DNA from: an uncultured Candidatus Poseidoniales archaeon
Lineage (GTDB): Archaea > Thermoplasmatota > Poseidoniia > Poseidoniales > Thalassarchaeaceae
Length of the DNA: 64,000 nt
Direction: 5' to 3'
Assembly: GCA_964576865.1 (NCBI GenBank)
Contig: CAZNVK010000002.1
Location: 9,692 to 73,691, forward strand
Shown: in pieces, positions 1 through 64,000 of the stretch
How the letters are laid out: each line of letters opens with the position of its first letter
Position numbering within the stretch: position 1 is the stretch's first letter
The notes under the pieces: generated by a model
The model's database searches: none
Told to the model about the DNA's origin: nothing
Seen by the model: only the letters and a program-made list of their open reading frames with translations
Program-made: the position numbers and the translations under genes

Positions 1-221
1 GGAGATCTGTTCGGGCTATTTCTTCATGGTCGCAGTCGACGAGTCGATGCGACCGACCGAAGTCCCACAATTCACCCCATCAAACGATGAGGAACAGATG
101 CAATGGGACGCAGCGCAGCGCGCGCGAGACGCGATGAGATAATCCTGCAACTGCGAGGAAGACTGCCGCGCTCCGCTGAACCTCAAGTCTCAGAATATCG
201 CAGACTGAGTCCAGATATCGC

Positions 222-605
222 TCAAATGATATGAATCGTGAACGGGTATCTGTACTCCTGCCCAGCCTTGAGAGCCGAGGTAGCATTGATCGCCCAAATC
301 AGGTAGAGGACCCAGTGCACGGCGACGGTCAGACATCCGACCAGAATTATCATCAGAACTCCATGGATAATCGTCGCGATTGTGAAGGTTACCGAAGCGT
401 TCAGAGCGCCCTTCAGATGAGAGGCGAGTAGAGGATCTTCATTGCTAACCACATCAGCCTTAACAAGCCAGATTACCAAAGGCGCTAACCATCCTAAGAA
501 TGGAACCACAAGACAGACGACTGGCCCGAGAATGTGAGAGATCGTTCCGATGCTTCGATCGGGTGCAGGCTGGTTCAACCGAATGACTGGCGGCTTCTCA
601 TCCAT
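222..605 (-). CDS. small integral membrane protein (DUF4870-like topology)
   Basis: ORF 222..638 trimmed to ATG at 605 (MDEKPP). It has three hydrophobic helices (VVCLVVPFLGWLAPLVIWLV, TFTIATIIHGVLMIILVG, VHWVLYLIWAI). Confidence 0.45.
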   Translation of the reverse strand: MDEKPPVIRLNQPAPDRSIGTISHILGPVVCLVVPFLGWLAPLVIWLVKADVVSNEDPLLASHLKGALNASVTFTIATIIHGVLMIILVGCLTVAVHWVLYLIWAINATSALKAGQEYRYPFTIHII

Positions 606-671
606 GAGCCGTGGATACCTCCGTCTTCTTTGAACCAATTGCTCGAACCAGCCGCCGCAAGCGTCGCATTC

Positions 672-1691
672 ATGGCTGGTTCGCCGCCCGCGCGGTCCAT
701 GCCGGTGCTCAATATCGCCTACGTCGGGAGCGAAGACCTCGCGCGGTCGCTGGCAAAATCGAACGATGTGCGGGATATCGAGTCGTACGTGTACAAGGAA
801 ACCCGAGACGGCGAAACCTGCGTACTCTCACTTTTGCGCCCACTTCGTCACCCTGAGCGGTTGCGGCCGTTACTGTCCGTTCTGAATGTGGCTGAGGTCG
901 GCGTCGTCGAAGTCGGCGCCGTCGATGCCGCGCTTGGAGAGGTGCTCGTCGCCTTTGGTGCGGCTGGGATTTCACGCGGCATCGCGATCGTAAATGCGGT
1001 TGAAGGAGGATGGGTTGATCCGGACCAGGTCAAGATGATTCTGACTCAGGCTGGTCTGGGGTCGTGGGCGGTTCACGAAAGTCTGCCCGATGCCCACGAC
1101 TTGCGTGAGGAATTGTATTCCCACATGGATGCTGCTGGTTCGGGAGGCGAGGGTCAGAGCCTCGTGCTCCCTGTGGACCAGCATTTCAATGTCAAAGGGG
1201 TCGGCCTGGTTGCCATCGGCTATGTTCAGGCCGGGGCTGTGAACAAGCACGACGAGGCCCTGATTCTTCCTGCGAATGAGACCGGAGTCGTGCGTTCACT
1301 GCAGGTGATGGATGATGATGTCGAGACCGCCGTGGCCGGTGACCGTGTCGGTGTCGCCCTGCGCAATCTGCGCGAGGAAGCGCTGCACCGTGGATGCATG
1401 ATTGTGCATCCGGGAAGCGAGGCGCTGGTGCGTCACGAGAAGTCGCTTGTCCAGGTGAAGCCAGCGCCCTTCCAGAAGCGGACGATTTCGGTTGATGATG
1501 TGATTCACGCGGCCGTCGATTTGCAATTTGTAGTCGGCCGCGTAACCGCCGTCGACGGTGCGAAGATCAGTGTCGATTGGGAGAGCCCATTGTGGATTCG
1601 AGCAGAGGGCGCACCGTCGGTGCTCATCACTCAACTCGATGCCATGCCGATGCGCATCATGGGATGTGCCTCGAGCATCGAACAAGTCTGA
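672..1691 (+). CDS. EF-Tu/EF-1alpha-like protein with degenerate G domain
   Basis: ORF 534..1691 trimmed to ATG 672 (alternative 699). The EF-Tu domain-2-like segment is LPVDQHFNVKGVGLVAIGYVQAGAV..GDRVGVALRN. The P-loop position reads GSEDLARSLAKS, not GxxxxGKS/T. Confidence 0.5.
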   Translation: MAGSPPARSMPVLNIAYVGSEDLARSLAKSNDVRDIESYVYKETRDGETCVLSLLRPLRHPERLRPLLSVLNVAEVGVVEVGAVDAALGEVLVAFGAAGISRGIAIVNAVEGGWVDPDQVKMILTQAGLGSWAVHESLPDAHDLREELYSHMDAAGSGGEGQSLVLPVDQHFNVKGVGLVAIGYVQAGAVNKHDEALILPANETGVVRSLQVMDDDVETAVAGDRVGVALRNLREEALHRGCMIVHPGSEALVRHEKSLVQVKPAPFQKRTISVDDVIHAAVDLQFVVGRVTAVDGAKISVDWESPLWIRAEGAPSVLITQLDAMPMRIMGCASSIEQV

Positions 1692-1814
1692 ACCAATTGA
1701 TTGCACACCTCCTTCGGAGGTCGCGGCGTTTGTGGCTCGCGCGCGCAAGCGCCGCGCGAGGCCGCTCGGTTGCCCGAGCAGTTATAGCATCGAAGATGCG
1801 CTCGGCGGAGCGGG

Positions 1815-3668
1815 ATGTACTCAGCCGGGCGTAAGGCCCGACTGGATGAAGGAGAGTCGGAACTATTCGATGACCTGAGTCTAGTCGGCGTCAGTGGGAT
1901 GTTTTGCGGCGTTCTTTCCGAGCGTCAGCTAACGTTCGAGAATTGGCAGGGGCATGGAATTCGCATCAATCTCTCAAACATCTCTACACTTCGAAACATC
2001 AACCTCGCGAGGCTTCCAAATGGCTTCTTCACGATGGGGGCCCTCGGGGTTTGGGTGGGTGCAACCATCGTCACTCCACCACTAGGTTGGGGAATCGCTG
2101 GAGTTGGTGCACTCTCCGCCCTCGGTTACTTGACTCTCAAGACTCCTGTGCTCGCCATCGAAACCAATGCTGGTGACAAGCACTTGGTCAGCGGCTCTCA
2201 ATCCGAGCTGCTTCGGCTTTGCATGATGGTTGACCGAGTGATGCATGGAAGTTCGATCGAGGAGGCAAAGGCCGGATTGAAGGCGCTTGAGGAGGAGCGG
2301 GCGCGCCGGATGGCACCCGAGCCGAAGGCTCTGCTCGGTGCGCCCGATTCAATCTCGACCCCTGGCTTAGACCTGTTTGAGGCGGAACCGGTTACTCAGG
2401 TGTTTGCCTCTGTGAGTGCCAGTCCCGCCGCCGCGGCGATTGCGACTGAAGCAGCGGCTCGTATCGCACCGTCGACTACGGTCAGCTCTGTTTCTGCGAT
2501 TGGCGAGGGCGGCATGGTCGCCGCCCTCGAAGCCCACGAACCGCCGAGTTACAACATTCCACCGCCGGTTCGGGCACCTTCCGAACCCGTCGACAATCGC
2601 TCGGCATACGAGAGGGCTTGGGGTCGGGAGGAATCACCCTCGTGGTATCAGGAGAAGGATGGATTGGCTACCAGCGAGAGCCGAATGGATGAGGCCGCAT
2701 CCGATGCCTTGGGTTCTCTGGATCTCTTCCAAGACGGAGGGATCTTCGACGCTCCTGCTGCTTCTCCGGCAACTCCCTCATCACCGACCTACGGCGGGAC
2801 GACTTCGCGCAGCGAATCAGATATGATGGCTGACTTCTCATTATTCGACGATGATTTCGGCGCGACAGATTCGACTCCATCTTACTCGCGTCCAAGTGTG
2901 AATAACGCGCCGACTACCTACTCGCCACCGAGTTCGTATTCGTCTCCTACTTCGACCCCCGCGGTTGCGACCCCTACCCGGCCGGCGTCGAGTTCCCAGA
3001 TGATTCGCGCCGCCCGCTCTCGCCATGGTACACCGCCTACTGCAGCGAATAGTGGATGGGGATTGCCCTCACCGACCGAAGCGGCGGTGCGGGATGAGTG
3101 CAGGCCAGGGTTGGTTAAGACTGCAAAGGCGCACACTGCGTGGCAGTCTGAGACGCAGACTCGCGCGCTGCAAACGCGCGCGAGCGAGGCGGCGGTGGCC
3201 GAGTCCGAGCGCTTCGAGGATGAGTTCCCAGCCGTCTCCAGATTGGCGACGAGCATGAATAGCGGTCGGGTGCGAAATTCGGGGGGCCGACCGAAGAAGC
3301 AGAATTGGCTAGCCTCTCTGCTCGGACCCCCAACCAGCGAGCGCCAGCAAGGGTACGCCGAGGTCTACGGCGATGCCGATGGCTCGGCACATCATGGAGA
3401 TGCCAGTTTCCGTTCAAGCCAACTCCTCCGCCTGCGTTCGGACCAAGACCATCAGGCGGAGATGGTCGGCCGGATGCGGCAAGTCAGTACGGCGCCAGCC
3501 CCCTCCTCAGCTCGAGACGCGCTCGACAATGTGGTGAGCCGCGTCTCGCGCGGCGAGGAAAGAGCACCACGAGCACTCGCCGAATCGAACGAATTACGAT
3601 TCTCACAATTGCGACCCACCACCCAGAAGGGTGATGGTCGACTACCGGGCATTCGTCAGCTCGACTGA
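1815..3668 (+). CDS. membrane-associated protein with long Ser/Pro/Thr/Ala-rich disordered tail
   Basis: 617-aa ORF. The N-terminal ~150 aa has two hydrophobic helices (GALGVWVGATIV, GWGIAGVGALSALGYL). The rest is low complexity (PSSPTYGGTTS, PSSYSSPTSTPAVATPTRP). Confidence 0.5.
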   Translation: MYSAGRKARLDEGESELFDDLSLVGVSGMFCGVLSERQLTFENWQGHGIRINLSNISTLRNINLARLPNGFFTMGALGVWVGATIVTPPLGWGIAGVGALSALGYLTLKTPVLAIETNAGDKHLVSGSQSELLRLCMMVDRVMHGSSIEEAKAGLKALEEERARRMAPEPKALLGAPDSISTPGLDLFEAEPVTQVFASVSASPAAAAIATEAAARIAPSTTVSSVSAIGEGGMVAALEAHEPPSYNIPPPVRAPSEPVDNRSAYERAWGREESPSWYQEKDGLATSESRMDEAASDALGSLDLFQDGGIFDAPAASPATPSSPTYGGTTSRSESDMMADFSLFDDDFGATDSTPSYSRPSVNNAPTTYSPPSSYSSPTSTPAVATPTRPASSSQMIRAARSRHGTPPTAANSGWGLPSPTEAAVRDECRPGLVKTAKAHTAWQSETQTRALQTRASEAAVAESERFEDEFPAVSRLATSMNSGRVRNSGGRPKKQNWLASLLGPPTSERQQGYAEVYGDADGSAHHGDASFRSSQLLRLRSDQDHQAEMVGRMRQVSTAPAPSSARDALDNVVSRVSRGEERAPRALAESNELRFSQLRPTTQKGDGRLPGIRQLD

Positions 3669-3705
3669 ATCGACCTGAACCACCGAGGGCTCAAGAGTGG
3701 TCAAA

Positions 3706-4671
3706 TCACGTGAGCCCGACAATGCGTCGATATCTGTCCACGCGTGCGTGGTAGATTCCGCGATCGACCGAGCCGATACCCGTGATTCCGATGCCACCGA
3801 GGGTGAATGAGGAAGTCACGGTAGCATGAACCAGAGCGTTCCGCATCGCCTCCAAGTCATTGAGGACGCCCTTACGACCGATCAGATAGGCGAGGAGTGA
3901 GCCAGCGAAGGAATCGCCGCATCCAGTCGGGTCAACTATCTTGTCCGTGGGATATGCGGGCAAAGCCAAAGCACCACCCGGCAACATCGCCAGAACCCCG
4001 CCACTGCCGCGCTTGACGATGATGCACCTCGGTCCCGGACCGGCTCCCACACCACCGTGCAAAGCCTCACCGGACATTATCGACTTCATCGCCCGCGGAA
4101 GAATCTCATCCCCAGCAATCGCGCATGCCTCCTGCTCATTGATGACCACGATGTCGACCTTGCGCATCGCCTCGCTCAATGTCTCGAATTCGCTCTCAAT
4201 CCACAACATGAACGTGTCCAGAACGGTCAACTGTGCCCCTGGACATTGATCGAGCACGGCAACCTGCGTAGCAGGGTGCGTGCTCGCACAGAACAGAATC
4301 TCAGGGTCAACCCAGACATCGGGTAGTACCGGTTTGAAATCGGCTAGAACATTCACTTCGGTCGCCAGAGTCTCAACCGACTCCATCGCCCCTTCGTACC
4401 GACCAGACCAACGGAATGTGTCACCCTCGGCCCGAACAACTCCAGCCAGATTCAGCCCAGCCTTCTCAAGTACCATCTGGTCGTAGACGGCGAAATCATC
4501 GCCAACCACCCCGACAAGACCGACCCGAGTCGGTTCTGCATCCATCGTGCGCAGGTGGAATGAGGCCGCCAGCCCGGAATAGACCGCAGCCCCACCGAGC
4601 AGGTCAGAACCGCTCGCCTCTGGAGTCTGGATATCATCGTAGCCAATCGAGCCGACGATCACCATATCCAT
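3706..4671 (-). CDS. PfkB-family carbohydrate kinase (ribokinase-like)
   Basis: Has the C-terminal PfkB signature DPTGCGDSFAG and the N-terminal GSIGYD..GGAA pattern. ATG at 4671. Confidence 0.8.
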   Translation of the reverse strand: MDMVIVGSIGYDDIQTPEASGSDLLGGAAVYSGLAASFHLRTMDAEPTRVGLVGVVGDDFAVYDQMVLEKAGLNLAGVVRAEGDTFRWSGRYEGAMESVETLATEVNVLADFKPVLPDVWVDPEILFCASTHPATQVAVLDQCPGAQLTVLDTFMLWIESEFETLSEAMRKVDIVVINEQEACAIAGDEILPRAMKSIMSGEALHGGVGAGPGPRCIIVKRGSGGVLAMLPGGALALPAYPTDKIVDPTGCGDSFAGSLLAYLIGRKGVLNDLEAMRNALVHATVTSSFTLGGIGITGIGSVDRGIYHARVDRYRRIVGLT

Positions 4672-4680
4672 TCTCTCACC

Positions 4681-6018
4681 TCACTTCAACAGATCCGGGT
4701 GCTCCTCGAGATAGCGAATCGTGACTTCTCGATTGCGGAAATCTTCCTCCGAAAGGATGGCCCGGTGCAGAGGTATCAAGGTCTCGACCCCCAGAATCAT
4801 CGTCTCGCCCAGAGCTGCGTCAAGGCGTCTGACTGCCTCTTCGCGATCGCGGCCCCAGACGATCAATTTGGCTAACAGTGAGTCGAATGATGGCGGCATA
4901 TCGTAACCCGTGTGAGCGTGCGTGTCGACCCTAACCCCAGGTCCCGCAGGCCAATGGCACTCCCACAACCTCCCGGGTGATGGCTCGAGAGTTCGTGGGT
5001 TCTCCGCGTTGAGTCTTGCTTGGATGGCATGGCCCGAGATTTCAATGTCTGACTGGGCCACCGGTAGGCTCTCGCCTGCCGCGACTCTGATGCCCAGCGA
5101 TACGAGGTCGTAACCGGTGATCATCTCGGTCACCGTGTGTTCGACTTGGACGCGTGGGTTGACTTCGAGGAAGTAGAATTCGCCGTGGGCATCGCGCAGG
5201 AATTCGAATGTGGCGAGTCCCTTGTAGCCTACCGCCTTGGCGCCAGCGACAACCTTCGCTCCGATTTCTGCGCGGACCTCTTCTGAGAGCCACGGTCCCT
5301 CCTCGAGGATTTTCTGGTGGCGGCGTTGGATGGAGCAGAATCTCTCGCCGAAGTGGACTGCGTCCGTGCCGTCGCCTAGGACTTGGAATTCGACGTGTTG
5401 GGCGCCCTCGATGAATTTCTCTAGGAAGACTCGGTCGTCGCCGAATGCTGAGAGGGCGCGGCCTTGGCAGAGGTTGAGGGCTGACTCGAATTCGTCGGCT
5501 GATTCGACGACCTGCATGCCGATTCCGCCTCCTCCTGCTGCTGCTTTAATGATGACAGGGAAGCCGATATCGTCGGCGATTGCAGAGGCTTCGGAGGGAT
5601 CGGAGATTGGACCTGGTGAGCCCTTCGCGATTGGGAGTCCAGCGCGGGACATCGATTCGCGAGCGGTGATTTTGTCGCCTAGGACCCGTAGGACTTCGGG
5701 GCTTGGGCCGATGAAGGTGATGCCCTCTTCGGCTAGGCGGTCGGCGAAGATGGGATTCTCTGCGAGGAAGCCGTATCCAGGGTGAACTGCGTCCGCGCCG
5801 ACCTCTTTTGCGGCAGCGATGATGGCCTCGATATCCAGGTAGGATGCCAGTGGGTCGTTGCGGTTGATGAATACCGCTTCATCGGCGAGACGCACGGGCG
5901 TTGTGAGCCTGTCTTCCCGCCCGTGAATCATCACAGCCTCGATGCCGAGGCTGCGCAGCGACCGCAGGATCCTCAGGGCGATTTCTCCCCGATTGGCAAT
6001 CAGCACTCGCCTGAACAT
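4681..6018 (-). CDS. accC: biotin carboxylase (acetyl/propionyl-CoA carboxylase ATP-grasp subunit)
   Basis: MFRRVLIANRGEIALRILR.., HPGYGFLAEN, ATP-grasp core, EVNPRVQVEH. Start trimmed to ATG 6018. No BCCP or carboxyltransferase gene is adjacent. Confidence 0.85.
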   Translation of the reverse strand: MFRRVLIANRGEIALRILRSLRSLGIEAVMIHGREDRLTTPVRLADEAVFINRNDPLASYLDIEAIIAAAKEVGADAVHPGYGFLAENPIFADRLAEEGITFIGPSPEVLRVLGDKITARESMSRAGLPIAKGSPGPISDPSEASAIADDIGFPVIIKAAAGGGGIGMQVVESADEFESALNLCQGRALSAFGDDRVFLEKFIEGAQHVEFQVLGDGTDAVHFGERFCSIQRRHQKILEEGPWLSEEVRAEIGAKVVAGAKAVGYKGLATFEFLRDAHGEFYFLEVNPRVQVEHTVTEMITGYDLVSLGIRVAAGESLPVAQSDIEISGHAIQARLNAENPRTLEPSPGRLWECHWPAGPGVRVDTHAHTGYDMPPSFDSLLAKLIVWGRDREEAVRRLDAALGETMILGVETLIPLHRAILSEEDFRNREVTIRYLEEHPDLLK

Positions 6019-6229
6019 CACCCTTTGGGTGATGCACCCCATCTATCATCCCATCGTGAGAAGACCTCTCGCAGAGTTCGCCGTGGTCGCAGAGGCAGAG
6101 CACACCGCGCGCCCAACCACCGGCCAAGTTGCAGATGCCGTAATTGGAAACCTTGCTCTTACTGAGAATTCAAGCGAATACCGTGACGCCGAGGGTCTGA
6201 CCATTCACTAAGCGAAATTGATGAAAATC

Positions 6230-6279
6230 AGTCGCGAAGCGACTCTGGATGAGCGCAGTCTCGCTCTCGAGAGCGAGAC
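6230..6279 (-). terminator. two stem-loops downstream of the FAD/NADPH reductase gene
   Basis: A perfect 22-bp palindrome GTCTCGCTCTCGAGAGCGAGAC lies at 6258..6279. A hairpin AGTCGC-GAA-GCGACT lies at 6230..6245. A T-rich run follows on the minus strand. Confidence 0.5.
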
Positions 6280-6298
6280 ACATCAGACCTGAGGCGGA

Positions 6299-7576
6299 TC
6301 AATAGACATCTCGGAGGTATCGCTTGTCGGTCTTCATCATCCCGACCTCGACGAATTGCTTGGCCTCGTCGGCGCTCATTCCACCGTGCTCCTCACAGAT
6401 GTCCATGAGCGTCTGATGGACGTCCTTGGCCATGCGCGACTTGTCGCCGCAGACGTAGAAGTAAGCGCCGCCGTCGATCCAGTTCCAGATCTCCTCGCCG
6501 TGCTTGCGCATCAAGTGCTGCACGTACACCTTCTCGGCGCCGTCTCGGCTCCAAGCGAGGTCGTGGCGGTCGAGGACTCCGCGCTCCTTCCAATCATCCA
6601 TCTCATCGCGGTAGTAGTACTCGCCCGCCTCGGTCCAGTCACCGAAGAAGAGCCAATTGCGACCCTTGTCGCCATTGATGTCACGCTGCTGAAGGTAGGC
6701 TCGGAATGGTGCGATTCCAGTGCCTGGACCGACCATGATGCAATCCGTGTCGCCGTCTTCAGGCAGAATGAATGATCGGGTCGGCGACATGAAGACGCCA
6801 ATCTCCGTATCGTTCACCCCGCAGCGGTCGGACATGAATCCGGTGCAAAGCCCCGTTCGGTCACGACCGTGGTGCGAATAGCGCACGATTCCGACAGTCA
6901 GGTGAACGGTGCCCGGCTCATGCTCTGGGCTGCTGGCGATGGAGTAGAGGCGAGGCTTGAGCCGGTCCATTCCATCGACGAGTTGTTGGGCGGTAAATCC
7001 GATGTGGCCGAAGTCGCCGAGCGCATCGATGTAATCTCGCGACCACATGTAATCCTCCATGGAGTCCGCGTCGCCGGTCAAATCGCGCCAAAGCGCCTCG
7101 GCCGGATCGCAAGCCGCACCGATCTCCGCATACCCTTCGGGAACATCCTCGCCTTCTCCCGAGCCAGACCAATCGACCAACAATGCGCCGTCAGCCGTCG
7201 AGACGCGCTGCCGGCGAGAAATCCGAATCTCAATCGGCGAATCGCCGGAGAGCCGGTTGCCGAGGTTCTCGATCCACTTCTTCGAGACTCGATGGATCTC
7301 CAAGTGGTCGGTCAGCGCCTCCCTCAGCGTGGCAGCGCCGAGGTGAGTCTCGACCGTCTCGTCACCCGAGAAGTTAGCAGCTGCCAACAGATCATCGACG
7401 AGTGCTGGGGGACAGCGTGGGATGACGCCTAAGGCATCTCCAGCCTTGTAGGTCAGTCCCGAGTCACCCAAGTCGAAGACGATGTGGCGGGTTTCCTTGC
7501 CCGAACCCTCACCGTTGAGAACGAAATTCTCGGTCAGCTTCGAGGCGTACGGATTCTTCGCACTCCAATCGGACAT
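6299..7576 (-). CDS. CysJ/FNR-like FAD- and NADPH-binding oxidoreductase (no flavodoxin domain)
   Basis: ORF 6299..7945 trimmed to ATG 7576 (MSDWSAKNPY). Motifs are RLYSIASSP, GPGTGIAPFRAY and YVCGD..MAKDV, ending in ..LRDVY as in the diflavin reductase C-terminal half. Confidence 0.75.
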   Translation of the reverse strand: MSDWSAKNPYASKLTENFVLNGEGSGKETRHIVFDLGDSGLTYKAGDALGVIPRCPPALVDDLLAAANFSGDETVETHLGAATLREALTDHLEIHRVSKKWIENLGNRLSGDSPIEIRISRRQRVSTADGALLVDWSGSGEGEDVPEGYAEIGAACDPAEALWRDLTGDADSMEDYMWSRDYIDALGDFGHIGFTAQQLVDGMDRLKPRLYSIASSPEHEPGTVHLTVGIVRYSHHGRDRTGLCTGFMSDRCGVNDTEIGVFMSPTRSFILPEDGDTDCIMVGPGTGIAPFRAYLQQRDINGDKGRNWLFFGDWTEAGEYYYRDEMDDWKERGVLDRHDLAWSRDGAEKVYVQHLMRKHGEEIWNWIDGGAYFYVCGDKSRMAKDVHQTLMDICEEHGGMSADEAKQFVEVGMMKTDKRYLRDVY

Positions 7577-7709
7577 AGCGCCACCAGCGGCCCATCGACC
7601 GGACCTCCGTTTATGAAAGAAGGGGGAGGGGGTGCGCCCGCGTAGCGGGCGTGAAAGTGAAAGTGAACGACCCGAACGACTCAAGTCATGATGGCTGCAT
7701 CCGCAGGTC

Positions 7710-8498
7710 GTGCCGCGCGTGCAGTTCCTCGGGACGGGCAATGCCCACTCTCCTTCGGGTCGGATGCACGCGCTGGCTTGTCTCGATGGCAAGATTCTGG
7801 TAGACGCGCCGCCAACACTGATGCCACAACTACGGCGCGCCGGCATCGATCCGGGTGATATCGAGCATCTGCTGTTCACCCATTGGCATGCCGACCACAT
7901 GTTTGGCTTCCCATTCCTGATGCTCGAGCGCAAATATGTCACCACACCTGAGACTCCACTCTCGGTTCATTGCAGGCCGGGCGGAGCAGAGATTCTGACA
8001 GGCCTGTGCGAGACAGGTTTCCCCGGAAGTCTGCTTGAATTCATCGAGGGTGACGTGGATTGGGACGAGGCGGAGAGCGGCACCCTCGAGGCGACGGGGT
8101 GGAACTACGAGAGATTCCCCGTCAGCCACGTCCCCGCAACCAATCCGCATGGTTACCTTTTGACTCACGAGAGTGGTTTCAGCCTCTTGCACTGCGGGGA
8201 CTCCGGCCCGTGCGAAGGCATCGAATCACGAGCCGCACGGGCTGACGCCATCCTCGTCGAAATGGGCGTTCCCAATTTCGTCAACAGCCCACATCACCAC
8301 ACTCCTAACCAAGTAATCGCCCTGGCCAAGCGCCATCCAAATGCGATGATTCTAGTGACTCACACCTTCGCCGATGGCGAGGAGGGGAGTGGGGGATTCG
8401 CCAAGCCGGAACTCGGTGGGAACATCGTCCAACTCGAGGATGGAGATGAACTCTCCATTACAGAAAATGGAGAGTTTTCTTTGTTAAAAATTGATTAG
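7710..8498 (+). CDS. MBL-fold metallo-hydrolase
   Basis: GTG start. VQFLGTGNA.. N-terminus and HxHxDH motif (THWHADH). Confidence 0.7.
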   Translation: MPRVQFLGTGNAHSPSGRMHALACLDGKILVDAPPTLMPQLRRAGIDPGDIEHLLFTHWHADHMFGFPFLMLERKYVTTPETPLSVHCRPGGAEILTGLCETGFPGSLLEFIEGDVDWDEAESGTLEATGWNYERFPVSHVPATNPHGYLLTHESGFSLLHCGDSGPCEGIESRAARADAILVEMGVPNFVNSPHHHTPNQVIALAKRHPNAMILVTHTFADGEEGSGGFAKPELGGNIVQLEDGDELSITENGEFSLLKID

Positions 8499-8639
8499 AA
8501 AATATAACTTCTATAAATAAGAAGAGGTTCAATATCGGCTTCCAATCAATCGTTCAACTTCGATATTGGGCACGAATCGGGCGGTCCGGACCTGTCCGAT
8601 CCGCCCGTCCCGGCCGCACCTCGGCCAGACCCACAGCGC

Positions 8640-8730
8640 GGCCGGTGAAAAAATTAAACCAGAGTAAAATTGATTTTCGGAAACCGATGTGCTGAATTGT
8701 TATTATCTCCGGTTTCCGACATCGATCAAC
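8640..8730. other. candidate origin core upstream of orc1/cdc6: AT-rich stretch with an inverted GGAAAC-containing 10-mer pair
   Basis: TCGGAAACCG (8677..8686) and CGGTTTCCGA (8710..8719) flank a 23-bp AT-rich spacer. Further AT-rich runs lie at 8481..8525 and 8646..8675. The site is directly upstream of orc1/cdc6. Confidence 0.35.
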
Positions 8731-8900
8731 CTCAATCAATATGTATCACAGAAGATTGTGAATCATCCCATCTTTCAACATGAGTCCGGGAACTTTCATT
8801 ACCTCGAACGCCTTCGTGGGGAATCCGCGTTCGCCGCCGATGACTCAGAGACATCGATGAGGTAGTGGGCATGGATTGGGCAACGGTTGTGTGATAAGAA

Positions 8901-10139
8901 ATGGAGGGAAATATTTTCGAGAAGATTTTGGGACAAGATTCCCTCTTCTTGGATAGAAAGGCCTTCGATCACGCTTTCGAACCGACCTCTCTTCCTCACC
9001 GCGATAGGGAAGTTGAGGCTCTGGTTCGCAACCTTGTCGACGCTCTCAATGGACACATTCCCTCGAACATGTTGCTCTACGGCGTGCCCGGGAGTGGCAA
9101 GACTGTGGTTACCAGATTCGTTCTCGGCCAACTGCGCGAGAAGGGGGAGGAATTGAGCAAGCCCGTGCGCACGTATGAGATAAATTGCCGGCAGATCGAC
9201 ACGCGCTATCGGGTGGTTCAGACTCTTGCAAGTCGGCTGGCTCAGCGTGGGGATGTGCCAATTCCGTTCACCGGTTGGCCGACCGATCGAGTCCTCGAGC
9301 ATCTGGTTGAGAGGATGGATCGCGCTGGAGGGGTTCACATCATCGTTCTGGACGAGATCGACAACCTTGTCGAGCGCGCAGGAGACAATCTACTGTACAA
9401 TCTGACGAGTCTGAATACCATTCTGCAGCGCTCGCGTTGTTGCATCATCGGAATCAGCAATGATCTGCATTTCACTCAATTGCTTGACCCGAGGGTCTCT
9501 GGTCGCTTGGGTCAGGAGGATCTGATCTTCCACCCATACGGAGCGACCGAGATCACGGACATTCTCACCGCACGTGCTGGGACAGGATTGCGTGAGGATG
9601 TCCTAGAGAATGGAGTCATTCAGTTGTGCGCGGCGCTCGCAGCCCAAGAGCACGGCGATGCGCGCCGCGCCCTCGACCTTCTGCGCATCTCGGTCCAGAA
9701 GGCTGAGCAACGCTCGCAGTTGAAGGTCGACCCAAGACATGTGCGTTTGGCGCAGTCACAATTGGAGCACGATCAGGTCACACCGGTGCTGCAGACTTTG
9801 CCGTTGCACCAGAAACTCGTGCTCTTCGCGATCCGAATCAATGAGGATAACGGACTTCGCAATATCTCGACCGGCGAGGTGTACCGAACCTATTCCGACG
9901 CTTGCTTGAACGTCAACGTCGAACCGCTCACACCTCGCCGAATCTCTACCCTGCTCAACGAGCTCGACACGCTCGGCATGATCATGGCACGAAATGTCAG
10001 TAAGGGTCGAGGCGGCCGCAGCAAGCAGGTCAATTCGGCGATTCCGAAGACGATCGATGCAGTCACCACGATGAGCGATGCCGACCCACTCATCGCAGAG
10101 GCTGCTCGCTGCCGCTACCGATTGCAGAGCCATCTGTGA
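8901..10139 (+). CDS. cdc6: Orc1/Cdc6 replication initiator
   Basis: Walker A GVPGSGKT, Walker B IIVLDEID, and a C-terminal winged helix. ATG at 8901. Confidence 0.9.
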   Translation: MEGNIFEKILGQDSLFLDRKAFDHAFEPTSLPHRDREVEALVRNLVDALNGHIPSNMLLYGVPGSGKTVVTRFVLGQLREKGEELSKPVRTYEINCRQIDTRYRVVQTLASRLAQRGDVPIPFTGWPTDRVLEHLVERMDRAGGVHIIVLDEIDNLVERAGDNLLYNLTSLNTILQRSRCCIIGISNDLHFTQLLDPRVSGRLGQEDLIFHPYGATEITDILTARAGTGLREDVLENGVIQLCAALAAQEHGDARRALDLLRISVQKAEQRSQLKVDPRHVRLAQSQLEHDQVTPVLQTLPLHQKLVLFAIRINEDNGLRNISTGEVYRTYSDACLNVNVEPLTPRRISTLLNELDTLGMIMARNVSKGRGGRSKQVNSAIPKTIDAVTTMSDADPLIAEAARCRYRLQSHL

Positions 10140-10147
10140 AATCTCAT

Positions 10148-10276
10148 CACACTCTGAACGGCCAGTTAACCGACTCTGATTGGCCTATGAACCGACTCTG
10201 ATTGGCCTGTGAACCGACTCTGATTGGCCTGTGAACCGACTCTGATTGGATTGGGAATCGACTCTGAACGGCCCAT
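10148..10276 (+). repeat. tandem direct repeats, 22-bp period (GAACCGACTCTGATTGGCCTGT), about 5 to 6 copies
   Basis: Units read directly at 10167, 10189, 10211 (identical to the previous unit), 10233 and 10255, plus a degenerate unit at 10148. The array starts 9 bp after the cdc6 stop. Confidence 0.85.
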
Positions 10277-10335
10277 CAAATCGAGGCCCTTCAGGGCCTC
10301 AACGGTTAAACCGAGTCCACAGGTCGCCGCACCCG

Positions 10336-10866
10336 ATGTCACTCGCTGACAATGACTGGTACTCGGCCCTCACCCGCCCGAGCCGCACGGCTTCGACGGC
10401 GATGCTGCTGCTCGGTGGATGGGTGCTCCTGCTCACCATCGTGAACCTAGTCATCGGTGCATATTCTCCTGGATTCAAGGTTCTGTGGCTCGGATTCCTC
10501 AGCGACGGCGCACTCGGTGGTGTCTACGTGGCTCACGATGGCGTGTCCGTCGTCGCAGACGATATCGTGTTCGGTGTCCTCGGTCTAGCGGTTGCTGGAT
10601 TGGGCTGGTTCGGACTAGGTCAGGCTGTCGAGGGCGGCGCGGTCGCTGCCATCAAGGGCCTGCCGGACTGTCTGAACGGACTTTTCTCGAGTGAGAATGG
10701 CATTCGCAAGACCCTCGCCGACTGGCTCATCGTCGGTGCAATCATCTTCTATCTGGCTTGGTCAATGCAGAACAATACCTGGGTCGACCCCGGTGTCTTC
10801 GCGGTCAGTGTTGCACCGTTCGCATTCGGTGTCGGGCTGAACTTGCTCGACAAGGCCGAAGCGTGA
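10336..10866 (+). CDS. integral membrane protein, function unknown
   Basis: ORF 10246..10866 trimmed to ATG 10336 because the first 30 codons are the tandem repeats. It has 4 to 5 hydrophobic helices. Confidence 0.45.
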   Translation: MSLADNDWYSALTRPSRTASTAMLLLGGWVLLLTIVNLVIGAYSPGFKVLWLGFLSDGALGGVYVAHDGVSVVADDIVFGVLGLAVAGLGWFGLGQAVEGGAVAAIKGLPDCLNGLFSSENGIRKTLADWLIVGAIIFYLAWSMQNNTWVDPGVFAVSVAPFAFGVGLNLLDKAEA

Positions 10867-10931
10867 ACTCGGAAATCGGTACCATCGAACCGGCGCTCAG
10901 CCGGTTCGCAACCAATTCTCTGCGTTATTAC

Positions 10932-11945
10932 TCAAGTGCGGCCCATCGCTGCGAGTAAGTCTCGGCAACGAGCTTTCGAATCGGCGCCGGTCCACCTCAG
11001 CACGACGCCTTTGCCAGGTTGGCCGTAGAGGACGGCGGCACCGAGTGGGGCAAGCGGATGCAGAAGCAGAGGCGCGAGATCCTCTTCCCCTTCGACATCG
11101 ATTATACAACTTCGACCGTGCTCTCGCCACGCGTGCATAGCTGCCTCACAGGCGAGGAATAATTCGGCGCTGAGTTGGCCTGCGGGGTTTGAACAGGTTC
11201 GAACGGCGTCGTAGAGTGAATGGTCGATGGTCGAAGCCTCCGCCCACTCTTCTCGCTTGGTTCGACCATCGATGAGGGCGATGTCGGCTGGACTTCCCAA
11301 ATCCTGCAGAGTCTTGACCGTGACATCGCCGACAGCGATTACAGGGCCGTGGCTTCCGAAAATCTCCTCCAACACGGCCCGCATCGCAACGCTTGGATCA
11401 TCCTCAGGACCCTCGAATAAACGCCCAAATGGATCCTTGAGATTCGATTCAACCTCGCGCGTCATCAAGAGCGAGGCTTGGCCAGCATCGTCGGGGAGGT
11501 AGGCCTCGCCATCTGAATCGATTTCGCCCGCACGCACGCGCGAGCTCGAAATCGGCGCACCATCGTGCGCCGCCACATGCTCGACAACGATCACCTCCAG
11601 CGCGGTCAAGCCATTGGCTGCCCGCGCCGAATTAATCCGCTGACACCCAGCCAGCGTCTCCGGCGTGCATAGAATCGCAGTCGCCGCCTCATGCCAAGGC
11701 GCCGGCCCATCGTCATCCTCGAGCGCATGCACGCTCACCGAGTCAGCCTTCTCGCCCATAGCGGCGAGAAGATTTGCCGAGCGATCGGCCCAAGATTCGA
11801 TCCGCGAATCCTTCGAATTCGCCAAACGATCGCTCGAAATCCACACTTCCAACCGCGCGCACTCAGCTAACCCTCGTTCAATGAGTGCGCGATGCCCAGC
11901 ATGGAAGCGGTCGAAAGTTCCGCCCACCAAGCCCAGTGTGTGCAT
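10932..11945 (-). CDS. fusion of phosphopantetheine adenylyltransferase (archaeal type) and DUF359 (GTP-dependent dephospho-CoA kinase family)
   Basis: The N-terminal half has GGTFDRFHAGH and ISSSRVR (cytidylyltransferase fold). The C-terminal half has AVGDV..IDGRTKR..NPAG..GEEDLA..LYGQPGKGVV, as I recall for DUF359. ATG at 11945 (TTG at 11951). Confidence 0.7.
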   Translation of the reverse strand: MHTLGLVGGTFDRFHAGHRALIERGLAECARLEVWISSDRLANSKDSRIESWADRSANLLAAMGEKADSVSVHALEDDDGPAPWHEAATAILCTPETLAGCQRINSARAANGLTALEVIVVEHVAAHDGAPISSSRVRAGEIDSDGEAYLPDDAGQASLLMTREVESNLKDPFGRLFEGPEDDPSVAMRAVLEEIFGSHGPVIAVGDVTVKTLQDLGSPADIALIDGRTKREEWAEASTIDHSLYDAVRTCSNPAGQLSAELFLACEAAMHAWREHGRSCIIDVEGEEDLAPLLLHPLAPLGAAVLYGQPGKGVVLRWTGADSKARCRDLLAAMGRT

Positions 11946-11981
11946 CGTCAATCAGCCTGAGTGTGAAGTCTTGAGGACTTT

Positions 11982-12301
11982 GGAAAAGGAGTGTGCCCCG
12001 GGGCGTAACGGTGACCTTCATCGCAATGCTCGGGCACCTGACCCACCCCGGGACGTCTGTTGGACTGTGGGGTTGTCCCGTAAGTCATTCCGCTCTCTTC
12101 CGTCGGCGGTCGTCCGGGGACCCATCACAATCCGACCACATGTGTTGCTCCGAAGATCATAGCTCAGCAGCGGCTCACTTCGGTCTTCGACATGCGGCAA
12201 ATCCCGTTCCGTGGTACCGTGGTTCATCCTACTAACTCCGGCTGGGGCTTTCGTCGGCACGGTGTTGCCGGTCGGGCGTCAATTCGTTCCGGGGTCCCTT
12301 C
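11982..12301 (-). ncRNA. rnpB: candidate RNase P RNA (type-A-like); ends approximate
   Basis: This 430-bp GC-rich gap has no credible ORF. On the minus strand I read UUGACGCCC..GGGUCAGG (P2-like, compare E. coli CUGACC/GGUCAG) and the hairpin CGGCA-ACACCG-UGCCG (P3-like). Next come GACGAAAGCCCC (compare GAGGAAAGUCC), GUAGGAUGAA, GGAGCAA and GAAUGACU. The last segment is ACAGACGUCCCGGGGUGGGUC (compare ACAGAACCCGGCUUAUCGGUC). An oligo-U lies at the 3' end (about 11984). Confidence 0.45.
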
Positions 12302-12379
12302 ATGAACCTCTCGGAGAGAGGGGGGGAGGTCAAAACGCGATGTGAAAGTGAAAATTCTAGTTGAAAACGAGCGTTTTGG

Positions 12380-14995
12380 TCAGAATGCTCTGTGATCGCG
12401 CGAGAGGCCTTGGTGCCAGCCGGAACGGCGTAGGATGAGCCTCTCGCTGACGTGTGGGTCGCCGCTCATCGCCATCTCGGCGCTGAGCGGCGGCCAATTC
12501 TCGACCGGCTGAGCCAACCAACCCACGAGTGGATGGGTTCTGCCGGTCGTCGGCGAGCCACCGCTGGTGGCTCGGTCAAGTGAATCCAAAAGATCGAGAA
12601 CGGGGGCTGCACCCTCGGGCAGCGTCCCTCTCTCATGTCGCGCGCGCAAGCGTCGCGCGAGGGCATTTCGAATTTCAAGCGAACATCCGGGATGCACTCG
12701 ATCTCGTAATCCCGGAGCGCTGCTCGCCTCGCCTTTCGGCCGCAGCACAGCTGCGGCCCAAGGAATCGGATTAGCGAATAACCAAACCAGAGCGTCCTCT
12801 TCGGCGAGCAGATTTGTCAACAATTCTGGAGCGAGCAGCGCCCACCAATCGAGAGGAAGCCTCTCAACAATTGCTTCAACCCCTTCGATCTCCATTTGTT
12901 TCCCATCCCGAATGCGCTCGACCAAAAGTGACCAGATTCGCAAATCATGGCTCATAGAAAATTTGCTCGCTCGCCGCAGAACTCCCTGCAAAACTGGCCC
13001 ATATTCAACAGCCGCGGGGCCATCTCCTCGGAACATCCAATCCACCGCCTGCAATGCTTCGAGCGAATCTGCAGGCGGATGAACCAACCATGCTTCCAAG
13101 GCCCAACGAACAAGGTCATTCTGCATTTCATCAGGCAACCAAGCCGCATTGCTCAGCAATTGCGCGGCCACCCAAGAAGCGCCCTCACTCGCTTGAGCCG
13201 GATCGGTCGCCGGCCGCGCCCGCAGAGCAATCTCAGGATCATCTCTCAGCATTCCGCGCAGTTTACCAGCGAAAATTTCGAGCACCCTTACCGGCGCCTC
13301 ATCAGCCACCTGAGCGAGCCTTTCGAGCGGTAAGTAATCCAAATCCAACAGCGCGATCCACTCAGAATCCAACCGCGCACGCAGCCGCTGCCATCGATGC
13401 CATCGCGTGCGCGCAGGCGAAGCAATCCAAGCCGCCAGAGGATAGCTCGCCTCCATCATATTCGACCAATCCTCATTCCCTTCAGGGTATTGTGCAATCG
13501 CAGAATCAAGCATCGAATCACCATCAGTACCGACCTCAGATGCTTCCTCAACCCCAAGCACAACCCAAGGCGAGAGTGCCTCCCCGCCACCAACCACCGA
13601 CTCCGGGCTCATCGGCACAGGGTCGACGAGGCGAACGGGCATGTCCCGCCCGCCTCGAGTTCGCAAACGCAGCCACGGCAGAGGACGTAAGGGGTCGACG
13701 GTCAGTTCGTCGAATATAGCGAGTGAAGAACGAGCGGAGGAAGCGAGAGTCAAGCGCAACGAAGGGTGTGGAATCAACGTCGTCAGCACATCATCGGGAA
13801 GCGTCTCGGGAATCTCCAGAACCAGTGGTGGGCGCTCCTCATCAGATACAGCCCATTCGATCAGAGAAGTAACCGCAATCGGCCCGAGTCCGCGAGTATC
13901 GAGCAAGCGAAGTGTCTTCTCCTCAGTCGAGAAACTCGCCTCCCCCCAATCCTTGCGAAAACGCCGCCATGTCGATTCCTCGGTCCTCACTCTACGCGTG
14001 GATGTCAGCCGTTCTCTGAGACTGTTGAGGCGACGCTTGCGCTCCGACGGGATGAGTCGTGGGTGGGCTCGTCGGATCCAAGCGTCGAGACAAGAAATGG
14101 GATATTCGTGCCCTGCTGCATCGAGACCTCCAAGGTCTGCGATGACCAGGGCATTCGCTCGTGCTGTTCGCAGCAGCATCGAGCGTGGCAATCGCTCCTC
14201 CATGATTGCGCATACTGGATCCTTGGGTCGGATGTCTGGCGATTGCTCGTGGCAGTTGCCTAATGTCCAGCCGCCGCGGTGGTGGCTGGCTTCTGGCAGC
14301 GGCGGGTCTGGTCGGTGGCTCGGGGCTTCGAACCAGATTCCAGGGGCCAGAGCCACCGGGCGATCGGCATCGACGAGGCGAGCGCGGACGATGCCAATCG
14401 TGTGGTTCTCTCCAGCATAAGCCGAGATGCTCTCAGGATCATGGCTCTGAGGGGGTTCTGGGAGCATCTCAAGGGAGCGCAGATCGAACCAGCGCGGTGA
14501 GCGCTCCCTCAGAACCGCCCAAGTCCATAAGACCCCTTCTCTTCCGGTGGAGCCTCCGTCACTAGACAAGACGCGAATTGGGCGGTCGGGAATCAAGACC
14601 AGAGGGCTGTCTATTGGAGCGAGAACCCCTATCAGAAGGTTAGCTCCATCGCGCGCTAGCAGACAGCATTTGTGCGCGGGTGAGGGTAACGGTGTTGCTT
14701 CCATCGCCCGCGCCAACTCATCGGAACGGATCGCTTCCCATCCTGCAGTCGTCAAATGGAGGCGCGCACCGCGGGCTCCGGCGGCTTGGTCACTGGCTAC
14801 CAGTCCATCGTTTCTCATTCGTCGGAGCTCCGCTGAAGCGTGCGGAATTCGCAATCCTGTATCGCGTGCGAGCACGCTGACAGTTTCGCCGCCATCCGTC
14901 ATTCGATCCAAGAGGCGGCGGCGGTGTCCACTCCGAATCCGCCGCAGTCCCTCCAAATCAGCGACAGGACCGCCTGATTGCGGGTCATCCGACAC
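12380..14995 (-). CDS. large (871 aa) orphan protein with N-terminal winged-helix (ArsR/MarR-like) domain
   Basis: GTG start at 14995, preceded by GGGAGGGGG about 6 nt upstream. The N-terminus reads ..VSVLARDTGLRIPHASAELRRMRNDGLVAS..RLHLTTAGW. I recognise no catalytic motif in the remaining ~770 aa. Confidence 0.6.
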   Translation of the reverse strand: MSDDPQSGGPVADLEGLRRIRSGHRRRLLDRMTDGGETVSVLARDTGLRIPHASAELRRMRNDGLVASDQAAGARGARLHLTTAGWEAIRSDELARAMEATPLPSPAHKCCLLARDGANLLIGVLAPIDSPLVLIPDRPIRVLSSDGGSTGREGVLWTWAVLRERSPRWFDLRSLEMLPEPPQSHDPESISAYAGENHTIGIVRARLVDADRPVALAPGIWFEAPSHRPDPPLPEASHHRGGWTLGNCHEQSPDIRPKDPVCAIMEERLPRSMLLRTARANALVIADLGGLDAAGHEYPISCLDAWIRRAHPRLIPSERKRRLNSLRERLTSTRRVRTEESTWRRFRKDWGEASFSTEEKTLRLLDTRGLGPIAVTSLIEWAVSDEERPPLVLEIPETLPDDVLTTLIPHPSLRLTLASSARSSLAIFDELTVDPLRPLPWLRLRTRGGRDMPVRLVDPVPMSPESVVGGGEALSPWVVLGVEEASEVGTDGDSMLDSAIAQYPEGNEDWSNMMEASYPLAAWIASPARTRWHRWQRLRARLDSEWIALLDLDYLPLERLAQVADEAPVRVLEIFAGKLRGMLRDDPEIALRARPATDPAQASEGASWVAAQLLSNAAWLPDEMQNDLVRWALEAWLVHPPADSLEALQAVDWMFRGDGPAAVEYGPVLQGVLRRASKFSMSHDLRIWSLLVERIRDGKQMEIEGVEAIVERLPLDWWALLAPELLTNLLAEEDALVWLFANPIPWAAAVLRPKGEASSAPGLRDRVHPGCSLEIRNALARRLRARHERGTLPEGAAPVLDLLDSLDRATSGGSPTTGRTHPLVGWLAQPVENWPPLSAEMAMSGDPHVSERLILRRSGWHQGLSRDHRAF

Positions 14996-15010
14996 TAAGC
15001 ACCCCCTCCC

Positions 15011-15236
15011 GATTCAATTAGTTAGAGAGTCCTAATTAAATTATGCTATTTCATTACATTTCCTTACAGATTTCTTATGGAAAACATAACAGTTTCATTT
15101 CCACACCGACTTTCTAGATGGAATCTACCGTAATTAGTGCAACAATCTGTAACGAAGAGAGGGTTTGAGTTGCAGAACTGTTATATCAACGCCTGCCGTC
15201 CTGTCGGTAACGGACTCGTAAAGCGGCCGTGATGAC
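15011..15236. other. AT-rich (about 35% G+C) intergenic region with ORB-like core; divergent promoter region and/or origin-like element
   Basis: Hand counts give 20/60 G+C for 15001-15060 and 21/60 for 15061-15120. The minus strand reads GTGGAAATGAAAC (15092..15104). The plus strand reads ATGGAAAAC (15077..15085). The minus strand reads GGAAATGTAATGAAA (15049..15063). Confidence 0.4.
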
Positions 15237-15254
15237 TTGGAGGATGGAACGAAG

Positions 15255-15530
15255 ATGAACTCGCAGAACCTGCGTGAACTGATTCGAAACTACCTATCAG
15301 AGCGGCCGCGGAACACCATCGAGATCTCGACCTGGCTATCCCGCCGGATCGACCCACAGAACAGCCCGGCGGATATCACGAGCATCCTAGAATCGGATGA
15401 GAAGATAATGCGTATCGGTACTGTTCGCAAGAGCGGCATGCGCCGCTCAGAATCCCCAGTATCGGAATGGGCATCGAGCGATTGGGTCGAGCATCACGAG
15501 AGGAAAAAGTCCGAAAGAAAGGAGAGCTGA
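15255..15530 (+). CDS. small winged-helix-like protein (91 aa)
   Basis: ATG 15255 is preceded by GGAGG (15239..15243). It is paralogous to the next gene (LRELIRNYLSERPRNTIEISTWL / LRQKIKKFLNERGEANTTEILEHV). Confidence 0.55.
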   Translation: MNSQNLRELIRNYLSERPRNTIEISTWLSRRIDPQNSPADITSILESDEKIMRIGTVRKSGMRRSESPVSEWASSDWVEHHERKKSERKES

Positions 15531-15532
15531 AC

Positions 15533-15787
15533 ATGCGCACAACAAGACTACGACAGAAGATTAAGAAATTCCTGAACGAGAGGGGCGAAGCCAATACTAC
15601 TGAGATCCTCGAACACGTCAATTCCACAATGCGCCACGGCACAACTCCACAACAGCTCGGCAATGTGCTCTCCAAGGACAAGGACATCCTCAAGGTTGCA
15701 ACGACCAAGCGTGGCGGCGCTCTCTCCGGCCGCTACGAGATCTGTGTCTGGACTCTGCGACCCGGTGTGCTCGACGGCGAGAATTAA
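15533..15787 (+). CDS. small winged-helix-like protein (84 aa), tandem paralog
   Basis: ATG 15533 lies 2 nt after the upstream stop and is preceded by AAGGAGAG. The ORF 15467..15787 was trimmed. Confidence 0.55.
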   Translation: MRTTRLRQKIKKFLNERGEANTTEILEHVNSTMRHGTTPQQLGNVLSKDKDILKVATTKRGGALSGRYEICVWTLRPGVLDGEN

Positions 15788-15820
15788 GCGGATTGAATCT
15801 GCCACAGAGTGAGAGTATAT

Positions 15821-15847
15821 CCTCCCACAACGCTCACGACGAACGCC
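15821..15847 (+). repeat. solo or degenerate left arm of the CCTCCCACAACG hairpin repeat family
   Basis: CCTCCCACAACGCTCACGACGAACGCC lies 34 bp after the stop of the + gene. No matching right arm is seen. Confidence 0.5.
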
Positions 15848-16019
15848 AAGATTGAGGGGCGTGGTAACTCTGTATTGGACCACTCTTACATTGAAATCGA
15901 TAGCCACTGAATCGAGATGATTGCCGCGGCGAGGTCTGACTTTCAGCTGCGCGGGAGTGCATTCAATCGCCGCGAAGCGGCTCCACTGAGCGCAGTCGCG
16001 CCCTAGAGGGTGCGACAGA

Positions 16020-17039
16020 TCAGGCCGAAGGCGCTTCGAGTTCTGTTGACCAATCGCCGGTTCGAGCGAGGCTATTCATTGCGGCTCGATGAGCGAAGGC
16101 ACCTTGGCTATCCTCATTCGAGCCGCTGGCCCAGGTCTGCAATGCGTGCGCGAGCAGGGCTCGCCCGTAGGAATACGAGAGTTGCCATGGGTGGTCGACG
16201 GCCATGCCATTCATCAGATTGAGATGGGCCGTCGCATCCTCATCCGATTGACCTCCAGAGAGGAATACGATTCCAGGGAGGTCGTGCGGGACGTGGTTGG
16301 TAAGGCAATCAACGGTCATCTGGGCGGCTTGTTCACGGCTGCCTTGGTCAGCGCAAGCCTTGCCGGGTAGAACCATGTTCGGCTTGAGCAGAGCACCGGG
16401 GATGTGGACGCCCTGAATCTCGCAGGCGGCAAAGGTTGCATCTAGGATTCTCGCGGTGACATCGTAGCAGGTCTGAGCGTCGTGGTCGCCATCCATCAGA
16501 ACCTCGGGTTCGATAATCGGAACCAGACCTTGCTCTTGACAGATCGCTGCGTATCGAGCGAGGGCATGGGCATTGGTTGAGATATTGGCCTCGCTCGGCA
16601 TTCCATCTCCGATTCGGATGACTGCTCGCCACTTAGCGAAGCGTGCGCCCATTGAGAAGTACTCCGCGCAGCGCTCGCGAAGACCATCGAGACCCTCGGT
16701 GATCTTCTCGCCAGCGTGACCGGCGAGTTCCTTGGCGCCGGTATCGACCTTGATTCCAGGGTGGACGCCTCGGCTGGCTAGGTATTCTGGAATCGGCGTG
16801 CCATCATCCATAGTCTGCCGAATGGTCTCATCGAAGAGGATGACACCGCTGATGGCCGACTCGTAGCCGCCGGTGGCGAAGATGTTCGAGCGATAGGCTC
16901 GCCGAGTCTCTGGAGATGGCTCTACACCGACGGCCTTGAGCCGATTTGACATCGTTCCATTACTCTCGTCGGCGGCGAGGATTCCTCTCCCCGGAGATAC
17001 CAATTCACGCGCTGTTTGTTCGAGTAGTTCAGTGTCCAT
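16020..17039 (-). CDS. fba: fructose-bisphosphate aldolase, class I (classical type)
   Basis: Trimmed to ATG 17039 (MDTELLEQTARELVSPGRGILAADES..). Class I FBA signature. Confidence 0.85.
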   Translation of the reverse strand: MDTELLEQTARELVSPGRGILAADESNGTMSNRLKAVGVEPSPETRRAYRSNIFATGGYESAISGVILFDETIRQTMDDGTPIPEYLASRGVHPGIKVDTGAKELAGHAGEKITEGLDGLRERCAEYFSMGARFAKWRAVIRIGDGMPSEANISTNAHALARYAAICQEQGLVPIIEPEVLMDGDHDAQTCYDVTARILDATFAACEIQGVHIPGALLKPNMVLPGKACADQGSREQAAQMTVDCLTNHVPHDLPGIVFLSGGQSDEDATAHLNLMNGMAVDHPWQLSYSYGRALLAHALQTWASGSNEDSQGAFAHRAAMNSLARTGDWSTELEAPSA

Positions 17040-17108
17040 CTTCGAACCCCGAACTGACGTGCGGGGTTCGGGAGATGAAGGCTTTGCCCTCAAATTGTGA
17101 TTTCGCCC

Positions 17109-18062
17109 TTAGGCCGAGCGGATATTGTCGACAAATCTGTGGGCTCCGCTGGCCACGTCAATGACCTCGGATTGGACGGAATAACGACCATCTGAGAGTT
17201 GCTCGACACCGAAAGTTCGGCCCGGGCAGACGCCCGTGCCGATGAATACAGCATCCTCGCTCGCGCACAATTCGTCTCGGTCCCAGAGGCGCTCGATGTC
17301 TCCATCGATCATCTTCTCCGCGCGCTCGCGATGTCCCTCATTCTTGAACACGAGGCGCCCTTCGAATGGGGCGCCGAGACCGCGCAGCGCGGTTGCTGTG
17401 ATGACGCCTTCCGGCGCTGCGCCGATTCCCATTAGCATGTCGATTTCTGAGTTTGGGTCGGCCGCGTTGAGCGCTGCTGCGACGTCACCATCGCCGATGA
17501 GAACTACGTTCACATCGTGCGCACGTAATTCGGCAATCAGCTTCTCATGCCTCGGCCTATCCATCACGACGATATTGAGTTCGGATTCCTTCTTGCCAAG
17601 AGCCGAGGCCGCAGCCTCGACATTGTACGAAGTCGAAGCGTCGAGGCTGATCACACCATCCAGCTCGGCTGGCCCCGCAATCTTGTTCATGTAGCAATCC
17701 GGCGCATGCAGCAATTTCCCACGCGGGGCTGCAGCCAATACCGCCATCGCGTTCGGCAAATCCTTTGCAACGTGATTGGTACACTCGAGTGGGTCGACCG
17801 CGATATCGATAGATGGCGCGCCTGCGACCCCTTGCATCGAGCCCAGCGGCTCACCGATCCAAAGCATCGGCGCATCGTCGCGCTCACCCTCGCCGATGGC
17901 AACCCTACCATCGAATGGCACGCCATCGAAGACGGCGCGCATGGCTTCGACAGCCGCGCCGTCAGCCGCTTTCCCATCACCCTTCCCGCGCCAAGCGGAT
18001 GCTGCAATCGCAGCTGCTTCGGTCGCGGCGAGGAAGTGGCCCTCCAAATCGATGGTTGCCAT
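17109..18062 (-). CDS. glpX: fructose-1,6-bisphosphatase class II (GlpX family)
   Basis: Full-length GlpX-like (AAIAASAWRGKGDGKAADGAAV.., IGEGERDDAP, DPLECTN). Confidence 0.85.
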   Translation of the reverse strand: MATIDLEGHFLAATEAAAIAASAWRGKGDGKAADGAAVEAMRAVFDGVPFDGRVAIGEGERDDAPMLWIGEPLGSMQGVAGAPSIDIAVDPLECTNHVAKDLPNAMAVLAAAPRGKLLHAPDCYMNKIAGPAELDGVISLDASTSYNVEAAASALGKKESELNIVVMDRPRHEKLIAELRAHDVNVVLIGDGDVAAALNAADPNSEIDMLMGIGAAPEGVITATALRGLGAPFEGRLVFKNEGHRERAEKMIDGDIERLWDRDELCASEDAVFIGTGVCPGRTFGVEQLSDGRYSVQSEVIDVASGAHRFVDNIRSA

Positions 18063-18119
18063 GACCGCCGCGAATAGCGTTCAGCATTCAATCATACGGG
18101 TCGCCCGCGCTCGCCCAAC

Positions 18120-18581
18120 TCAGCGATTTCGTGGCTCGCCCTTGCTCTTCCTCAGCACCCGAACCCCATCGATCTGCGCGCTCGGATATTGCCCATCAGC
18201 ATCCTTCTCAACCGATTTGAGCATATCCCAAGCGCAAAGCAGTCCAGCGTTCACCCCACAAAGAGCCTCCATCTCAACCCCAGTCGTCCAGTGCGTGCGA
18301 ACGCTAACAGTGCAACGAAGCCCAGCGTCTTCAACCGCCCAATCAACGGTACAACCTTCGATCGGAATCGGATGACAATGCGGCAACATGCGCGGCGTCT
18401 CTTTCACCGCCTGAATCGCCGCAACGGTCGAAGCCTCGCGAACATCACCCTTCGGCGAGCGCCCATTAGCGACGACATCGAGGCTCGCCGCAGTCAACCG
18501 CAGCAATCCAGTCGCCACCGCTTCGCGAGCGACGACCGGCTTCGAACCAACATCGATTATCCCCGTGAAAGAATCCTCCAT
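18120..18581 (-). CDS. moaC: cyclic pyranopterin monophosphate synthase MoaC
   Basis: 153 aa, MoaC-like throughout (..VGSKPVVAREA.., ..HCHPIPIE.., VEMEALCGVNAGLL). Confidence 0.85.
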   Translation of the reverse strand: MEDSFTGIIDVGSKPVVAREAVATGLLRLTAASLDVVANGRSPKGDVREASTVAAIQAVKETPRMLPHCHPIPIEGCTVDWAVEDAGLRCTVSVRTHWTTGVEMEALCGVNAGLLCAWDMLKSVEKDADGQYPSAQIDGVRVLRKSKGEPRNR

Positions 18582-18632
18582 GACCTTGCCCCGGGAGGAC
18601 GGAGAAGTACCACACTAATCACAGGCTCGCAC

Positions 18633-18953
18633 ATGAGCCCAAGCGTGGAAATCGAGCAATCCGCTGAAATACTCGATGGAAAATTGACCAACGTGGCCGA
18701 AGCATTCCGCGACAAGGCGACTCCCGGAGTCGTTCCTCAACTCGAGTCTGGCGTGGATCACGACCGGCCGAAATCCGAAGGACAAAAATTGCAGGTGATC
18801 GGCGATTTGTGCGTCGGTTGCTCTTACTGCTTGATGGCTTGCAAGGACGATGCCCTAATTGTGGAAGGACTCTGTGAGGTCATCGAGAAAAACTGCACGG
18901 ACTGCCTACGCTGCCTCCTCTGGTGCCCTACCGGTGCCCTCGTCTATGCTTGA
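18633..18953 (+). CDS. 2x[4Fe-4S] ferredoxin-domain protein
   Basis: ORF 18189..18953 trimmed to ATG 18633 because the upstream part is antisense to moaC. Cluster motifs are CVGCSYCLMAC and CTDCLRCLLWCP. Confidence 0.65.
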   Translation: MSPSVEIEQSAEILDGKLTNVAEAFRDKATPGVVPQLESGVDHDRPKSEGQKLQVIGDLCVGCSYCLMACKDDALIVEGLCEVIEKNCTDCLRCLLWCPTGALVYA

Positions 18954-18967
18954 GTGGTGGTGCAGGG

Positions 18968-20305
18968 ATGGGAAAGCCGAAGGCAATGGTGATTGGGGCT
19001 GGAGTCGGTGGGTTATCATCCGCTGCGAAGATGGCTCAGTCTGGCGAATTTGAGGTGAGCGTCTTCGAGCGGATGTCTTTTGCCGGTGGGCGTTTTACTC
19101 AGCATGATCACGATGGATATCAGATTCCCACCGGCGCGGTTCACATGGTTCCGCATGGCAAAAAGGGTCCATTTGCGGACTTGATTTTGGGTTCGCGGGC
19201 CAAGGGTGGGTTGGACCTTGGTAGGCATGGGGTGGACTTTCTGCCGACGAGCCATTTTGCTTGTCAGCTCAAGGATGGGAAATTTCAGGCGGCGAATTCG
19301 GTCTATGGGGTTCTACCTTGGTTTTCGGCGAAGGATACGCTGAATCTTCCGGGGCTGTTGGCGAAGGGGGCCAAGCAGCCTTGGGGGGATGAGACCGAGG
19401 ATGGGCGGACTTTTTTGGAGCGGAAGTTCAGCTCTGAGTTCATCGATTTTCTCGATGCTTTCTCGAATTTTGCGATTAGTTTGCGATTCGACCAGATGCC
19501 TGCTTCAACGGTTGTTCGGATGTTGCAGAATTCGTTTTGGTCTGACCGGCCTCATGTCCCGAAAGGGGGTTGTAAGGGAGTTATCGATGGGTTGCGCGCG
19601 GATTTACGGGAGAATGGTGCGCGCGTCAAATTGAGTCATGAGGTGACTGAGATTTTGCCTGGGTCGGCTGAGGAGTCGACGAAGGAGCATCGCTTCTGCG
19701 TCGGGGTGCGCCGACGTGGGCGTGATGAGGCTAGTTGGGTCGGCGCGGATTCGATTGTGCATAATGGCGGCCACCCGAATTTGCTGAAGGCGCTGTCAGA
19801 TGATTTCGAGGTGGCCGAGGGCGTGCGCGAGCAGGTTCGTGATACGCAGGCTGTTGGTGGGATTGGATTCTGCTTCGCGCTCGATGATGACATTCCTGTT
19901 CGCAGCAGTGGGGTTACCATGCTTCCCAGTCTCGAGCGGGTCGGAGGCTTCGTGATTCCGACCTTCTCCGACCCGAGCCTCGCGCCCGAGGGTAAGCATC
20001 TGATGATCACTCACCAATTCGTGCCGGATGCTTCTGTGAAGTCCGAGATTTCGAAGGGGCGCGAGGATCTCTACGAGGCAATTCCTTGGTTGGCGGACCA
20101 CGGCGAGGAATTGTGCGTACACACCTACCATCGGAATTGGCCGTGCAACCGGGCTCCGCAGGGGGCAGAATTGCCGATGGATGTAGGCGTCGAAGGTATC
20201 CGCTGCGTCGGCGACGGTGTGAAAGGCCACGGTTGGATGATGGTCGAGGGAATCGCTTCGAATGTGCCGCACGCCGTCGATCAAGTCACGGCTTCGATGC
20301 GCTGA
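18968..20305 (+). CDS. FAD-dependent oxidoreductase, phytoene-desaturase (CrtI)-like family
   Basis: ATG 18968. Dinucleotide fold AMVIGAGVGGLSSAAKMAQSG..V.VFE....GGR. Confidence 0.65.
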   Translation: MGKPKAMVIGAGVGGLSSAAKMAQSGEFEVSVFERMSFAGGRFTQHDHDGYQIPTGAVHMVPHGKKGPFADLILGSRAKGGLDLGRHGVDFLPTSHFACQLKDGKFQAANSVYGVLPWFSAKDTLNLPGLLAKGAKQPWGDETEDGRTFLERKFSSEFIDFLDAFSNFAISLRFDQMPASTVVRMLQNSFWSDRPHVPKGGCKGVIDGLRADLRENGARVKLSHEVTEILPGSAEESTKEHRFCVGVRRRGRDEASWVGADSIVHNGGHPNLLKALSDDFEVAEGVREQVRDTQAVGGIGFCFALDDDIPVRSSGVTMLPSLERVGGFVIPTFSDPSLAPEGKHLMITHQFVPDASVKSEISKGREDLYEAIPWLADHGEELCVHTYHRNWPCNRAPQGAELPMDVGVEGIRCVGDGVKGHGWMMVEGIASNVPHAVDQVTASMR

Positions 20306-20327
20306 GTCTGCCGGCGCACATTGCTAT

Positions 20328-20750
20328 TCAGCCCAATCCTGCCTTCCAAAGTTCTCCGTCGGCGCGGACTTCCTTCTTCCAAAGCGGGGCTTGGGCCTTG
20401 AGTTCGGCAATGAGCCAGGCACAGGCCTCGAATCCTTCGGCTCGATGCGGACTGCCGACGTGAATGCAGACGATGGGTTCGGCCGGCAACACGATTCCGG
20501 TACGGTGAGCCATCACCACCGATGAGACTCCGAAGCGCTCGACCGCTTCGATCGCGAGTCCATTGAGCACACTTGGCAACTTCTCTTCCCAAGCGTCGAA
20601 TTCGAGGCGTTCGACCTCAACGCCATCATCTTCACCCCTAGTCAGACCGACGAATGAGACCACGCTTCCACAGCCCTCCGGGTCCACAAGACCTCGAAGG
20701 ACCTCAGGGTCGAGGGCCTCCGCCTCGACCCTGACCACGATGCGAGCCAC
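20328..20750 (-). CDS. moaE: molybdopterin synthase catalytic subunit MoaE
   Basis: GTG start. MoaE-like (GSVVSFVGLTR.., VMAHRTG.., HRAEGFEACAWLIAELKAQAPLWKKE). Confidence 0.8.
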   Translation of the reverse strand: MARIVVRVEAEALDPEVLRGLVDPEGCGSVVSFVGLTRGEDDGVEVERLEFDAWEEKLPSVLNGLAIEAVERFGVSSVVMAHRTGIVLPAEPIVCIHVGSPHRAEGFEACAWLIAELKAQAPLWKKEVRADGELWKAGLG

Positions 20751-20795
20751 GAATCTCCATCGATGCCCAGCGCTTCAATGCCTCGCTGCACCTCG

Positions 20796-22067
20796 ATGAC
20801 TCTCGACACAACCTTTCAAACACAACCTCAGGCTCGCCGCCTCGTGACCCGTCGAATCGACATCCTCGGAGCCGGACTCTCCGGACTCTCCGCCGCGATC
20901 ATCCTCGCGCGCGAAGGATACGATGTCCACGTCCACGAAATTCGCAAGGACTCCGGAGCGCGCTTCGACGGAGATTTCCAAGGCATCGAGAATTGGACCA
21001 GCGAGACAGATTTCTTCGACGAAATGCGAGGCTGGGGCCTCGACCCTGATGAGTTCAAGTCCGATGGATTCGGAATCATCGACCTCATCCATCCCGACGA
21101 CGCGATCACTCACCCGAAAACCGACGGGATCGCCTTCCGCGTCGTCGAGCGCGGCACCGATGAGCACTGCATCGATCAGGGATTCAAGCGCATGGCAATC
21201 GCCGCCGGCGCCAATATCCACTACGAGACGCGCAAGGACCCGAGCGAATGCGACATCATCGCCGCAGGCCCCAAGGAATCCAGTGCCGTCGCATTCGGTG
21301 AAATCTTCCACACCGACCACGAGAATATCGTCGCCTTCCAACTGAACGACAAGCTCGCCCCAGGCGCCTATTCCTACCTCATCATCATCGACGGCGTCGG
21401 CCTCATCTGCACCTGTCTCTGGCGCCAACAGAAGAAGTCCGGCCGCTACCTCAACGAGACCATCGCTTGGTATGAGCAGCACTACGAACTCAACCGCCAA
21501 CCCATCAAGCGCGTCGGGGGCAAGGGCGACTTCGCCCTTCCAGACCACTACATCCACGAAGGCCGCCACTACGTAGGCGAAGCAGGCGGCCTGCAGGATT
21601 TCATGTGGGGCTTCGGAATGCGCTACGCCATCACCAGCGGGGTGCTGGCCGCCCAATCGATTATGGGAGGGACAGACTACCAGAAACAAGTCCGCAGTCG
21701 CCTTGTTCCGCTCGTTCGAGCCAGCGCGATTAACCGCTTCCTGATGAATAGATTCGGAGATCGTGGATTCAAGATGGTTGCGCGCTATTGGATGCGCGAC
21801 CAAGCGCGCAAGGGAGACGGGCTGGCCTTCATGAAATGGGTCTACCAGCCCGGACTGTTGCGCCGAGCACTCTGGCCATTCGTACGCATCGGGATGCTCC
21901 GGCGCAAACAGCTGAAAGACGGCCGAATGGTTTCTCGAATGCCCTTCCGAAAGCCGCTCTCCCGCGACGTTTGGGAACCGAGTCAAGCAGCCGAGGAGAT
22001 AGGGCAGCAGTGGAAGTCCATCCAGCGTGGAGGAGGAGGCGTTTCCTTCTCCGAAACCGATGCATGA
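20796..22067 (+). CDS. FAD-dependent oxidoreductase (geranylgeranyl-reductase-like)
   Basis: Trimmed to ATG 20796. Has IDILGAGLSGLSAAIILAREGYDVHVHE and ..GEAGG.. motifs. Confidence 0.6.
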   Translation: MTLDTTFQTQPQARRLVTRRIDILGAGLSGLSAAIILAREGYDVHVHEIRKDSGARFDGDFQGIENWTSETDFFDEMRGWGLDPDEFKSDGFGIIDLIHPDDAITHPKTDGIAFRVVERGTDEHCIDQGFKRMAIAAGANIHYETRKDPSECDIIAAGPKESSAVAFGEIFHTDHENIVAFQLNDKLAPGAYSYLIIIDGVGLICTCLWRQQKKSGRYLNETIAWYEQHYELNRQPIKRVGGKGDFALPDHYIHEGRHYVGEAGGLQDFMWGFGMRYAITSGVLAAQSIMGGTDYQKQVRSRLVPLVRASAINRFLMNRFGDRGFKMVARYWMRDQARKGDGLAFMKWVYQPGLLRRALWPFVRIGMLRRKQLKDGRMVSRMPFRKPLSRDVWEPSQAAEEIGQQWKSIQRGGGGVSFSETDA

Positions 22068-22141
22068 GCCGAGGTTTTCCCGTCTCGTAACCCTCCATTC
22101 GCACCCGTGTGATTCATAATCCGACCCTCGGTGGCCGCGCT

Positions 22142-22999
22142 ATGACCTCATGGCCTGAACTTGAGCCAATGCCAAACCGCCTCGTCAATTACGGCGTTAC
22201 CGAGAATGGAATCGCTATCATCGAACTCGCCTCCAATTCAGCGGGCGCTCCCCTCGAAGGAGACGAGGTCGGCCCGAACACCTACACTCACGAAATGATG
22301 CGCGACATCGACACGGCGGTCGTCAAGGCGCGCTTCGACGATGATGTCAGCGTCATTCTGATCACCGGCAATGGACACAAGTTCTTCTCTGCCGGTGCAT
22401 CAATCCAGATGCTAAACTCGGTTACTCCCGGCTTCAAGTACAATTTCTGCCTACACGCGAATGAGACTCTCAGCCGCCTTGAGCAGACCCCCAAGCTCGT
22501 CATCTGCGCCATCAACGGTCACGCTGTCGGCGGCGGCCTAGAGATCGCAATGGCTTGCGACATCCGCATCGCCCGCAAGGACAGCGGCAAGTGTGGCCTC
22601 CCCGAGATCAACCTCGGCGTTCTCGCTGGAACCGGTGGAACCGCTCGCCTAACCCGCCTCATCGGTAAGGCTCGCGCCCTCGAATACATGGTCAGCGGAG
22701 AGTTGATGGCATTCGAGAAGGCCAAGGAAATGGACCTCATCAACGATGTTTGGGATGGGTCCCTCGAGGACTTCCGTCAGGACATCCTCGACTACGCCAG
22801 CCAGTACTGCCTACCATACAAGGCAACCATGGCAGTTGGCAACATCAAGCGCTCATGTCAGTCTGGACCTGAGATGCCATTCGAATACCACCTCGCGCTT
22901 GAGCGCGAGTTGCAGGCGGCGCTCTTCAACAGCGCTGACGCAAAGGAAGGCATCGCCGCATACGTTGAGCGCCGGACCCCTCGCTTCGAAGGCCGCTGA
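22142..22999 (+). CDS. enoyl-CoA hydratase/isomerase (crotonase) family protein
   Basis: Has FFSAGASI.. and INGHAVGGGLEIAMACDIRIA. ATG 22142. Confidence 0.8.
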   Translation: MTSWPELEPMPNRLVNYGVTENGIAIIELASNSAGAPLEGDEVGPNTYTHEMMRDIDTAVVKARFDDDVSVILITGNGHKFFSAGASIQMLNSVTPGFKYNFCLHANETLSRLEQTPKLVICAINGHAVGGGLEIAMACDIRIARKDSGKCGLPEINLGVLAGTGGTARLTRLIGKARALEYMVSGELMAFEKAKEMDLINDVWDGSLEDFRQDILDYASQYCLPYKATMAVGNIKRSCQSGPEMPFEYHLALERELQAALFNSADAKEGIAAYVERRTPRFEGR

Positions 23000-23031
23000 A
23001 CTCGGAAAACATCAGGCTCGATGAGCCTGAC

Positions 23032-23045
23032 CCGAACCCGTTCGG
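23032..23045. promoter_or_regulatory. palindromic site CCGAAC-CC-GTTCGG
   Basis: Read directly. It ends 37 bp upstream of the GTG start at 23082. Confidence 0.5.
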
Positions 23046-23081
23046 CTTCTGCTTCATTCAAGTGTAACCGCGCGCTGAATC

Positions 23082-23576
23082 GTGAGTGAGTGGACGTTAA
23101 CCACCTTCCTACACATGGGTGCGGCGGCGACATGGATCGGGTCAATGGGAGTCTACGCCTTTCTTATCGCACCTTATGCGAAAAAGCGGTTCGATGAGGC
23201 CGAATATATCCACTTCCTCAACGACATCGGACTACGATTCCGTCGACTGAGTTGGTTCTGTCTTGCTGTAATCGCCGTGACCGGAGCCAGACTGGCAGAC
23301 CTCATCTCAGGTTGGGAGGCATTTACTACAGCCTATGGGCACACAATGCCTCCAGCGAGCACGATTGCTTGGAAGATGTTGCTCGGTGTAACTTTGGTAA
23401 TCGTTGTCGCTTACCATGATTTTAGAGCCGGGCCGAAGGCGATTGCGTCCTTCCTTGAGCAACCGGACTCACCAGAGACCAGACGCCTTCGAAAAATTGC
23501 CACGAATCACGCCAGAATGATGATGTTACTCTCGATCATCATTTTCTATCTCGGAGTTTCGGTGCTCCGAGGTTGA
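23082..23576 (+). CDS. membrane protein, possibly CopD-like (copper handling)
   Basis: GTG start. Four helices, with N-terminal FLHMGAAATWIGSMGVY resembling the H..aaa.W.G pattern of CopD-type domains. The assignment is weak. Confidence 0.4.
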   Translation: MSEWTLTTFLHMGAAATWIGSMGVYAFLIAPYAKKRFDEAEYIHFLNDIGLRFRRLSWFCLAVIAVTGARLADLISGWEAFTTAYGHTMPPASTIAWKMLLGVTLVIVVAYHDFRAGPKAIASFLEQPDSPETRRLRKIATNHARMMMLLSIIIFYLGVSVLRG

Positions 23577-23577
23577 A

Positions 23578-24036
23578 TCAACAGAAATCTGAATCTCGAA
23601 GTCTTACTCCTAGCGATTCACCATTGACGATTGCAATTCCGTAATCATACAATTCAGAATTCCACCGTTCATCGAATTGGTGCCGTTCTGGCCAGATAAC
23701 CTTGACATCGCCATACCATTGCATCCGCTGTGATAGTGACGGGACGAAGGACCATACATCCTCCACGCCGAACAGCGCGATGACTGAAATATCCGCATCG
23801 ACATCCTCAATCGAGCTCGAAACTGTCTTCCCTTTGATTCGTTTATCCTCACGTGCGCACAGTGGACATACGAACCTGACTGAATCGCCACGCTGCATCA
23901 ATCGGTCTGCTACAAATTGAGAGGGGTGTCCTATCTCGTGGTCTGCACAGACGAATAACCAATTGTGTTGTTTCAAAGCCCAAGCAGCTGCCTCACCGCG
24001 GTTAGCGTTCCTCAAGGTGTGTAAATCGAGTTCCAT
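23578..24036 (-). CDS. hypothetical protein
   Basis: ORF 23578..24117 trimmed to ATG 24036 (MELDLHTL..). It has a CPLC motif and low G+C. No family recognised. Confidence 0.35.
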   Translation of the reverse strand: MELDLHTLRNANRGEAAAWALKQHNWLFVCADHEIGHPSQFVADRLMQRGDSVRFVCPLCAREDKRIKGKTVSSSIEDVDADISVIALFGVEDVWSFVPSLSQRMQWYGDVKVIWPERHQFDERWNSELYDYGIAIVNGESLGVRLRDSDFC

Positions 24037-24072
24037 GAACGGAATGAGTTCTGCGCGAATCTCAACCTTCCC

Positions 24073-24086
24073 CCGAACATGTCCGA
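24073..24086. promoter_or_regulatory. palindrome-family site CCGAAC-AT-GTCCGA, with a second half-site CCATTC-AT-GTTCGG at 24114..24127
   Basis: Read directly. Both lie in the gap upstream of ATG 24176. Confidence 0.4.
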
Positions 24087-24175
24087 AGCAGCAAATCGGT
24101 GCACTCTGCCACACCATTCATGTTCGGGTCATACCCTATCACATCCCTTCCTTCCCGTTGGATTGAGGTGAAAGG

Positions 24176-25978
24176 ATGAACCTGAACCAATTGATGAAAA
24201 ACAGAACACAGACCGCAATGCTGCTCGCATTATTGATGGTAACAGCTCCGCTTCTGGCAGGCTGTGTCGGAGGTAGCGACCTGTCTTGTGGAGAAGGAAC
24301 AGAACGACTAGGAGACGAGTGCGTTGTCGACGACTCCGAGCCTGTATGGCAAGGAGAATGGAAGGAATTCAATGTCGAGGCCGCACAATGGGATTTCATC
24401 CCGAGTGAGATAATCGTGAACGAGGGCGACCACGTTCGAATCACCTTCACCTCGACGATGGATGAGCAGGATCAGTATTTGCTCCATTCATTCTCTCTGA
24501 ACGCGTACGATATCGCTGTCGACTTGCCTGTCGGTGAATCTGTAACGGTTGAGTTCGTCGCTGACCAAGTCGGCGAGTTCGGCTACGACTGCTCGGTCTT
24601 TTGTGGAGACCGACACAACGACATGCTCGGGACGGTGATCGTCAACCCCGCTGGCGGTCAGGTCGTCGAGGCTGCTCCAACAATTGGAAACACCACTGCA
24701 TTGGAGATTAGCACCCAAATTTACGACACCACGACATCACCTGGTGGCACACCTGGATGGGTAAACGGAGATTTGATGATAGTCATCGAGCGTGAAGCCG
24801 AAGCAGTCGTGGTTGTTGATACATCGACCGACGAGATTGTCGGCCGTATTCACGGCTTGGGATATCAGCCTCACACCGTGGTATTCGACGAAGAGGCACG
24901 TTACGGTTACCTAATCAGCCGAGGAGGATGGTTCTCGAAAATCGACCTTGATGACCTATCAGTACCTGCATACATCAAGGTCGGTGAATCAAGTAGAGGA
25001 ACCGCTCTATCTTCTAATGGCAACTGGATTGCTGTCACGAATTACGAACCTTCGTCCTTCGTAATTGTCAACGCCCACACGATGGATATCGCCATGGAAT
25101 ACCAAATTCCGGTCCCATGGGTAGACGGTGAACCCCAGTTCTCTCGAGCTGCTAGTGCACTCGACACCGCAAATGGATACATCTTCGTGGCGATGAAGGA
25201 TCTGGGTGAGATTTGGGTCATCGACGCAGATGAGACACGATGGAGCGAGAGCCCATTCCCAGTCGTAAAGGTGTTCAACCACCAAGGTGGAATGCTCCAC
25301 GACGCATTCATCACCCCTGACGGACAGTACTACATTCTGGCTAGCCAAACCAGCCATCAGATGGCTGTTATCGACGCCGTCAATCTAGAGGAAGTTGCTC
25401 TTGTTGAGGTCGGGTTGAAGCCTCACCCAGGCCCAGGAGCGGTCTGGGCTGACTACATTTTCACCCCAAGTATTGGTGAGGGAAAACTCAACATCATCGA
25501 TTCAAGAACTTGGTCGAACGAGTTCGAGTTGCCAATCGGTGGTCCAGCGCTTTTCACAAGAACCTACGAGTTCGGTGACCCCACTACCGATGAGGAGTGG
25601 GAGAAGGACCCAGCCAACCTGCAGTATCCATACATCTGGTGGGACACAGTTCTCTCGACCGATATGGAGGAGAACAAAGAGGTCTACGTCCTCGACGCCC
25701 GTGAGCTCTATGTCCCAGGAGCGACCGATGATAGCATCGCTGCGACCGTCTGGACGCTGAAAGACAACGATTGTGAAGGTCGTACGCTGCACCCCGAATT
25801 CAGCCACGATGGAACCAAGGTGTATGTCTCGTGCTGGGCCGAGGAGGGATTCCTGTTGATCTACGAGTCGACGCCTGGTGCTGATGGCGAGTTCGACCTG
25901 CTCGGAAAGATCGAAGGAATCGCCAATCCGACTGGAACCTTCGGTGTCGGACTAAGGTCCGAGGAGATTGGAGTCTGA
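24176..25978 (+). CDS. lipoprotein: N-terminal CuA-type cupredoxin domain fused to cytochrome-cd1 (NirS d1-domain)-like beta-propeller
   Basis: Lipobox LLAGC. The CuA ligand pattern is HSF-x32-CSVFCGDRHNDM (H-x34-C-x3-C-G-x2-H-x2-M). Propeller segments match NirS from memory: GYQPHTVVFDEEARYGYL, MLHDAFITPDGQYY, KPHPGPGAVW, HPEFSHDGTKVYVSCW and NPTGTFGV. Confidence 0.7.
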   Translation: MNLNQLMKNRTQTAMLLALLMVTAPLLAGCVGGSDLSCGEGTERLGDECVVDDSEPVWQGEWKEFNVEAAQWDFIPSEIIVNEGDHVRITFTSTMDEQDQYLLHSFSLNAYDIAVDLPVGESVTVEFVADQVGEFGYDCSVFCGDRHNDMLGTVIVNPAGGQVVEAAPTIGNTTALEISTQIYDTTTSPGGTPGWVNGDLMIVIEREAEAVVVVDTSTDEIVGRIHGLGYQPHTVVFDEEARYGYLISRGGWFSKIDLDDLSVPAYIKVGESSRGTALSSNGNWIAVTNYEPSSFVIVNAHTMDIAMEYQIPVPWVDGEPQFSRAASALDTANGYIFVAMKDLGEIWVIDADETRWSESPFPVVKVFNHQGGMLHDAFITPDGQYYILASQTSHQMAVIDAVNLEEVALVEVGLKPHPGPGAVWADYIFTPSIGEGKLNIIDSRTWSNEFELPIGGPALFTRTYEFGDPTTDEEWEKDPANLQYPYIWWDTVLSTDMEENKEVYVLDARELYVPGATDDSIAATVWTLKDNDCEGRTLHPEFSHDGTKVYVSCWAEEGFLLIYESTPGADGEFDLLGKIEGIANPTGTFGVGLRSEEIGV

Positions 25979-25988
25979 TTATCGTAAG

Positions 25989-26030
25989 CCGTTGGGGGGC
26001 GACCAGCCCCCCAACGGCCCCCCATTTTTT
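25989..26030 (+). terminator. stem-loop plus T-run
   Basis: CCGTTGGGGGGC-GACCA-GCCCCCCAACGG (12-bp stem) is followed by CCCCCCATTTTTT. Confidence 0.6.
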
Positions 26031-26043
26031 GGAGTTGAACTCT

Positions 26044-26466
26044 ATGAAAATACCACTTAACGTCGAGAGGATGATGGATACAGACGTTATCAAATTGAGT
26101 GGAAATACTAACGTGACTCAAGCCATGGAATCGATGCACGAAGCCGGTGTATGGTCTGTCATCGTCACTCTGGATGGAGAACCCAGAGGCGTTGTCACCG
26201 AACGCGACCTACTCCGTAGATGCTTCAGACCGAAGCAGAATCCAGACTTTGTTCTCCTGAGGGAGATTATGAGTTATCCATTGGTGACTATCGACCGTGA
26301 TCTGCCCGTCGGCTCTGCCCTCAATCTGCTTCTCGCCGACGAGATTAGACGAATCTACGTCATCAATGCCGAGGGCAATATAATCGGCAGAGTGACACAG
26401 ACGGGTTGCCTCGAGGCTACTCTCAATCTGATTCTCGGAATGCAAAGTACGTTCGAACAGATCTAG
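26044..26466 (+). CDS. CBS-domain pair protein
   Basis: ATG 26044 (the TTG at 26029 sits inside the terminator T-run). Two CBS-like units (..VIKLSGNTNVTQAMESM....VIV.., ..PLVTIDRDLPVGSALNLL..IRRIYVIN). Confidence 0.65.
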   Translation: MKIPLNVERMMDTDVIKLSGNTNVTQAMESMHEAGVWSVIVTLDGEPRGVVTERDLLRRCFRPKQNPDFVLLREIMSYPLVTIDRDLPVGSALNLLLADEIRRIYVINAEGNIIGRVTQTGCLEATLNLILGMQSTFEQI

Positions 26467-26500
26467 ATCGACCTGACGCCGCGAGAGAATCCTGTCAAGT

Positions 26501-27082
26501 TCAGAACCCACACCAGATTCGTTCTTCCATAGACTCGATTAGTTCCGAATCGATATGCCAGAACCCAATCCACTCGCCATCAACCATACGTCCTTCGTAA
26601 GCTTCAACTCTCGATTCTGAGGTTAAACTGCCTGAATGGTATTCAATATCGCCAGAGGTGAATCCTCGGACGATAAAGACGACTCCATCGGACTCAAGAT
26701 CTAGAATCGAATCATCTCCACTCGAGCCGAAAACTCCCTCGATTTGGAAATTTCCAATTTCATCAACCGTGGCGATGAATCCATCTCTACCACCACGGTT
26801 GGTTTGGTTCTCGAATCCAGGAGAAGCAGACTCCCAAGTCCCTGCGATGTGAAGAGACCCCTCGATCAATACCACATCGCTGATCGTAGTCTTCCCCTCT
26901 CGTGATTCAGATGGATTTCGCGCGAGGTCAAGAGACTCCAGTGTCGATATCTGCTCCAGGGTCAGATCGGCAGAGGTCACTCCAGCCGACTCAGAACCTC
27001 CTCCAAGCAGAATCATTGGGGACATCGCCAAGAGGATCGCCAAGGCGAATGGCGCAGATACAAGAAGCAGCTTGTTTTCCAT
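26501..27082 (-). CDS. secreted beta-propeller-repeat-like protein
   Basis: Trimmed to ATG 27082 (MENKLLLVSAPFALAILLAMSP signal). Has GGRDGFIATVD and GSSGDD repeat-like motifs. Confidence 0.45.
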   Translation of the reverse strand: MENKLLLVSAPFALAILLAMSPMILLGGGSESAGVTSADLTLEQISTLESLDLARNPSESREGKTTISDVVLIEGSLHIAGTWESASPGFENQTNRGGRDGFIATVDEIGNFQIEGVFGSSGDDSILDLESDGVVFIVRGFTSGDIEYHSGSLTSESRVEAYEGRMVDGEWIGFWHIDSELIESMEERIWCGF

Positions 27083-27120
27083 CTTGGAAGGCCTGACTTG
27101 ATGGATTTCCAATAATTCGC

Positions 27121-27134
27121 CCGAACATGTTCGT
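27121..27134. promoter_or_regulatory. palindromic site CCGAAC-AT-GTTCGt (distal, upstream of a TTTTATT box)
   Basis: Read directly. It lies in the divergent gap 27083..27224. Confidence 0.5.
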
Positions 27135-27172
27135 AATCACTCTTGATTTTATTCTCGATGTTTCTAACAACA

Positions 27173-27186
27173 CCGAATCTGTTCGG
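27173..27186. promoter_or_regulatory. palindromic site CCGAAT-CT-GTTCGG (proximal)
   Basis: Read directly. It ends 39 bp upstream of the coxC ATG 27225. Confidence 0.5.
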
Positions 27187-27224
27187 GTCTCAGGTAATGG
27201 TGCTCGCAGCACTCGCCGGTTCAG

Positions 27225-28013
27225 ATGAACGATTTGAACGCACTACTCCACCATGATTCAAATGGCCAGGTTCACAACAGTCTAGCACCTCTAATCGTAG
27301 CCCTCGCCGTTACACTCTGCTTAGGTGGGTTGCTCATCTGGCCCCTCGCGATTCTCGGCTTACCACTGTTGATTCTGGGGATCAGAACTTGGCTCGCAGA
27401 GGAGGTCGAATTTTGGCCAAAAAGAGAATCGCAAACAGATTTCGAGGTTTGGGGAGACGCGTCTTGGGCGATGCTATGGATCATCATAACGGAGACCATA
27501 GTGTTCTCCGCATTCTTCGCCTACTGGTTCTGGACTCGTTGGCACACCGTGAACTGGTCGGGCGCTGTTGGTGGATCGTGGCCAGCTACAGGGGTCGACC
27601 ATGACTTGTTCTTGGTTGGGATCAACACCATCCTGTTGATCTCTTCTGGATTCACAGCACATCGAGCCTTGGAAGCACACGATCGAGATGACCTCAACTC
27701 CTCGTCCAAATTCCTCGTTGCAACAATCCTTCTCGGAACCGCGTTCCTCGCGATACAGGCATACGAGTATCTACATGCGGGATTCGTCTGGAGTGACCAT
27801 CCCTACGGCACCGCATTCTTTGCACTGACTGGCCTACACGGTCTACACGTTCTGGTTGGCTTGGTCATGCTCGCCGTGGTTCTTTTGCTGATGAAAACGG
27901 ATCGTTTTCCTCGTGCACGTCACGATGGTTTTCGAGCGATTACCAATTATTGGCACTTCGTTGACGCCGTCTGGATTATCCTGTTCTTCGTTGTCTACTT
28001 GGAGGTGATTTGA
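27225..28013 (+). CDS. coxC: cytochrome c oxidase subunit III
   Basis: Multi-TM, with ..FFALTGLHGLHVLVG.. and ..YWHFVDAVWI.. signatures. Confidence 0.85.
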   Translation: MNDLNALLHHDSNGQVHNSLAPLIVALAVTLCLGGLLIWPLAILGLPLLILGIRTWLAEEVEFWPKRESQTDFEVWGDASWAMLWIIITETIVFSAFFAYWFWTRWHTVNWSGAVGGSWPATGVDHDLFLVGINTILLISSGFTAHRALEAHDRDDLNSSSKFLVATILLGTAFLAIQAYEYLHAGFVWSDHPYGTAFFALTGLHGLHVLVGLVMLAVVLLLMKTDRFPRARHDGFRAITNYWHFVDAVWIILFFVVYLEVI

Positions 28014-28756
28014 TGCGATTCAACAAGACCCAACTCGGGCTCATCATCGGTTCCATATTGGTTTTGATGATGACGTTCGCATCCATCTTCAACTGGTTCC
28101 GAGGACTCGGTGGCAGTGGCGCTCACGCAGAGGTTTACGACGAGCTGTTTACTCTGTATTGGGTGCTTGGAAGCATAATCGGGATAATCGTTTACGCCTG
28201 GTTCGTCTACTTGCTCGTCGGTTCCTTCGGCGATGATGCCGGCGAGCCGATGGAGATTGGCGCAGCACCAGTGATTCGAGGCTCAAACAAGGGTGCGGTC
28301 ACCATTTCGGTAGTGATAATGGTCTTCCTGCTCGTTCTCTCGGACACTACATTCGATTCGATCGACTTTTTTGAGAAGCACGAGGAACATACTACCGAAG
28401 ACTCGTTCACAATTGCAGTGACTGGATACCAGTACTATTGGGATTATCAGTATCCGAATGGTAAGAGCATCAACAGCGCCAGCGGTGAGGCACTGAAGAT
28501 TCCCGTCGATGTTCCTGTTGTCTTCGAAGTCACCGCTGGTGACGTCTTCCATTCCTTCGCACTCCCCGACCATCGCATCAAGATCGATGCGATTCCTGGT
28601 CGTGTGAATGAAGGGTGGATACTTGCCGATGAGATTGGCATGTTCCCTGTTCGCTGCGCGGAGCTTTGCGGAGATGAACACGCAATCATGGTTGGTGAAA
28701 TCGAAGTCATGACAGTGGAAGACTTCGATGCTTGGTATGAGGAGGTGGAAGTTTGA
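28013..28756 (+). CDS. coxB: cytochrome c oxidase subunit II (CuA)
   Basis: The ATG overlaps the coxC stop (TGATG). Two N-terminal TMs. CuA motif HSFALP...CAELCGDEHAIM. Confidence 0.85.
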   Translation: MRFNKTQLGLIIGSILVLMMTFASIFNWFRGLGGSGAHAEVYDELFTLYWVLGSIIGIIVYAWFVYLLVGSFGDDAGEPMEIGAAPVIRGSNKGAVTISVVIMVFLLVLSDTTFDSIDFFEKHEEHTTEDSFTIAVTGYQYYWDYQYPNGKSINSASGEALKIPVDVPVVFEVTAGDVFHSFALPDHRIKIDAIPGRVNEGWILADEIGMFPVRCAELCGDEHAIMVGEIEVMTVEDFDAWYEEVEV

Positions 28757-31014
28757 TCGGTTCGAAGAAGAAAATCAGTACAAGCAAGGCTCTGTCCATA
28801 CTCGTCATCAGTTCACTGCTGCTCATCGCAACACCACAATTCGCAGCACTTCCGGGTGGAATCTCAGGGCCATCCGTTGGAGCTGGATGTAATTGTCATG
28901 GGGCGGTTGCCAGCGATGATGTCACAATTATCTTGGAGGGATTGCCGGATGAGTTCATCGCTGGTGAGACGTACCTTGTAAACATCTCATTCGAGGGTGG
29001 GCCCGAAGCAAGTGGAGAGAATTATGGTGGATTCAATCTAGCCGCATCTCGAGGCACTTTCACTGTGCTCGATAACTCCATCCAAATCATGGATGGCGCT
29101 GTGACACACAGCGAATCGGGTAATGACCAAAGGTCCTGGCAAGTTGAGTGGACAGCACCATCTTCTGACAAGGTGAGTTCTCAATTCACCCTGCTCGTTA
29201 ATTCCGTCAATGGTGATGGCTACGCCACTAGCGATGACAAGTGGAATCGCCTCGATTTCTCTGTCCAAGGTCAGAACGCAGGCTCTGGTTCGATTATGGA
29301 CATCGCCGACCCCGCTTGGTTGATCATCGTCGGCGCATTGATTGGTACGATTCTGGCTGTGGTCTATGCACTATATCGAAAGCCCAATTTCGGTCGCAAG
29401 GAGTTGATGCATTGGCTGACGACTACAAACCACAAGGATATCGGTCTGCTCTACCTGTGGACGACGATTCTGTTCTCGATGATCGGACTGGCTCTCTCAG
29501 TCCTAATTCGTCTACAGCTCGTCGTGCCTGACAATGATTTCATGACTGGAGATCTGTTCAACCAAGCAGTCACGATGCATGGCGCCGTGATGGTGCTATT
29601 CGCGATCTCGCCGATGTCATTCGCCTTCGCGAATTACATCGTTCCACTACAAATCGGCGCCCGCGACATGGCCTTCCCACGGCTGAACGCCTTGTCATTC
29701 TGGACACTTCTTCTGGGAGGATTGGTTGCAGCGTCGGGCTTCTTTTTCGATGGAGCGGCTGATGTCGGCTGGACATTCTACTCGCCGCTCACCAGCATCG
29801 AGTACAGCCCAGGATCAGGTGTATCACTTGCTGGTGCTGGACTAGTCCTTCTCATCATCTCGGTGACAGCCTCGACGGTGAATTTCCTCGTCACAATCTC
29901 GAATCACCGAGTTCCGAGCATGAGGATGTGGGACATGCCCATGTACACCTGGAACGTTCTGTTCACCGTTATCCTCATGCTCGTTGTCTTCCCTGCACTT
30001 CTGGCCGCCGTCCTGATGCTCGTAGGTGACAGAGTCTTCGGCACTATGTTCTTCGATCCCAGCATCGATGGAACTACCTGGTGGCTTCACATCTTCTGGT
30101 TCTTCGGCCACCCCGAGGTCTACATCGTTCTGCTTCCTGGACTCGGGATGGCGATGGAGATCGTCCCTACCTTTGTGCGTAAGCATCTCTACGGTCGCAA
30201 GACCATCATCTACGCTTTGATGATCGCCTCAGTCCTCAGTGTATTGGTCTGGGCTCACCACATGTTCATCACAGGAATCGACCCACTATTCCGCAAGATA
30301 GAGACCATCGGCACCGAACTCATCTCGGTGCCGTTCGCGCTCATCTATCTGAGCCTGCTCGCAACTTTCCACAAATCCAAACCAGATTTCACGAAGTTGC
30401 CACTCGTCTTCGTCATGGGTGCAGTTGGGATATTCCTAGTTGGTGGAATCACAGGAGTATATCTCGCCAGCGTGGCTATGGACGTACAATTACGAGGCAC
30501 ATACTTCATCGTCGCTCACTTCCACTACACACTCGGCGCGGTGGCTGTGATGACCCTCGGCGGAATCTACTACTGGTATCCCAAGATGTTCGGGAGGATG
30601 CTCGATGAACGGTTGGGATGGTGGCATTTCTGGACTACATTCCTAGGAATCAATCTGACATTCATCCCTCTATTCGGCTTGTGGGACATGCCCCGCCGAA
30701 TATACGTCTATCAGGTCGAGGCGGGATGGGCTGACCAGCACCTCTGGGCAACCATCGGCTCCCTCGTGGTCTTTATTGGTCAGGTTATCTTCTTCTGGAA
30801 TTTCATCCGCAGCCTCAAGCACGGCGAAGAGGCTGGCGACGACCCCTGGGGAGGACACACCTTTGAGTGGTTGACGAGCTCCCCTCCGCCCGCACACAAT
30901 TGGGACAATCTACCAATGATGTCAGGTTGTATCGATTGTGGTAATTGTGACTGTTCGAAGGAAATCGGTGGTAGATGCTCAAGCTGCGAGAAGACCTTGA
31001 ATATCCCTGCGTGA
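28753..31014 (+). CDS. coxA: cytochrome c oxidase subunit I with extra N-terminal secreted reeler-like GCxCHG domain and C-terminal Cys-rich tail
   Basis: The TTG start overlaps the coxB stop (TTGA) and has GGAGGTGG 5 nt upstream. The subunit I core has WFFGHPEVY and AHHMF. The first ~190 aa are a signal plus a non-oxidase domain. The last 32 aa carry 6 Cys. Confidence 0.85.
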   Translation: MIGSKKKISTSKALSILVISSLLLIATPQFAALPGGISGPSVGAGCNCHGAVASDDVTIILEGLPDEFIAGETYLVNISFEGGPEASGENYGGFNLAASRGTFTVLDNSIQIMDGAVTHSESGNDQRSWQVEWTAPSSDKVSSQFTLLVNSVNGDGYATSDDKWNRLDFSVQGQNAGSGSIMDIADPAWLIIVGALIGTILAVVYALYRKPNFGRKELMHWLTTTNHKDIGLLYLWTTILFSMIGLALSVLIRLQLVVPDNDFMTGDLFNQAVTMHGAVMVLFAISPMSFAFANYIVPLQIGARDMAFPRLNALSFWTLLLGGLVAASGFFFDGAADVGWTFYSPLTSIEYSPGSGVSLAGAGLVLLIISVTASTVNFLVTISNHRVPSMRMWDMPMYTWNVLFTVILMLVVFPALLAAVLMLVGDRVFGTMFFDPSIDGTTWWLHIFWFFGHPEVYIVLLPGLGMAMEIVPTFVRKHLYGRKTIIYALMIASVLSVLVWAHHMFITGIDPLFRKIETIGTELISVPFALIYLSLLATFHKSKPDFTKLPLVFVMGAVGIFLVGGITGVYLASVAMDVQLRGTYFIVAHFHYTLGAVAVMTLGGIYYWYPKMFGRMLDERLGWWHFWTTFLGINLTFIPLFGLWDMPRRIYVYQVEAGWADQHLWATIGSLVVFIGQVIFFWNFIRSLKHGEEAGDDPWGGHTFEWLTSSPPPAHNWDNLPMMSGCIDCGNCDCSKEIGGRCSSCEKTLNIPA

Positions 31015-31024
31015 AGGGGCGCTT

Positions 31025-31573
31025 ATGCAGGACGATCGCTGGGCATGGCTCATCGCTCTGTTCTGCGCCCTGCTGATAGCCTTCGCTCCCTCGGCTGTCG
31101 CGGATGACCACGATGAGGACGAGGATGAACACGATGACGAAGGCAGGGAGAACGAATTGGAGGATGCTGGCGAGACTGTTGGTGAGATCTCTGCCTGGTT
31201 GCTGGGTTTGACTCTGGCGTACTTCGGATGGAAAAGGGTCCTGCCGCCGATTCGAAAGCGATTGAAGGCGTCCGAACAGAAGGACCAACTCAAACGATTG
31301 AACTCATGGAACAAGCGTGCCATTCCCATCCACACTCTCCTCGGGACTGCGGCTCTGATTACCGGATTCATTCACGGATTGATGATGGACGAATCGCATC
31401 CAACCCTGTGGATCGCCCTCTTCCTCATGGGCGTTCTATCCGTGTCAGGTAGTCTGATGCGATGGAAATGGCCGCCTCGTGAAGTCAAGAGAGGTGCCCG
31501 ATTGCTACACATGCAGAGGCTGATATCGCTCGTGGTCGTGGCGCTCCTCTTCGTAGGTCACGAGATGGTCTGA
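31025..31573 (+). CDS. membrane protein: signal, Asp/Glu/His-rich segment, 4 TM helices with 4 His (cytochrome-b-like)
   Basis: DDHDEDEDEHDDEGRENELED, then helices carrying IPIHTLLG, FIHGL, LLHMQ and VGHE. Confidence 0.5.
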   Translation: MQDDRWAWLIALFCALLIAFAPSAVADDHDEDEDEHDDEGRENELEDAGETVGEISAWLLGLTLAYFGWKRVLPPIRKRLKASEQKDQLKRLNSWNKRAIPIHTLLGTAALITGFIHGLMMDESHPTLWIALFLMGVLSVSGSLMRWKWPPREVKRGARLLHMQRLISLVVVALLFVGHEMV

Positions 31574-31610
31574 AAGCCGGAATCTACCAAATAATCGGCA
31601 TTACACTCAA

Positions 31611-31626
31611 CCCGAACATGTTCGGG
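31611..31626. promoter_or_regulatory. perfect 16-bp palindrome CCCGAACATGTTCGGG, with a half-site CCTGCT-AT-GTTCGG at 31651..31664
   Basis: Read directly. The ATG at 31618 lies inside the palindrome, so I place the CDS start downstream. Confidence 0.55.
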
Positions 31627-31671
31627 GCGAGTGATATTGTGCTTACTTTGCCTGCTATGTTCGGGGGTCAG

Positions 31672-32355
31672 ATGCGAGCAAGACTAACTCCTCCATCCGG
31701 TGGCTTCTTGGCGAAGGGGTCCGTCATTTCACTACTGATCATTCTCCTTCTGGCTCCCACTTCATTCGCATTTCCTACAGGCATCTCTGGTTCATCGGTT
31801 GACCTAGGTTGTATGTGCCATGGTGACGCGACCACCGACGAGTCGGTCGAGATCCAGTTACTCGGTCTGCCCGAAGTCTGGGATGTCGGAGTTGCCTATG
31901 AACTGACTCTGCAGGTGAGCTCGGCTGTCCCTGAGAATGGAGAAACAACAGCTGGATTCAATCTGCGAGCGACCGCAGGTATTCTAGTTGCGATTGACAC
32001 CTCTGTCCAATTATTGGATGGTGAATTGACCCATACCGAAGCAGGCAACTCTCAAAGGTCCTGGGATTTCATCTGGACGGCCCCCTCGAAGGCTAGTCCA
32101 AGGGTCGGATTCAAAGCCTTCGTCAATACTGTCGATGGAGATGGAACCGCTGATTCTGAGGACCGGTGGAACTCCTTCGAGACGCAGGCCAATGGACCCG
32201 CAGCGGTTTGGACGGGTACTGATTCTCCTCCCGTTTGGAAATCCATGCTTCTGGGTCTCTTCCTCGCAGCGATTGTAGTAAACATCCTCCCTCATGGTGG
32301 TGGAGCAGCTGAGATTCGCGGCAAGAGAAGCCAGATCTCAGAAGGCGAGGAATGA
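31672..32355 (+). CDS. secreted, C-terminally anchored paralog of the CoxA N-terminal GCxCHG (reeler-like) domain
   Basis: Start trimmed to ATG 31672 (MRARLTPPSG.. signal). It aligns by eye with CoxA residues ~30-190: GISGxSV..GCxCHG, GLP, GFNLxA, THxExGNxQRSW..WTAPS, VNxVxGDG..WN. C-terminal TM LLGLFLAAIVVNIL. Confidence 0.55.
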   Translation: MRARLTPPSGGFLAKGSVISLLIILLLAPTSFAFPTGISGSSVDLGCMCHGDATTDESVEIQLLGLPEVWDVGVAYELTLQVSSAVPENGETTAGFNLRATAGILVAIDTSVQLLDGELTHTEAGNSQRSWDFIWTAPSKASPRVGFKAFVNTVDGDGTADSEDRWNSFETQANGPAAVWTGTDSPPVWKSMLLGLFLAAIVVNILPHGGGAAEIRGKRSQISEGEE

Positions 32356-32396
32356 ATATGGGAAGTGTACCAAGCATGGTCCGGAGAAAGGTCGAC

Positions 32397-33050
32397 ATGC
32401 AGCACCTCCTGATTTCAATCCGTCTTCCTGAGGGGCATTGGGCTGGGGATTTAACTCGGTCTAATCCAGGCGTATCAATTCGAGTTGACGAACATATGGC
32501 CCTTCCCGAAGGCCGAGGTCTCAGCACTATCGTTGTAGCTGGAAATGGCATGGATCGCTTCGTTAGCGACCTCGAAGCTCACGACGGAATGGAGGGAGCA
32601 GCCATTTTCGAAGAGCATGAGGACACGATCGAAATGAGTGTTACAATCGCACGTCACGGTGGAGGATTCCTTCGCCCACTAATCAGAGCCGAAGTGACGC
32701 CACAGACACCTTTCACTGTCAGGGATGGTTGGGTTGAATGGGAGTTTGTAACCGACCACGAGCACGTCAAGAAGTTAGTGAAGGGGCTCAAAGAGTCCGA
32801 ACTCCCACACAGAATCCACTCACTCTCAAAGGAATCGACTTCTCGCCTATTGACGGTAAGACAACGCGAGGTCTTCGACCTAGCTGTATCTGAGGGATAT
32901 TATGACAATCCACGTCGCATCACTCTGACCGCGCTCGCAGAGAAGGCGGGCGTCTCCAAATCAACACTCTGTGAGATGATTCACCTCATCGAGAAGAACA
33001 TCATCGATGAATTTGCAGATTCCGTAAGGAGGCAGAGTCCAAGAGACTGA
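32397..33050 (+). CDS. HTH_10 (bacterio-opsin-activator-type) transcription regulator
   Basis: C-terminal LTVRQREVFDLAVSEGYYDNPRRITLTALAEKAGVSKSTLCEMIHLIEKNI. Trimmed to ATG 32397. Confidence 0.7.
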   Translation: MQHLLISIRLPEGHWAGDLTRSNPGVSIRVDEHMALPEGRGLSTIVVAGNGMDRFVSDLEAHDGMEGAAIFEEHEDTIEMSVTIARHGGGFLRPLIRAEVTPQTPFTVRDGWVEWEFVTDHEHVKKLVKGLKESELPHRIHSLSKESTSRLLTVRQREVFDLAVSEGYYDNPRRITLTALAEKAGVSKSTLCEMIHLIEKNIIDEFADSVRRQSPRD

Positions 33051-33101
33051 ACTACAGGCTACAAAGTAGCCTTTGATAAGCAGAACTGATTCGGTGAGAA
33101 T

Positions 33102-34244
33102 ATGGCAGAGACAGAGATCGTACAGGACTACTCCCCGAACTTCGAGGCGTGGATTCAGGATTTCAGCGAATGGCAGACTCGAATCGGTTTCGACCCATCT
33201 TGGTTGGGCGATTACCGATTCGACATCAAATTCGATTGGGACACCGCTGGAACCCAAATCGAATTTGGCGATTTTGAGGGCATGCCAAAGTGGCAGCGCC
33301 GCATGCAAATTCCACAACAAAACATCCGTGACGCGATTATCTCGATGGTCAGCGTGCAGGGCGACACCGAGTTCGCCAGCGTCGAGCAGCAGAACCACTT
33401 GCTGGCGACCGCACCGACCGAGTACGACCGCAAGTCAGCCCTGCGAATCATGTGCGAAGAGCAGCGCCACGGATGGCAGATGGCCTACCTGCTGTGCACC
33501 TACTTCGGCGAGCACGGAGTCCGCGAGGCTGCAAAGTTGCTCGAGCGTAACGCGCAGGAAGGAACTCGCATCCTCGGTTCCTTCAACGCACCCATCGACC
33601 ACTGGCTCGATTTCTTCTGCTTCACCCACTTCATCGACCGCGACGGCAAGTACCAACTGAAGATGCTCAGCACATCTTCCTTCCAGCCGCTCGCCGCCTC
33701 GATGGGCCCGATGCTGAAGGAGGAATCCTTCCACTTGGGAACCGGAGCCAACGGACTGCGCCGAATCGTCAAGCAGGGAGTAATCCCATGCGCTCTCCTT
33801 CAGAAGTACCTCAACAAGTGGGTCAGCACAGGACTCGACCTCTTCGGCACCGATGATTCGACATCGGCCCAGTGGGCCTATGTCTACGGAGTCAAGGGCC
33901 GCTACGACGAGCGCGAATCCGCTGAGGCGGCTGACCGTGAACACCTCAACGAAGCCAGCCGAGAACTCTACTTCGAGGAATTGCGCGACGAGATGGTCCG
34001 CATCTCCAAGGCGCGCAAAGAAGGCGAGCCGGAGTTGTTCATTCCATCTGACAAGTTCAACCGCGGCATCGGAAAATACGCTGGAAAGCGATACACGATC
34101 GAAGGCAACCCGTTTGAGGGGTCCGAGGAAGAGTGGAACGCTTACCTTGACGAGGTTCTCCCGACCGACGAGGACGAGGACCGTCTGATGAACGAATACA
34201 TGCAGCAAGAATGGATCCAATACCGCGAGTGGAAGGGCAACTGA
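33102..34244 (+). CDS. di-iron (ferritin-like) oxygenase of the BoxB / PaaA family
   Basis: VQGDTEFASVEQQNHL..APTEYD, MCEEQRHGWQMAYLL, FIDRDGKYQL and MLKEESFHLGTG parallel benzoyl-CoA epoxidase BoxB as I recall it. It is shorter (380 aa). Confidence 0.6.
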   Translation: MAETEIVQDYSPNFEAWIQDFSEWQTRIGFDPSWLGDYRFDIKFDWDTAGTQIEFGDFEGMPKWQRRMQIPQQNIRDAIISMVSVQGDTEFASVEQQNHLLATAPTEYDRKSALRIMCEEQRHGWQMAYLLCTYFGEHGVREAAKLLERNAQEGTRILGSFNAPIDHWLDFFCFTHFIDRDGKYQLKMLSTSSFQPLAASMGPMLKEESFHLGTGANGLRRIVKQGVIPCALLQKYLNKWVSTGLDLFGTDDSTSAQWAYVYGVKGRYDERESAEAADREHLNEASRELYFEELRDEMVRISKARKEGEPELFIPSDKFNRGIGKYAGKRYTIEGNPFEGSEEEWNAYLDEVLPTDEDEDRLMNEYMQQEWIQYREWKGN

Positions 34245-34258
34245 CCGCGGGTGATTCG

Positions 34259-34822
34259 ATGCAACATTTGGCACTACTTGCATTCAACAAAGAGCGCTGC
34301 AAGCCGTTTTTTGACCGGCTGACCGAGCTTTTCCACGAGCACCACCACTCCGAGGCGCAAGACGCCGAGGGCTACGAAGAACTGCTTTACCGCGTTCACC
34401 GACCTTATTCGAACGACATGCTAGACATGGTCGATTCTTGGATGGGACTCGAGAAGCGCGATTGGAGAGAGGAGACCACGCGCGAGGTCAAACTCGCAAT
34501 GTACGCGATTCGCTACCCCGACACGCTACTGCTCGACTCCTTCACGCCCAACGCCCGCTCGGACATAGTTCGCCTCTCCGCCTACCTCCACTTCACCCAA
34601 CACACCTACGCAATTTGGGACGAGGATACGCGGACGGGACTGGCTAAGTTAGGGATTGAAATTCCAGCGACCGAGGTCGCTGACCCCTTCATTTACGGCG
34701 CTTATGTCTCGGCGATTGAATTGCTCAAGGATGTGGCTCCGTTCACTTGTTTCCTTGAGCACGATGTTCCGCGGCAGCGCTTGTTCCAGGCTGCTCTTGC
34801 CGCTTATGGAAGAGAAAAGTAA
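34259..34822 (+). CDS. hypothetical protein
   Basis: ATG 34259, just after the upstream stop. No family recognised. Confidence 0.4.
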   Translation: MQHLALLAFNKERCKPFFDRLTELFHEHHHSEAQDAEGYEELLYRVHRPYSNDMLDMVDSWMGLEKRDWREETTREVKLAMYAIRYPDTLLLDSFTPNARSDIVRLSAYLHFTQHTYAIWDEDTRTGLAKLGIEIPATEVADPFIYGAYVSAIELLKDVAPFTCFLEHDVPRQRLFQAALAAYGREK

Positions 34823-34824
34823 GG

Positions 34825-34894
34825 TCTCCCACAACGCTCGCAACGCTCACGATGATGAACAGCCCGTGGCGTTCGTAGTGTTCGCTGTGGGAGG
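34825..34894 (+). repeat. hairpin repeat family copy (diverged)
   Basis: TCTCCCACAACGCTCGCAACGCTCAC...GTTCGTAGTGTTCGCTGTGGGAGG lies between convergent genes. Confidence 0.75.
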
Positions 34895-34902
34895 TTTCAG
34901 TT

Positions 34903-35247
34903 TCAATCGGTTGTGTAACCGATTGTGGCTGATTCGTCATTGGATGACATGACGTAGAGTGATTTCAGATTGACACCGGAATTTCCGAGGCCTCGCGCGA
35001 AGCCGGCGAGGGCTCCCGGGCGGTGGTCGAGTTTTGCGCTCTTGAGGTCGGAAATGGTGTACTCCGCCCCTATCCCGTCGAGGGCTGCGATGGTCCCTGC
35101 GTGGTTATCGGTTAGGATCGCTGCAGAGGCTGACCCGTCGCCGATGGCGACGATGGCGAGGATGTTGACTCCTTCTTTGGCTATTGCATCACAGTGATCT
35201 GCCAATGCGCCCGGCTCGTCGTTCATCACTATCCTGAATTCCTTCAT
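34903..35247 (-). CDS. ACT-domain protein
   Basis: Two ACT-like units (IVMNDEPGALADHCDAIAKEGVNILAI; LDHRPGALAGFARGLGNSGVNL). ATG 35247 (TTG 35277). Confidence 0.55.
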   Translation of the reverse strand: MKEFRIVMNDEPGALADHCDAIAKEGVNILAIVAIGDGSASAAILTDNHAGTIAALDGIGAEYTISDLKSAKLDHRPGALAGFARGLGNSGVNLKSLYVMSSNDESATIGYTTD

Positions 35248-35336
35248 GACGAGCGATTGAAGGTGTTTCGCCTTCAATCCTTCGCAGGTGGATCTGGAGG
35301 GAACGGCTATGGCGCTGTTGCCGGTGGCGAGGTTCG

Positions 35337-36227
35337 ATGGATGTGCGTGTGGTCGCTGTCATCGGCGCCGGTACGATGGGTGCTGGAATCGCTCAGGTTT
35401 GCGCCCAAGTCGGATGGGAGACTCGTTTATTCGATGCTTTTCCCGAGGGCTTGGCCAAGGGCATGTATGCAATCGATGCCTTCTGGGACAAGGGGATTGC
35501 GCGAAGTAAGACGACCGCTGAGCAGAAGGCTGAGTGGTCGGGCAATCTGACTGCCGTAGCCGATATGGGCGAGGCGGTCGGCGGCGCTGATTTGGTGATT
35601 GAGGCCGTGCCCGAAATCATGGATTTGAAGCAGAAGATTTTCCGCGATTTGGAAGCGCTCGCGCCGGCTCATGCAGTGCTTGCGACGAATACTTCGGGGC
35701 TTCCTATCGGCGCGATTGCAGCGGCTACCGGGTGCGCCGACCGAGTGATTGGAATGCACTTTTTCAATCCGGTTCCAATCATGAAATTGCTTGAAATCGT
35801 TCGTCACGATGCTTGCTCGGATGAAACCGTAGCAGCCGCTCAGTCCATCGGTTCTGCGATGGGCAAGGAGACGATTCTGGTTCGTGACGTCCCCGGATTT
35901 GCGACAAGCAGGCTCGGGGTCGTGCTTGGAAATGAGGCGATTCGGATGCTCGCTGACGGAGTTGCCAGCGCATCCGATATCGACACGGCGATGCGTCTTG
36001 GATACAGGCACCCGATGGGACCGTTGGAGTTGACCGACTTGGTCGGTTTAGACGTTCGCCGTGACATTCTGAATAATCTGGCTGAGGCTTTTGGCGACGA
36101 TGCATATCGGCCTCAGCCTCTGTTGGAGGCCTTGGTTGCCGAGGGCAGTTTGGGTAAGAAATCGGGGAAGGGGATCTACGATTGGTCGAGCGGTGAGAAG
36201 GTCGAGCGAGACGATTTCCCATTGTGA
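35337..36227 (+). CDS. hbd: 3-hydroxyacyl-CoA (3-hydroxybutyryl-CoA) dehydrogenase
   Basis: VAVIGAGTMGAGIAQV.., HFFNPVP, full-length similarity. Confidence 0.85.
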   Translation: MDVRVVAVIGAGTMGAGIAQVCAQVGWETRLFDAFPEGLAKGMYAIDAFWDKGIARSKTTAEQKAEWSGNLTAVADMGEAVGGADLVIEAVPEIMDLKQKIFRDLEALAPAHAVLATNTSGLPIGAIAAATGCADRVIGMHFFNPVPIMKLLEIVRHDACSDETVAAAQSIGSAMGKETILVRDVPGFATSRLGVVLGNEAIRMLADGVASASDIDTAMRLGYRHPMGPLELTDLVGLDVRRDILNNLAEAFGDDAYRPQPLLEALVAEGSLGKKSGKGIYDWSSGEKVERDDFPL

Positions 36228-36239
36228 GGAGGGAGCGGT

Positions 36240-36512
36240 TTGTCGATTCCACTCTGGGTCGAAGTTATCGGTGTCGCAGCCGGTTTTTTGGGTGTAATCG
36301 CTTGGTTTCCACAAATTCGCAAAGTCTGGTCTGAAGGAAAACACGAGGGAATTTCACTGCCAACATTCGCCTTGGTATCGCTTTCTCTGAGCCTGTGGTT
36401 GATCTACGGCTTGGTCATCAAGTCCGTGGCAATGACGCTGGCCAATATCGCTGCACTGTCCTGCATCATCGCCATCATCGTCGGCGTGATTCGACTACGC
36501 GGTTTTGATTGA
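36240..36512 (+). CDS. SemiSWEET / PQ-loop family transporter
   Basis: 90 aa, 3 TMs, PQ motif (AWFPQIRKVW). TTG start. Confidence 0.65.
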   Translation: MSIPLWVEVIGVAAGFLGVIAWFPQIRKVWSEGKHEGISLPTFALVSLSLSLWLIYGLVIKSVAMTLANIAALSCIIAIIVGVIRLRGFD

Positions 36513-36513
36513 A

Positions 36514-37311
36514 TCACTCTTCTTCAGAGCGCCCAAAGGTGGGCGCTCGCTTCTCAAGGAAAGCCGAGACTCCTTCTTGGAAATCCGGCGTCAAACTCGC
36601 CGAGGTGATGAGTGCCTTCTCGAACTCGAGTTGAGTCTCCATGAATGTCGAGGTCGAGGCATCGAGCAATTGCTTGGTTCCCTGCTTGCTCGCCTCAGCC
36701 CACGCGCCCCACTTTGCTGCTACCTCGATGGCGCGAGGCAGGAGTTCTTCGGCGTCGACAACCTCGTCAACAGCCCCATATTCGAGGGCCTGCGCGCCAG
36801 TCCAAGTCTGGTTATCGAAGAAGAATCGGCGCGCCCGCTGATTCCCAACCAGGCGCGGCAGCAACCAAGTCGAGCCGCCATCAGGAGACAATCCAAGCGA
36901 AAAGAAGGCAGCAGCCAGCCGCGCCTCGGGCACGCAAACTCGGTAATCCGCACAAAGAGCGAGTCCGAGTCCACCACCAGCAGCAGCACCGTTCATCGCC
37001 GCAACAAAAACCGTCGATGAACGCCTCAACCGCAATTCAAGCGGATGCAAAACACCGGTCAACTCACCAACCAAATCGCCGACCGTACCATCATCAATCG
37101 TGTCGGCGAACTCATCGATATCAGCACCGGTACAGAAGAATCGACCCGTCCCCGTCAGAACGATCGCCTTGCAAGACGGGTCGTCCAATAAGCCACCCAA
37201 CACAGCTGAAATCTCGTGTATCGAATCGCGAGAGAAGGCATTTCGAGCAGCAGCCTCGGACAGTGTGACCACAGCGACCCCACCGTCGTGACGCCCTACC
37301 TCGATACCCAT
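36514..37311 (-). CDS. enoyl-CoA hydratase/isomerase family protein
   Basis: FCTGADI.., AAMNGAAAGGGLGLALCADYR. Confidence 0.8.
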   Translation of the reverse strand: MGIEVGRHDGGVAVVTLSEAAARNAFSRDSIHEISAVLGGLLDDPSCKAIVLTGTGRFFCTGADIDEFADTIDDGTVGDLVGELTGVLHPLELRLRRSSTVFVAAMNGAAAGGGLGLALCADYRVCVPEARLAAAFFSLGLSPDGGSTWLLPRLVGNQRARRFFFDNQTWTGAQALEYGAVDEVVDAEELLPRAIEVAAKWGAWAEASKQGTKQLLDASTSTFMETQLEFEKALITSASLTPDFQEGVSAFLEKRAPTFGRSEEE

Positions 37312-37379
37312 GACCCCCCAGCAAAGACTCCACTTTTAGTCTGCATGAATCTGATAAGTCGCCCCGCGTTGCCCCACCC

Positions 37380-38798
37380 ATGCACGCGCGACACAGTATC
37401 TACATCGATGGAAAATGGGTCGCCGCAAGCGGCGAAGGAACGATTGATGTCATCAACCCAGCAACCGAGCAGTCCATCGGTTCTGTGCCGGTTGGAAGCG
37501 AGGCGGATGTCGACGCCGCAGTAGCCGCAGCGCGCACAGCATTCGCAAGTTGGTCACAATCCTCAATCGAGGAGAGACAGGGATATCTGAACGCGATTTC
37601 AGGCGCTATTAAGGAGCGCGGCGAAGAGATCGCCCAACTGATTACCGCAGAGGTCGGAACGCCGATCAATTACTCGCGAATGGCTATGGTCGGAACCCCA
37701 AGAGTCGTCTCGCGCTCGTACGCGAAGATGCTCGACGAATTCGAGTGGGAAGAAGAGGTTCGCAACTCGCTGATTGTCAAGGAGCCAATCGGTGTTGTCG
37801 GCATGATTACGCCGTGGAATTTCCCGCTTCACCAGATAATCGGCAAGGTCGCCCCCGCCCTCGCTGCAGGTTGCACAATGGTCCTCAAACCCTCGAAAGA
37901 GGCCCCGCTCAACGCCTTCATCCTTGCAGACATAATTCACGAAATTGGGCTGCCCGCGGGCGTGTTCAATCTGGTTTCAGGCCACGGCCGCGAGATCGGC
38001 GAGACACTCGCCGCACACCCCGAAGTCGATTGTGTGAGTTTCACAGGATCGACGGCCGCAGGTGTCAGCGTATCGAAGGCGGCCGCACCAACCGTCAAGC
38101 GCGTCACCCTCGAACTCGGTGGAAAGAGCGCGAACATCATTCTCGATGACGCGGACTTCAAGCGAGCAGCAAGCGCTTCAGTACACGCTTGCTTCTCGAA
38201 CACGGGCCAGGAGTGCTCAGCTCTGACCCGTCTCCTCGTGCCCGAGTCACACGCTGAAGAAATCATCGAAATGGTCGCCGCAAAGGTCGCAGGATATCGA
38301 GTCGGCGACCCATTAGACGAATCGAACCGGTGCGGTCCGGTGGCGAGTAAGAAGCAACAGGAGACCGTTCAGCATTACATTTCAACAGCCATCGAAGAAG
38401 GTGCGAATCTGCTCGCTGGAGGAGTGGGAAGTCCCGAAGGATTGGAGTCAGGATACTACGTCCGACCAACCGCTTTTTCAGGCGTGACTTCCGAAATGAC
38501 GCTATTCCGTGAAGAGGTCTTTGGGCCGGTCTTGGCAGTCACGACATATTCGAGTGAGGAAGAAGCAATCGCACTGGCAAATGACTCCGAATACGGGCTT
38601 TCTGGCGGCGTTTGGTCGGGTGACGAAGCACGGGCCATGCGCGTTGCTCGGGCACTGCGAACAGGGCAGGTCAGCATTAATGGTGGCGCGTTCAATATCA
38701 GCGCCCCCTTCGGCGGCTACAAGTTGTCTGGGAATGGACGAGAACTCGGTGTTCACGGGCTTGAAGAGTTCCTCGAAATCAAGGCAATTCAGCGCTGA
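37380..38798 (+). CDS. NAD(P)-dependent aldehyde dehydrogenase
   Basis: ITPWNFP, LELGGKSA, FSNTGQECSA (catalytic Cys), EEVFGPV. Confidence 0.85.
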   Translation: MHARHSIYIDGKWVAASGEGTIDVINPATEQSIGSVPVGSEADVDAAVAAARTAFASWSQSSIEERQGYLNAISGAIKERGEEIAQLITAEVGTPINYSRMAMVGTPRVVSRSYAKMLDEFEWEEEVRNSLIVKEPIGVVGMITPWNFPLHQIIGKVAPALAAGCTMVLKPSKEAPLNAFILADIIHEIGLPAGVFNLVSGHGREIGETLAAHPEVDCVSFTGSTAAGVSVSKAAAPTVKRVTLELGGKSANIILDDADFKRAASASVHACFSNTGQECSALTRLLVPESHAEEIIEMVAAKVAGYRVGDPLDESNRCGPVASKKQQETVQHYISTAIEEGANLLAGGVGSPEGLESGYYVRPTAFSGVTSEMTLFREEVFGPVLAVTTYSSEEEAIALANDSEYGLSGGVWSGDEARAMRVARALRTGQVSINGGAFNISAPFGGYKLSGNGRELGVHGLEEFLEIKAIQR

Positions 38799-38819
38799 GG
38801 GAGCCGCGGTGGTGAGAAA

Positions 38820-39401
38820 ATGGTCGGCAGATTGCTGATCATTTGTGGGGCTAGTGGGGTCGGCAAGTCGACGCTTACTGCGAGGCTTGCCGCCTCGCTC
38901 GAATTCGATAAGGTGGTCTCGACCGACACGATTCGTGAGACTTTGCGAACTACTCTGTCGGTCGAGGAGTCGCCCGCCTTGCACCGTTCCTCATTTCAGC
39001 CGGGCGGGTCAGGCGCGATCGAGGATTGGGCGGCGACGATTGCGCCACTGTGCGAGGCGATTGATGCGGTCATCGCGCGCGAGATGAAGCGAGGTGGAGA
39101 CCTCTTGCTCGAAGGCGTCCACCTCTCGCCCTCATTCGGCATGATCGACGCTTGGCGAGCCGCTGGAGGAACTGCACTCGGCGTCGTCATGCACGTCGAA
39201 GACCCAGAGGAGCACGTTCGAATGATTGCGGCTCGGCGCAAGCATAACGGGCGCCCGGTCAGGCATTATCTCGACCACATCGAGCGCATCCGTGCCATCC
39301 AATCCGAGATGCTACGACTCGCTGAGAACTCCGGTTGGCTAACCCTAGACGTCACCCAAGCTGATGATCCGGTCGGAGAAATCGAGGTATCCATTAGCTG
39401 A
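38820..39401 (+). CDS. P-loop kinase, 2-phosphoglycerate-kinase-like
   Basis: ICGASGVGKSTLTARLAASLEFDKVVSTDTIRETLR matches the 2PGK family N-terminus as I recall it. Confidence 0.55.
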   Translation: MVGRLLIICGASGVGKSTLTARLAASLEFDKVVSTDTIRETLRTTLSVEESPALHRSSFQPGGSGAIEDWAATIAPLCEAIDAVIAREMKRGGDLLLEGVHLSPSFGMIDAWRAAGGTALGVVMHVEDPEEHVRMIAARRKHNGRPVRHYLDHIERIRAIQSEMLRLAENSGWLTLDVTQADDPVGEIEVSIS

Positions 39402-39486
39402 ACACATAACCACTGAGAACTCTGAGCCAAACCGAGATTCTCCTGCCGAACCAAGCCATAAATAGGTCGCGAGTCTAGCGATTTCC

Positions 39487-39762
39487 ATGGACGATGCTCA
39501 AAGAGAGGAGTTAGCCAACAATCTTGTAAATATTGGAAAGAAAATGGACTCGTTAACCTACCGAATTCGTGCCTATCTCAACCCGAGAGTTTTCTTGTTT
39601 CTTGCTCTATTTCTCTACTCAATCGCTATTCTGAATGCCATTGATGAAAATTTCTCAGGTGATGTTCTCTTCTTTTCTCATCTCTGGGCTGTCGCGGGGA
39701 CCGTTTGCCTGATCTTACACTGGATGATGAATCGTGGATGGATTCAGCCCGCGGATCCTTGA
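39487..39762 (+). CDS. small membrane protein
   Basis: 91 aa, two hydrophobic helices. Lower G+C than the neighbours. Confidence 0.35.
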   Translation: MDDAQREELANNLVNIGKKMDSLTYRIRAYLNPRVFLFLALFLYSIAILNAIDENFSGDVLFFSHLWAVAGTVCLILHWMMNRGWIQPADP

Positions 39763-39826
39763 TCTCCGCTCACCCAAATCGAAGCAGCAATTTCCTAAAC
39801 TAACGCAAGGGTACCCTATGACTCGG

Positions 39827-40663
39827 TCAGTTGCCTTTCCACTCAGCATCCTTGCGCTCGAGGAAAGCCTGCACACCGATCTCCTTGTCCTCGGTATCGA
39901 AGAGCGCAACGAATTCCGAGCGCTCGGCCAAAATTCCCTCGCTCAATCCAAGGTCGAGCGCCGCGCGCACAGCCCGCTTACCGACCTTAGCGGTGTAGGG
40001 CGACTTGCGCGCAATCGTCTCAGCGAGTGCCATCGTCACCTCTTGCAATTCTTCGGGCTCGCACACCGAATTGACTAGGCCGAGCCGGTGTGCGTCATCT
40101 GCACCGAGCATTTCCCCAGTCAGCACCATTTCCATCGCTTTGCCGTAGCCGAGAATCGAGCAGAGTCGTTGGGTTCCCCCGCCCCCCGGGATGAGTCCGA
40201 GATTGATTTCGGGAGTGCCGAACTTCGCACGCGAACTCGCCACACGCAGGTCACAAGACAGGGCTAACTCGGTCCCCCCACCCAAGGCGTAGCCATCGAC
40301 CATCGCTATGGTTGGCTTCGATAGATTCCAGACTCGCTCCCAGGCATTATTCTCGAAGAATGGTCGGACATCGTCCGAATTCTTGCCTGCGAACTCGGAG
40401 ATGTCCGCGCCGGCTGCGAATGCTGCCGGCTTGGGTCGCTTGCCTTCGGGTGCCGGCGGCGGAGCGGCTCCCTTGATGACGACAACTCGCACGTCGTCGT
40501 TGGATTCCGCATCACTGCAAGCCTGTTTGAGGGCTTCGTGGGATGCGGCGTTGAGTGCGTTGAGTTTGTCTGGGCGGTTCAGCGTCCAGACCGAGATGAC
40601 TCCGCCGGCCGGGCTGGAACCTTCGACTGGGATGTTTTCGACCAGCAGGACTTCTTCGCTCAT
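39827..40663 (-). CDS. enoyl-CoA hydratase (crotonase)
   Basis: FAAGADISEF, AMVDGYALGGGTELALSCDLRVA, PEINLGLIPGGGGTQRL. Confidence 0.85.
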   Translation of the reverse strand: MSEEVLLVENIPVEGSSPAGGVISVWTLNRPDKLNALNAASHEALKQACSDAESNDDVRVVVIKGAAPPPAPEGKRPKPAAFAAGADISEFAGKNSDDVRPFFENNAWERVWNLSKPTIAMVDGYALGGGTELALSCDLRVASSRAKFGTPEINLGLIPGGGGTQRLCSILGYGKAMEMVLTGEMLGADDAHRLGLVNSVCEPEELQEVTMALAETIARKSPYTAKVGKRAVRAALDLGLSEGILAERSEFVALFDTEDKEIGVQAFLERKDAEWKGN

Positions 40664-40699
40664 GGCTCGGCCAGTGGCGCTCGCCGCTTGAAGATACGC

Positions 40700-41677
40700 T
40701 CACTGAGGAGGTGGGGGTGGCGGCATCCCCGGCATTCCTGGCGGAGGTGGGAAATCGCCCGGCGGAGGCAGAGGTGGCATCCCCGGTGGAGCCGGCACTG
40801 CGGGGTCAACTATCGCTGGTGGCGCCGGTGCTTCGGCCTGCTTCTCAGGCACCTGTAGAGGAGTTCGCAACTTGAGTATGCGTGATTCGTCAATGCGCAC
40901 GTAGGAGACGCCGAGCGGAGTCGAATCATCGGGATTCTCCGGCTCGTCGATAACGGTCAAACCATGATCTGGACGGTTCAGCAGAGCACCGAGGTCCTCA
41001 CCGTCCTCCAATTCAGTCCACATTCGGACCTTAGCCGCGCGCCGCTCGGCAAGCGCCATTCGGCGGCGGCGCTCAATCCGCCCGCGGATTTCAGCCCGCT
41101 TGACGCGGCGCTCCTCGACATAAGTCTCGATCTCAGACTCCATCTGCGATTGAGCATCCTGCGAGACGACGAGGCGCTGTGCAACATTCTCGCCATCACC
41201 AGCGACTGGCGGCGGCAGCGGCGCCGCTGGCGCTGGCATTGGTGGTGGAGCAGGTACACCATCAGGTGCTGGCATTGGCGGAGCGGCCGGCATTCCTGGC
41301 AGTGGAGGGGGAGCGGGTACCCCAGGCATCGGCGGCGCTGGCATTGCAGGCGGTGCAGGCGCCGCAGGCGCAGCGACGCGCCCTCGACTGCGTCGAATCT
41401 TCTCATCGCGCTTGTCGCTGACACTGTCGAGTTCAACCACCGGAGCCGGCAGATCATCCTCCTCCGGCTCCTCATCATCCTCCAGCGTTACACTCGGTAC
41501 CTTCGGAGGCTTTGGCATAGGTTGACGACCAGAGAAAACGTAGATGGCCAAAAAGGCGAGAAGGACCGTTCCAGAAGCGATTTGCATTCCAGTTGTCATC
41601 CCGCCCTGAAAGACGAGAAAAAGCGGCGTTCCGACGGCCAAAAGCGTCAGCAGCAGCAGTCGCGTGTACGAAACCAT
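40700..41677 (-). CDS. membrane-anchored proline-rich protein
   Basis: ATG 41677 (GTG 41698). Two N-terminal TMs. Two poly-proline tracts (PAPPMPGVPAPPPLPGMPAAPPMPAP.. and C-terminal PPGMPPLPPPGDFPPPPGMPGMPPPPPPQ) flank a charged helical segment. Confidence 0.5.
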   Translation of the reverse strand: MVSYTRLLLLTLLAVGTPLFLVFQGGMTTGMQIASGTVLLAFLAIYVFSGRQPMPKPPKVPSVTLEDDEEPEEDDLPAPVVELDSVSDKRDEKIRRSRGRVAAPAAPAPPAMPAPPMPGVPAPPPLPGMPAAPPMPAPDGVPAPPPMPAPAAPLPPPVAGDGENVAQRLVVSQDAQSQMESEIETYVEERRVKRAEIRGRIERRRRMALAERRAAKVRMWTELEDGEDLGALLNRPDHGLTVIDEPENPDDSTPLGVSYVRIDESRILKLRTPLQVPEKQAEAPAPPAIVDPAVPAPPGMPPLPPPGDFPPPPGMPGMPPPPPPQ

Positions 41678-41714
41678 GCGGAGTCCTCCGGTCGCCACAA
41701 TGGCTTGTCTCTAT

Positions 41715-42338
41715 TCACCTTGACGGGGCGCTGAGAAGGCTCGCAAGTAGGTTCATCGCCTTCGTTCGGTGGGAAATTTGGTTCTTCACCTCAGGTCCGA
41801 GTTCTCCGAACGTGCGCTCGTTTGGGGTGCTCGCATGGGAAGCGATGGTCGGTAAATCTGGGATGAAAATTGGGTCGTATCCAAAGCCGTGGCTGCCGCG
41901 GGGTTGGGTAGCGATTTTGCCGCGGCAGACGCCGTCCGACTGCCAGTGGTGATCACCGTTGGACAGGATTGCGACCGCGCGATATTCTGCTCCACGGTCG
42001 CCCGCTTGATTGACTCGTTCGATAATGCCGGTGAGACCGAGTTGGCGCTCGATATCTGCTGATTCTGCGCCGGGCCATTCGGGGAAGGCGTCGAGGAAGA
42101 TGCCGGAATCCTCGACGAGGATCGCGCTCCCCTCGTGTTCTGTTCCTTTGATGAGCGCGAGGGCTTGGGTGATTTTTGCTTGGGCGACGGCCGCGAGCCC
42201 GAGATGTTTGGGTTCGTCGAACTCGGGGCGCTGGCCGTCGATAACGAGGCCCTCGACAGAGTGTCCGAGAGGCTCGAGCACTTGGCGGGCCTCGGTGATT
42301 TTGTTTTGGTTGCCTGTGGCGAAGAGGATGCGCATCAT
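41715..42338 (-). CDS. rdgB: non-canonical purine NTP pyrophosphatase (RdgB/HAM1)
   Basis: ILFATGNQNKITEA.., ..FGYDPIF... Confidence 0.85.
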   Translation of the reverse strand: MMRILFATGNQNKITEARQVLEPLGHSVEGLVIDGQRPEFDEPKHLGLAAVAQAKITQALALIKGTEHEGSAILVEDSGIFLDAFPEWPGAESADIERQLGLTGIIERVNQAGDRGAEYRAVAILSNGDHHWQSDGVCRGKIATQPRGSHGFGYDPIFIPDLPTIASHASTPNERTFGELGPEVKNQISHRTKAMNLLASLLSAPSR

Positions 42339-42344
42339 CTCGCC

Positions 42345-43004
42345 TCAGGCATGGTATCTGACGCGGCCGCGGATGGCGTCAAAGCGTTCGACGACCTCGG
42401 CCGCGGTCGGACTCGTTCCCGAGTCCGCGGCGCGGTATCCCTCGAGCATTGTGTCAACCGCGCCGTCCAATGTGTGATGGCTGGCGGTGAGGCACTCGTT
42501 GAGCACCTGCAGGTCGAGGCCGAGTTGTTCGATTTCAGGTGCGATGCGCGCGAGGCCGAAATCGATGAGGCTCAATTCTCCGGCCTCGTCGATCATCACA
42601 TTGTGTGTAGTTAGGTCGCCGTGGGCGACCTCGGCTTCGTGCAGCCGACGAATCAAACCGCCGAAGCCGCGAACCGCTTCCAATCCGGCCGCTCCATCCT
42701 GCAAAGCCTCGTAGAGTGGCCGACCATCGATGCGCGAAAGCAGCATCCAACCATCCTCCGCATCGACATCCAGCAAAGCAGGCGAAGGAAATCCAATTCC
42801 TTGCAAGCGCGCCAGAATCCGCGCCTCAGCCGACAATCTCTGGCGCGTCAACTTCCGGTCGAGCGAAGGGTGCCGATAGGCTCGCGGTTCGCGCTTTTTT
42901 AGCACGGCGGAACGGCCCATCCATGACCCCGCCGTCGCTGTCGCTTCAGCCCCGATGTGGAGGACCTTCTCCACCTTCCACATCGGTATCCGCTCCTCAG
43001 CCAT
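42345..43004 (-). CDS. bud32: Kae1-associated kinase Bud32
   Basis: ORF trimmed to ATG 43004. GAEATA.., HGDLTTHNVMI, IDFGLA. Confidence 0.75.
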   Translation of the reverse strand: MAEERIPMWKVEKVLHIGAEATATAGSWMGRSAVLKKREPRAYRHPSLDRKLTRQRLSAEARILARLQGIGFPSPALLDVDAEDGWMLLSRIDGRPLYEALQDGAAGLEAVRGFGGLIRRLHEAEVAHGDLTTHNVMIDEAGELSLIDFGLARIAPEIEQLGLDLQVLNECLTASHHTLDGAVDTMLEGYRAADSGTSPTAAEVVERFDAIRGRVRYHA

Positions 43005-43062
43005 ACCCCGCCGAGATGAGATGCCTTGAAAGCGGTTGCACCGGAGGCAGCAGCGAGCACAG

Positions 43063-44148
43063 ATGACGATGCAGATGCCATCGGTCCCTCTTCCACGCGG
43101 CTCGCTGCAGCCGAAGGAGTACTCAGCCGAAGAAATCGAGGCGGAAGCAATCCGTCTACAGCAAGTCATCCGGCAGGGGAGTCTTTGGGACCTTGAGACC
43201 TGCCGAACAATCGCTCCACTGACGCTTGAAATCAACGAGCTCAAGCGCGCTAATGATGTGTTCTTGATCGCGCATTCCTACCAGACTCCAGACATCGTTT
43301 ACGGGGTCGCCGACGAGGTTTCGGACAGTTATTCCCTCTCCAAGGCCGCACGGGATGCTCTGCAACAGACCATACTTTTCTCCAGTGTTCGATTCATGGC
43401 TGAGACAGCGAAGATCGTCAGCCCGCACAAGACGGTGCTGCATCCATCTCCTGAAGCGGGCTGTTCCCTATCTGACAGCATTACTGCCGTGGATGTGCGC
43501 GAACTGAAGGAGCGCTATCCGGGGGTTCCGGTCGCCTGCTACATCAACACGAGCGCTGAGGTCAAGGCTGAGGTGGATGTGTGCGTGACGAGTTCCAATT
43601 TCTTGGGGATTTGCGAGAAGTTGCCTGGTGACCGGCTGATTTTTGTTCCCGACCGGCTGATGGGTAAGCATCTGACCGAGCATCTAGCCGGTCGGAAAGA
43701 AGTCATCAATTATGATGGCGAGTGCTATGTTCACGCCACTTTCACCGGTGAGAAAATACGCTCGTGGCGTGAGAGATCAGCCTCGCAGGGCATTGAATTA
43801 ACGGTGTTGAGCCATCCCGAGTGCGATGCTGATGTCATCGCCGAGAGCGATGTTGTGGGCAGCAGTGAGAAGTTGATGGAAGAGGCCTTGCGTTTGGGTG
43901 AGGAAGGCAAGCCCGACATCATGCTGATCACCGAGTGCGGCACGGCTGACAGGGTTCGCGCTGAGTCGGATTCTGAGTTGAATCTGATTGGCACCTGTGT
44001 GATGTGCCGCTACATGAAAATGACACAACTCGAGGATATTCTGCAAGCGCTGCGAGAGCCGCGTCCGGACCAAATCATCGAGTTGGACGCGGACATCATC
44101 GAGCGAGCCCAGCGAAGTCTCTCCGAGATGTTCAGGCTCGCTGAGTAA
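43063..44148 (+). CDS. nadA: quinolinate synthase
   Basis: ATG 43063 (TTG 43036). IAHSYQ.., VCYINTSAEVKA.., SHPEC.., ECGTADR; NadA-like throughout. Confidence 0.8.
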   Translation: MTMQMPSVPLPRGSLQPKEYSAEEIEAEAIRLQQVIRQGSLWDLETCRTIAPLTLEINELKRANDVFLIAHSYQTPDIVYGVADEVSDSYSLSKAARDALQQTILFSSVRFMAETAKIVSPHKTVLHPSPEAGCSLSDSITAVDVRELKERYPGVPVACYINTSAEVKAEVDVCVTSSNFLGICEKLPGDRLIFVPDRLMGKHLTEHLAGRKEVINYDGECYVHATFTGEKIRSWRERSASQGIELTVLSHPECDADVIAESDVVGSSEKLMEEALRLGEEGKPDIMLITECGTADRVRAESDSELNLIGTCVMCRYMKMTQLEDILQALREPRPDQIIELDADIIERAQRSLSEMFRLAE

Positions 44149-44176
44149 GCGAATTGAATCCGCGTCGTAACGCGCT

Positions 44177-46324
44177 TCAGATACCGTTCTCATCTTCCCG
44201 GCGGATTGGCCCACGGGCATCCGCCGCGGTCTGGAATGCGTACAGAACCATCAGAGGAATCAGCAGAACGATTGCCGATTGTAGGACGACCGATGAGTAG
44301 GGCTCGAAAGTCTCCTCAAGTGCGTGCATGCGAATCTCGACATTTTCCTCCTCGTTGCTCTCAATCCATGCTACTGTCGATTGCAACACCTGAGGATTCG
44401 ACTGGTCGACATCGTCGTCTATGGTCAATTGTACCGTCCGATTCTCTTCGATATCGTGTAGGAAAACATCGCGAGCGGTCAGCAGGTCTTCGGGTTCTGT
44501 GGTCGGGTCGAAGCGAGGAATCTGCAGGAAGGCAACCCGACCGTTAGCGATACTCGGAGATGAGGCCGGCCAAACTGGGTCTGAGAGCAGCAATTGCGAG
44601 CCGCTTGCTGAGTCGATGAGAATCACGCGGTTAACCGGTCCGACATCGACAACTGCGACAATCCAATGGCCGTCCATCGAAAGTTCGACCACACTCGAAG
44701 ACGAGTAATTCACCTCGATTCCGAAGACGTCTTCGAGGTGCTCGTCAATCAACTCATCCTCATTCCCGTCGATTTCGATTCGCAGGCTGAGTTGAGTAGA
44801 GAGCGAGATGATATCAACAACAGGCCCATCGACAGAGTTCATCGCCGAAGCGATCAGATTGCCAGCCGCGGCAATCGCTGTGAATGATCCAACAGGCGAT
44901 GGTAGATCGTCGATTAGATGGCCGCTCCTATCACGATAGACGATACCCTCCTCATAGACCATAGCTATCACCGGACCACCTGAGGCATCCTCAGCAAGGA
45001 AAACGTCTACAATCCCACTCGATTCCTGATCCGTTGCCTCGCTTGTCCACAAAGAATCGAACCCCTGATCTCCATTCGGATAAGCCCAGAATTGAATCTT
45101 GTACGAATCGAAGAGAACCAATCCTCCTTCCGATGCTGAAATCTGCGGAGCTGAAGTCCATCCGCCCTCGCCGGCTTCAATCGTCGAAATCGCCTGAGAC
45201 TCGCGAGAATCCGAATTCGTCGCGATGACATCATACGACATATCCTCGTTCTCCTGAATGCTCACAAGCCACTCACCAGAACCCGCCGCATCGGTTGGCC
45301 ATTCGACTCCTTCAACCGGGAAATCTTGGTGTGTGGCATCCCACAAGAGAACCGTTGAGGTTCCGAGCAGTATAGCGATAATCGCAGCGGCAGTCTGCGT
45401 GCTCGAAGGCTCTTGAATCGGCTTCAACACCTCCTTGACAGAACGCCATAGAGTCCTAATCCAAGCCTTTGGGTCGTGCAAAATTCGTGCCAGCCGACGC
45501 GTAAACAACCGCTCATCGGCAAAGCGCCAGAACGGCTCGTGAGTCTTTTCAGAGAGTCGAGACGCCAAAGTAGCAACGAGAATCCCTCCGATGATATCCA
45601 CTACCCAGTGAATCCCCAGATACAAAATCGTGAATCCAGTCAACCACATGAATACGACAAGAGCCCCTCGGAACTTCTGCCAACGCCCATCCTCATCCCA
45701 GCGTAAATAGGTCAACCAGACCGCGAACGGCAGACCGATGTGCAGACTAGGCATGCCGTTCGTAAAAGGGTCAATCCGCGTGAACCAATTGTGAATCACC
45801 GGCGTCAAATCGTAGGCGATCGTCTCCATCGCCGGAATGTGATCGCCGGTCACGCGGACGTTGAAAAATAGATAGAACGGAATCGCCAAAACATAGACCC
45901 AGAACATCGAGAGAGATACTCTGTCGGCCATGTGGCGGTCGTCGAAGTAGATGGGGTAGACGAAGGAGGCGAAGGTGGCGGTCATGAATCCCATGACGTA
46001 GAAGTGAGTCAAGCCGATTGACAACCAGTCATTCTGGAAGGCTTCCTGAATCCATAGGACGATATCACCCTCAACAGCGTAAACATACGGGGTCATGTCG
46101 AGCTGTGTATTCGCCATCAAAATTCGATCGAGTTGGTCGAGCAGATCCTTCCACAGATAGACCGAGAAAACCACGATCATGTGAGCCCAGTAACGCCTGA
46201 ACATGTCGACGAAAGCCTGGATGCGAATCTTCGCCCAAGGCGGCTTCATCAGCGGCATCAGGGCGACCGAGAGCAGAATCGCTCCCATCAGCCAAGAGAT
46301 GTAGATGCCCGAGCCGACTGCCAT
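44177..46324 (-). CDS. fusion of PAP2-superfamily (Aur1/IPC-synthase-like) membrane domain and extracytoplasmic beta-propeller-like domain with C-terminal TM
   Basis: The N-terminal 6 to 7 TMs carry MPSLH and IHWVVDIIGG (PSxH / HxxxD). The C-terminal ~420 aa are beta-rich and end in LLIPLMVLYAF. Confidence 0.55.
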   Translation of the reverse strand: MAVGSGIYISWLMGAILLSVALMPLMKPPWAKIRIQAFVDMFRRYWAHMIVVFSVYLWKDLLDQLDRILMANTQLDMTPYVYAVEGDIVLWIQEAFQNDWLSIGLTHFYVMGFMTATFASFVYPIYFDDRHMADRVSLSMFWVYVLAIPFYLFFNVRVTGDHIPAMETIAYDLTPVIHNWFTRIDPFTNGMPSLHIGLPFAVWLTYLRWDEDGRWQKFRGALVVFMWLTGFTILYLGIHWVVDIIGGILVATLASRLSEKTHEPFWRFADERLFTRRLARILHDPKAWIRTLWRSVKEVLKPIQEPSSTQTAAAIIAILLGTSTVLLWDATHQDFPVEGVEWPTDAAGSGEWLVSIQENEDMSYDVIATNSDSRESQAISTIEAGEGGWTSAPQISASEGGLVLFDSYKIQFWAYPNGDQGFDSLWTSEATDQESSGIVDVFLAEDASGGPVIAMVYEEGIVYRDRSGHLIDDLPSPVGSFTAIAAAGNLIASAMNSVDGPVVDIISLSTQLSLRIEIDGNEDELIDEHLEDVFGIEVNYSSSSVVELSMDGHWIVAVVDVGPVNRVILIDSASGSQLLLSDPVWPASSPSIANGRVAFLQIPRFDPTTEPEDLLTARDVFLHDIEENRTVQLTIDDDVDQSNPQVLQSTVAWIESNEEENVEIRMHALEETFEPYSSVVLQSAIVLLIPLMVLYAFQTAADARGPIRREDENGI

Positions 46325-46477
46325 GCTGTGCCCTGCTCCCCTGTCTTACCGGGGTTGACTGTGCGTCAAGAATGCAACCCCGCTGGATTTGGGGGTGGTT
46401 TCGATAAGGTTGGGAGTGCTGGTTGGCGGGAAATTGTCCGAATCTGTAAGATTCGGACGTTTGGCAGTTGAGGACTC

Positions 46478-47521
46478 TCAGGAGATTCGGACGGACGGGC
46501 TGCTGCTGCCGTCGAGTTCCGCGAGGACGTTGGTGACTACCGCGTCGAAGGCGGCTGCTGTTGGCCCGTCAGGTTCGGCGATGATGCGGTGAACACCGTC
46601 ATCGCCGCCGCGCACGATTCCTGGGTCGAATGGGAGTGCGCCGAGGAATGGAACTTCGAGTTCGGTGGCGGCGGCTGCGCCGCCGCCGGACTTGAAGACG
46701 TCGAGGGTCAGAGACCATGCTCCGTCGGAGTCGGTCTGCGCTTCAAGCGGGGTTCCGGTTGGACCGATGACGCTGACCGTCGTGTTGGGTTCTGCAGAGC
46801 CACGGATGGTGTATCCGCTCATGTTCTCGACGACGCCAAGGCAGGGCAGCGAGATGGTCTTGGCGAAGTTGATCGACTTGCGGGAGTCGAGCAAAGCAAC
46901 GTCTTGCGGAGTGGTGACGATAACCACACCGTCGATTCCGGGAAGCGCTTGAGAGACGGTGAGCGGCTCGTCGCTTGTGCCCGGCGGGAAGTCGATGATG
47001 AGGGCGTCGAGTTCGCCCCAAGCGACGTCACCGATGAATTGCTGGATTGCACCGAGTTTGATCGGACCGCGCCAGATGACCGGCTTGTCTGGATCTTCGA
47101 TTAGGAAAGCCATCGAGATGACCTTCAATCCGTGCGGACCAATCGCTGGGAAAATCTGCCCGTCTTCGACGTGCAAGTCGGCATCTTCGATGCCGAGCAT
47201 CTTGGGTACATTCGGGCCTGTGATATCGATGTCCATCAGGCCGACTTTCTTGCCTTGTCGAGCGAGGGAAAGAGCGAGACCGACCGAAACGGTTGACTTG
47301 CCCACACCGCCCTTTCCGGAGAGAACCATCACCTTGTGCTTGATCTCCTCGTCGAGTTGTGTCATGCGCATCTTGCGGCGCATCTGCGCGTAGGCCTGCT
47401 CCATCTGCGCCTTCTGCTCGGGAGATGCCGGTGCCTCTGCTGGTGCACCCTGTGGCTGGGGCTGGTCCTCAGCCATCGGCAAGCCGCCGCCCGGGTGGTG
47501 GGAGATAGGTGAGTCTGACAT
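46478..47521 (-). CDS. Mrp/NBP35 (ApbC) family Fe-S cluster carrier ATPase
   Basis: ORF trimmed to ATG 47521 because the upstream codons translate the hairpin repeat (alternative ATG 47476). VLSGKGGVGKST. About 40 aa (YTIRGSAEPNTTVSVIGPTG..SLTLD) are inserted near the C-terminus. Confidence 0.8.
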   Translation of the reverse strand: MSDSPISHHPGGGLPMAEDQPQPQGAPAEAPASPEQKAQMEQAYAQMRRKMRMTQLDEEIKHKVMVLSGKGGVGKSTVSVGLALSLARQGKKVGLMDIDITGPNVPKMLGIEDADLHVEDGQIFPAIGPHGLKVISMAFLIEDPDKPVIWRGPIKLGAIQQFIGDVAWGELDALIIDFPPGTSDEPLTVSQALPGIDGVVIVTTPQDVALLDSRKSINFAKTISLPCLGVVENMSGYTIRGSAEPNTTVSVIGPTGTPLEAQTDSDGAWSLTLDVFKSGGGAAAATELEVPFLGALPFDPGIVRGGDDGVHRIIAEPDGPTAAAFDAVVTNVLAELDGSSSPSVRIS

Positions 47522-47574
47522 CGATTTACGAGGCGCGGTGAGGCCTACTTCAAGCCTGCGTGGGAGAATGTGTG

Positions 47575-47644
47575 CCTCCCACAACGCTCGCAACGCTCGC
47601 CACGAAGAAAGGCCCGTTGTGTGCTTGGTGTTCGTTGTGGGAGG
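47575..47644 (+). repeat. hairpin repeat family copy (short-loop form)
   Basis: CCTCCCACAACGCTCGCAACGCTCGCCACGAAG-AAAGG-CCCGTTGTGTGCTTGGTGTTCGTTGTGGGAGG lies in the divergent gap between the Mrp gene and the arsC-like gene. Confidence 0.8.
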
Positions 47645-47735
47645 AAAAACAAGAGACGTCATGGACGAGAGTCAGCCCTTTGGGCTGTCTCTAGATGGTG
47701 CTTGGTTCAAGTAGGCTGGCTGCCCATAGCCGGTC

Positions 47736-48113
47736 ATGCGACTCTTCTTCGTCTGCGTCGGGAATACCTGCCGCAGCCAAATGGCCGAGGCCTTGGCTCG
47801 CCACCTCGGCCACGAAGCGGCCTCGGCTGGAACCCATCCGGGAGGCTCTGTCGCGGCGAATTCCATCGCCGTTCTCGAAGAGATTGGCGTGTCGACCGAG
47901 GGTTTGACTCCTAAGTCGATCGACGAGGTTCGCGCAGAGGGTTGGGACATGATTATCAGCATGGGTTGTGGAGTTCATTGTCCAGCTCTGCCCATCGCTG
48001 AGGATTGGGGTTTGGACGACCCGGTCGGCGGGCCAATCGAAGTCTACCGAGAGACTCGCGATGTCATCATCGCCAACCTCGAGAGACTCGCTGCTGAACA
48101 GACCGACGCTTAG
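47736..48113 (+). CDS. low-molecular-weight phosphatase family protein / ArsC-type arsenate reductase
   Basis: CX5R loop FVCVGNTCRSQMAE. A second Cys pair lies in MGCGVHCP. Confidence 0.7.
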   Translation: MRLFFVCVGNTCRSQMAEALARHLGHEAASAGTHPGGSVAANSIAVLEEIGVSTEGLTPKSIDEVRAEGWDMIISMGCGVHCPALPIAEDWGLDDPVGGPIEVYRETRDVIIANLERLAAEQTDA

Positions 48114-48142
48114 AAAAAGGCGGCGAGGTTGGCGTGGCCCAC

Positions 48143-48217
48143 TGCGAGCGTAGTGTAGCGGTTATCACCGAGCGTTGCCAACGCTTGAACCCGGGTTCAA
48201 ATCCCGGCGCTCGCACC
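48143..48217 (+). tRNA. tRNA-Gly(GCC), CCA encoded
   Basis: Hand-folded. Acceptor GCGAGCG/CGCTCGC, anticodon arm GAGCG-TTGCCAA-CGCTT, T arm CCGGG-TTCAAAT-CCCGG, discriminator A, then CCA. A TTAGAAAAAGG box lies about 30 nt upstream. Confidence 0.85.
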
Positions 48218-48411
48218 AAATCTTCAATCGATTTGAGTCCGATTTGGTGCGACCGCTGGCTGTTCAGACATGCTGATGCTGCGCATCTGCCCACATCGGT
48301 TCCAACAAGTCTGAACATCCCTGCGCTCGTCCTCAAACATGCATTCACTGGGCATCTGGCCAATTCGATTCAACCTAGTTTGAGGACCCGGCACTCGTGA
48401 TTGAAATTGAA

Positions 48412-50781
48412 TCAACGGCGGCGGTACTGGTCGATTTGTTCATCGGTCCAGCCGGCCTCTCGAAGTTGGTCATCGGTGAACATAGCGATGGGACTTGGTG
48501 GCTCGAAATGGTGCGAATGATCCTGCGCCCATTGGCCTGAGTTTTCCTTCTTGGGCTGCGCTCTTGTCAGCAGGAAAGCACCGCCGCCGAGGAGTCCCAG
48601 TAGGAGTATGATTACGAAGACGCTTAGGGCCATATCACCAGTCGTTTGCCACAGCGCGAAGTTAGGGTAAACGTCGGCATTGTCGCCGACGCCATCTCCG
48701 TCGGAATCGGCCCATTCATTCGGGTCGAGAGGGAATTCATCGAAGCCGTCCGCCCACCCATCATCGTCGGTGTCACGCTTCAGAGGATTCGTCCCAGCGG
48801 CGAACTCGGCTAGGTCGCTCAGACCGTCGCCGTCATCGTCGGCATCTGCATTATTGCCGATGCCGTCCCCATCGGAATCGGTGTCCTCATTCGGGTCATC
48901 TGGGAAGGCATCCTCGTCATTGATGACCCCGTCTCCATCCTTGTCAGGATCCATGTCATCACAGATACCATCACCATCGAAATCGGATGGTGTGATCGAG
49001 GCGTCGTCAGCGTCTCCGTCACAAGTTTCCTCAGCTAAATCTGACCAACCGTCACCATCGTCGTCAGTATCCGCATTATCGCCGATTCCATCGCCATCGG
49101 TATCGAACCACTCGCTGGAATCGCGCGGGAAGGCGTCGACGCTATCGGACCACTTGTCGCCATCGTCATCGGTGTCGACAGCGTCGCACAGCGAGTCGCC
49201 ATCGAGGTCCTCGGGTTGACTCGCTGCATCCAGAGGATCAGTCCCACATTCGCCTTCTTTCTGGTCGACCCAGCCGTCGTCATCGTCGTCTGGGTCGCCA
49301 TTATTGCCGATGCCATCCCCATCGGAATCGACCCACTCCTGCTCATCGAGAGGGAAGGCATCGACTTCATCCAGCCATCCATCATTGTCATCATCCGTAT
49401 CCTTGGCATCGCATTCGGAGTCCCTATCGGTATCGAGAGGTTGTGAGAAGCCAGTCATGTGGTCAGAGCCGCACTCCTGCTCGTAGACATCGGAGAAGCC
49501 ATCGTTATCGTCGTCGAGGTCAGCATTGTCGCCAATCGAGTCCTCATCGTTGTCATTCCACTCGCTCGCGTCGCGCGGGAAGTCGTCGATGACATCGTTC
49601 CAACCATCGTTATCATCGTCTTGATCGAGACCATCGCACTCACCATCACCATCGAAGTCAGAGGGATAGGAATTCGCGTCGAATTGGTCCGTCACACAGG
49701 TCCACTCGTCATCGTCGGACCAGCCGTCGTTATCGTCGTCTGGGTCAGCGTTATCGCCGATGCCATCCCCATCGAAATCACTGCACTCCGATGGGTCGTC
49801 CGGGAATTCATCCTCCTCATCCGGACAACCATCTCCATCGGCATCTGGCACACCACCGCCCTGTGAACTCCACATCGTCATCGGAACAAGGTCGGTGGCA
49901 TTCTGAGCATCATAGTAGAATCCAGCCATGCCGCCCCACTCGGTGTAGAGTTGGACTGCGAGTAGCTCATTTTGACCATCTGTGACATTGCGGACCTCTA
50001 CCTGCAGAACCGACAAGGTGGTCGGACCGCTGGTCGAGGAGGAATCAGCCTGATTGTAACCGTCAAACTCCAGCGACAATTCTTGGATCCCCTCGAATGA
50101 GATGTTCTCAAACCAGTGATCAGAGCCTGAACCCTCTTCCCGACTACCGTTATCCTTGAGGTCGACCCAAGTGTAATCCTCCCAATTCTCCGATGACTCA
50201 GTGAATTGGGTCCCAACCGTCATCGAACTAGAGGCACCGGTCTCCCACCACTCACTGGTTTCGTTTCTCCAGAACCGTCCCTCATCGTCATCTCCCCAAG
50301 TTCCCATATCGATGTAGTAATCCTCGAAGTAGCGGTAATCCATCTCCCGCCAATCTCCCCCTATTGCTCGCCGGAGTTCCATGTCCTCGGTGAAATCGTT
50401 CTCAATCGAGATACCATAAGCGTCCGCGTAGGCTGTGAAATGCATTCCATAGCGGAACTCTCGGACGTGGCATTGCCCGCTGAAATCTCCGATAGTGCAG
50501 GCCTCGTCCGCCTGATACCAGTAACCTGTGTCGCTGCGAACAGAGTGAATCACCACGCGATTCCAGAAGCCACCACTCTCCAATTCCTCCTTGAAAAATT
50601 GCGACCATTGCTGAGCGTCGAGTTTCGAGTAATCGCCGTCGACGTGTGGCCAAGTCAGGTCGACTGTGATGCTTCGCGGCTGGTTCGTTGCCTCGCCATC
50701 TGCTGGCGCGGCAGCGATTATTGGGCTGGCGAGCGCGGTCAACATGAGGGCGGCGAAGAGGGCTGCGCTGCTTCTGTTCAC
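48412..50781 (-). CDS. surface protein with more than 10 thrombospondin-type-3-like Ca-binding repeats and C-terminal TM anchor
   Basis: GTG start and signal peptide. Repeated DSDGDGIGDNADxDDDNDGWSD units. C-terminal LSVFVIILLLGLLGGGAFLL plus a cytoplasmic tail. Confidence 0.75.
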   Translation of the reverse strand: MNRSSAALFAALMLTALASPIIAAAPADGEATNQPRSITVDLTWPHVDGDYSKLDAQQWSQFFKEELESGGFWNRVVIHSVRSDTGYWYQADEACTIGDFSGQCHVREFRYGMHFTAYADAYGISIENDFTEDMELRRAIGGDWREMDYRYFEDYYIDMGTWGDDDEGRFWRNETSEWWETGASSSMTVGTQFTESSENWEDYTWVDLKDNGSREEGSGSDHWFENISFEGIQELSLEFDGYNQADSSSTSGPTTLSVLQVEVRNVTDGQNELLAVQLYTEWGGMAGFYYDAQNATDLVPMTMWSSQGGGVPDADGDGCPDEEDEFPDDPSECSDFDGDGIGDNADPDDDNDGWSDDDEWTCVTDQFDANSYPSDFDGDGECDGLDQDDDNDGWNDVIDDFPRDASEWNDNDEDSIGDNADLDDDNDGFSDVYEQECGSDHMTGFSQPLDTDRDSECDAKDTDDDNDGWLDEVDAFPLDEQEWVDSDGDGIGNNGDPDDDDDGWVDQKEGECGTDPLDAASQPEDLDGDSLCDAVDTDDDGDKWSDSVDAFPRDSSEWFDTDGDGIGDNADTDDDGDGWSDLAEETCDGDADDASITPSDFDGDGICDDMDPDKDGDGVINDEDAFPDDPNEDTDSDGDGIGNNADADDDGDGLSDLAEFAAGTNPLKRDTDDDGWADGFDEFPLDPNEWADSDGDGVGDNADVYPNFALWQTTGDMALSVFVIILLLGLLGGGAFLLTRAQPKKENSGQWAQDHSHHFEPPSPIAMFTDDQLREAGWTDEQIDQYRRR

Positions 50782-50842
50782 GCTGGCTCAGCGACGGCCG
50801 TGTGCTAAGGAGATTCTGCCGTCACGATGCGCTGGCGCATCG

Positions 50843-53800
50843 TCATTCGAGATCTGCATTTCGCAGCGTCAGAACCACCGCGGTTGCTGCGAGCGCAAGT
50901 AGGATTAGCAGCGCGAAGAGGATGAGAGAAGTGGCATTGTCTGCGAGCCAACTGGAGCCGCTGCCGCCCTCGTCCTGCTCATCGATGAGTTCGACCGAGT
51001 GAATCTGTTCTCCTTCGGGCGTCATCGCCTGGTAGATATCCGAGGCGCGCACGAGGAAGTTCATTTCTCCCGAGGTCAAGGTCGCTCGCACACCTATCGT
51101 GGTAGTGAAGACGCCATCTCCTGCAACTCGGTCCCCATCCTCGCCCTCATCGTTGAGCAATAGCCAAGACTCCGATTGGCCGATCGGCGCGAGTCTGCCC
51201 ATCTTGACCTGCGCCGATGATACACCATCAGGATCATCGATGACCGCCTCGATGGTGTATGTCTTCTGTCCGGATTTTGGGATCTCGACGAATTGAGTCC
51301 ATTCTCCCTCGTCGTGGAATGAAACATTGTGAACCGCCGGTGCCTCGTTGAGAACCTCGATTACGGCACCGGCATCGATTAGTGCACTGGCCCCATCCTC
51401 ATCAGCGACTTGCACAGGGATAGTGCGCTGTCCGGGCGCCAAGGAATCGGGCAGTACGAACTGCCCAACCCAGCGCCCGCTCTCATCATCGAGTGCCAGA
51501 GGGACCAATTCCCCACCCGCACTCAACAGACTGATGGCCACCGAAGCCACGCCATGGCCATCCTCAACGCGCAGACTCGCCTCGATTGTATCCCCGCGAT
51601 ATGCGAAGTCGGGCGAGTACTCGCGCGAAATAATCCGCGGCGCAGCATTAGTCACCTCAAGCGCCGCCGTAACCTCAACATCAGTCCACAAATCATCCAT
51701 CTTCACAGGAACGTCGGCGAGACCGTGCTCGAGCCCATCGTGCACGATCCTCGCCGTCCAAACGGAATCGTGAATCACCGCATCCCCGTTCAACCCCGCA
51801 TCCGACAAAGTCACGATTCCAAGCCCAAATTCAGTCAAATCGACCGCGACGCCGACAACATCCGTATCCACGTCGTCGACGGTCGCCTCGAGGTGCGCGA
51901 CCCCACCCTCAGTGAACAGCGCACCCTCGCGGAACCAAAGACTCAGCAAAGCAGGAGGTGTGTTGCCCGCGGAAGTGATGACCGAGGGATAGAGGACGCG
52001 TTGGAGCGTTTGGTGTTCGACGACCGTGACCAATTGGGAGCCATTTTCGCCTTCGAGGGGAAGCCCAAATTCGATTTCACGATGAACTTCATGCAGCAAT
52101 CCCGCGAGGATTCCCTCATTGATTACCGAACCGTATGCAGTGAAATTCTCGCGCTCGAACGTGTCAATCCAGTCGGCCAACTCGACCTCGTGTCCGTCGG
52201 CCATTCCCATGCGGATTCCAGTGATTTTGACCACCGGTCCATTTTCGCTAATCGAAAAGGTATCGCCGATTCGTAACTCATCGGGAACGACACCAACTTC
52301 TCGGAAGCCTGAGACGTTCATGTCGCCATCGTAACTCGGTCGGTCAGGTTCACGCTGAATGGGGGACCTCTCCGGGTACTCGTTGGTATTGTTTCCATCG
52401 TCTTCGACGTAGAGGTAGCGGATGGTTCGGTTCTCCCAGTCTGTCTGGGGAACCGTGTACTCGAATGTGAGATTGTGTTCGGCTTCAATCTCTTGGCTTA
52501 TCGGGCCGATCGGCGTACCTGAGATGTTGAACCAGAATTCGTTTCGCATTACGTCGACTTCGAATTTCTCGCCGGTTGCATTTTCTTGCACCTTCGATTC
52601 CTCGATCCAGCGAACCATTCCGAATGAGCCGCTGGCGTCTCCGGAATAATCGCCGTCGACGATGATTCTGTTTTGGACTACCTCGCCGCCGAGTGTCTCG
52701 ATGTGCAGGTCGGGAATTGTGCCGTTGACCTGCACCTGCCATTGGCTATCTTGGACTAGGAAGCCGAACTCGCCTTCGCCCTTGATTTTCAGCGATTGGT
52801 CCGTGCGCACTCCGTCGAGCCATTTCTCGCGCATGCGAAATTCGTCGAGTTCGAAGGTGAATGATTCCTGAGGCGATTGCATTCGAATGCTCATGTTGGC
52901 TTCGATTTGAGTGTCAGAGAGGCGGCGAACGCCGTCTTCATCCCAGGTCTCCAAGTAGAAGACGGAGAGTTCGCCGAAAGCGCCTCCACTGCTATTGTTC
53001 GAGCCACCATTGTACGACATCTGGCCGGTGGCTTCGAGTACGAGACGCTCTGTTAGTACGCCATTTTCCCAATCGCGAAGCAGGTAGGCTTGGTGGACGT
53101 TGGCTTCGATGTCAACATTCTCACCGTCGGCTCCTCGTTGGAAGATGAGCGCGCCAGAGCCGCGCATTTCGAAGATCTGGCGCGTGATTTCAGTTCCTTC
53201 GTAGGTCTCGTTCATCCACATCCGGTCGAGTTCGAGGTGGAGGTAGACGTGGTCAGTGCCGGTATCGGCATCGAGCACGAGGGTGCCATTTCCGAGCTCG
53301 GAGGAGGTGAGGGTCTCACCCATTCGCTTCTGCCAGCCGCGGCCCTCGAAGTGTAGGCTGGAGCCACCTGTGCCGTCGTTTTCGAGCGACCACGTGGTCT
53401 CTCGAGTGATCTCGTGGTCGGCCGTCGGCTGGTTCCACATGGTCATCTCCAGCGAGCGTGAGCAGGTCGCCTCCGCTGTTCTCACCTCGACGTAGACCTC
53501 ATCGAGGAATTCCGGCGCATCGGGGAGGATTAGATCAATCTCACCACCCGCCACGTGGTACGACGCATTTGCCTCGGTGGCGATCACGCTACCTTCGCGT
53601 ATGTGTTGCACATCGATGGTCACGGCGCTAGGCGATGTCCCATTGTCGAACTCGGGTTCGAAGGTGACCTTGTAGCGATGGAGGAAATTATTCATCCATA
53701 CATCCCAATCAGAATATCCATCGCGATAATCGACGAGTATCTCACAGGTGCGTTCCGGCTCTCCCTCATCCGCGATGGCAAAGCCGCTCATCGGAGCCAG

Positions 53801-53920
53801 CAGCATCAGAGTCAGCATCAGGGCTGCAGAATAGCGACCGCGCACGCTCCCACCCTGTCTCGCTGTGGTTTGAAGACTACCCCGCCGCGTTCGGGGTCGA
53901 GCAAGTAATCCGAAAGTCAT
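50843..53920 (-). CDS. very large (1025 aa) secreted surface protein with C-terminal TM anchor
   Basis: Signal (ALMLTLMLLAPMSGFAIA), beta-rich acidic sequence, Ig-like C-terminal repeats, and the anchor LILFALLILLALAATAVVLTL. Confidence 0.6.
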   Translation of the reverse strand: MTFGLLARPRTRRGSLQTTARQGGSVRGRYSAALMLTLMLLAPMSGFAIADEGEPERTCEILVDYRDGYSDWDVWMNNFLHRYKVTFEPEFDNGTSPSAVTIDVQHIREGSVIATEANASYHVAGGEIDLILPDAPEFLDEVYVEVRTAEATCSRSLEMTMWNQPTADHEITRETTWSLENDGTGGSSLHFEGRGWQKRMGETLTSSELGNGTLVLDADTGTDHVYLHLELDRMWMNETYEGTEITRQIFEMRGSGALIFQRGADGENVDIEANVHQAYLLRDWENGVLTERLVLEATGQMSYNGGSNNSSGGAFGELSVFYLETWDEDGVRRLSDTQIEANMSIRMQSPQESFTFELDEFRMREKWLDGVRTDQSLKIKGEGEFGFLVQDSQWQVQVNGTIPDLHIETLGGEVVQNRIIVDGDYSGDASGSFGMVRWIEESKVQENATGEKFEVDVMRNEFWFNISGTPIGPISQEIEAEHNLTFEYTVPQTDWENRTIRYLYVEDDGNNTNEYPERSPIQREPDRPSYDGDMNVSGFREVGVVPDELRIGDTFSISENGPVVKITGIRMGMADGHEVELADWIDTFERENFTAYGSVINEGILAGLLHEVHREIEFGLPLEGENGSQLVTVVEHQTLQRVLYPSVITSAGNTPPALLSLWFREGALFTEGGVAHLEATVDDVDTDVVGVAVDLTEFGLGIVTLSDAGLNGDAVIHDSVWTARIVHDGLEHGLADVPVKMDDLWTDVEVTAALEVTNAAPRIISREYSPDFAYRGDTIEASLRVEDGHGVASVAISLLSAGGELVPLALDDESGRWVGQFVLPDSLAPGQRTIPVQVADEDGASALIDAGAVIEVLNEAPAVHNVSFHDEGEWTQFVEIPKSGQKTYTIEAVIDDPDGVSSAQVKMGRLAPIGQSESWLLLNDEGEDGDRVAGDGVFTTTIGVRATLTSGEMNFLVRASDIYQAMTPEGEQIHSVELIDEQDEGGSGSSWLADNATSLILFALLILLALAATAVVLTLRNADLE

Positions 53921-53983
53921 TGAATACGACCGCCAAAGGCGGTCGAATCATCAATCTCAATTCGAGGGCGAGGTTCTGCCGAA

Positions 53984-54409
53984 TCAGAAGAGTGGCTCTT
54001 CCCAATCGTCTTCCTCATCCTCATCCGTCATGCGCTCGCGCCACAACGAAGTAGGAACATCATCGTAGATTCCAGCATAAGGATCCTCATCTTCAGCCGA
54101 CTTCGCATCTTCGGTCATCGCTCGGCGGGCGAACTCGCGCGCGTCTGCCTTGAACTTCCAATAGTGAATCCGCCATTCGCGCCCATCCCAAAGCGTAGTC
54201 TCCTCAGACTCTGTAGTCAGGAGGTCGTAGTCCTGGAGTTGGTAGAACAGGTTGCGGTCCGTTGGTTCGAGGGCGTTGTCGATGATACGGTTGGAGAAGC
54301 CGAAGAAACCGAGGGCGTGCTCGGCGATTGACTCTGCGACGATGACCTCCATCTCGACGTCGACCTTGCGGCGAATCGCTTGTGTCAACTCTGCTAGCGT
54401 CATACCCAT
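53984..54409 (-). CDS. hypothetical acidic cytoplasmic protein
   Basis: 141 aa with an acidic C-terminus (DEDEEDDWEEPLF). No family recognised. Confidence 0.45.
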   Translation of the reverse strand: MGMTLAELTQAIRRKVDVEMEVIVAESIAEHALGFFGFSNRIIDNALEPTDRNLFYQLQDYDLLTTESEETTLWDGREWRIHYWKFKADAREFARRAMTEDAKSAEDEDPYAGIYDDVPTSLWRERMTDEDEEDDWEEPLF

Positions 54410-54598
54410 CGCATCCGTCCCCCGTGATAGAATATAGCAGCCCGTTCTATATCAACAATCGCTCGATTGATTCACGAATCCTTTGGATTCGGTGCGAAAA
54501 TTGACTCTTGATGCGGCGTTTGGCTGCGCGCCGTGGGAGCATTGGCTCGGCTCCGCTCCCCCGAAGCGGTTAATCGAAACGGGACTCGCCACGTCTTC

Positions 54599-55540
54599 AT
54601 GGACGGTGGTTCTGAGGTTGCGGACGACCTCCCCCGGCGGGCCACTTTTCTGGGTCTGGATGAGGCTGATGAGGGTCCATGGGATGTGGCGATTTTGCCG
54701 GTCCCCTACGAGATGACGACCAGCTGGGGCGAGGGGACCGAACTGGGACCTGCGGCGGCTATTGAGGCCAGTTCGCAGGTCGAATTGTATGATCCATTGC
54801 TCGATTCGGAATTGCCGTGTGGTCTCGCGTTTCACACCGCGAGCGCTTGGGGCTCAGATGCTGGAACTCTACGCGAGCAATTGGATTCGATTCGTGATTA
54901 TCTCAAACCTTGGTTCGATGGTGCGGCATTCCCGCTGGTTCTCGGTGGAGAACATGGGATTCTGCCGCCATTGGTCGAGGCTCTTGCCGGTCACCCCGCT
55001 ATCGCTGGTGACCTATCTCGCCTGACTATTGTGCAAGTCGACGCTCACGCCGACCTGCGAGATTCGCTGAATGGTGAGCGCTTCAGTCACGGCACCGCTG
55101 CGCGGCGTGCGCTGGATGCCGGAGTTGGCAATCTCTTGCAGATTGGCATCCGCGCGCTATGCCGCGATGAAGCGGAATTCGCCACGGCCGATGACCGCGT
55201 CGAGACTTTTTACGCGCGCGACCTCTTCAGTCCGTGCGATGGACAAGCGGGTTGGGAAGCCCTGCTCGCGCGCATCGAAGAATTGTCTGGGCCCGTCTGG
55301 CTGACCTTCGATATCGACGGGCTCGACGGCGCTCTCGTCCCTGACACTGGCACACCAGTTCCAGGTGGACTCACCCATTGGGGTTCGGTCGAAATAATCG
55401 AGCGGCTCTTCGCCAGCAAAGCCCAAGTCATCGGCGCAGACGTCAACGAAATCGCACCGGGTGAAGACCGCCTAACCCAATTCAACGCGGCTCTAATCGC
55501 AACCAAGATCATCGCCGCCCACATCGCCTCGCGCACCTGA
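54599..55540 (+). CDS. speB: agmatinase / ureohydrolase family
   Basis: Trimmed to ATG 54599. GGEHG, DAHADLRD, DIDGLD metal-ligand motifs. Confidence 0.8.
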   Translation: MDGGSEVADDLPRRATFLGLDEADEGPWDVAILPVPYEMTTSWGEGTELGPAAAIEASSQVELYDPLLDSELPCGLAFHTASAWGSDAGTLREQLDSIRDYLKPWFDGAAFPLVLGGEHGILPPLVEALAGHPAIAGDLSRLTIVQVDAHADLRDSLNGERFSHGTAARRALDAGVGNLLQIGIRALCRDEAEFATADDRVETFYARDLFSPCDGQAGWEALLARIEELSGPVWLTFDIDGLDGALVPDTGTPVPGGLTHWGSVEIIERLFASKAQVIGADVNEIAPGEDRLTQFNAALIATKIIAAHIASRT

Positions 55541-55542
55541 AG

Positions 55543-55775
55543 TAAGCCTCCCACAACGCTCGCAAGTAAGCCTCCCACAACGCTCGCAACGCTCGCCACG
55601 AAGAGAAGCAACCTCGAGTAGTTAGAACCATCACAAGTGATGCCCGTTGTGTTCGTGGTGTTCGTTGTGGGAGGAAAAAAACCTCGCAACGCTCGCCACG
55701 AAGAGAAGGCTTGTCGAGAGAAGGAGAACTATCACAAGTGACGCCCGTTGTGTTCGTAGTGTTCGTTGTGGGAGG
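55543..55775 (+). repeat. tandem cluster of the hairpin repeat family (duplicated left arm plus two long-loop units)
   Basis: GTAAGCCTCCCACAACGCTCGCAA occurs twice. Unit 1 ends at ..GTTGTGGGAGG 55674 and unit 2 at 55775. Both are followed by an A-run. Confidence 0.85.
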
Positions 55776-55840
55776 AAAAACCCGCACTCGTGGCACACCG
55801 CAAGCGAACCCTTGAATCCGAACACCCACCGAGCGGCGCC

Positions 55841-57196
55841 ATGCGCCGCTCAGCAGCAGTCCTCATGGTAGCAACCTTGCTAGCGGTCGCAGCATCACCA
55901 GCAGCCCCGCTAGCAACAGCCCAAGTCGGCCAACCAGACATCATCCAAGAGCATTGGTACCACTCCTACGCAACCCTAACACTCGACGTCAATGAGTGGG
56001 CCGACGACCATCCAGACGTAGTCAACCTGCTCTCAATCGGCCAAACAGAAATGGGCAGAAATCTCTGGATGCTGCAAATCTCAGACTGGAGCCAGCAAAC
56101 AAAACCCGACGGTACAGCCAAGGACGTGGTCTACATCGATGGAGGTCACCACGGGAACGAGCACCTCGGAACGGAGCTCGCCTTCCTAGTCGCGGACTTT
56201 TACATCGAGGGTTGGGCGAACGGAGAACAGGAGGTAATCGACGTTTTGGCAACGACCGAATTGCACATTCTGATTATGCTAAACGCTGACGGAAATGACT
56301 TCGATACGCGCTGGAATATCAACCAAGTTGACCTCAATCGAAACTACGATCATTACTGGAATACATGCCCGACGACGCAACCGGGAAGCAGCGCTTTCAG
56401 CGAGTCGGAAACGCGCTCGAATTCGATTTACATGAACGAGGTCGTACCTCACGCTGACCTCTATATCACAATGCACACGGGGGTCTGGATCATGCTCTAT
56501 CCGTGGGGCAAATGGCCGGAGCAACCGAGTGACTGGGAGCTATTCCACGGCATCCGAGACGAGGTTCACGCGAACATCTCGGACATCCCGATTCGCAACG
56601 CAAACCAAGGCTTGTACCCGAATTGCGGGACCAGTCGTGACTACGGTTACGGGGTCATGGGCTACCCCACCTTCACCTTCGAAACCGACGATGAACAATT
56701 CCTTCTGGGCACGGTCGAACCGCTCTCTGAGAGGCTCGGTGAGGAGTTGGATGTCATGCGCTATCTGATCTCCAATGTGTGGTATTGGCGTGCTCGCCTG
56801 GTGGTTGATGAGGTCGAGATTCGCGGGGATGAGGTCGAAGTTTCTGTGCGTAATCTCGGGCGGGCGAGCACCTCGAATGCCACTTTGCATTATTCGGATT
56901 CGGCTGGTGAGATGCTGTGGCATTCGGCTATGTTTGGAGTCAATGCGACTAATGAGACGAGCGTTATGCTAGATGCGACTAATCTGACGCTCGTCGATGA
57001 TGGCGTTTGGTCGATTCACTATCAGAAGCGGGTTATCGATTCATCGCAATGGGTCGAGGAGCCGATCGATGCCGAGGTGGTCTCGGTGAGTTCGGCATCG
57101 GACGGCTTCCTACCCGCGCCTGGGCTACTGATTCACCTCCTCGCTCTGCTCGGTGCGGCTCTTGCAAGGCGCGAAAAATCTGCAGTCAAGGCTTGA
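55841..57196 (+). CDS. M14-family zinc carboxypeptidase, secreted, C-terminal hydrophobic anchor
   Basis: Trimmed to ATG 55841 (signal MRRSAAVLMVATLLAVAAS). HHGNEHLG (HxxE). C-terminal LPAPGLLIHLLALLGAALARRE is loosely PGF-CTERM-like. Confidence 0.8.
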   Translation: MRRSAAVLMVATLLAVAASPAAPLATAQVGQPDIIQEHWYHSYATLTLDVNEWADDHPDVVNLLSIGQTEMGRNLWMLQISDWSQQTKPDGTAKDVVYIDGGHHGNEHLGTELAFLVADFYIEGWANGEQEVIDVLATTELHILIMLNADGNDFDTRWNINQVDLNRNYDHYWNTCPTTQPGSSAFSESETRSNSIYMNEVVPHADLYITMHTGVWIMLYPWGKWPEQPSDWELFHGIRDEVHANISDIPIRNANQGLYPNCGTSRDYGYGVMGYPTFTFETDDEQFLLGTVEPLSERLGEELDVMRYLISNVWYWRARLVVDEVEIRGDEVEVSVRNLGRASTSNATLHYSDSAGEMLWHSAMFGVNATNETSVMLDATNLTLVDDGVWSIHYQKRVIDSSQWVEEPIDAEVVSVSSASDGFLPAPGLLIHLLALLGAALARREKSAVKA

Positions 57197-57284
57197 ATTG
57201 TTGGCAGGCTGATTAATAAAGTCAGGCTGAAATCAAGGATTTCGATAGAGATTCTTTGTATATCCGAACTTTATCGCCCGCCCC

Positions 57285-58790
57285 ATGCAGGCAACGACCG
57301 GCAATTTTGAGAGGACTGGCGACATCATGATCATCCCCGTATTCACGGGTGTGGAGAAGGCTCCGAACAATACCACGGTCGGACTCAGCCGCGGCGCGGC
57401 AATCGCTGTCAAGGCCGCCGCGACAGGCGATGCTATGACCGGCAAAGCCGGCAATGTTCTCGAAGTCTGGACCAAGGGTTGCACCGTATTCTTCGTCGGC
57501 GTCGGCGACAAGGATAGCCTAACCCACAAGGGTGCGCGCGACGCCGGAGCAAAGTGCCTCGCAAAACTCTCCAAAGACCTAGGCACAGACATCGTAGTCC
57601 GCTTCACCTCTGGCTGGAGCCCTGCCAATATGGCAGCCTTCGCCGAAGGCATGATTCTGCGCGATTATGCCTTCGACAAGTACCTCTCCAAAGACGAAGA
57701 CGATTCAGACAAGGGAGAGTGGTCGCTCGAGTGCCAAGCCCACGAGCGCCACCTCGACGCGCTCGCCACAGCCGTCGAAAAATCAGCATCAATCGCCACA
57801 GGCGTCCACCTCGCGCGCGACCTAGCAAACGAACCCGCCAACCGTCTGTACCCGGAGGAGTTCGGGCGCAGGGCCTTGGAATGGGCAGAGGGTAAGGCGA
57901 ATGTCGAGGTCGAGGTTTGGGATTATGAGCGACTTCAGAAGGAGAATATGCAGGGTGTAATCGCTGTCGGAAAGGGCAGTATTCGCAAGCCTTGCATGGT
58001 ATTTTTCCGCCTCAATCCGGATGCTCAGAAGGACGAGCAAGTGCCTTGTATCGTTGGGAAGGGAATCACTTTCGACACCGGTGGAATCTCCATCAAACCG
58101 AGTGCTGGGATGTGGGACATGAAGTTCGATATGCATGGTTCTGCTACCGTTTTCGGGCTCTTCCAGGCGCTTTGGGCGAGCGGATATTCGGGGCGCGTCA
58201 ATGGAATTACTTGCATGGCTGAGAACATGCCGAGCGCCGAGGCTTACCGCCCGGGAGACGTCATCGATACCTACTCCGGCAAGACCATCGAAGTGCTCAA
58301 CACCGACGCAGAGGGCCGCAACGTCCTCGCCGACGGGTTGTGGAAGTCTGGTGAATTGAATCCGTCTTACATCGTCGACCTCGCAACGCTCACCGGAGCG
58401 TGCGTGGTCGCGCTCGGTCACGAAGCGTCTGGCTTGTGGTCGAATGATGGCGAGCTGAGTGACCGTATCCACGAAGCGGGCAAGGCTGAGGATGAGATCG
58501 CTTGGCAGATGCCACTTCTGCCCGCCTTCGAGAAGGAGATGACCCGCTCGAAGATTGCTGATGTTTGCAATTTGGGTAAGGGGCGCTGGGGTGGCGCATG
58601 TACCGCTGCTGCCTTCCTCAAGCAATTCGTGCCCGAGCGCGAGGGTGAGGATGGTGAGAAGTCACAGATTCCGTGGGCTCACTTGGATATCGCTGGGACT
58701 GCTTGGGGCGCAGATACCAATGCCTGTGTCGGGCACGGTGGAACTGGTGTGCATGTACGCACGCTTCACCGACTGATCACATCCGAGTGA
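57285..58790 (+). CDS. pepA: leucyl aminopeptidase (M17)
   Basis: NTDAEGR signature, GKGITFDTGG. Confidence 0.85.
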   Translation: MQATTGNFERTGDIMIIPVFTGVEKAPNNTTVGLSRGAAIAVKAAATGDAMTGKAGNVLEVWTKGCTVFFVGVGDKDSLTHKGARDAGAKCLAKLSKDLGTDIVVRFTSGWSPANMAAFAEGMILRDYAFDKYLSKDEDDSDKGEWSLECQAHERHLDALATAVEKSASIATGVHLARDLANEPANRLYPEEFGRRALEWAEGKANVEVEVWDYERLQKENMQGVIAVGKGSIRKPCMVFFRLNPDAQKDEQVPCIVGKGITFDTGGISIKPSAGMWDMKFDMHGSATVFGLFQALWASGYSGRVNGITCMAENMPSAEAYRPGDVIDTYSGKTIEVLNTDAEGRNVLADGLWKSGELNPSYIVDLATLTGACVVALGHEASGLWSNDGELSDRIHEAGKAEDEIAWQMPLLPAFEKEMTRSKIADVCNLGKGRWGGACTAAAFLKQFVPEREGEDGEKSQIPWAHLDIAGTAWGADTNACVGHGGTGVHVRTLHRLITSE

Positions 58791-58799
58791 AGCGACCGC

Positions 58800-58925
58800 T
58801 AATCGAATCTCCCCCAACGCTCGCAACAGAGCCTACCACAAGGGTGGCAACAGAGCCTCCCACAACGCTCGCAACGCTCGCCACGAAGGGCTGAACGTTG
58901 TGTTCGTAGTGTTCGTTGTGGGAGG
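58800..58925 (+). repeat. hairpin repeat family copy with partial upstream left-arm duplication
   Basis: ..CGCTCGCAACAGAGCCT.. occurs twice, then CCTCCCACAACGCTCGCAACGCTCGCCACGAAG-GGCTGAA-CGTTGTGTTCGTAGTGTTCGTTGTGGGAGG (58857..58925). It lies between convergent pepA and dnaK. Confidence 0.85.
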
Positions 58926-58944
58926 TACTGAGATCGATTGAAGT

Positions 58945-60843
58945 TCAATCGGATTCTTCGTCGGAATCGACGACTTCGAAGTCAGCCTCGACGACTCCGT
59001 CCTCATCGGCTGAATCGCCAGCAGCCGCATCGTTAGCGGCTTGCTGCTCGGCCATCTCTGCTGCGGCTGCCTCATACAACTTGGTCGAGACCGCGTGCAT
59101 TGCCTGCTCCAACTCACCCATGGTGGCTTGGATTGCAGCCTCATCGAGGTCATCGAAATCGATCGGCTGGTCATCCTTCATGATGAGAGCCTCGAGGGCG
59201 TCGAGCTTCTCGTGGACTGGAGCGGTGTCCTCATCGCTGAGTTTCTCGCCGGACTCCTCGAGCATCTTGCGGGTTTGGTAGACGATTCCGTCAGCCTGGT
59301 TGCGAAGGTCGACGCGTGCCTTGCGGCGCTTGTCTTCCTCAGCGAATTCCTCGGCCTCGGCGATCTTCGACTGAATCTCGTCCTCGGAAAGTGAGGTCTG
59401 GCTCTCGATCTTGATCGACTGCTCAGTTCCTGTTCCGAGGTCCTTTGCTGACACGTTGACGATTCCGTTCGCGTCGATATCGAAGGTGACCTCGATCTGT
59501 GGGATTCCGCGTGGCGCGGCTGGGATTCCCATCAAGTGGAAGCGCCCGAGCGTGCTGTTGTCCTTTGCGAACTCACGCTCGCCCTGCAGGACGTGAACCT
59601 CGACTGCAGGCTGATTGTCGGATGCGGTCGAGAAGACCTCCGAGCGGCGGCTAGGGATGGTTGTGTTACGCTCAATCATCATGGTGGTGACGCCGCCGAG
59701 AGTCTCGATTCCGAGAGTCAATGGTGTTACATCGAGGAGCAGTACATCGGTCACGCCCTCGTCGCCGACGATGATTCCGGCTTGTAGCGCGGCGCCGACA
59801 GCAACGGCTTCGTCGGGGTTGACACCCTTGAACGGAGCCTTGCCGACCTCCTTCTCGATAGCCGTCTGGACGGCTGGAACGCGGGTTGAACCTCCGACGA
59901 GGATGACCTTGTCGACCTCGCCCTTCGAGACGCCTGCATCCTTCATCGCACGGCGGGTCGGAGCCATGGTGCGCTCGACCAACTTGGCGATGAGTTCCTC
60001 GAACTTGGCCCGTGAAAGGCTCAGGTCGAGGTGCTCGGGCTGTCCGTCACGCATGGTGATGAACGGGAGATTGATCTGAGTAGTTCCGGTTCCGGACAGC
60101 TCGATCTTCGCCTTCTCAGCAGCTTCACGCAGGCGACTCATCGCCTGCATATCGCCCGAGAGGTCGATTCCTGTCGACTTCTTGAATTTGGAAGTAATCC
60201 ACTCGATGACGACCTCGTCGAAGTCGTCTCCACCGAGGCGATTGTCACCGCTGGTGGCCTTGACCTCGATCTGAGGCTGGCCATCGACGAGGTAGATTTC
60301 TAGAATCGAGACGTCGAAGGTACCGCCGCCCAAATCGTAGACGAGGATTGTCTGATCTTCTTCTTTGTCGACGCCGTACGCAAGCGCAGCCGCGGTCGGC
60401 TCGTTGATGATGCGGAGAACTTCGAGACCAGCGATGCGTCCAGCATCGCGGGTTGCAGTTCTCTGAGCATCGGTGAAGTAAGCCGGGCAGGTGATTACAG
60501 CCTGCTTGACCTCCTGCCCGAGATATGCCTCAGCATCGGCCTTGAGCTTCTGTAGAATGAAGGCCGAGACCTCCTGAGGTGTGTACGAATCGTCGCCGAT
60601 CGCTTGCGTCCAATCGCTTCCCATCTCACGCTTCACAGACATGATTGTGCGATCGGAATTGGTGACCGCCTGTCGCTTTGCAGTGATTCCGACCAGGCGG
60701 TCGCCATCCTTCGTGAATGCAACGACCGAGGGCGTTGTTCGGCTGCCTTCAGAATTCGGTATGACGACTGCTTGACCGCCCTCGAGGGTCGCTACACAGC
60801 TATTCGTTGTTCCAAGATCTATTCCAATTACAGGTGTGCTCAT
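58945..60843 (-). CDS. dnaK: chaperone DnaK (Hsp70)
   Basis: Trimmed to ATG 60843 ([15 protein letters not shown]). DLGGGTFD. Full-length Hsp70. Confidence 0.95.
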
Positions 60844-60863
60844 TTTTCTCACTCCAATCAGTT

Positions 60864-61511
60864 TCACTCACTTTCGTCGGCAGATGTTACCGCCGGATCG
60901 ATGTCGAATTTGACATCGAGAATGCCATTGTTTAGGTCCCATTCGACGATATTTTCCGCAGAATGAGGAAGGGTATAGCGCTTCAGTGGGCGCATTTGTG
61001 TGGTTTTCATCAGTTGCAGAATTTCTCCGCCACCGCTGAGATTGAGTTCGACTTCAGAGGGTTCAAGATCGGTGAATCGCGAGACATCGACAGTGATGCA
61101 CATGCGATCTTCGTGGATGAAAATGTCTTCCAGAGGCAGTTGATTTTGCGACTCATCGGGTTCGTCGCTCTCCTCGTCAACCTCGATTTCGGGTGCTTCC
61201 TCAACGGAAGGGCCACCCTCGAATTGAACCTTGATTCCCATATTGCGGAACATCTCTGCCATTCCGCCCGGACCGTTCAGCATGGATTCCATCTGCTTGC
61301 GGAATTCCTCGGGGTCAACGTCGGTTCCCATGCGGATTTCAGACGAAGCCATCTGGTCCGGGTCGATTCCCATTTCTTCGAACTGCTCGCGGACTTGGCG
61401 AAGCATATTCTGGAGCAGTTCGATATCGATTGGCATCCCCATATCGGAGAACATCTTGGCCATCTGCTCGAGGAGTCTCTCCTCGAATTCGTCTCTCTCC
61501 GATGGGCTCAT
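60864..61511 (-). CDS. acidic protein with C-terminal Hsp20/alpha-crystallin-like domain
   Basis: ORF 60864..62102 trimmed to ATG 61511 because the upstream part overlaps the thermosome gene. The C-terminus [45 protein letters not shown] has an ACD-like pattern. There is no GrpE signature. Confidence 0.55.
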
Positions 61512-61737
61512 GATACCACTACTCAACTTGAGGTTGTATAGTCCGAACAGTGGGCCATATTTGAATCGAACGGTGGATGGAACACTCGCGCGCGTGGGCG
61601 TGGGTGCGTGTGAGGCGGGTGTGCGCGCGCTGCGAAATGGGGCGCTGCGGGCTTGTTGGGATGCTCTTCTCGTGAGGTTATAGCGGCTGGACGGGCTTAG
61701 CATCGCATTCAAATCGGGCCGGTCGGTCGGCTGGCTC

Positions 61738-63333
61738 ATGGTCGAGTCAGATGCGGATGTCGCACTCGAGGACACCGACCGAATCGAGGGCCGCTCGGCT
61801 TTGGTGAATAACACGAAGGCGGCCCTCGCTCTTGCCGGCGCGGTGCGGTCAACTCTCGGTCCGCGCGGCTCTGACAAGATGCTCGTCGACGAGCACGGCG
61901 AGGTCATCGTGACCAACGATGGTGTGACGGTTTTAGAGACGGCGAAGGTGGAGCATCCAACGGCAAATTTGCTGATTGCGACGAGCTCTGCCCAGGACAG
62001 AATCGCTCGTGACGGGACGACAACTTCGGTCCTTCTCACCGCTGAATTGCTCCGAAACTCGCTCGAACTCTCACGCATTGGAGTGCATCCAACTCTGATC
62101 ATGAACGGATATCGCCTCGCGGCTGAGGAGTCGCTGACTCAACTCGATGAGATTTCTCGCCAGGCGAGTGAAGAAGAATTGCGGGCAACCATCGGAACCA
62201 CTCTGGCCGGCAAGGTCGACACCGCTCTTGCAGAGACCATGACAACGATTGCACTCGATGCTGCCCGCGCACTCGCGGACGAGGAAGGCGGCGATGATCT
62301 GGAGCGCGTGCGCGTCAAGAGAACGCAGATGGCCGACGGCGCTGCGGCTCAATCCGAGGTAGTTCACGGACTGGTATTACGTAAGCAGCGCCTCGATTTC
62401 ACAACCGATGCGAGCAGCGATGGTGGACGCATCGCAATCATCGATGGCGGGTTGGAGACGAGGGAACTCGAACTCGAAGCGCAAATCGAAGTTCGCAGCA
62501 CCGGCGTATTGGCTGGATTCCAAGAGCGCAAGCGAGAGAAGTTGGCCGCACAAGTCGAATCGTTGAGCGCACAAGGAATCGATTTGCTATGCGTGCGCGA
62601 CGGAATCGCCGACGAAGCCGAGCCTCTGCTCAAGGCTGCTGGCATCACGGCTTACCGACGCTTCGAGCGGGTCGACCTCGAGCGTCTATCGGTTCTCACA
62701 GGAGCCAAGATGGTACGCCACGCCAACAGAATCACTGCCGAAGACGTGGGAACCTACACCTCGCGCTCAGAAGAGAAAATCGAGAGCGCGTGGCACATGA
62801 GAATCGATGGCGAGGGAGTAGCTATGACCGCTTTACTGCGCGGCACAACCCCCGCCATGCGCGAAGAGGTCAGCCGCGCTTTCGACGACGCCCTCGGCGT
62901 CGCTTTCCGACTGGTCAGAGAACCTGGGATCCTACCAGGCGGTGGCGGAACTCAGATTCACTTAGCCCGCCACCTACGCGCATTCGCAACCACGCAGAAA
63001 GGGCGCGAACAACTCGCTATCGAGGGCTTCGCGGACGCACTCGAAGTCATCCCGCGAGCCCTCGCAGAAAACGCCGGCCTCGACCCGATCGACGAAATCC
63101 TCGCACTCTCAGCCGCCCAAGCAAAATCCGGCGCATGGGTAGGCCTCGACGCGATGAGCGGCGAGAAGGCCGACATGGCCGAGGCGGGCATCAACGACCC
63201 ACTATTCGTCGCCCGCCAAGCACTCACCGGAGCAACAGAAGCCGCGATCTCAGTCCTCAGAATCGATGATGTGCTCTGGGCTCAGGCGGAGCCCGAAACC
63301 CCCGATTGGTCGAATCAAATCGATGACTCGTGA
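61738..63333 (+). CDS. ths: thermosome (group II chaperonin) subunit
   Basis: LGPRGSDKML, VTNDGVTVL, RDGTTTSVLL, GGGTQI. Confidence 0.9.
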   Translation: MVESDADVALEDTDRIEGRSALVNNTKAALALAGAVRSTLGPRGSDKMLVDEHGEVIVTNDGVTVLETAKVEHPTANLLIATSSAQDRIARDGTTTSVLLTAELLRNSLELSRIGVHPTLIMNGYRLAAEESLTQLDEISRQASEEELRATIGTTLAGKVDTALAETMTTIALDAARALADEEGGDDLERVRVKRTQMADGAAAQSEVVHGLVLRKQRLDFTTDASSDGGRIAIIDGGLETRELELEAQIEVRSTGVLAGFQERKREKLAAQVESLSAQGIDLLCVRDGIADEAEPLLKAAGITAYRRFERVDLERLSVLTGAKMVRHANRITAEDVGTYTSRSEEKIESAWHMRIDGEGVAMTALLRGTTPAMREEVSRAFDDALGVAFRLVREPGILPGGGGTQIHLARHLRAFATTQKGREQLAIEGFADALEVIPRALAENAGLDPIDEILALSAAQAKSGAWVGLDAMSGEKADMAEAGINDPLFVARQALTGATEAAISVLRIDDVLWAQAEPETPDWSNQIDDS

Positions 63334-63340
63334 GATATAC

Positions 63341-63457
63341 CGCTCGCAACAGAGCCTCCCACAACGCTCGCAACGCTCGCCACGGAGAGAGGAGACGTGC
63401 GAGGGAGAACAGGAACCCAAGTGAACCCGTTGTGTTCGTAGTGTTCGTTGTGGGAGG
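63341..63457 (+). repeat. hairpin repeat family copy (long-loop form)
   Basis: CGCTCGCAACAGAGCCTCCCACAACGCTCGCAACGCTCGCCACGGAG...CAAGTGAACCCGTTGTGTTCGTAGTGTTCGTTGTGGGAGG lies between the convergent thermosome and epimerase genes. Confidence 0.85.
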
Positions 63458-63493
63458 TTTCTGCGTTCTCAGCGTTCGCTGCGAGAGGCTAAC

Positions 63494-64000
63494 TCAACGA
63501 GAAGCACGAAGCCCGGTTATCATCGCATCACACATCGCATCAAGGCCAAACTCGGCCTCCCAACCCCAGTCACGTCGCGCATCCGAATCATCAACAGAAT
63601 CCGGCCATGAATCAGCATATTCCTGCCGAACATCCGGAACAAAATCGCAAGTAAAACCCGGCACGCGCGCCCCAACAGCCTCACCCAATTCAGCCGCAGT
63701 AAACGAACACCCAGAGATGTTGTAGCCGCCGCGCGCCGCCCCGATTGCCTCAACAGGCGCATCCATCAAGGCAATAGTCGCACGAATCGCATCATCCATG
63801 TACATCATCGGCAAGCGTGTATCCCCGCGAACGAAGCAATCGTAGTGGCCATTTTCGAGAGCGTGGTGGAAGATTTCGACGGCGTAATCTGTCGTGCCAC
63901 CGCCAGCCGGAGCCTTGTAGGAGACCAGCCCAGGGTAGCGAATTCCGCGCACGTCAACGCCGTACTGCTTCCAATAATTCATCGCCAAACGCTCCCCCGT
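63494..64000 (-). CDS. NAD-dependent epimerase/dehydratase family protein (L-threonine-3-dehydrogenase-like), N-terminus outside the window
   Basis: The C-terminal half of an extended SDR (..YPGLVSYKAPAGGGTTDYAVEIF.., ..MMYMDDAI..). The reading frame stays open to the window edge. Confidence 0.6.
   Translation of the reverse strand, partial: TGERLAMNYWKQYGVDVRGIRYPGLVSYKAPAGGGTTDYAVEIFHHALENGHYDCFVRGDTRLPMMYMDDAIRATIALMDAPVEAIGAARGGYNISGCSFTAAELGEAVGARVPGFTCDFVPDVRQEYADSWPDSVDDSDARRDWGWEAEFGLDAMCDAMITGLRASR

What the first reader, a model, noticed from the sequence alone, without database searches (positions are those of the whole stretch)
12380..15787. 35%-G+C gap with an ORB-like GTGGAAATGAAAC core, flanked by a large orphan wHTH protein and two small wHTH paralogs
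Positions 15011-15236 are by far the most AT-rich segment I counted (20/60 and 21/60 G+C in two consecutive lines). They separate a divergently transcribed 871-aa protein from a two-gene operon of 91-aa and 84-aa winged-helix-like paralogs. In the 871-aa protein only the first ~100 aa are recognisable, as an ArsR/MarR-type winged helix. Each small gene has its own GGAG leader, and the two are spaced 2 nt apart.

The minus strand of the gap reads GTGGAAATGAAAC (15092-15104). From memory this is nearly the ORB core (..CAGTGGAAATGAAAC..). It faces a plus-strand ATGGAAAAC (15077-15085), with another GGAAATGTAATGAAA at 15049-15063.

In Sulfolobus, one origin is served by a winged-helix initiator (WhiP) rather than Orc1. 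An AT-rich ORB-bearing region bracketed by three wHTH genes could therefore be an orphan origin-initiator module. It could also be a remnant of an integrated plasmid or virus replicon, or simply a strongly regulated divergent promoter. It lies only about 5 kb from orc1/cdc6, which argues against two independent chromosomal origins.
Basis: partly seen in the sequence, partly recalled or inferred. Interest (0 to 1): 0.6.

Follow-up and report, generated by a model that had tools for sequence, protein, structure and literature searches.

The report
Initiator-binding boxes at conserved archaeal promoter
This AT-rich gap is a deeply conserved two-way promoter of Marine Group II archaea that carries recognition boxes for the replication initiator Orc1, one of them embedded in the neighbouring gene. 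It is probably an initiator-controlled site, because the chromosome's main origin lies elsewhere.

Summary
The sequence features are real. The "orphan module" reading is not supported.

**The locus.** The genome is a Marine Group II archaeon (Poseidoniales). The 871-aa winged-helix protein and the DUF3860 gene(s) are a vertically inherited, order-specific pair. They were found in every Poseidoniales genome sampled, always divergent across a 200-260 bp gap and always about 5 kb from orc1.

**The gap.** It is a compact bidirectional promoter with two TATA boxes, inverted TGTAA boxes and one conserved mini-ORB (window 15070-15082, minus strand).

**The embedded ORB.** A full ORB with a G-string lies inside the 871-aa gene (14531-14551). 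It sits in a disordered linker, and its synonymous codon positions are frozen across the order.

**Other ORBs.** The same ORB occurs as an inverted pair between a nuclease gene and a ferredoxin gene. In two complete genomes, strand composition and gene orientation flip there. A single ORB also sits in front of mcm in 29 of 29 loci.

**Best reading.** This is an accessory, Orc1-bound regulatory ORB cluster, like the dp1 cluster of Pyrococcus, rather than an origin. Binding itself is inferred.

**Earlier work in this scan.** The scan found the same locus and boxes before in other Poseidoniales genomes (e1-4983337, e1-4597751, e1-1422388) and the distant origin (e1-5066256).

The parts
12380..14995 (-). 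Gene for the 871-aa Poseidoniales-specific protein ('BIG871'). It has an N-terminal ArsR-like winged helix (about aa 18-100), then about 750 aa with no detectable relatives: a beta-rich part, an alpha/beta part and a helical C-terminal half.
   Evidence: ORF and translation. No Pfam hit, and a weak ArsR HTH match at aa 20-72. AF2 model has pLDDT 74.6, and Foldseek hits only the winged helix. Found in 121/121 Poseidoniales genomes and 0/40 genomes of the sister families. Only 159 clusters match among 1.84 billion representatives.
14531..14551 (-). ORB-A, a full ORB with G-string (TCCACCGGAAGAGAAGGGGTC) embedded in the coding sequence. It encodes S-T-G-R-E-G-V in a disordered linker.
   Evidence: Sequence read directly. 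The position-weight-matrix (PWM) scan gives one hit per 20-kb locus, at the same place and strand, in 35/37 loci. Codon entropy is 0.71, 0.20 and 0.37 bits at S149, G151 and G154, against 1.58-2.53 bits at all 55 other conserved 4/6-fold columns. The linker has pLDDT below 50. It is the top-scoring ORB in the whole genome.
15033..15044 (-). Probable TATA box of the 871-aa gene (ATAATTTAATTA). An SD-like GGGAGGGGGT (15001-15010) and the GTG start (14995) follow.
   Evidence: Sequence. An A/T-rich block sits at the same position in the alignment of 33 intergenic regions. Promoter function is inferred.
15053..15068 (-). Two TGTAA boxes in 10-nt phase (TGTAAG 15063-15068, TGTAAT 15053-15058). The order-wide consensus is TGTAAC-N4-TGTAAC, directly after the mini-ORB.
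   Evidence: Alignment consensus 'T.tgTAA..aaaTgTAAc'. It forms a 13-nt, 92% complementary inverted repeat with 15144-15156.
15070..15082 (-). ORB-B, the orthologous mini-ORB. Here it is the partly degenerate TTCCATAAGAAAT (order consensus yTCCAGTGGAAAT). It lies 26-38 nt upstream of the 871-aa gene's TATA box.
   Evidence: TCCA..GGAAAT is nearly invariant at this alignment position across the three families. The window copy keeps the TTCC and GAA cores that Matsunaga et al. call perfectly conserved (PMC1904270).
15092..15104 (-). It is a clade-specific element just upstream of ORB-B and is not a complete ORB.
   Evidence: Exact copy confirmed and unique in the genome. Conserved as GGTGTnGAAATGAAAC only in this genus and neighbouring MGIIb genera; MGIIa has ATGTAAGTAAAAAG at this place.
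15111..15123 (-). Window-specific third TTCC...GAAA element (TTCCATCTAGAAA).
   Evidence: Not conserved even in the closest relatives (L034, L035).
15148..15153 (+). TGTAAC box on the other strand, about 30 nt upstream of the DUF3860 TATA box. It is the inverted partner of the boxes at 15053-15068.
   Evidence: GTTAC is invariant in the alignment. Inverted repeat I1.
15181..15186 (+). TATA box (TTATAT) of the DUF3860 operon.
   Evidence: ATATAA is invariant on the minus strand in 33 aligned loci. It lies 69 nt before the ATG at 15255.
15255..15530 (+). DUF3860 copy a (91 aa), a fast-evolving, lineage-specific tandem duplicate.
   Evidence: Pfam PF12976 E 2e-34. A separate second copy is detected only in some MGIIb genera; in the MGIIa loci and several MGIIb loci both queries hit one and the same gene. 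Identity among relatives is 28-86%.
15533..15787 (+). DUF3860 copy b (84 aa), a nearly invariant small winged-helix protein.
   Evidence: Pfam E 1e-41. PDB 2OD5 at E 3.6e-30, deposited as 'putative nucleic acid binding protein'. Identity is 66-100% across the order, while the 871-aa neighbour keeps only 24-30% between families. Homologs of 54-77% identity lie on 8 viral contigs near an SNF2 helicase and an RFC-like ATPase.

Best explanation
The block is a core, vertically inherited locus of Poseidoniales. An order-specific 871-aa winged-helix protein gene and one or two DUF3860 winged-helix genes are transcribed divergently from a 259-bp bidirectional promoter.

The gap is AT-rich mainly because it holds two TATA boxes and their operators. 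Beside the 871-aa gene's TATA box sits a mini-ORB followed by phased TGTAAC boxes. A complete ORB with a G-string lies about 540 bp downstream, written into the coding sequence of a disordered linker.

I read both ORBs as binding sites of Orc1/Cdc6, forming an accessory ORB cluster outside the origin. Bound initiator would tune transcription of the 871-aa gene, and perhaps of the divergent DUF3860 operon. This would parallel the ORB immediately upstream of the mcm promoter. The chromosome's main origin would be the inverted ORB pair in the nuclease/ferredoxin gap far away.

Shown: the conservation, positions and orientation of the boxes, the frozen codons, the synteny, the distribution, and the composition flips elsewhere.

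Inferred: that Orc1 is the binder, that binding regulates transcription, and which Orc1 paralog acts.
For: 1. Conserved mini-ORB at one alignment position of the gap across three families.
2. One full ORB per locus at the same codon positions in 35/37 loci. Synonymous sites are frozen only there: 0.2-0.7 bits against 1.6-2.5 bits at the other 55 conserved columns. This holds in genomes of 34-65% G+C. The peptide lies in a low-confidence linker.
3. The motif matches published ORBs. The Pyrococcus mini-ORB is TTCCAGTGGAACT with invariant TTCC and GAA. A haloarchaeal ORB reads ...CAGCGGAAACAGTGGGG... with a G-string.
4. Full ORBs are rare. Only four score 17 bits or more in 820 kb of the complete genome G027: the inverted pair, mcm and ORB-A.
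5. A single ORB sits 38-100 nt before mcm, on the gene's strand, in 29/29 loci. It lies about 25 nt before a TATA-like box, with an upstream mini-ORB. So single ORBs occupy promoter positions in this order.
6. The inverted ORB pair with outward G-strings is conserved in 28/30 loci. It coincides with the flip of strand-corrected GC3 skew and with the minimum of cumulative gene orientation in G027 and in G003. No flip occurs at the orc1/871-aa locus of G027.
7. ORB-type inverted pairs also exist in a sister family that lacks both the 871-aa protein and DUF3860. The binder is therefore older than these proteins.
8. Precedent: Cdc6/Orc1 binds a second ORB cluster inside the dp1 coding sequence next to cdc6 in Thermococcales. 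A downstream ORB cluster negatively regulates oriC2 in Haloarcula hispanica.
Against: - No binding or expression data exist.
- All ORBs found lie on the sense strand of the adjacent gene, so an RNA-level role for ORB-A is not formally excluded.
- The window's own mini-ORB departs from the consensus at three central positions, including the first G of GGAAA. In this genus the site may be weaker or partly replaced by the neighbouring GTGGAAATGAAAC element.
- The skew signals are weak and local, fading about 150 kb from the flip. They were tested in only two genomes.
- The mcm ORB is absent from the sister family. It is thus co-distributed with the two order-specific proteins.
- Closeness to orc1 and an AT-rich gap next to ORBs are also what a weak or dormant origin would look like.
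Confidence: 0.55

Rival explanations
1. A second (minor, conditional or dormant) replication origin. Orc1 bound at ORB-A and ORB-B would melt the AT-rich gap and load MCM there.
For: ORB plus mini-ORB lie next to the most AT-rich DNA of the neighbourhood, about 5 kb from orc1. ORB-A's G-string points away from the gap, as for the left box of a canonical origin. Multiple and dormant origins are known in archaea (abstract of PMC4595724).
Against: - There is no inverted partner on the DUF3860 side, and both boxes have the same orientation. Wu et al. accept only inverted ORB repeats as candidate origins and call a single-ORB region 'deficient'.
- The AT-richness is accounted for by two conserved TATA boxes.
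- GC3 skew and gene orientation do not flip at 518-524 kb in G027, while both flip at the inverted pair.
- Single ORBs demonstrably occur at a promoter, that of mcm.
Confidence: 0.2
2. The TTCCAGTGGAAA-type boxes at this locus and before mcm are bound by an order-specific winged-helix protein encoded here (the 871-aa protein or DUF3860) and not by Orc1. The resemblance to ORBs would reflect a shared palindromic core.
For: The core TTCCA-N-TGGAA is a palindrome of the kind winged-helix dimers bind. Three winged-helix genes flank the site. The mcm ORB was found in all 29 Poseidoniales loci but in none of 20 loci of the sister family that lacks both proteins.
Against: The boxes carry the asymmetric G-string at the ORB-typical spacing, which a symmetric dimer site does not need. 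The same element forms origin-like inverted pairs in a sister family without either protein. The motif matches experimentally defined Orc1 sites of distant archaea. The TGTAAC boxes are better candidates for the local regulators.
Confidence: 0.15
3. A remnant of an integrated plasmid or virus replicon, or an orphan origin-initiator module of foreign origin.
For: G+C is lower in the gap. DUF3860 homologs occur on viral contigs.
Against: The synteny from the sulfite-reductase-like gene through orc1 to this block and, in most MGIIb loci, on to FBA-glpX is conserved; the part from orc1 to the DUF3860 gene is kept in all 36 fetched loci that reach that far, from three families. Both gene families are present in all Poseidoniales genomes sampled. 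There are no PHROG hits, and no integrase or repeats flank the block. G+C of the genes equals that of the genome.
Confidence: 0.02

Closest known systems
Second ORB cluster inside the dp1 (PolD small subunit) gene next to cdc6/orc1 in Pyrococcus and Thermococcus (Matsunaga et al. 2007, PMC1904270)
   Same: ORB and mini-ORB repeats lie within a few kb of orc1. One lies inside a protein-coding sequence. The cluster is conserved across a whole order. In Pyrococcus it is bound by Cdc6/Orc1 in vivo and in vitro although it is not the unwinding site.
   Different: In Pyrococcus the cluster flanks a cdc6 gene that also has oriC on its other side. Here no ORB lies upstream of orc1, and the candidate origin is hundreds of kb away. 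The host gene here is an order-specific winged-helix protein, not a polymerase subunit. One box sits in a promoter. Binding is not shown here.
Canonical archaeal oriC1-type origins (Sulfolobus oriC1, Aeropyrum, haloarchaeal oriC1)
   Same: Same recognition element: a dyad core TTCCA..GGAAA, a spacer and a G-string. An AT-rich neighbour is present.
   Different: There is no inverted ORB pair around the AT-rich DNA. The site is not directly adjacent to orc1. No composition flip occurs here. The canonical architecture is found instead in the nuclease/ferredoxin gap of the same genomes.
Downstream ORB cluster that negatively regulates oriC2 in Haloarcula hispanica (Wu et al. 2014, cited in PMC4010727)
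   Same: An ORB cluster outside the origin proper, with a proposed regulatory role and not an initiating one.
   Different: That cluster lies next to its origin and its cdc6 gene. Here the distance to the candidate origin is 330-440 kb.
Orc1-2 of Sulfolobus as a global transcription regulator (PMC9738581) and, by analogy, bacterial DnaA boxes in promoters
   Same: An initiator-family protein uses its DNA-binding domains at promoters of other genes. The ORB before mcm and the mini-ORB before the 871-aa gene fit that pattern.
   Different: No DNA-damage link is shown. The motif here is the full origin-type ORB. Which of the two Orc1 paralogs acts is unknown.
Haloarchaeal oapABC origin-associated gene cluster (Pfeiffer et al. 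2019, PMC7002104)
   Same: A highly conserved, divergently transcribed cluster of uncharacterised genes tied to initiator-binding DNA.
   Different: oapABC directly flanks the canonical origin opposite the Orc gene. Homology to the proteins here was not tested. Here the boxes are not the main origin.

Membership tests
Archaeal replication origin (oriC, ORB/Orc1 type) | [quoted passage not shown] | tested here: not met
   ORB-A and ORB-B lie on the same strand. There is no plus-strand partner on the DUF3860 side. The criterion is taken from PMC3528665.
Archaeal replication origin (oriC, ORB/Orc1 type) | Directly adjacent to an orc1/cdc6 gene | tested here: not met
   orc1 ends at 10139. Two protein-coding genes (orf206 and the PPAT/DPCK fusion) and a 430-bp non-coding gap lie between it and the 871-aa gene. 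This feature is common but not universal.
Archaeal replication origin (oriC, ORB/Orc1 type) | Replication-associated switch of strand composition or gene orientation at the site | tested here: not met
   In G027 there is no flip at 518-524 kb. Both flips fall at 180-220 kb, where the inverted ORB pair lies. The signals are weak, and this locus was tested in one genome only.
Archaeal replication origin (oriC, ORB/Orc1 type) | Initiation of replication in vivo (marker frequency, 2D gels, ARS activity) | not testable with these tools
ORB / mini-ORB element (Orc1/Cdc6 recognition box) | Core with TTCC and GAA motifs (TTCCAGTGGAA-like dyad) | tested here: met
   ORB-A reads TCCACCGGAAG and ORB-B reads TTCCATAAGAAAT. 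The order consensus is TCCAGTGGAAAT. Compared with PMC1904270.
ORB / mini-ORB element (Orc1/Cdc6 recognition box) | G-rich string at a fixed distance from the core (full ORB) | tested here: met
   ORB-A has GGGG four nt after GGAAG, and the GGGG is kept in 34 of the 36 loci that have the motif column. ORB-B lacks it, so it is a mini-ORB.
ORB / mini-ORB element (Orc1/Cdc6 recognition box) | Bound by Orc1/Cdc6 | not testable with these tools
   Inferred only from motif identity, rarity and context.
Pfam DUF3860 (PF12976) | Score above the curated cut-off over the full-length model | tested here: met
   117.9 and 141.2 bits against a cut-off of 27. PDB 2OD5 at E 3.6e-30.
ArsR/SmtB family transcription regulators | Family model matched above its cut-off | tested here: not met
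   NF033788 scores 23 bits against a cut-off of 55, over aa 20-72 only. No Pfam hit. The fold resembles ArsR/MarR winged helices. The protein therefore has an ArsR-like fold but is not a family member.
Cdt1/WhiP or plasmid Rep initiators | Detectable sequence or structural similarity | tested here: not met
   No such hits in Pfam, NCBIfam, PHROGs, the PDB profile search or Foldseek.
Integrated mobile element | Variable presence among relatives, integrase or flanking repeats | tested here: not met
   Present at the same site in all 36 loci fetched, and both gene families occur in all Poseidoniales genomes sampled.

The most novel reading that the evidence does not exclude
The 871-aa winged-helix protein and the near-invariant DUF3860 protein are undescribed, Poseidoniales-specific replication or cell-cycle factors. 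Together with mcm they would form a small regulon under direct control of the initiator Orc1. The ORB written into the coding sequence would act as an intragenic sensor, a roadblock or looping partner of the promoter box, that ties their expression to initiator occupancy. DUF3860 would be borrowed by the viruses of these archaea for their own replication modules.
Probability: 0.3. Interest if true: 0.7.

Novelty: new variant of a known kind. Interest (0 to 1): 0.55.

Why it matters
Marine Group II archaea are among the most abundant archaea of the surface ocean and have never been cultured. Nothing is known experimentally about how they start or control replication.

This locus, read together with the mcm promoter box and the distant inverted pair, gives a concrete map of where the initiator probably binds. 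It suggests the following:
- The origin is uncoupled from orc1.
- Orc1 doubles as a transcription factor for mcm and for an order-specific gene pair.
- A protein-coding sequence has been held at the DNA level for the whole history of the order in order to keep an initiator box.

It also names two uncharacterised protein families as candidates for lineage-specific replication or chromosome functions. One of them has a solved structure (2OD5). All of this can be tested with recombinant proteins and synthetic DNA, without a culture.

Tried and rejected
- **Orc1-upstream gap (8499-8900).** I looked for ORBs there. No position-weight-matrix (PWM) hit appeared in any of 37 loci. The only conserved word is an unrelated GAGTCCGAGTCCCCCTCA-type element present in a subset of loci.
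- **Whole-genome GC skew of G027.** Half-sampling with raw skew was too noisy. Only strand-corrected third-position skew on contiguous sequence gave a usable signal.
- **G003 around its 871-aa locus.** The 'no flip at this locus' result therefore rests on G027 alone.
- **Function of the 871-aa protein beyond the winged helix.** Pfam, NCBIfam, PHROGs, a PDB profile search, Foldseek against PDB and an exhaustive representative search gave nothing outside its own family.
- **Rfam on 8000-16500.** No match at gathering threshold.
- **A larger ORB regulon.** In G000 only about six sites score well. I did not test the conservation of the thiolase/DEAD-helicase site or the C16 site.
- **Internal start after ORB-A.** I considered an internal translation start or an SD-like role for the GGGG of ORB-A. 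No conserved in-frame start follows, so I rejected this.
- **Third DUF3860 copy (C25).** It has unrelated neighbours and no ORB.

Full report
**What is there**

The window comes from a 1.65-Mb, 56% G+C, 85%-complete genome. Named homologs place it in Marine Group II, Candidatus Thalassarchaeaceae, order Poseidoniales.

The gene order around the finding is:
- orc1/cdc6, 8901-10139(+)
- a 206-aa ORF
- a PPAT/dephospho-CoA-kinase fusion, 10932-11951(-)
- a 430-bp non-coding gap
- the 871-aa ORF, 12380-14995(-)
- a 259-bp gap
- two small ORFs, 15255-15530 and 15533-15787(+)
- class I aldolase and GlpX on the minus strand

Two quantitative statements need correction. The lowest 200-nt window has 38% G+C, and the gap as a whole has 42%. 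A stretch at 39.5 kb is equally AT-rich.

**The proteins**

Both small proteins match Pfam DUF3860 far above its cut-off. The 84-aa one is 67% identical to PDB 2OD5, which was deposited as a putative nucleic-acid-binding protein from an uncultured marine organism. It models as a three-helix winged helix.

The 871-aa protein has no Pfam family. Only a weak ArsR-type match covers residues 20-72. An AlphaFold model built from 27 homologs has mean pLDDT 74.6. In it, only the N-terminal winged helix finds structural neighbours (ArsR/SmtB, MarR, the AspA centromere binder). The remaining ~750 residues match nothing.

An exhaustive search of 1.84 billion representatives found only 159 clusters. All are the same architecture or fragments of it.

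**Not orphan, not mobile**

The 871-aa protein was found in 121 of 121 Poseidoniales genomes sampled, spanning three families and 21 genera. It was found in none of 40 genomes of the sister families of the class. DUF3860 has exactly the same distribution.

In the 36 loci fetched from relatives the neighbourhood is conserved in order and orientation. It runs sulfite-reductase-like gene, metallo-beta-lactamase-fold gene, orc1, orf206, PPAT/DPCK, 871-aa gene, then divergent DUF3860. One locus ends at its contig's end before orc1.

The DUF3860 'b' copy is 66-100% identical across the order. The 871-aa neighbour keeps only 24-30% identity between families. The 'a' copy is a fast-evolving duplicate that is detected as a separate gene only in some MGIIb genera. 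This refutes the plasmid/virus-remnant and 'orphan module' readings.

**The gap is a conserved bidirectional promoter with an ORB-type box**

The gap is 200-260 bp in nearly all of these genomes and has lower G+C than its surroundings. An alignment of 33 gaps shows a fixed skeleton:
- an invariant TTATAT about 70 nt before the DUF3860 start
- an invariant GTTAC box
- a block yTCCAGTGGAAAT-nTGTAAC-nAAATGTAAC
- an A/T block about 45 nt before the 871-aa start

The TCCAGTGGAAAT core matches the published archaeal mini-ORB. The Pyrococcus mini-ORB is TTCCAGTGGAACT, with TTCC and GAA as invariant cores.

In the window the orthologous box is TTCCATAAGAAAT at 15070-15082(-). That 13-mer is conserved only in this genus and its nearest genera, and it lacks the TTCC half. 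It is unique in the genome, but its near-matches occur at chance frequency.

The TGTAA boxes on both strands form a 13-nt inverted repeat. Each sits 15-30 nt upstream of a TATA box. I take them to be operators of a local regulator. This is an inference.

**A full ORB inside the coding sequence**

A search for the core with mismatches showed a second box about 540 bp away, inside the 871-aa gene, at the same codons in nearly all relatives. Its consensus, TCCAsyGGAArnvrrGGGGk, is a complete ORB with a G-string at the usual spacing. For comparison, a published haloarchaeal ORB reads ...CAGCGGAAACAGTGGGG....

A position-weight matrix (PWM) built from these copies finds exactly one hit per 20-kb locus in 35 of 37 loci, always at this place and on this strand. 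It finds none upstream of orc1.

The box encodes S-x-G-x-x-G in an otherwise variable linker. That linker is modelled as disordered. Its codons are fixed as TCC, GGA and GGG in genomes ranging from 34 to 65% G+C.

Among 58 conserved columns of four- or six-fold degenerate residues, codon entropy is 1.58-2.53 bits everywhere except these three codons (0.71, 0.20 and 0.37 bits). This is direct evidence for selection on the DNA sequence itself. In the window the box is TCCACCGGAAGAGAAGGGGTC at 14531-14551(-). It is the best-scoring ORB of the whole genome.

**Where else the box occurs**

The next-best hits in the genome are an inverted pair 150 bp apart. They lie between a beta-CASP nuclease gene and a ferredoxin gene on another contig. 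The pair, with its G-strings pointing outward, is conserved upstream of that nuclease in 28 of 30 loci across the order.

Another hit lies just upstream of mcm. A single full ORB on the gene's strand sits 38-100 nt before mcm in 29 of 29 loci. It lies about 25 nt before a TATA-like box, with a mini-ORB further upstream.

In 820 kb of contiguous sequence of the complete same-genus genome G027, only four boxes score 17 bits or more. They are the pair (186.2 and 186.4 kb), mcm (307 kb) and the box in the 871-aa gene (519 kb).

**Where the origin probably is**

Raw skew was uninformative. Third-position GC skew corrected for gene strand flips sign in the 180-220 kb bins of G027. The cumulative gene-orientation curve has its minimum in the same bins, which is where the inverted pair lies. 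Nothing flips at 518-524 kb.

The same coincidence is seen in the complete MGIIa genome G003, where the flip falls at 180-220 kb and the pair lies at 203.7 and 203.9 kb. The signals are weak and local, but they are independent of the motif and were replicated in a second family.

I could not fetch the region around the 871-aa locus of G003.

**Who binds**

The mcm box is missing in a sister family that lacks both order-specific proteins. That keeps open the idea that one of them is the binder.

However, the same sister family (genus g22) has ORB-type motifs, including inverted pairs about 90 bp apart, while the reversed control pattern gave no hits. The asymmetric G-string is also an Orc1 hallmark. 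I therefore consider Orc1/Cdc6 the likely binder. The genome has two paralogs.

**Mechanism proposed**

Orc1 would occupy the mini-ORB next to the 871-aa gene's TATA box and the full ORB in the linker-coding DNA. Together they would form an accessory ORB cluster that modulates transcription of the 871-aa gene, and possibly of the divergent DUF3860 operon. The ORB in front of mcm would work in parallel.

The closest documented case is the ORB cluster inside dp1 next to cdc6 in Thermococcales. That cluster is bound by Cdc6/Orc1 in vivo without being the unwinding site. A regulatory ORB cluster is also described in Haloarcula hispanica.

A dormant or minor origin remains a real alternative (about 0.2). 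It would need an explanation for the missing inverted partner.

**DUF3860 in viruses**

Homologs of 54-77% identity lie on eight IMG/VR viral contigs that lack the cellular neighbours. There they sit among same-strand genes that include an SNF2 helicase and an RFC-like AAA+ ATPase. It points to a DNA-metabolism role for this near-invariant protein and away from a purely local regulatory one.

**Relation to earlier notes of this scan**

I consulted the notes only after I had found the boxes, the pair and the mcm site independently.
- Three earlier follow-ups on other Poseidoniales genomes described the same boxes at the same locus (e1-4983337, e1-4597751, e1-1422388).
- One described the nuclease/ferredoxin origin with a composition switch (e1-5066256).
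- One of them read the present locus as 'probably the chromosome's replication origin'. My data argue against that.

So the locus has been found before in this scan on other DNA. I found no published paper on it.

**Verdict**

It is a new variant of a known kind, namely ORB clusters outside the origin, including one inside a coding sequence. It has moderate to good interest because it makes replication control in an abundant uncultured lineage testable.

Noticed in passing
L070:6372-6553 (G000 contig C24); also L074-L103: An inverted pair of full ORBs with outward G-strings lies 144-165 bp apart, between a beta-CASP nuclease gene and a 4Fe-4S ferredoxin gene. It is conserved in 28/30 Poseidoniales loci. 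It coincides with the flip of GC3 skew and of gene orientation in two complete genomes. This is a likely oriC with no orc1 gene beside it.
   Followed up: yes
L073:5043-5072 (G000 C10:44042-44071, minus strand); L144-L173: A single full ORB sits 38-100 nt upstream of mcm on the gene's strand in 29/29 loci, with a mini-ORB about 55 nt further upstream and a TATA-like box about 25 nt downstream. This suggests that Orc1 controls mcm transcription. It was not found before mcm in 20 loci of the sister family.
   Followed up: yes
window 10151-10267: There are 5.3 tandem copies of a 22-bp unit (ACTCTGATTGGCCTGTGAACCG), 89% matching, starting 12 nt after the orc1 stop and running into the annotated start of the 206-aa ORF. 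In several relatives the orc1-orf206 gap is only about 25-110 nt, so the array is probably not conserved. Noted earlier in this scan (e1-3232042).
   Followed up: partly
window 11996-12197 (-): The 430-bp gap between PPAT/DPCK and the 871-aa gene keeps its size (about 360-460 nt) in most relatives. It gives a weak Rfam match to HgcG/Pab40, an archaeal H/ACA guide RNA (30 bits, E 1e-6 for this stretch, below the gathering score of 77). No RNase P match was found, contrary to an earlier first-reader guess (e1-3232045).
   Followed up: partly
window 8499-8900 and the same gap in L034-L069: The orc1-upstream gap has no ORB. In about 13 relatives it carries a conserved GAGTCCGAGTCCCCCTCATAAG-type element of unknown role. 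The window's own TCGGAAACCG inverted repeat (8677-8686 / 8710-8719) was not checked for conservation.
   Followed up: partly
L072:5407-5436 (G000 C12:22406) and G000 C16:20516: Two further good ORB matches (20-21 bits) lie in probable intergenic DNA, one between a thiolase gene and a DEAD-box helicase gene and one before a 320-aa gene. Their conservation was not tested.
   Followed up: no
L220-L227 (IMG/VR viral contigs): DUF3860 homologs (54-77% identity) lie in same-strand gene arrays with an SNF2-family helicase and an RFC-like AAA+ ATPase. These are probably viruses of Marine Group II archaea.
   Followed up: partly
orc1 coding sequence, about nt 963 (window about 9863); L034, L035, L043, L045, L052: The antisense strand of orc1 reads TCTCCGGTGGAAATGTT at the same codon position in 9 relatives. 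This is a mini-ORB-like word that may only reflect a conserved L-R-N-I-S-T-G-E peptide.
   Followed up: no
L249, L252, L253 (sister family, genus g22): ORB-type inverted pairs lie about 90 bp apart in genomes of the sister family that lack the 871-aa protein and DUF3860. These are candidate origins of that lineage. The neighbouring genes did not match orc1, mcm, the nuclease or the ferredoxin.
   Followed up: partly

What the first reader, a model, noticed from the sequence alone, without database searches (positions are those of the whole stretch)
23032..33050. Lower-G+C ~10 kb respiratory island: an aa3-type oxidase operon surrounded by non-canonical copper/heme-domain genes under a shared palindrome
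From about 23.0 to 33.1 kb the composition drops. Hand counts give 29/60 G+C at 28021-28080 and 29/60 at 30241-30300. Outside the island I counted 38/60 at 20401-20460 and 44/60 at 40741-40800. The segment holds the following genes in order:
- A CopD-like membrane protein.
- A CuA-cupredoxin/cd1-propeller lipoprotein.
- A CBS protein and a secreted propeller-like protein.
- coxC-coxB-coxA, translationally coupled through TGATG and TTGA overlaps.
- A His-rich 4-TM protein.
- A free copy of the domain fused to CoxA.
- An HTH_10 regulator.

No c-type cytochrome (CxxCH) or bc1/Rieske gene is present, although the oxidase needs an electron donor. The co-localised extra domains are therefore candidates for an undescribed electron-entry or copper-delivery module. 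The compositional step plus the private operator motif suggests a horizontally acquired, co-regulated unit.
Basis: partly seen in the sequence, partly recalled or inferred. Interest (0 to 1): 0.8.

Follow-up and report, generated by a model that had tools for sequence, protein, structure and literature searches.

The report
Marine archaeal oxidase island, shared operator
This 10-kb stretch is the conserved respiratory-oxidase locus of Marine Group II archaea, not a foreign insertion; it is wired to the same DNA operator and regulator type that controls denitrification in salt-loving archaea, and it carries two undescribed copper-domain fusions whose function is still open.

Summary
G+C falls to 0.521 at 23.03-33.05 kb against 0.57-0.58 outside, the listed genes are there, and the palindrome is real.

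- **Not a foreign island.** The gene block sits between the same flanking genes in about 17 Poseidoniales genomes of 38-59% G+C, with no tRNA, integrase or border repeats.
- **But a distinct unit.** All 11 genes have depressed GC3. Against the closest relative, their synonymous sites are saturated while the flanks are not.
- **Operator not private.** CCGAACATGTTCGG lies about 42-56 nt upstream of the start codons of island genes across the order. Its core is identical to the Haloferax nor/nosZ promoter motif. The island's HTH_10 regulator has full-length homologues inside haloarchaeal nirK-nor clusters.
- **CoxA fusion.** The domain fused to CoxA, also present as a free copy, is a Reeler-fold "choice-of-anchor V" domain with an invariant Cys-x-Cys-His. 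It is cox-linked in three deep archaeal lineages.
- **600-aa lipoprotein.** It is NirS-like, with all three catalytic His residues, but has a CuA domain where NirS has haem c. Relatives carry a cupredoxin-NirK fusion in the same slot.

The roles of both fusions (copper relay or electron entry; nitrite reduction) are inferred, not shown.

The parts
23032..23045 (.). Operator palindrome CCGAACCCGTTCGG. Its centre is 44 nt upstream of the copD-like start codon.
   Evidence: 0 mismatches. The same site at the same spacing occurs in L008, L016 and L018.
23082..23576 (+). CopD-domain membrane protein, 164 aa.
   Evidence: Pfam CopD 36 bits against a cut-off of 32.1. NCBIfam CopD equivalog scores only 27 against 195. 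Present in L008, L016 and L018.
23578..24117 (-). CoA_binding_2-like protein. The likely true start is M28 at 24036.
   Evidence: Weak Pfam PF13380 hit. Called as a 152-aa gene in L005. It neighbours cox in L004, L012, L013, L015, L019 and L092.
24073..24086 (.). Degenerate operator copy CCGAACATGTCCGA with 2 mismatches. It lies 44 nt upstream of the CoA-binding gene's M28 start and 96 nt upstream of the CuA-d1 gene.
24176..25978 (+). Lipoprotein made of an N-terminal CuA cupredoxin domain and a C-terminal haem-d1-type eight-bladed propeller. It is NirS-like, with CuA in place of the haem c domain.
   Evidence: Cytochrom_D1 158 bits; Cupredoxin_1; CuA motif H104...C139-x3-C143-x3-H147-x2-M150. 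NirS His200, His345 and His388 equivalents (H233, H375, H417) are invariant in the family. One homologue, P0013, has a CxxCH domain in the same N-terminal position.
26029..26466 (+). Stand-alone CBS-pair protein.
   Evidence: Pfam CBS 75 bits. Conserved next to cox in most Poseidoniales loci.
26501..27112 (-). Secreted or anchored 203-aa protein of unknown family, divergent from coxC. The likely start is M11 at 27082.
   Evidence: No family hit. Present in nearly all Poseidoniales cox loci. An operator lies 46 nt upstream of the M11 start.
27121..27134 (.). Operator copy A, CCGAACATGTTCGT. It serves the 203-aa gene.
27173..27186 (.). Operator copy B, CCGAATCTGTTCGG. Its centre is 46 nt upstream of the coxC ATG.
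27225..28013 (+). coxC, oxidase subunit III.
   Evidence: Pfam COX3 121 bits.
28010..28756 (+). coxB, oxidase subunit II with a complete CuA site.
   Evidence: TIGR02866 160 bits against a cut-off of 148. Motif C216-x3-C-x3-H-x2-M. Its start overlaps the coxC stop.
28753..31014 (+). coxA, A1-type subunit I (aa about 221-722). It carries a signal peptide, a Reeler-fold 'choice-of-anchor V' domain (aa 23-166, nt 28819-29250, motif CNCH) and one extra TM helix. It ends in a Cys-rich C-terminal tail.
   Evidence: COX1 424 bits; NF041895 93 bits against a cut-off of 42. HPEVY and NHKD motifs were read in the sequence. The TTGA overlap with coxB is confirmed. The N-terminal domain is present in 17 Poseidoniales loci, and also in L088 and L093.
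31025..31573 (+). Membrane protein with a signal peptide, an acidic tail and four TM helices. It has four invariant His residues, two in TM2 and two in TM4. It is a candidate di-haem b-type protein.
   Evidence: Family restricted to MGII. H103, H117, H162 and H179 are invariant. It lies 10 nt after the coxA stop. It is cox-linked only here and in L008.
31612..31625 (.). Perfect operator CCGAACATGTTCGG upstream of the free Reeler-like gene and HTH_10 unit.
   Evidence: 0 mismatches. It occupies the same position in L008, L010, L012, L013, L015, L019 and others. It lies upstream of HTH_10 itself where the free copy is missing, as in L014 and L017.
31618..32355 (+). Free, C-terminally TM-anchored paralogue of the CoxA N-terminal domain (motif CMCH). 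The true start is probably M14 or M19 (31657 or 31672).
   Evidence: NF041895 87 bits. 43% identity to the CoxA domain. AF2 pLDDT 93. Best Foldseek match is the F-spondin Reeler domain at E 3e-6.
32352..33050 (+). Short Bat-type HTH_10 transcription regulator, probably autoregulated.
   Evidence: HTH_10 57 bits. It has full-length homologues of about 30% identity in haloarchaeal nirK-nor clusters.

Best explanation
The segment is the Poseidoniales (Marine Group II) respiratory locus, and it forms one regulon.

**Shown**
- An A1-type haem-copper oxidase operon, coxC-coxB-coxA, lies with accessory genes between conserved flanking genes across the order.
- The copD-like, CoA-binding-like, 203-aa, coxC and free Reeler-like/HTH_10 units each have a CCGAAC-NN-GTTCGG palindrome centred about 44-54 nt upstream of the start codon (the CoA-binding copy is degenerate, 2 mismatches). 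The CuA-d1 gene has only that degenerate copy, 96 nt upstream, plus a half-site.
- The island's HTH_10 protein is a full-length homologue of regulators encoded in haloarchaeal nirK-nor clusters. Those promoters carry the identical motif.

**Inferred: regulation.** The HTH_10 protein binds the palindrome just upstream of BRE/TATA. It acts as an activator that responds to oxygen or redox state, and it regulates its own gene.

**Inferred: nitrite reductase slot.** The variable slot upstream of cox holds a nitrite-reductase-type enzyme. Here it is a d1-propeller with NirS's catalytic histidines that takes electrons through a CuA domain instead of haem c. Other genomes have a cupredoxin-NirK fusion with a homologous N-terminal head.

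**Inferred: Reeler-fold domain.** The Cys-x-Cys-His domain sits on the outer face next to the CuA domain of CoxB and handles copper. The most likely role is passing Cu(I) from the free membrane-anchored copy to the fused copy and on to the oxidase copper sites. The alternative is that it acts as the electron-entry site.

**Composition.** The low G+C is a property of the block itself: about half comes from amino-acid composition and about half from codon choice. The block has a deeper history than its flanks. The best fit is whole-block homologous replacement between Poseidoniales lineages, not import from outside the order.
For: **Synteny.** The order ECH | (CopD/CoA-binding) | (CuA-d1 or NirK) | CBS | 203-aa | coxCBA | (free Reeler-like copy) | HTH_10 | PaaA recurs, with lineage-specific gaps, in L008-L024, covering Thalassarchaeaceae and Poseidoniaceae.

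**Operator.** It is enriched in the window. It keeps its position in genomes of 38-59% G+C. Its core is identical to the H. mediterranei nosZ/nor motif CGAACATGTTCG, and mutating that motif lowers anoxic promoter activity (PMC10062603).

**Regulator.** Its tblastn matches in the plasmid collection are in Halobacteria (the ten commonest genera and all 15 listed records): 88-97% coverage, E down to 3e-24. In Halogeometricum pHBOR02 the homologue lies beside qNor and nirK. A perfect CCGAACATGTTCGG lies 56 nt upstream of it, and four more copies with 1 mismatch lie in the cluster. PMC11218638 names short Bat-type regulators in the nirK-nor cluster as the candidate regulators.

**CuA-d1.** Domain hits, the CuA motif and the invariant H233, H375 and H417 support it. 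NirK takes the same slot in L013 and L014 and lies in tandem with CuA-d1 in L004. That NirK passes the TIGR02376 cut-off, 353 bits against 296. Its N-terminal 164 aa are 33% identical to the head of the window protein, E 9e-15.

**Reeler-like domain.** There are 808 representative homologues with invariant G-C-x-C-H-G and T-H. The model is confident and matches Reeler folds. The domain is fused to CoxA in three CoxA lineages whose cores are only 38-43% identical. It is encoded beside or fused to plastocyanin-like domains.

**Block history.** Identity at fourfold-degenerate sites is 0.26-0.46 in all 11 island genes and 0.49-0.75 in most flanking genes. NG86 dS is saturated inside the block and 0.39-1.1 outside it.
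Against: - No expression, binding or biochemical data exist for any part.
- The regulator lacks any recognisable sensor domain and has a single Cys, so its signal is unknown.
- Activation versus repression rests on spacing alone, and no transcription start has been mapped.
- No haem d1 biosynthesis genes (nirJ, nirF, nirN) are in the window. The rest of the genome could not be searched.
- Overall the propeller scores higher against NirF and NirN than against NirS.
- CuA-d1 and NirK co-occur in L004 and L001. This argues against simple functional equivalence.
- The cofactor of the Reeler-like domain is unknown. L024 lacks the fusion, and L011, L014 and L017 lack the free copy. L088 has an Sco1 gene nearby, so the domain is not simply a substitute for Sco.
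- A locus-specific mutation regime could produce the saturated dS and low GC3 without any transfer.
Confidence: 0.6

Rival explanations
1. This is a recently acquired foreign genomic island with its own private operator. It brings a new electron-entry or copper-delivery module made of all the co-located extra domains.
For: There is a real G+C and GC3 step with sharp borders. Synonymous divergence inside the block is far above that of the flanks. The nearest CoxA relatives outside Poseidoniales among the best 80 hits are bacterial, from Chloroflexota and Acidimicrobiia at 41-46% identity. An old inter-domain origin of the cox genes is therefore plausible.
Against: The same locus and flanks occur across the order. 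There is no tRNA, integrase or border repeat. The operator and regulator are shared with Halobacteria. CuA-d1 stands alone in L002/L003 and has only a NirK-type neighbour, no cox, in L001. The 4-TM gene lies elsewhere in L007, L098 and L100.
Confidence: 0.08
2. The Reeler-fold Cys-x-Cys-His domain is the electron-entry site of the oxidase. It would be a copper (or other) redox centre that replaces cytochrome c. In this lineage the adjacent four-His membrane protein would feed it, carrying electrons across the membrane.
For: CoxB has a full CuA site, so a one-electron donor is needed. The window encodes no cytochrome c, and MGII is reported to have cytochrome b plus Rieske but no canonical bc1 complex (PMC6336850). 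The domain is a permanent fusion on the outer face of CoxA in three lineages. Fusions exist with a plastocyanin-like domain (P0091) and with a four-His 4-TM DUF4079 domain (P0187). Eukaryotic CYBDOM proteins combine Reeler, DOMON and cytochrome b561 domains (PMC10691727). The 4-TM gene has moved into the cox operon in this lineage.
Against: Cys-x-Cys-His resembles Cu(I)-chaperone chemistry more than any known electron-transfer site. The role of the Reeler domain in CYBDOM proteins is itself unknown. Plastocyanin-like or cupredoxin donors are encoded beside cox in other lineages together with this domain. The 4-TM protein matches no cytochrome b family: hhalign probability 0.9% and no significant Foldseek match. 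It is not cox-linked in most genomes.
Confidence: 0.22
3. The compositional and divergence anomaly involves no transfer at all. The locus simply evolves under its own regime: AT-biased mutation, weak codon selection or conditional expression. That regime would lower GC3 and raise dS in every lineage.
For: Orthologous blocks are also lower in G+C than their flanks in most relatives, whatever the genome G+C. L008 is still the closest relative of the window for the island genes. Nearly half of the dip is due to amino-acid composition.
Against: The borders are sharp and coincide for GC3 and dS, across genes on both strands. Under equal divergence time, dN/dS would be implausibly high for the cox genes: about 0.14-0.28 from dN 0.086-0.167 over a flank-like dS of about 0.6. 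CuA-d1 and HTH_10 have dN like the flanks yet saturated dS. Four relatives show no dip.
Confidence: 0.3
4. The CuA-d1 protein is not a nitrite reductase. It could be a d1-family propeller with another role. One candidate is a tetrapyrrole-processing enzyme like NirN or NirF. Another is an oxygen, hydroxylamine or NO reductase, or an electron-transfer partner of the oxidase.
For: The best PDB sequence matches are NirF (1e-28) and NirN (1e-25), against 1e-13 for NirS. No d1 biosynthesis genes lie nearby. It co-occurs with NirK in L004 and L001. These organisms are described as obligate aerobes (PMC6336850).
Against: His375, equivalent to NirS His345, is absent from NirF and NirN but invariant here. 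All three NirS histidines are kept across 12 homologues down to 32% identity. A redox head domain, CuA or haem c in P0013, is typical of a reductase.
Confidence: 0.35

Closest known systems
Haloarchaeal denitrification regulon: motif CGAAYATDKTYG with short Bat/HTH_10 regulators (NarO/DmsR type, and H. mediterranei E6P09_00735 in the nirK-nor cluster)
   Same: The 12-nt core CGAACATGTTCG is identical, and in Halogeometricum so is the 14-mer CCGAACATGTTCGG. The sites lie in intergenic DNA tens of nucleotides upstream of start codons. The regulator is homologous over its full length, is encoded inside the regulated cluster and is preceded by its own site. Nitrite-reductase and copper-protein genes belong to the regulon.
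   Different: Here the main target is an aerobic aa3-type oxidase operon, and the host is a non-halophilic planktonic order. No nor, nos or nar genes are present. The signal is unknown. The window protein has one Cys. By my recollection NarO has a Cys cluster, but this was not checked because the paper is not held.
Cytochrome cd1 nitrite reductase NirS
   Same: It has an eight-bladed haem-d1 propeller with the proximal His and both distal catalytic His residues. An N-terminal one-electron entry domain is fused to it.
   Different: The entry domain is a CuA cupredoxin, not a haem c domain. The protein is a lipoprotein. Overall sequence is closer to NirF and NirN. No d1 biosynthesis genes were seen. 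I found no description of this architecture. PMC8756737 reports cupredoxins added to c-haem-containing NirS in Chloroflexi, not replacing the haem c domain.
caa3-type oxidases (a donor domain fused to the oxidase), and the CopZ / CopA N-terminal domain pairing (a free chaperone plus a homologous fused domain)
   Same: An extra extracytoplasmic domain is permanently fused to a core oxidase subunit, and a free paralogue is encoded next to it.
   Different: The fusion is to the N-terminus of subunit I through an added TM helix. The fold is Reeler-like, not cytochrome c or ferredoxin-like. The cofactor is unknown. Both analogies come from established knowledge and were not tested.
Eukaryotic CYBDOM proteins (SDR2/FRRS1, Drosophila CG8399): Reeler + DOMON + cytochrome b561
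   Same: A Reeler-fold extracellular domain is associated with a transmembrane multi-His redox protein.
   Different: There is no DOMON domain. The prokaryotic domain carries an invariant Cys-x-Cys-His on its N-terminal arm. The 4-TM neighbour is not a detectable cytochrome b561 relative.

Membership tests
A1-type haem-copper oxygen reductase (aa3-type cytochrome oxidase) | Subunit I profile, with the HPEVY His-Tyr/Glu motif and the D-channel NHKD motif | tested here: met
   COX1 424 bits; TIGR02891 564 bits, which is below its equivalog cut-off of 671. GHPEVY and NHKDIG were read in the translation.
A1-type haem-copper oxygen reductase (aa3-type cytochrome oxidase) | Subunit II with a binuclear CuA site (H...C-x3-C-x3-H-x2-M), plus subunit III | tested here: met
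   TIGR02866 160 bits against a cut-off of 148. Motif at C216. COX3 121 bits.
A1-type haem-copper oxygen reductase (aa3-type cytochrome oxidase) | Haem a / a3 as cofactors | not testable with these tools
   No ctaA or ctaB gene lies in the window. The rest of the genome is not available.
Cytochrome cd1 nitrite reductase (NirS) | Haem-d1 propeller with a proximal His and two distal catalytic His residues | tested here: met
   PF02239 158 bits. H233, H375 and H417 align to His200, His345 and His388 of P. pantotrophus NirS and are invariant in 12 homologues.
Cytochrome cd1 nitrite reductase (NirS) | N-terminal haem c domain (CxxCH) | tested here: not met
   No CxxCH motif. A CuA cupredoxin occupies that position. 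Homologue P0013 keeps CxxCH there.
Cytochrome cd1 nitrite reductase (NirS) | Haem d1 biosynthesis genes (nirJ, nirF, nirN and others) in the genome | not testable with these tools
   None lie in the window or in the 10-kb flanks of L001, L004 and L005. Whole genomes could not be queried.
Haloarchaeal denitrification-type regulon (HTH_10 regulator + CGAACATGTTCG operator) | HTH_10 DNA-binding domain, and full-length homology to regulators in haloarchaeal nirK-nor clusters | tested here: met
   PF04967 57 bits. 30% identity over 207 aa to WP_006054673, E 5e-32 pairwise. Genomic context shown.
Haloarchaeal denitrification-type regulon (HTH_10 regulator + CGAACATGTTCG operator) | Semi-palindromic motif CGAAYATDKTYG in the promoters of regulated genes | tested here: met
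   Sites at 27122-27133 and 31613-31624 match CGAACATGTTCG exactly. The site at 23033 has CC instead of AT at its centre. Positions are conserved across the order.
Haloarchaeal denitrification-type regulon (HTH_10 regulator + CGAACATGTTCG operator) | Induction at low oxygen, and direct binding of the regulator to the motif | not testable with these tools
   Needs expression data, EMSA or ChIP.
Choice-of-anchor V domain (NF041895) / Reeler fold | Profile match above the curated cut-off | tested here: met
   93 bits (CoxA N-terminus) and 87 bits (free copy) against a cut-off of 42.
Choice-of-anchor V domain (NF041895) / Reeler fold | Membership of Pfam Reeler (PF02014) | tested here: inconclusive
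   Pfam 19.6 bits, below the cut-off of 21. Fold match to F-spondin Reeler has E 3e-6 and TM about 0.5. Profile against spondin-1 gives E 0.005.
CopD copper-homeostasis membrane protein | CopD domain, and full-length equivalence | tested here: inconclusive
   The Pfam domain is met at 36 bits against 32.1. The NCBIfam equivalog is not met at 27 against 195. The protein covers only about half the length of CopD.
Horizontally acquired genomic island | Compositional deviation with sharp borders | tested here: met
Horizontally acquired genomic island | Absence from the same site in relatives, and mobility signatures (tRNA, integrase, flanking repeats) | tested here: not met
   The block is present at the same site in Poseidoniales loci L008-L024. 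The only tRNA is at 48144. The borders share no repeats of 10 nt or more. No integrase or transposase domains were found.
Di-haem transmembrane cytochrome b (for the 182-aa 4-TM protein) | Two pairs of conserved His residues in two TM helices | tested here: met
   H103/H117 and H162/H179 are invariant in 13 sequences.
Di-haem transmembrane cytochrome b (for the 182-aa 4-TM protein) | Sequence or fold relationship to a known cytochrome b family | tested here: not met
   No Pfam or NCBIfam family. hhalign against DUF4079 gives probability 0.9%. The PDB profile search gives nothing relevant. AF2 pLDDT is 66. Foldseek E is above 1, and the only compact match is cytochrome b561 4o6y at probability 0.75.

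The most novel reading that the evidence does not exclude
The Reeler-fold Cys-x-Cys-His domain is an unrecognised class of extracytoplasmic copper centre. It would serve as the built-in electron entry of the haem-copper oxidase in marine archaea that lack cytochrome c. In this lineage it would be fed by the four-His membrane protein. The CuA-d1 lipoprotein would be a new, haem-c-free class of NirS-type nitrite reductase in one of the ocean's most abundant archaeal groups.
Probability: 0.2. Interest if true: 0.85.

Novelty: new variant of a known kind. Interest (0 to 1): 0.6.

Why it matters
**Missing electron carrier.** Marine Group II archaea are among the most abundant planktonic archaea and have never been cultured. 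Their electron path from cytochrome b/Rieske to the oxidase has no identified carrier (PMC6336850). An order-wide fusion of an uncharacterised metal-binding domain to CoxA gives a concrete, testable candidate for that step, or for copper delivery.

**Haloarchaeal regulator.** The identical operator in MGII and in haloarchaeal denitrification clusters is a cross-order phylogenetic footprint. It nominates the cluster-encoded short HTH_10 protein as the binder of a motif whose regulator is still called unknown in Haloferax mediterranei (PMC10062603, PMC11218638).

**Marine nitrogen cycling.** Two alternative nitrite-reductase-type genes share a cupredoxin head next to cox. If active, MGII may contribute to nitrite and NO turnover in low-oxygen water.

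**Population genetics.** The block-wise saturation of synonymous sites suggests that respiratory loci are exchanged as cassettes within the order.

Tried and rejected
**Foreign-island hypothesis.** Rejected on synteny and on the lack of tRNA, integrase or border repeats.

**'CxCH' as a haem c site.** Rejected. No CxxCH motif occurs anywhere. By established knowledge, haem c attachment needs CxxCH-type motifs and a maturation system. The fold search gave no haem protein.

**The 4-TM protein.**
- The AF2 model was poor, pLDDT 66.
- Foldseek gave nothing with E below 1.
- The PDB profile search gave only spurious hits.
- hhalign against the DUF4079 domain of P0187 was negative.
- Its context in L007, L098 and L100 is not conserved.

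**Literature.** A search on 'choice-of-anchor' found nothing about type V. The search for MGII plus halocyanin returned 0 papers. Searches for CuA-d1 fusions found only the Chloroflexi NirS paper. Hattori et al. 2016 on NarO is not held, so NarO itself was never compared.

**Haloarchaeal clusters.** The nirK-nor clusters L090 and L091 contain no homologues of the Reeler-like, CuA-d1, 4-TM, 203-aa or CopD-like genes.

**Other archaeal cox loci.** The chV-bearing loci L088 and L093 have no palindrome and no HTH_10 homologue. The regulon was therefore seen only in Poseidoniales and Halobacteria.

**Topological test of block replacement.** Amino-acid identity matrices were inconclusive. L008 stays closest for both island and flanks, only relatively deeper for the island.

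**Replication origin.** I looked for origin-type repeats upstream of cdc6 and found none.

Full report

Yes.
- G+C is 0.521 for 23032-33050, against 0.584 upstream and 0.572 downstream.
- The lowest 10-kb window of the whole 64 kb starts at 23.0-23.4 kb.

I recoded each gene with the codon usage of the 39 genes outside the block.
- Amino-acid composition explains 0.028 of the 0.062 drop, and synonymous codon choice explains 0.034.
- GC3 is 0.58 where 0.67 is expected.
- All 11 genes lie below expectation (Mann-Whitney p = 3.5e-6).
- The genes on either side have the highest GC3 in the neighbourhood, 0.715 and 0.749, so the borders are sharp.

**2. Gene content**

| Window coordinates | Strand | Product | Evidence |
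|---|---|---|---|
| 23082-23576 | + | CopD-domain protein | Pfam 36 bits, just above cut-off |
| 24176-25978 | + | 600-aa lipoprotein, CuA cupredoxin + Cytochrom_D1 propeller | 158 bits |
| 26029-26466 | + | CBS pair | |
| 26501-27112 | - | secreted 203-aa protein | no family match |
| 27225-31014 | + | coxC-coxB-coxA | |
| 31025-31573 | + | 182-aa 4-TM protein | |
| 31618-32355 | + | 245-aa free paralogue of the CoxA N-terminal domain | |
| 32352-33050 | + | HTH_10 regulator | 57 bits |

- The TGATG and TTGA overlaps are present.
- CoxA has GHPEVY and NHKDIG, and CoxB has a full CuA motif. This is an A1-type oxygen reductase that needs a one-electron donor.
- No CxxCH or Rieske motif occurs in any called gene of the window.
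- Pfam scans of the other window genes found no blue-copper, cytochrome b, Sco, Cox11 or haem A/O synthase genes.
- Tully 2019 reports that MGII has complexes I and II, a cytochrome b plus a Rieske protein but no canonical bc1, and a low-affinity oxidase (PMC6336850).

**3. Organism and synteny**

A scan of one genome per GTDB species with CoxA returned 18 Poseidoniales loci.
- CoxA identity is 72-78% for those named Thalassarchaeaceae and 66-69% for those named Poseidoniaceae.
- The next hits are bacterial, from Chloroflexota and Acidimicrobiia at 41-46%, and lack the N-terminal domain.

A tblastn search with every island protein shows a conserved order across the order:

ECH | (CopD-like and/or CoA-binding) | (CuA-d1 or a NirK-type gene) | CBS | 203-aa (-) | coxC-coxB-coxA | (free domain copy) | HTH_10 | PaaA-like | 203-aa

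- The flanking genes are the same as in the window.
- There is no tRNA (the only one is at 48144), no integrase or transposase domain, and no repeat of 10 nt or more shared by the two borders.
- The block is therefore an ancestral locus of the order and not an insertion.

**4. The block nevertheless has its own history**

The closest relative is GCA_016845365.1 (L005/L008).

| Measure | Flanking genes | 11 island genes |
|---|---|---|
| Protein identity | 95-99% immediately adjacent | 62-93% |
| NG86 dS | 0.39-1.1, with two outliers | not computable or above 1.1 |
| Identity at fourfold-degenerate sites | 0.49-0.75 | 0.26-0.46, close to random |

- CuA-d1 and HTH_10 have flank-like dN (0.044 and 0.055), yet their dS is saturated too.
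- The steps are abrupt: ECH 0.64 to CopD 0.34, and HTH_10 0.31 to PaaA 0.70.
- Nucleotide identity is 84-93% in the adjacent flanks and 63-81% inside the block.
- In most relatives the orthologous block is also lower in G+C than its flanks (L008 0.484/0.567, L012 0.393/0.454, L013 0.524/0.588, L019 0.423/0.484). In L004, L011, L016 and L017 it is not.

If the block had diverged over the same time as the flanks, dN/dS for the cox genes would be implausibly high. I therefore prefer replacement of the whole block by a more divergent Poseidoniales allele through recombination in the conserved flanks. A locus-specific AT-biased, fast synonymous regime is the main rival. Identity matrices did not give a clean topological conflict.

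**5. The palindrome and the regulator**

In the window:
- CCGAAC-NN-GTTCGG occurs with at most 1 mismatch only at 23032, 27121, 27173 and 31612, all intergenic.
- The window total at up to 2 mismatches is 13 against 4.3 +/- 2.1 expected.

Across Poseidoniales loci spanning 38-59% G+C:
- The same 14-mer, usually CCGAACATGTTCGG, keeps its position.
- Its centre lies about 42-56 nt upstream of the start codons of coxC, the divergent 203-aa gene and the free domain gene.
- Where the free domain gene is missing, it lies upstream of HTH_10 itself.
- It also precedes CopD-like, CoA-binding and sometimes CBS genes.
- The regulator is thus probably autoregulated.
- The ATG inside the 31612 palindrome is unlikely to be the real start of the free copy. 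M14 or M19 gives a normal signal peptide.

The motif is not private:
- Its 12-nt core is identical to the semi-palindrome of the Haloferax mediterranei nosZ and nor promoters. The nirK promoter has CGAATATGTTCG, and the consensus is CGAAYATDKTYG.
- Point mutations in that motif reduce promoter activity under anoxia. The motif marks about 83 promoter regions, and its regulator is described as unknown (PMC10062603).
- A follow-up RNA-seq paper points to short Bat-type HTH regulators lacking PAS and GAF domains, especially one inside the nirK-nor cluster (PMC11218638).

The window's regulator links the two systems:
- In the plasmid collection, the ten commonest genera and all 15 listed records among its 146 matching records are Halobacteria, and the listed matches cover 88-97% of the protein at about 30% identity.
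- In Halogeometricum borinquense pHBOR02 the homologue sits between two DUF2249 genes and qNor + nirK, near halocyanins and a multicopper oxidase.
- A perfect CCGAACATGTTCGG lies 56 nt upstream of that homologue, and four copies with 1 mismatch lie in neighbouring intergenic regions.
- In Natribaculum the homologue lies directly upstream of qNor.

So the regulator-operator pair is the same kind as in haloarchaeal denitrification clusters. Here it is attached mainly to an aerobic oxidase. If transcripts are leaderless, the spacing places the site just upstream of BRE/TATA. That position, together with the positive effect seen in Haloferax, suggests activation. This is inference.

**6. The CuA-d1 lipoprotein**

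Structure and conservation:
- The N-terminal domain has the complete CuA ligand set (H104, C139, C143, H147, M150). Its best match is the CuA domain of NosZ.
- The propeller matches NirF (1e-28), NirN (1e-25) and NirS (1e-13) in the PDB.
- In the alignment to Paracoccus pantotrophus NirS, the proximal ligand His200 and both distal catalytic residues, His345 and His388, are conserved as H233, H375 and H417. NirF and NirN lack the His345 equivalent.
- All three are invariant in 12 homologues down to 32% identity.
- One homologue, P0013, has a CxxCH cytochrome c domain exactly where the others have CuA.
- Homologues are few (15 in the indexed search) and include Poseidoniaceae and Heimdallarchaeota MAGs.

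Genomic context in relatives:
- The gene is not tied to cox. It stands alone in the Heimdall locus and pairs with a multicopper-type gene in L001 and L004.
- That partner is a copper nitrite reductase by NCBI's equivalog model (353 bits against a cut-off of 296). It carries an N-terminal plastocyanin-like type-1 copper domain.
- The same NirK fusion lies next to cox in L011, L013, L014, L022 and L023. In L013 and L014 it occupies the same slot that CuA-d1 occupies here.
- The first 164 residues of the NirK fusion (lipoprotein leader, Cys-containing linker and cupredoxin) are 33% identical to the head of the window's protein, E 9e-15.
- Two unrelated nitrite-reductase bodies therefore carry a homologous copper head in this order.

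The window has no NirK. I found no published description of a CuA-for-haem-c NirS. The Chloroflexi paper describes cupredoxins added in front of c-haem domains (PMC8756737). Whether these archaea can make haem d1 could not be tested.

**7. The domain fused to CoxA**

What it is:
- Both copies match NCBIfam 'choice-of-anchor V' (93 and 87 bits against a cut-off of 42). They are 43% identical to each other.
- An exhaustive search found 808 representative homologues. Most are about 200-230 aa, with a signal peptide, the domain and a C-terminal anchor.
- G-C-x-C-H-G, a T-H pair and two Trp residues are invariant or nearly so.
- The AF2 model is confident (pLDDT 93).
- Its best structural neighbours are the Reeler domains of F-spondin (E 3e-6, TM about 0.5). 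The sequence profile also reaches them (E 0.005).
- No copper or haem protein appears among the structural matches.

Topology, read from the sequence:
- The order is signal peptide, domain outside, one extra TM helix, then the normal cytoplasmic N-terminus of CoxA.
- The domain therefore sits on the same side as the CuA domain of CoxB.

Distribution:
- The fusion is present in 17 Poseidoniales loci; L024 lacks it.
- It also occurs in two other archaeal cox operons whose CoxA cores are only 38-43% identical to this one (L088 and L093).
- In L093 the free copy follows a plastocyanin-like gene beside cox.
- P0091 fuses the domain to a plastocyanin-like domain. P0187 fuses it to a four-His DUF4079 membrane domain.
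- L088 has an Sco1 gene nearby.

Interpretation:
- Taken together, this is a cox-associated extracytoplasmic metal domain.
- Three things favour a copper-relay role. The ligand set is Cys-x-Cys-His. A free and a fused paralogue occur together, as in the CopZ/CopA pattern (from established knowledge). A CopD-domain gene shares the regulon.
- Two things keep an electron-entry role open. The fusion to the enzyme is permanent, and no other donor is encoded in the window.
- I put these at roughly 0.4 and 0.2, with the rest unknown.

**8. The 4-TM protein**

- The family is restricted to MGII.
- After a signal peptide and a very acidic stretch come four helices. H103 and H117 lie in TM2, and H162 and H179 in TM4. 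All four are invariant.
- That geometry would fit two haems on opposite sides of the membrane.
- No profile, hhalign or fold evidence supports this.
- Its location differs between lineages.
- In L007 it lies between HSP70/PspC and an M17 peptidase. That region is syntenic with window 54-63 kb, where the gene is absent.
- So in the window + L008 lineage the gene has moved to a position 10 nt downstream of coxA. This hints at a functional link but does not prove one.

**9. Verdict**

It is not a foreign island, and its operator is not private. The locus is a new variant of known systems, an aa3 oxidase operon under a haloarchaeal-type denitrification regulator. It contains two architectures that I could not find described: Reeler-like-CoxA and CuA-d1.

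Noticed in passing
window 30931-31011 (CoxA aa 727-753): CoxA ends in a Cys-rich cytoplasmic tail, GCIDCGNCDCSKEIGGRCSSCEKT, with seven Cys residues. In most relatives the tblastn match stops near residue 721-726, while L008 and L016 match to the end (L020 and L015 reach residues 751 and 746). It may be a zinc-ribbon-like or metal-binding extension.
   Followed up: partly
window 58791-58944: In L007 the spacer between the M17 peptidase and HSP70 genes holds PspC and the 4-TM gene. Here it holds neither. It is 155 nt long and contains 2.8 copies of a 24-nt tandem repeat plus two 9-nt arrays (58809-58920).
   Followed up: partly
window 7946-8900: A gap of about 955 nt with no ORF of 70 aa or more lies upstream of a Cdc6/Orc1 gene (8901-10139). 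G+C dips to 0.52 there, so it may be a replication origin. No direct or inverted repeats of 14 nt or more were found. In L004 the CuA-d1 gene lies directly downstream of Cdc6.
   Followed up: partly
L004:13620-14222, L011:15717-16205, L014:1548-2090, L023:7286-7915: Every MGII NirK fusion examined except those in L001, L013 and L022 is followed by a 160-210-aa secreted protein with a cupredoxin-like region. That region ends in VDC-x-I-(Y/F)-CGE-x2-NGR. The two Cys residues are spaced as in CuA, but the His and Met ligands are missing. No family matches.
   Followed up: partly
L024:9911-10094; L011, L014, L017: L024 CoxA lacks the Reeler-like N-terminal domain but keeps the free copy. L011, L014 and L017 keep the fusion but have no free copy between coxA and HTH_10. 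So neither copy alone is universal.
   Followed up: no
L020:7943-9248, L023:8652-10006: Two tandem HTH_10 paralogues follow the cox block in these Poseidoniaceae-type loci. These loci also have weaker operator matches or none.
   Followed up: no
window 20328-20750 and 38820-39401: MoaE and a 193-aa AAA_33 kinase-like gene are dS outliers outside the block when compared with L008 (dS 1.9 and 2.1, fourfold-site identity 0.42 and 0.38). Mosaic divergence is therefore not confined to the cox block.
   Followed up: no
window 15001-16000 and 44001-46000: Smaller G+C dips occur here (0.515, and 0.53-0.54). The second covers a 715-aa PAP2-domain membrane protein, which fits a membrane-protein composition effect.
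   Followed up: no
window 31055-31140 (4-TM protein aa 11-38 region): An extremely acidic, His-containing stretch, DDHDEDEDEHDDEGRENELED, follows the signal peptide of the 4-TM protein. The stretch is acidic in all homologues. It may be a cation-binding or partner-docking tail on the outer face.
   Followed up: no
L090 (Halogeometricum borinquense pHBOR02) 3309-7943: Five copies of the CCGAACATGTTCGG-type palindrome lie in intergenic DNA of the haloarchaeal cluster. They lie next to the multicopper-oxidase, radical-SAM RiPP, DUF2249 and regulator genes. This suggests the regulon there extends beyond nirK and nor.
   Followed up: partly

Follow-up and report, generated by a model that had tools for sequence, protein, structure and literature searches.

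The question raised by this locus is whether a palindrome, CCGAAC-N2-GTTCGG, that recurs between its genes is an operator, and if so, which protein would bind it and with what effect. The host is a Thalassarchaeaceae (Marine Group II b) MAG with a genome of 1.65 Mb, and the window analysed here is a stretch of 64,000 nt from it. All sites lie inside an accessory island (23000..33100), which has an enoyl-CoA hydratase gene (22109-22999) on its left and a PaaA/BoxB-like gene (33102-34244) on its right. This 10.1-kb island is an insertion: the two flanking genes are neighbours in the island-free genus mates G023, G021, G041 and G047, in which both the regulator and the motif are absent between them. 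G+C content falls to 50-54% across the island, which encodes CopD-like and CoA_binding_2-like proteins, a CuA-cytochrome-d1 protein with a CBS protein, a secreted 193-aa protein, CoxCBA with a 4-TM protein, and a reeler-like protein with an HTH_10 regulator. From sequence comparison, we consider it likely that the palindromes are operators for a dimer of this island-encoded HTH_10 protein (32352-33050), which would activate an island regulon of six promoters.

Sites of the palindrome and their place in promoters

A sequence-only reading had listed seven sites upstream of four transcription units, and all seven were confirmed in the sequence. They do occupy four intergenic regions; two of these are divergent promoter regions, so the units number six rather than four. 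S1 (CCCGAACCCGTTCGGC, 23031..23046) has its 3' edge 35 nt ahead of the GTG start of the CopD-like gene (23082); it is kept in G020 despite diverged flanks and has equivalents ahead of CopD in G078 and G057. In the first divergent region, S2 (CCCGAACATGTCCGAA, 24072..24087) precedes by 35 nt the CoA_binding_2-like gene, which is on the minus strand (start 24036), and G020 keeps the half of S2 closest to that gene (reverse strand, ...CATGTTCGGG). S3 (ACCATTCATGTTCGGG, 24113..24128) stops 47 nt short of the CuA-cytochrome-d1 gene, whose ATG is at 24176; this gene carries a Shine-Dalgarno sequence, and the CBS gene is next downstream. In islands without the cd1 gene, orthologous sites stand ahead of the CBS gene. 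In the second divergent region, S4 (CCCGAACATGTTCGTA, 27120..27135) lies 37 nt upstream of the minus-strand gene for the secreted 193-aa protein (start 27082) and was found in 9/9 orthologous divergent regions, and S5 (ACCGAATCTGTTCGGG, 27172..27187) has its 3' edge 37 nt ahead of the coxC ATG (27225), the operon that it would serve being coxC-coxB-coxA plus the 4-TM gene (27225-31573). The 17 nt 3' of S5 (TCTCAGGTAATGGTGCT) are identical in G020.

S6 (CCCGAACATGTTCGGG, 31611..31626), a perfect 16-mer, is separated by 45 nt from the start of the downstream reeler-like gene (31672) and by 7 nt from the conserved TATA-like element that follows it (GATATTG), and is invariant or nearly so in 13/13 orthologous promoters from six genera. 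S7 (GCCTGCTATGTTCGGG, 31650..31665) ends 6 nt ahead of the same start codon, near the expected transcription start; its conservation is limited to the right half, and it is kept at the same 39-bp spacing in seven of the 13 orthologous promoters, with a CCCC...GGGG hairpin instead in genus g11. Exact CGAACATGTTCG is held by S4 and S6, the other sites being off by 1-4 positions. A weak and doubtful match (GCAGAACTGATTCGGT, 33080..33095; 7.9 bits) lies between the TATA-like box of the BoxB-like gene (TTTGATAA) and the ATG at 33102, and island-free G017 has a similar sequence (ATTCGGTGA) at the equivalent place.

The site edges lie 34-47 nt before predicted start codons and 2-7 nt before A/T-rich elements that are TATA-like by prediction, weak and heterogeneous; genome-wide, an A/T bump is seen at -34 to -26 relative to ATG codons. 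Of the two halves, the one facing the promoter, TGTTCGG, hardly varies (12.0 bits, compared with 7.9 bits for the distal half). It had been proposed that paired sites straddle one TATA-like box as a dimeric operator. The shared operator was supported, with positions conserved and flanks diverged, and the straddling arrangement less so: the closest orthologous island does not preserve the TTTTATT box placed between 27121 and 27173, and two sites flanking a conserved TATA-like element (GATATTG) were found at the reeler-like promoter only. The pairs in the divergent regions are better read as full palindromes, one for each promoter and next to that promoter's TATA-like element, than as half-operators around a common box. 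Given the predicted transcription starts and TATA boxes, the placement of the palindrome would fit that of an upstream activating site.

The number of sites was compared with chance. The window holds 13 matches with up to two mismatches, against 4.3 expected, and 13 was reached in 0/100 shuffles. Genome-wide, exact CCGAAC-N2-GTTCGG occurs twice, both times in the island (0.15 expected), and copies with up to one mismatch occur 10 times (~5.2 expected), six of them elsewhere and four in the island, where 0.032 would be expected (Poisson P(≥4) = 4e-8). In a PWM scan of the genome, the island sites ranked top and all remaining strong matches lay inside coding regions. The top off-island match (C31:8384) codes for the conserved PNMFGD signature of isocitrate/isopropylmalate dehydrogenase, and a match at 30579 codes for the PKMFG motif of CoxA. 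No site was found at the housekeeping cox operon.

Such palindromes might instead act as hairpins at the RNA level, in terminators or leaders, or be remnants of a mobile element, which we regard as highly improbable. Although a perfect 16-nt palindrome could form a short hairpin and the island is an insertion of lower G+C content, imperfect copies keep one half-site while the other degrades, with no compensatory changes seen, and the sites are upstream of genes, have no T-runs after them and are spread across six promoters instead of lying at the island ends. True terminator-like hairpins exist separately from the palindromes, at 23011-23031 and 33050-33070.

The HTH_10 regulator and its co-inheritance with the motif

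The reeler-like gene (31672-32355) and the regulator gene (32352-33050, or from an ATG at 32397), both on the plus strand, are probably one autoregulated operon, because the stop of the former overlaps the start of the latter. The regulator has a Bat/DmsR-type HTH_10 domain (PF04967) at residues 167-219, with a score of 56.9 bits against a Pfam gathering cut-off of 23.1 (E = 1.8e-15), and its structure model has a pLDDT of 89.5; the sensor domain was examined and gave no ligand clue.

Orthologues of the regulator occur in 11 of 121 family genomes, and the palindrome is present at orthologous intergenic positions in all 11 regulator-bearing loci, across six genera; in G020, G019 and G004 the sites keep these positions within diverged flanking DNA. 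The order reeler-like gene, then HTH_10, is kept at 10 of the 11 loci, the exception being G070 (L055), which lacks the reeler-like gene and has the site between coxA and HTH_10. A copy is invariably upstream of the operon with the regulator gene, also where the cox operon is missing (L052-L054), and this constant position ahead of the reeler-like/HTH_10 pair suggests autoregulation. Genomes with an HTH_10 orthologue hold on average 3.4 copies of the pattern CCGAAYNNRTTCGG, compared with 0.69 in genomes without one and ~0.2 for a control pattern, and much of the 0.69-copy background is the coding PNMFGD motif. In Marine Group II a, a homologue of the regulator was found in 5/5 genomes searched, with exact CGAACATGTTCG 5-25 nt past its stop codon in four of the five, and on a separate contig of this group (L059) the site closely precedes the TATA box of the gene that follows. 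Residues H29, M49 and GGGF 103-106 are invariant and particular to the MGII proteins.

The sequence-only reading had pointed to the HTH_10 protein as the likely binder. This view was strengthened by the co-occurrence of the motif with the orthologue, by its constant presence ahead of the regulator operon, by its absence from island-free genus mates and by the same 16-mer before haloarchaeal homologues, so that the island's own HTH_10 regulator very probably binds the palindrome. It is improbable, in our judgement, that it is bound by another factor, such as the core HTH_10 paralogue encoded on contig C16 or some global regulator of a different kind, with the island protein a mere passenger. 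The C16 paralogue is found in 26/27 genus genomes, whereas the motif is confined to those that bear the island and tracks the homologues of the island regulator through MGIIb, MGIIa and Halobacteria; moreover, the C8 and C16 paralogues, as well as NarO, match the island protein in the HTH segment only. The recognition helix of the C16 paralogue is nevertheless similar (LSKSTVAE vs VSKSTLCE), and several HTH_10 proteins may read similar sequences, since a related motif in Haloferax volcanii has been attributed to NarO, a different member of the family.

Activation or repression of the proposed island regulon

According to the mechanism that we propose, one full site directly upstream of the BRE/TATA region at each of six promoters would be occupied by the HTH_10 regulator, which would most likely activate by assisting TFB/TBP in binding to TATA-like elements that are weak. 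In this way it would switch on all of the accessory oxidase/cd1 island, the regulator's own gene included, as one regulon, and the extra half-site at the transcription start of the regulator operon may mean negative feedback. By analogy with haloarchaea, in which nirK, nor and nosZ are driven by the same motif when oxygen is low, oxygen limitation or a nitrogen oxide is the probable signal. GvpE, Ptr2 and TFB-RF1 are archaeal activators with an upstream activating site abutting the BRE/TATA region. The palindrome resembles their sites in lying directly upstream of a TATA-like element, with its centre roughly 45 bp before the predicted transcription start; their protein families are unrelated to that of the island HTH_10, for which we infer the mechanism from geometry only.

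From a site next to the BRE, the regulator could just as well keep TFB off and repress. With the same sites and the same binder, HTH_10, bound at or beside the BRE, would then block TFB/TBP and hold the island silent until an effector releases it, a scheme that we consider unlikely. The weak TATA-like elements of the island suit activator-dependent promoters, the near-invariant promoter-proximal half suggests a fixed contact with the basal machinery, and local regulators encoded beside their targets, as here, are on the other hand often repressors. A repressor would also be compatible with the proximal site edge, which at 2-7 nt from the TATA-like elements overlaps the expected BRE, and with half-site S7, which lies where transcription of the regulator's own operon is expected to begin. 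In Haloferax mediterranei, however, mutation of CGAACATGTTCG lowered the anoxic activity of the nos and nor promoters, with no de-repression (PMC10062603), and activation by HTH_10 is the reading that we prefer.

Marine group II archaea are abundant and uncultured, and no published transcription-factor regulon for them was found in the literature searched. If the proposal is right, one regulator, one operator and six promoters make up a complete testable unit, and the 10-kb accessory oxidase/CuA-cd1 island would form one co-regulated module. Low oxygen or nitrogen oxides probably switch it on, which bears on how these cells cope with oxygen-poor water.

Comparison with haloarchaeal systems

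NarO, an HTH_10 protein that activates nar and nir in Haloferax volcanii and has been described as an oxygen sensor, resembles the island protein in its C-terminal HTH_10 domain, its length (~210 aa), a gene that adjoins the respiratory genes controlled and a CGAA...TTCG-type repeat. The island regulator was rejected as a NarO orthologue, as the HTH region alone aligns (residues 167-223, 33% over 57 aa). NarO has cysteines at 17, 80, 82, 91 and 99, whereas the island protein has a single one, within the HTH, and none in the N-domain; the conserved cysteines reportedly play a role in the N-terminal sensor domain of NarO. A scan of the narO-nar spacer gave no high-scoring copy of the palindrome.

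Full-length homologues were found by tblastn in 60 haloarchaeal plasmid records, with identities of 27-34% and a query coverage of 80% or more. They are small HTH_10 regulators located in nirK/nor/nosZ clusters and cover 88-97% of the island protein, including the N-terminal domain of roughly 150 aa; the homology is thus full-length but of low identity. Common to both groups are P26, W30, G32, G56, P120, F121 and D125 in the N-domain, as well as KST..E in the recognition helix. Of seven haloarchaeal homologues examined, five have the same 16-mer 41-47 nt before the regulator start (L056, L057, L058, L067 and L068); in H. gibbonsii (L066) the distance is 97 nt, and in H. turkmenica the 16-mer overlaps the annotated start. 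No DNA-binding test of any small nirK/nor-cluster HTH_10 member was found in the literature searched. From its described location and domain make-up, E6P09_00735 of H. mediterranei (PMC11218638) is probably such a regulator.

A semi-palindromic denitrification promoter motif, CGAAYATDKTYG, has been described at nirK, nor and nosZ of Haloferax mediterranei (PMC10062603), and a similar one was reported in other haloarchaea by Hattori et al. 2016, according to PMC10062603. The island sites match this published consensus and, judged by sequence, the island motif is the control motif already known before haloarchaeal denitrification genes: the core CGAACATGTTCG is identical, as is the extended form CCGAACATGTTCGG between the island and the haloarchaeal plasmids, and in both settings several promoters of a copper/heme-rich respiratory cluster carry the motif upstream of the core promoter. 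Window sites S1-S7 place CCGAACATGTTCGG upstream of the regulator and of neighbouring respiratory genes. The systems differ in host (a non-halophilic marine group II archaeon vs the salt-loving H. mediterranei), in targets (an accessory aa3-type oxidase, the CuA-cd1 fusion, and CopD-like and reeler-like proteins vs nirK, nor and nos) and in the distance from site to start (34-47 nt vs 66-79 nt for the H. mediterranei motif).

Taken jointly, these sequence comparisons incline us, by a modest margin, towards a wider reading, in which the small HTH_10 family, not NarO, would be the cognate binder of CGAACATGTTCG and the autoregulated pair would be older than the Halobacteria/Poseidoniales split, having been rewired from haloarchaeal denitrification genes to a BoxB-like di-iron oxygenase operon in MGIIa and to a transferable oxidase/cd1 island in MGIIb. 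Such cross-order conservation directs attention to one particular protein family as what binds the denitrification motif of haloarchaea. If the reading is true, the pair would be a conserved archaeal switch that responds to oxygen or nitric-oxide status, present in archaea that are among the most abundant of the plankton.

Palindromic sites and the genes they precede

The accessory respiration island extends from about 23000 to 33100, since the flanking enoyl-CoA hydratase (22109–22999, + strand) and PaaA/BoxB-like (33102–34244, +) genes are adjacent in the island-free genomes G023, G021, G041 and G047, where neither the regulator nor the motif was found between these two genes. The Pfam-based gene order within it is CopD-like (23082–23576, +), weak CoA_binding_2-like (24036–23578, −), cupredoxin plus cytochrome-d1 (24176–25978, +), CBS pair (26029–26466, +), a secreted protein of no family (27082–26501, −), COX3 (27225–28013, +), COX2 (28010–28756, +), COX1 with an N-terminal reeler-like domain (28753–31014, +), a 4-TM protein (31025–31573, +), a reeler-like protein (31672–32355, +) and the HTH_10 regulator (32352–33050, +). 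Island G+C was 50–54%, cf. 56–61% over most other parts of the window, and close orthologues of the island CoxA were found in only 3 of 24 sampled genus mates (G020, 87% identity; G019 and G004, 78%). Terminator-like hairpins directly after the hydratase gene (23011–23031, CAGGCTC-GAT-GAGCCTG) and directly after the HTH_10 gene (33050–33070, AGGCTAC-AAA-GTAGCCT) bracket the island.

Direct reading of the sequence recovered all seven sites of the palindrome CCGAAC-N2-GTTCGG where the sequence-only reading had placed them. With one flanking base added at either end, these were S1 (23031–23046, CCCGAACCCGTTCGGC), S2 (24072–24087, CCCGAACATGTCCGAA), S3 (24113–24128, ACCATTCATGTTCGGG), S4 (27120–27135, CCCGAACATGTTCGTA), S5 (27172–27187, ACCGAATCTGTTCGGG), S6 (31611–31626, CCCGAACATGTTCGGG) and S7 (31650–31665, GCCTGCTATGTTCGGG). 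The same reading had assigned them to four transcription units; they do occupy four intergenic regions, but two of these are divergent promoters and six units are therefore served. No palindrome was found for the housekeeping cox operon (contig C26), the CoxA of which is 42% identical.

The window (G000:C2:9692–73691, from a genome of 1.65 Mb in 50 contigs, 84.6% complete) held 13 copies with ≤ 2 mismatches vs. 4.3 expected, a number reached by 0 of 100 shuffles. The only two exact copies of the genome are island sites (0.15 expected); of ten copies with ≤ 1 mismatch genome-wide, four lay in the 10.1-kb island (expectation 0.03; P(≥ 4) about 4e-8) while the six elsewhere were close to chance level (about 5 expected). 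When the genome was scanned with a symmetrised PWM, a check proposed in the sequence-only reading, the island sites ranked top and all remaining strong matches were within coding regions. The best of these off-island matches (C31:8384–8399) encodes VVLPNMFGDIA, the signature of the Iso_dh-family dehydrogenases, and the perfect or near-perfect non-island copies (G000:C31:8384–8399, outside the window; also loci L037–L046) were inside the gene for such a dehydrogenase. The codons CCN AAC ATG TTC GGN specify the conserved PNMFGD signature, a coding constraint that raises the family-wide genomic background of the motif, and off-island perfect palindromes were rejected as further regulon members for this reason. 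A match inside coxA (30579–30594, TCCCAAGATGTTCGGG) encodes the conserved subunit I motif YWYPKMFG and recurs at the same position in all orthologous coxA genes, and was dismissed as a coding coincidence.

Position of the sites within promoters

Oriented to the gene served, the sites were followed after 2–7 nt by an A/T-rich TATA-like element (e.g., GATATTG, AATTATT, GTAATGG, TTCATTCA and TTGAGATT) and after 34–47 nt by the start codon. Genome-wide, A/T content rose at −34 to −26 relative to ATG codons and a Shine-Dalgarno peak at −12 to −10 was seen in about 15% of genes, which suggests that leaderless transcripts with a TATA element near −30 are common; the sites would thus lie directly upstream of the BRE or overlap it. 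Among 43 oriented sites, drawn from related genomes and hence non-independent, the promoter-proximal half TGTTCGG was nearly invariant (12.0 bits) and the distal half looser (7.9 bits). A palindrome could also act as an RNA hairpin, but this one-sided decay without compensating changes favours recognition by a protein. S7, 39 bp away from S6 and located where transcription is expected to start, kept the proximal half alone. In one genus of the family (g11; loci L051–L054) an inverted repeat, CCCC...GGGG, takes the place of the second half-site. It lies immediately ahead of the start codon, 20–50 nt downstream of the site in the reeler-like promoter, and may be a 5' leader hairpin.

Other elements near the sites were also considered. 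The TTTTATT at 27148, between S4 and S5, was rejected as a TATA box for coxC because the genus mate G020 does not share it. ATG triplets within S6 (31618) and S7 (31657) share the reading frame of the reeler-like ORF, and automatic ORF calling consequently begins the gene at 31618, within the operator. The likelier start is the one at 31672, after which a signal-peptide-like sequence follows, and the two triplets were set aside as leaderless start codons given that the pattern is not general among promoters. A 19-codon ORF (27197–27256) that begins in a conserved stretch downstream of S5 (TCTCAGGTAATGGTGCT) and overlaps the coxC start region is probably not meaningful. We rejected as doubtful a fifth operator at 33080. 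This weak match (7.9 bits) falls past the TATA-like box of the BoxB-like gene but before its ATG, and has a counterpart of similar sequence in an island-free genome; the BoxB-like promoter in the window is equipped with a conserved TATA-like box of its own (TTTGATAA).

Conservation of the sites and the candidate binder

In G020 the sites were kept at the same positions in intergenic DNA that was 73–82% identical. S6, S7 and the GATATTG element of the reeler-like promoter were invariant in four genomes in which the DNA further upstream was unalignable. Regulator orthologues (≥ 53% identity) were present in 11 of 121 family genomes, representing 6 of 13 genera. Footprints in orthologous islands had been suggested as a further check, and the palindrome was kept at orthologous intergenic positions in all 11 loci with an orthologue, namely in front of the reeler-like/HTH_10 pair, in the spacer that separates the secreted-protein gene from coxC, ahead of cd1 or CBS, and ahead of CopD. 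The claim of a shared operator is supported by this conservation; judged by comparative sequence, S1–S7 are real, conserved operators. Loci L052, L053 and L054 had no cox operon adjoining the regulator (the sequence of L052 begins only about 700 nt before the reeler-like gene, and a cox operon may lie farther upstream there), yet the reeler-like/HTH_10 site was present. The site, the reeler-like gene and the regulator are therefore the most constant unit, as would be expected of an operon under autoregulation. Copies of CCGAAYNNRTTCGG averaged 3.4 per genome with a regulator orthologue vs. 0.69 without, where the PNMFGD coding motif accounts for much of the excess; a reversed control pattern averaged about 0.2.

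Named homologues of the regulator came from Candidatus Thalassarchaeaceae and Poseidoniaceae MAGs, which places the genome in Marine Group II b. In Marine Group II a (MGIIa), locus L059 encodes a 207-aa homologue (45% identity) between an FBPase gene and a BoxB-like gene; two overlapping sites there (CCCTAACATGTTCAGG and GGCGAACATGTTCGTA) are followed 5 nt later by a TATAAG box. A homologue was also found in five of five MGIIa genomes searched, and exact CGAACATGTTCG occurred 5–25 nt past its stop codon in four of the five. The MGIIa site (L059:8619–8648; also G028, G031, G032 and G034) precedes the TATA box of an operon with BoxB-like and 3-hydroxyacyl-CoA dehydrogenase genes, and thus the regulon differs between the two families.

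Besides the HTH_10 regulator, no other DNA-binding protein is encoded in the island. Two more HTH_10 genes in the genome share only the HTH segment with it; the one on contig C16 has the more similar recognition helix but was found in 26 of the 27 genomes of the genus, and therefore fails to track the motif. In the AlphaFold2 model of the regulator, which is confident (pLDDT 89.5), the HTH is preceded by an N-terminal region of ~150 aa that is beta-alpha-rich, and a fold search of this sensor domain against solved structures gave no informative match (best Ta1207, TM 0.40). On the comparative evidence, the sites very probably bind the island's own HTH_10 protein.

Relation to candidate haloarchaeal denitrification regulators

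The motif is already known in haloarchaea: the CGAACATGTTCG core is a semi-palindrome identified by MEME in Haloferax mediterranei promoters (nirK, nor and nosZ), and its mutation lowered anoxic nos and nor promoter activity (PMC10062603). As reported in that paper, Hattori et al. 2016 described a motif similar to it in a number of genera of haloarchaea. A later study proposed as a candidate regulator an HTH_10 protein without PAS and GAF domains in the nirK-nor cluster (PMC11218638). If the island protein does bind S1–S7, activation appears somewhat the better reading, given where the sites lie, the weakness of the TATA elements and the outcome of mutagenesis in Haloferax; its main rival is repression, in which the bound protein would occlude the BRE that the sites adjoin or overlap.

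A tblastn search of plasmids with the island regulator returned 146 haloarchaeal records, 60 of which had ≥ 80% protein coverage at 27–34% identity. The alignment spans the full length, and the proteins have the KST..E recognition helix in common as well as residues of the N-domain. Six of seven inspected were within nirK/nor/nosZ/halocyanin clusters and the seventh, from Haloterrigena turkmenica, was among copper-protein genes. Five of the seven had the same extended palindrome 41–47 nt upstream of the regulator start (a perfect CCCGAACATGTTCGGG in Halorussus), while in Haloferax gibbonsii it was 97 nt upstream; additional copies precede nor and adjoining genes. On plasmids L056, L058, L066 and L067 the motif also occurred, beyond nirK and nor, before DUF2249, radical-SAM and halocyanin genes and a CGCGG-family rSAM-modified RiPP precursor gene. 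In contrast, NarO, the HTH_10 activator of Haloferax volcanii (pHV3), aligns with the island regulator in the HTH alone (33% over 57 aa), has a cysteine-bearing N-domain unlike that of the island protein, and a scan of the narO-nar spacer gave no high-scoring copy of the palindrome, which indicates that the island protein is not a NarO orthologue. Relative to the haloarchaeal system, the island represents a different regulon.
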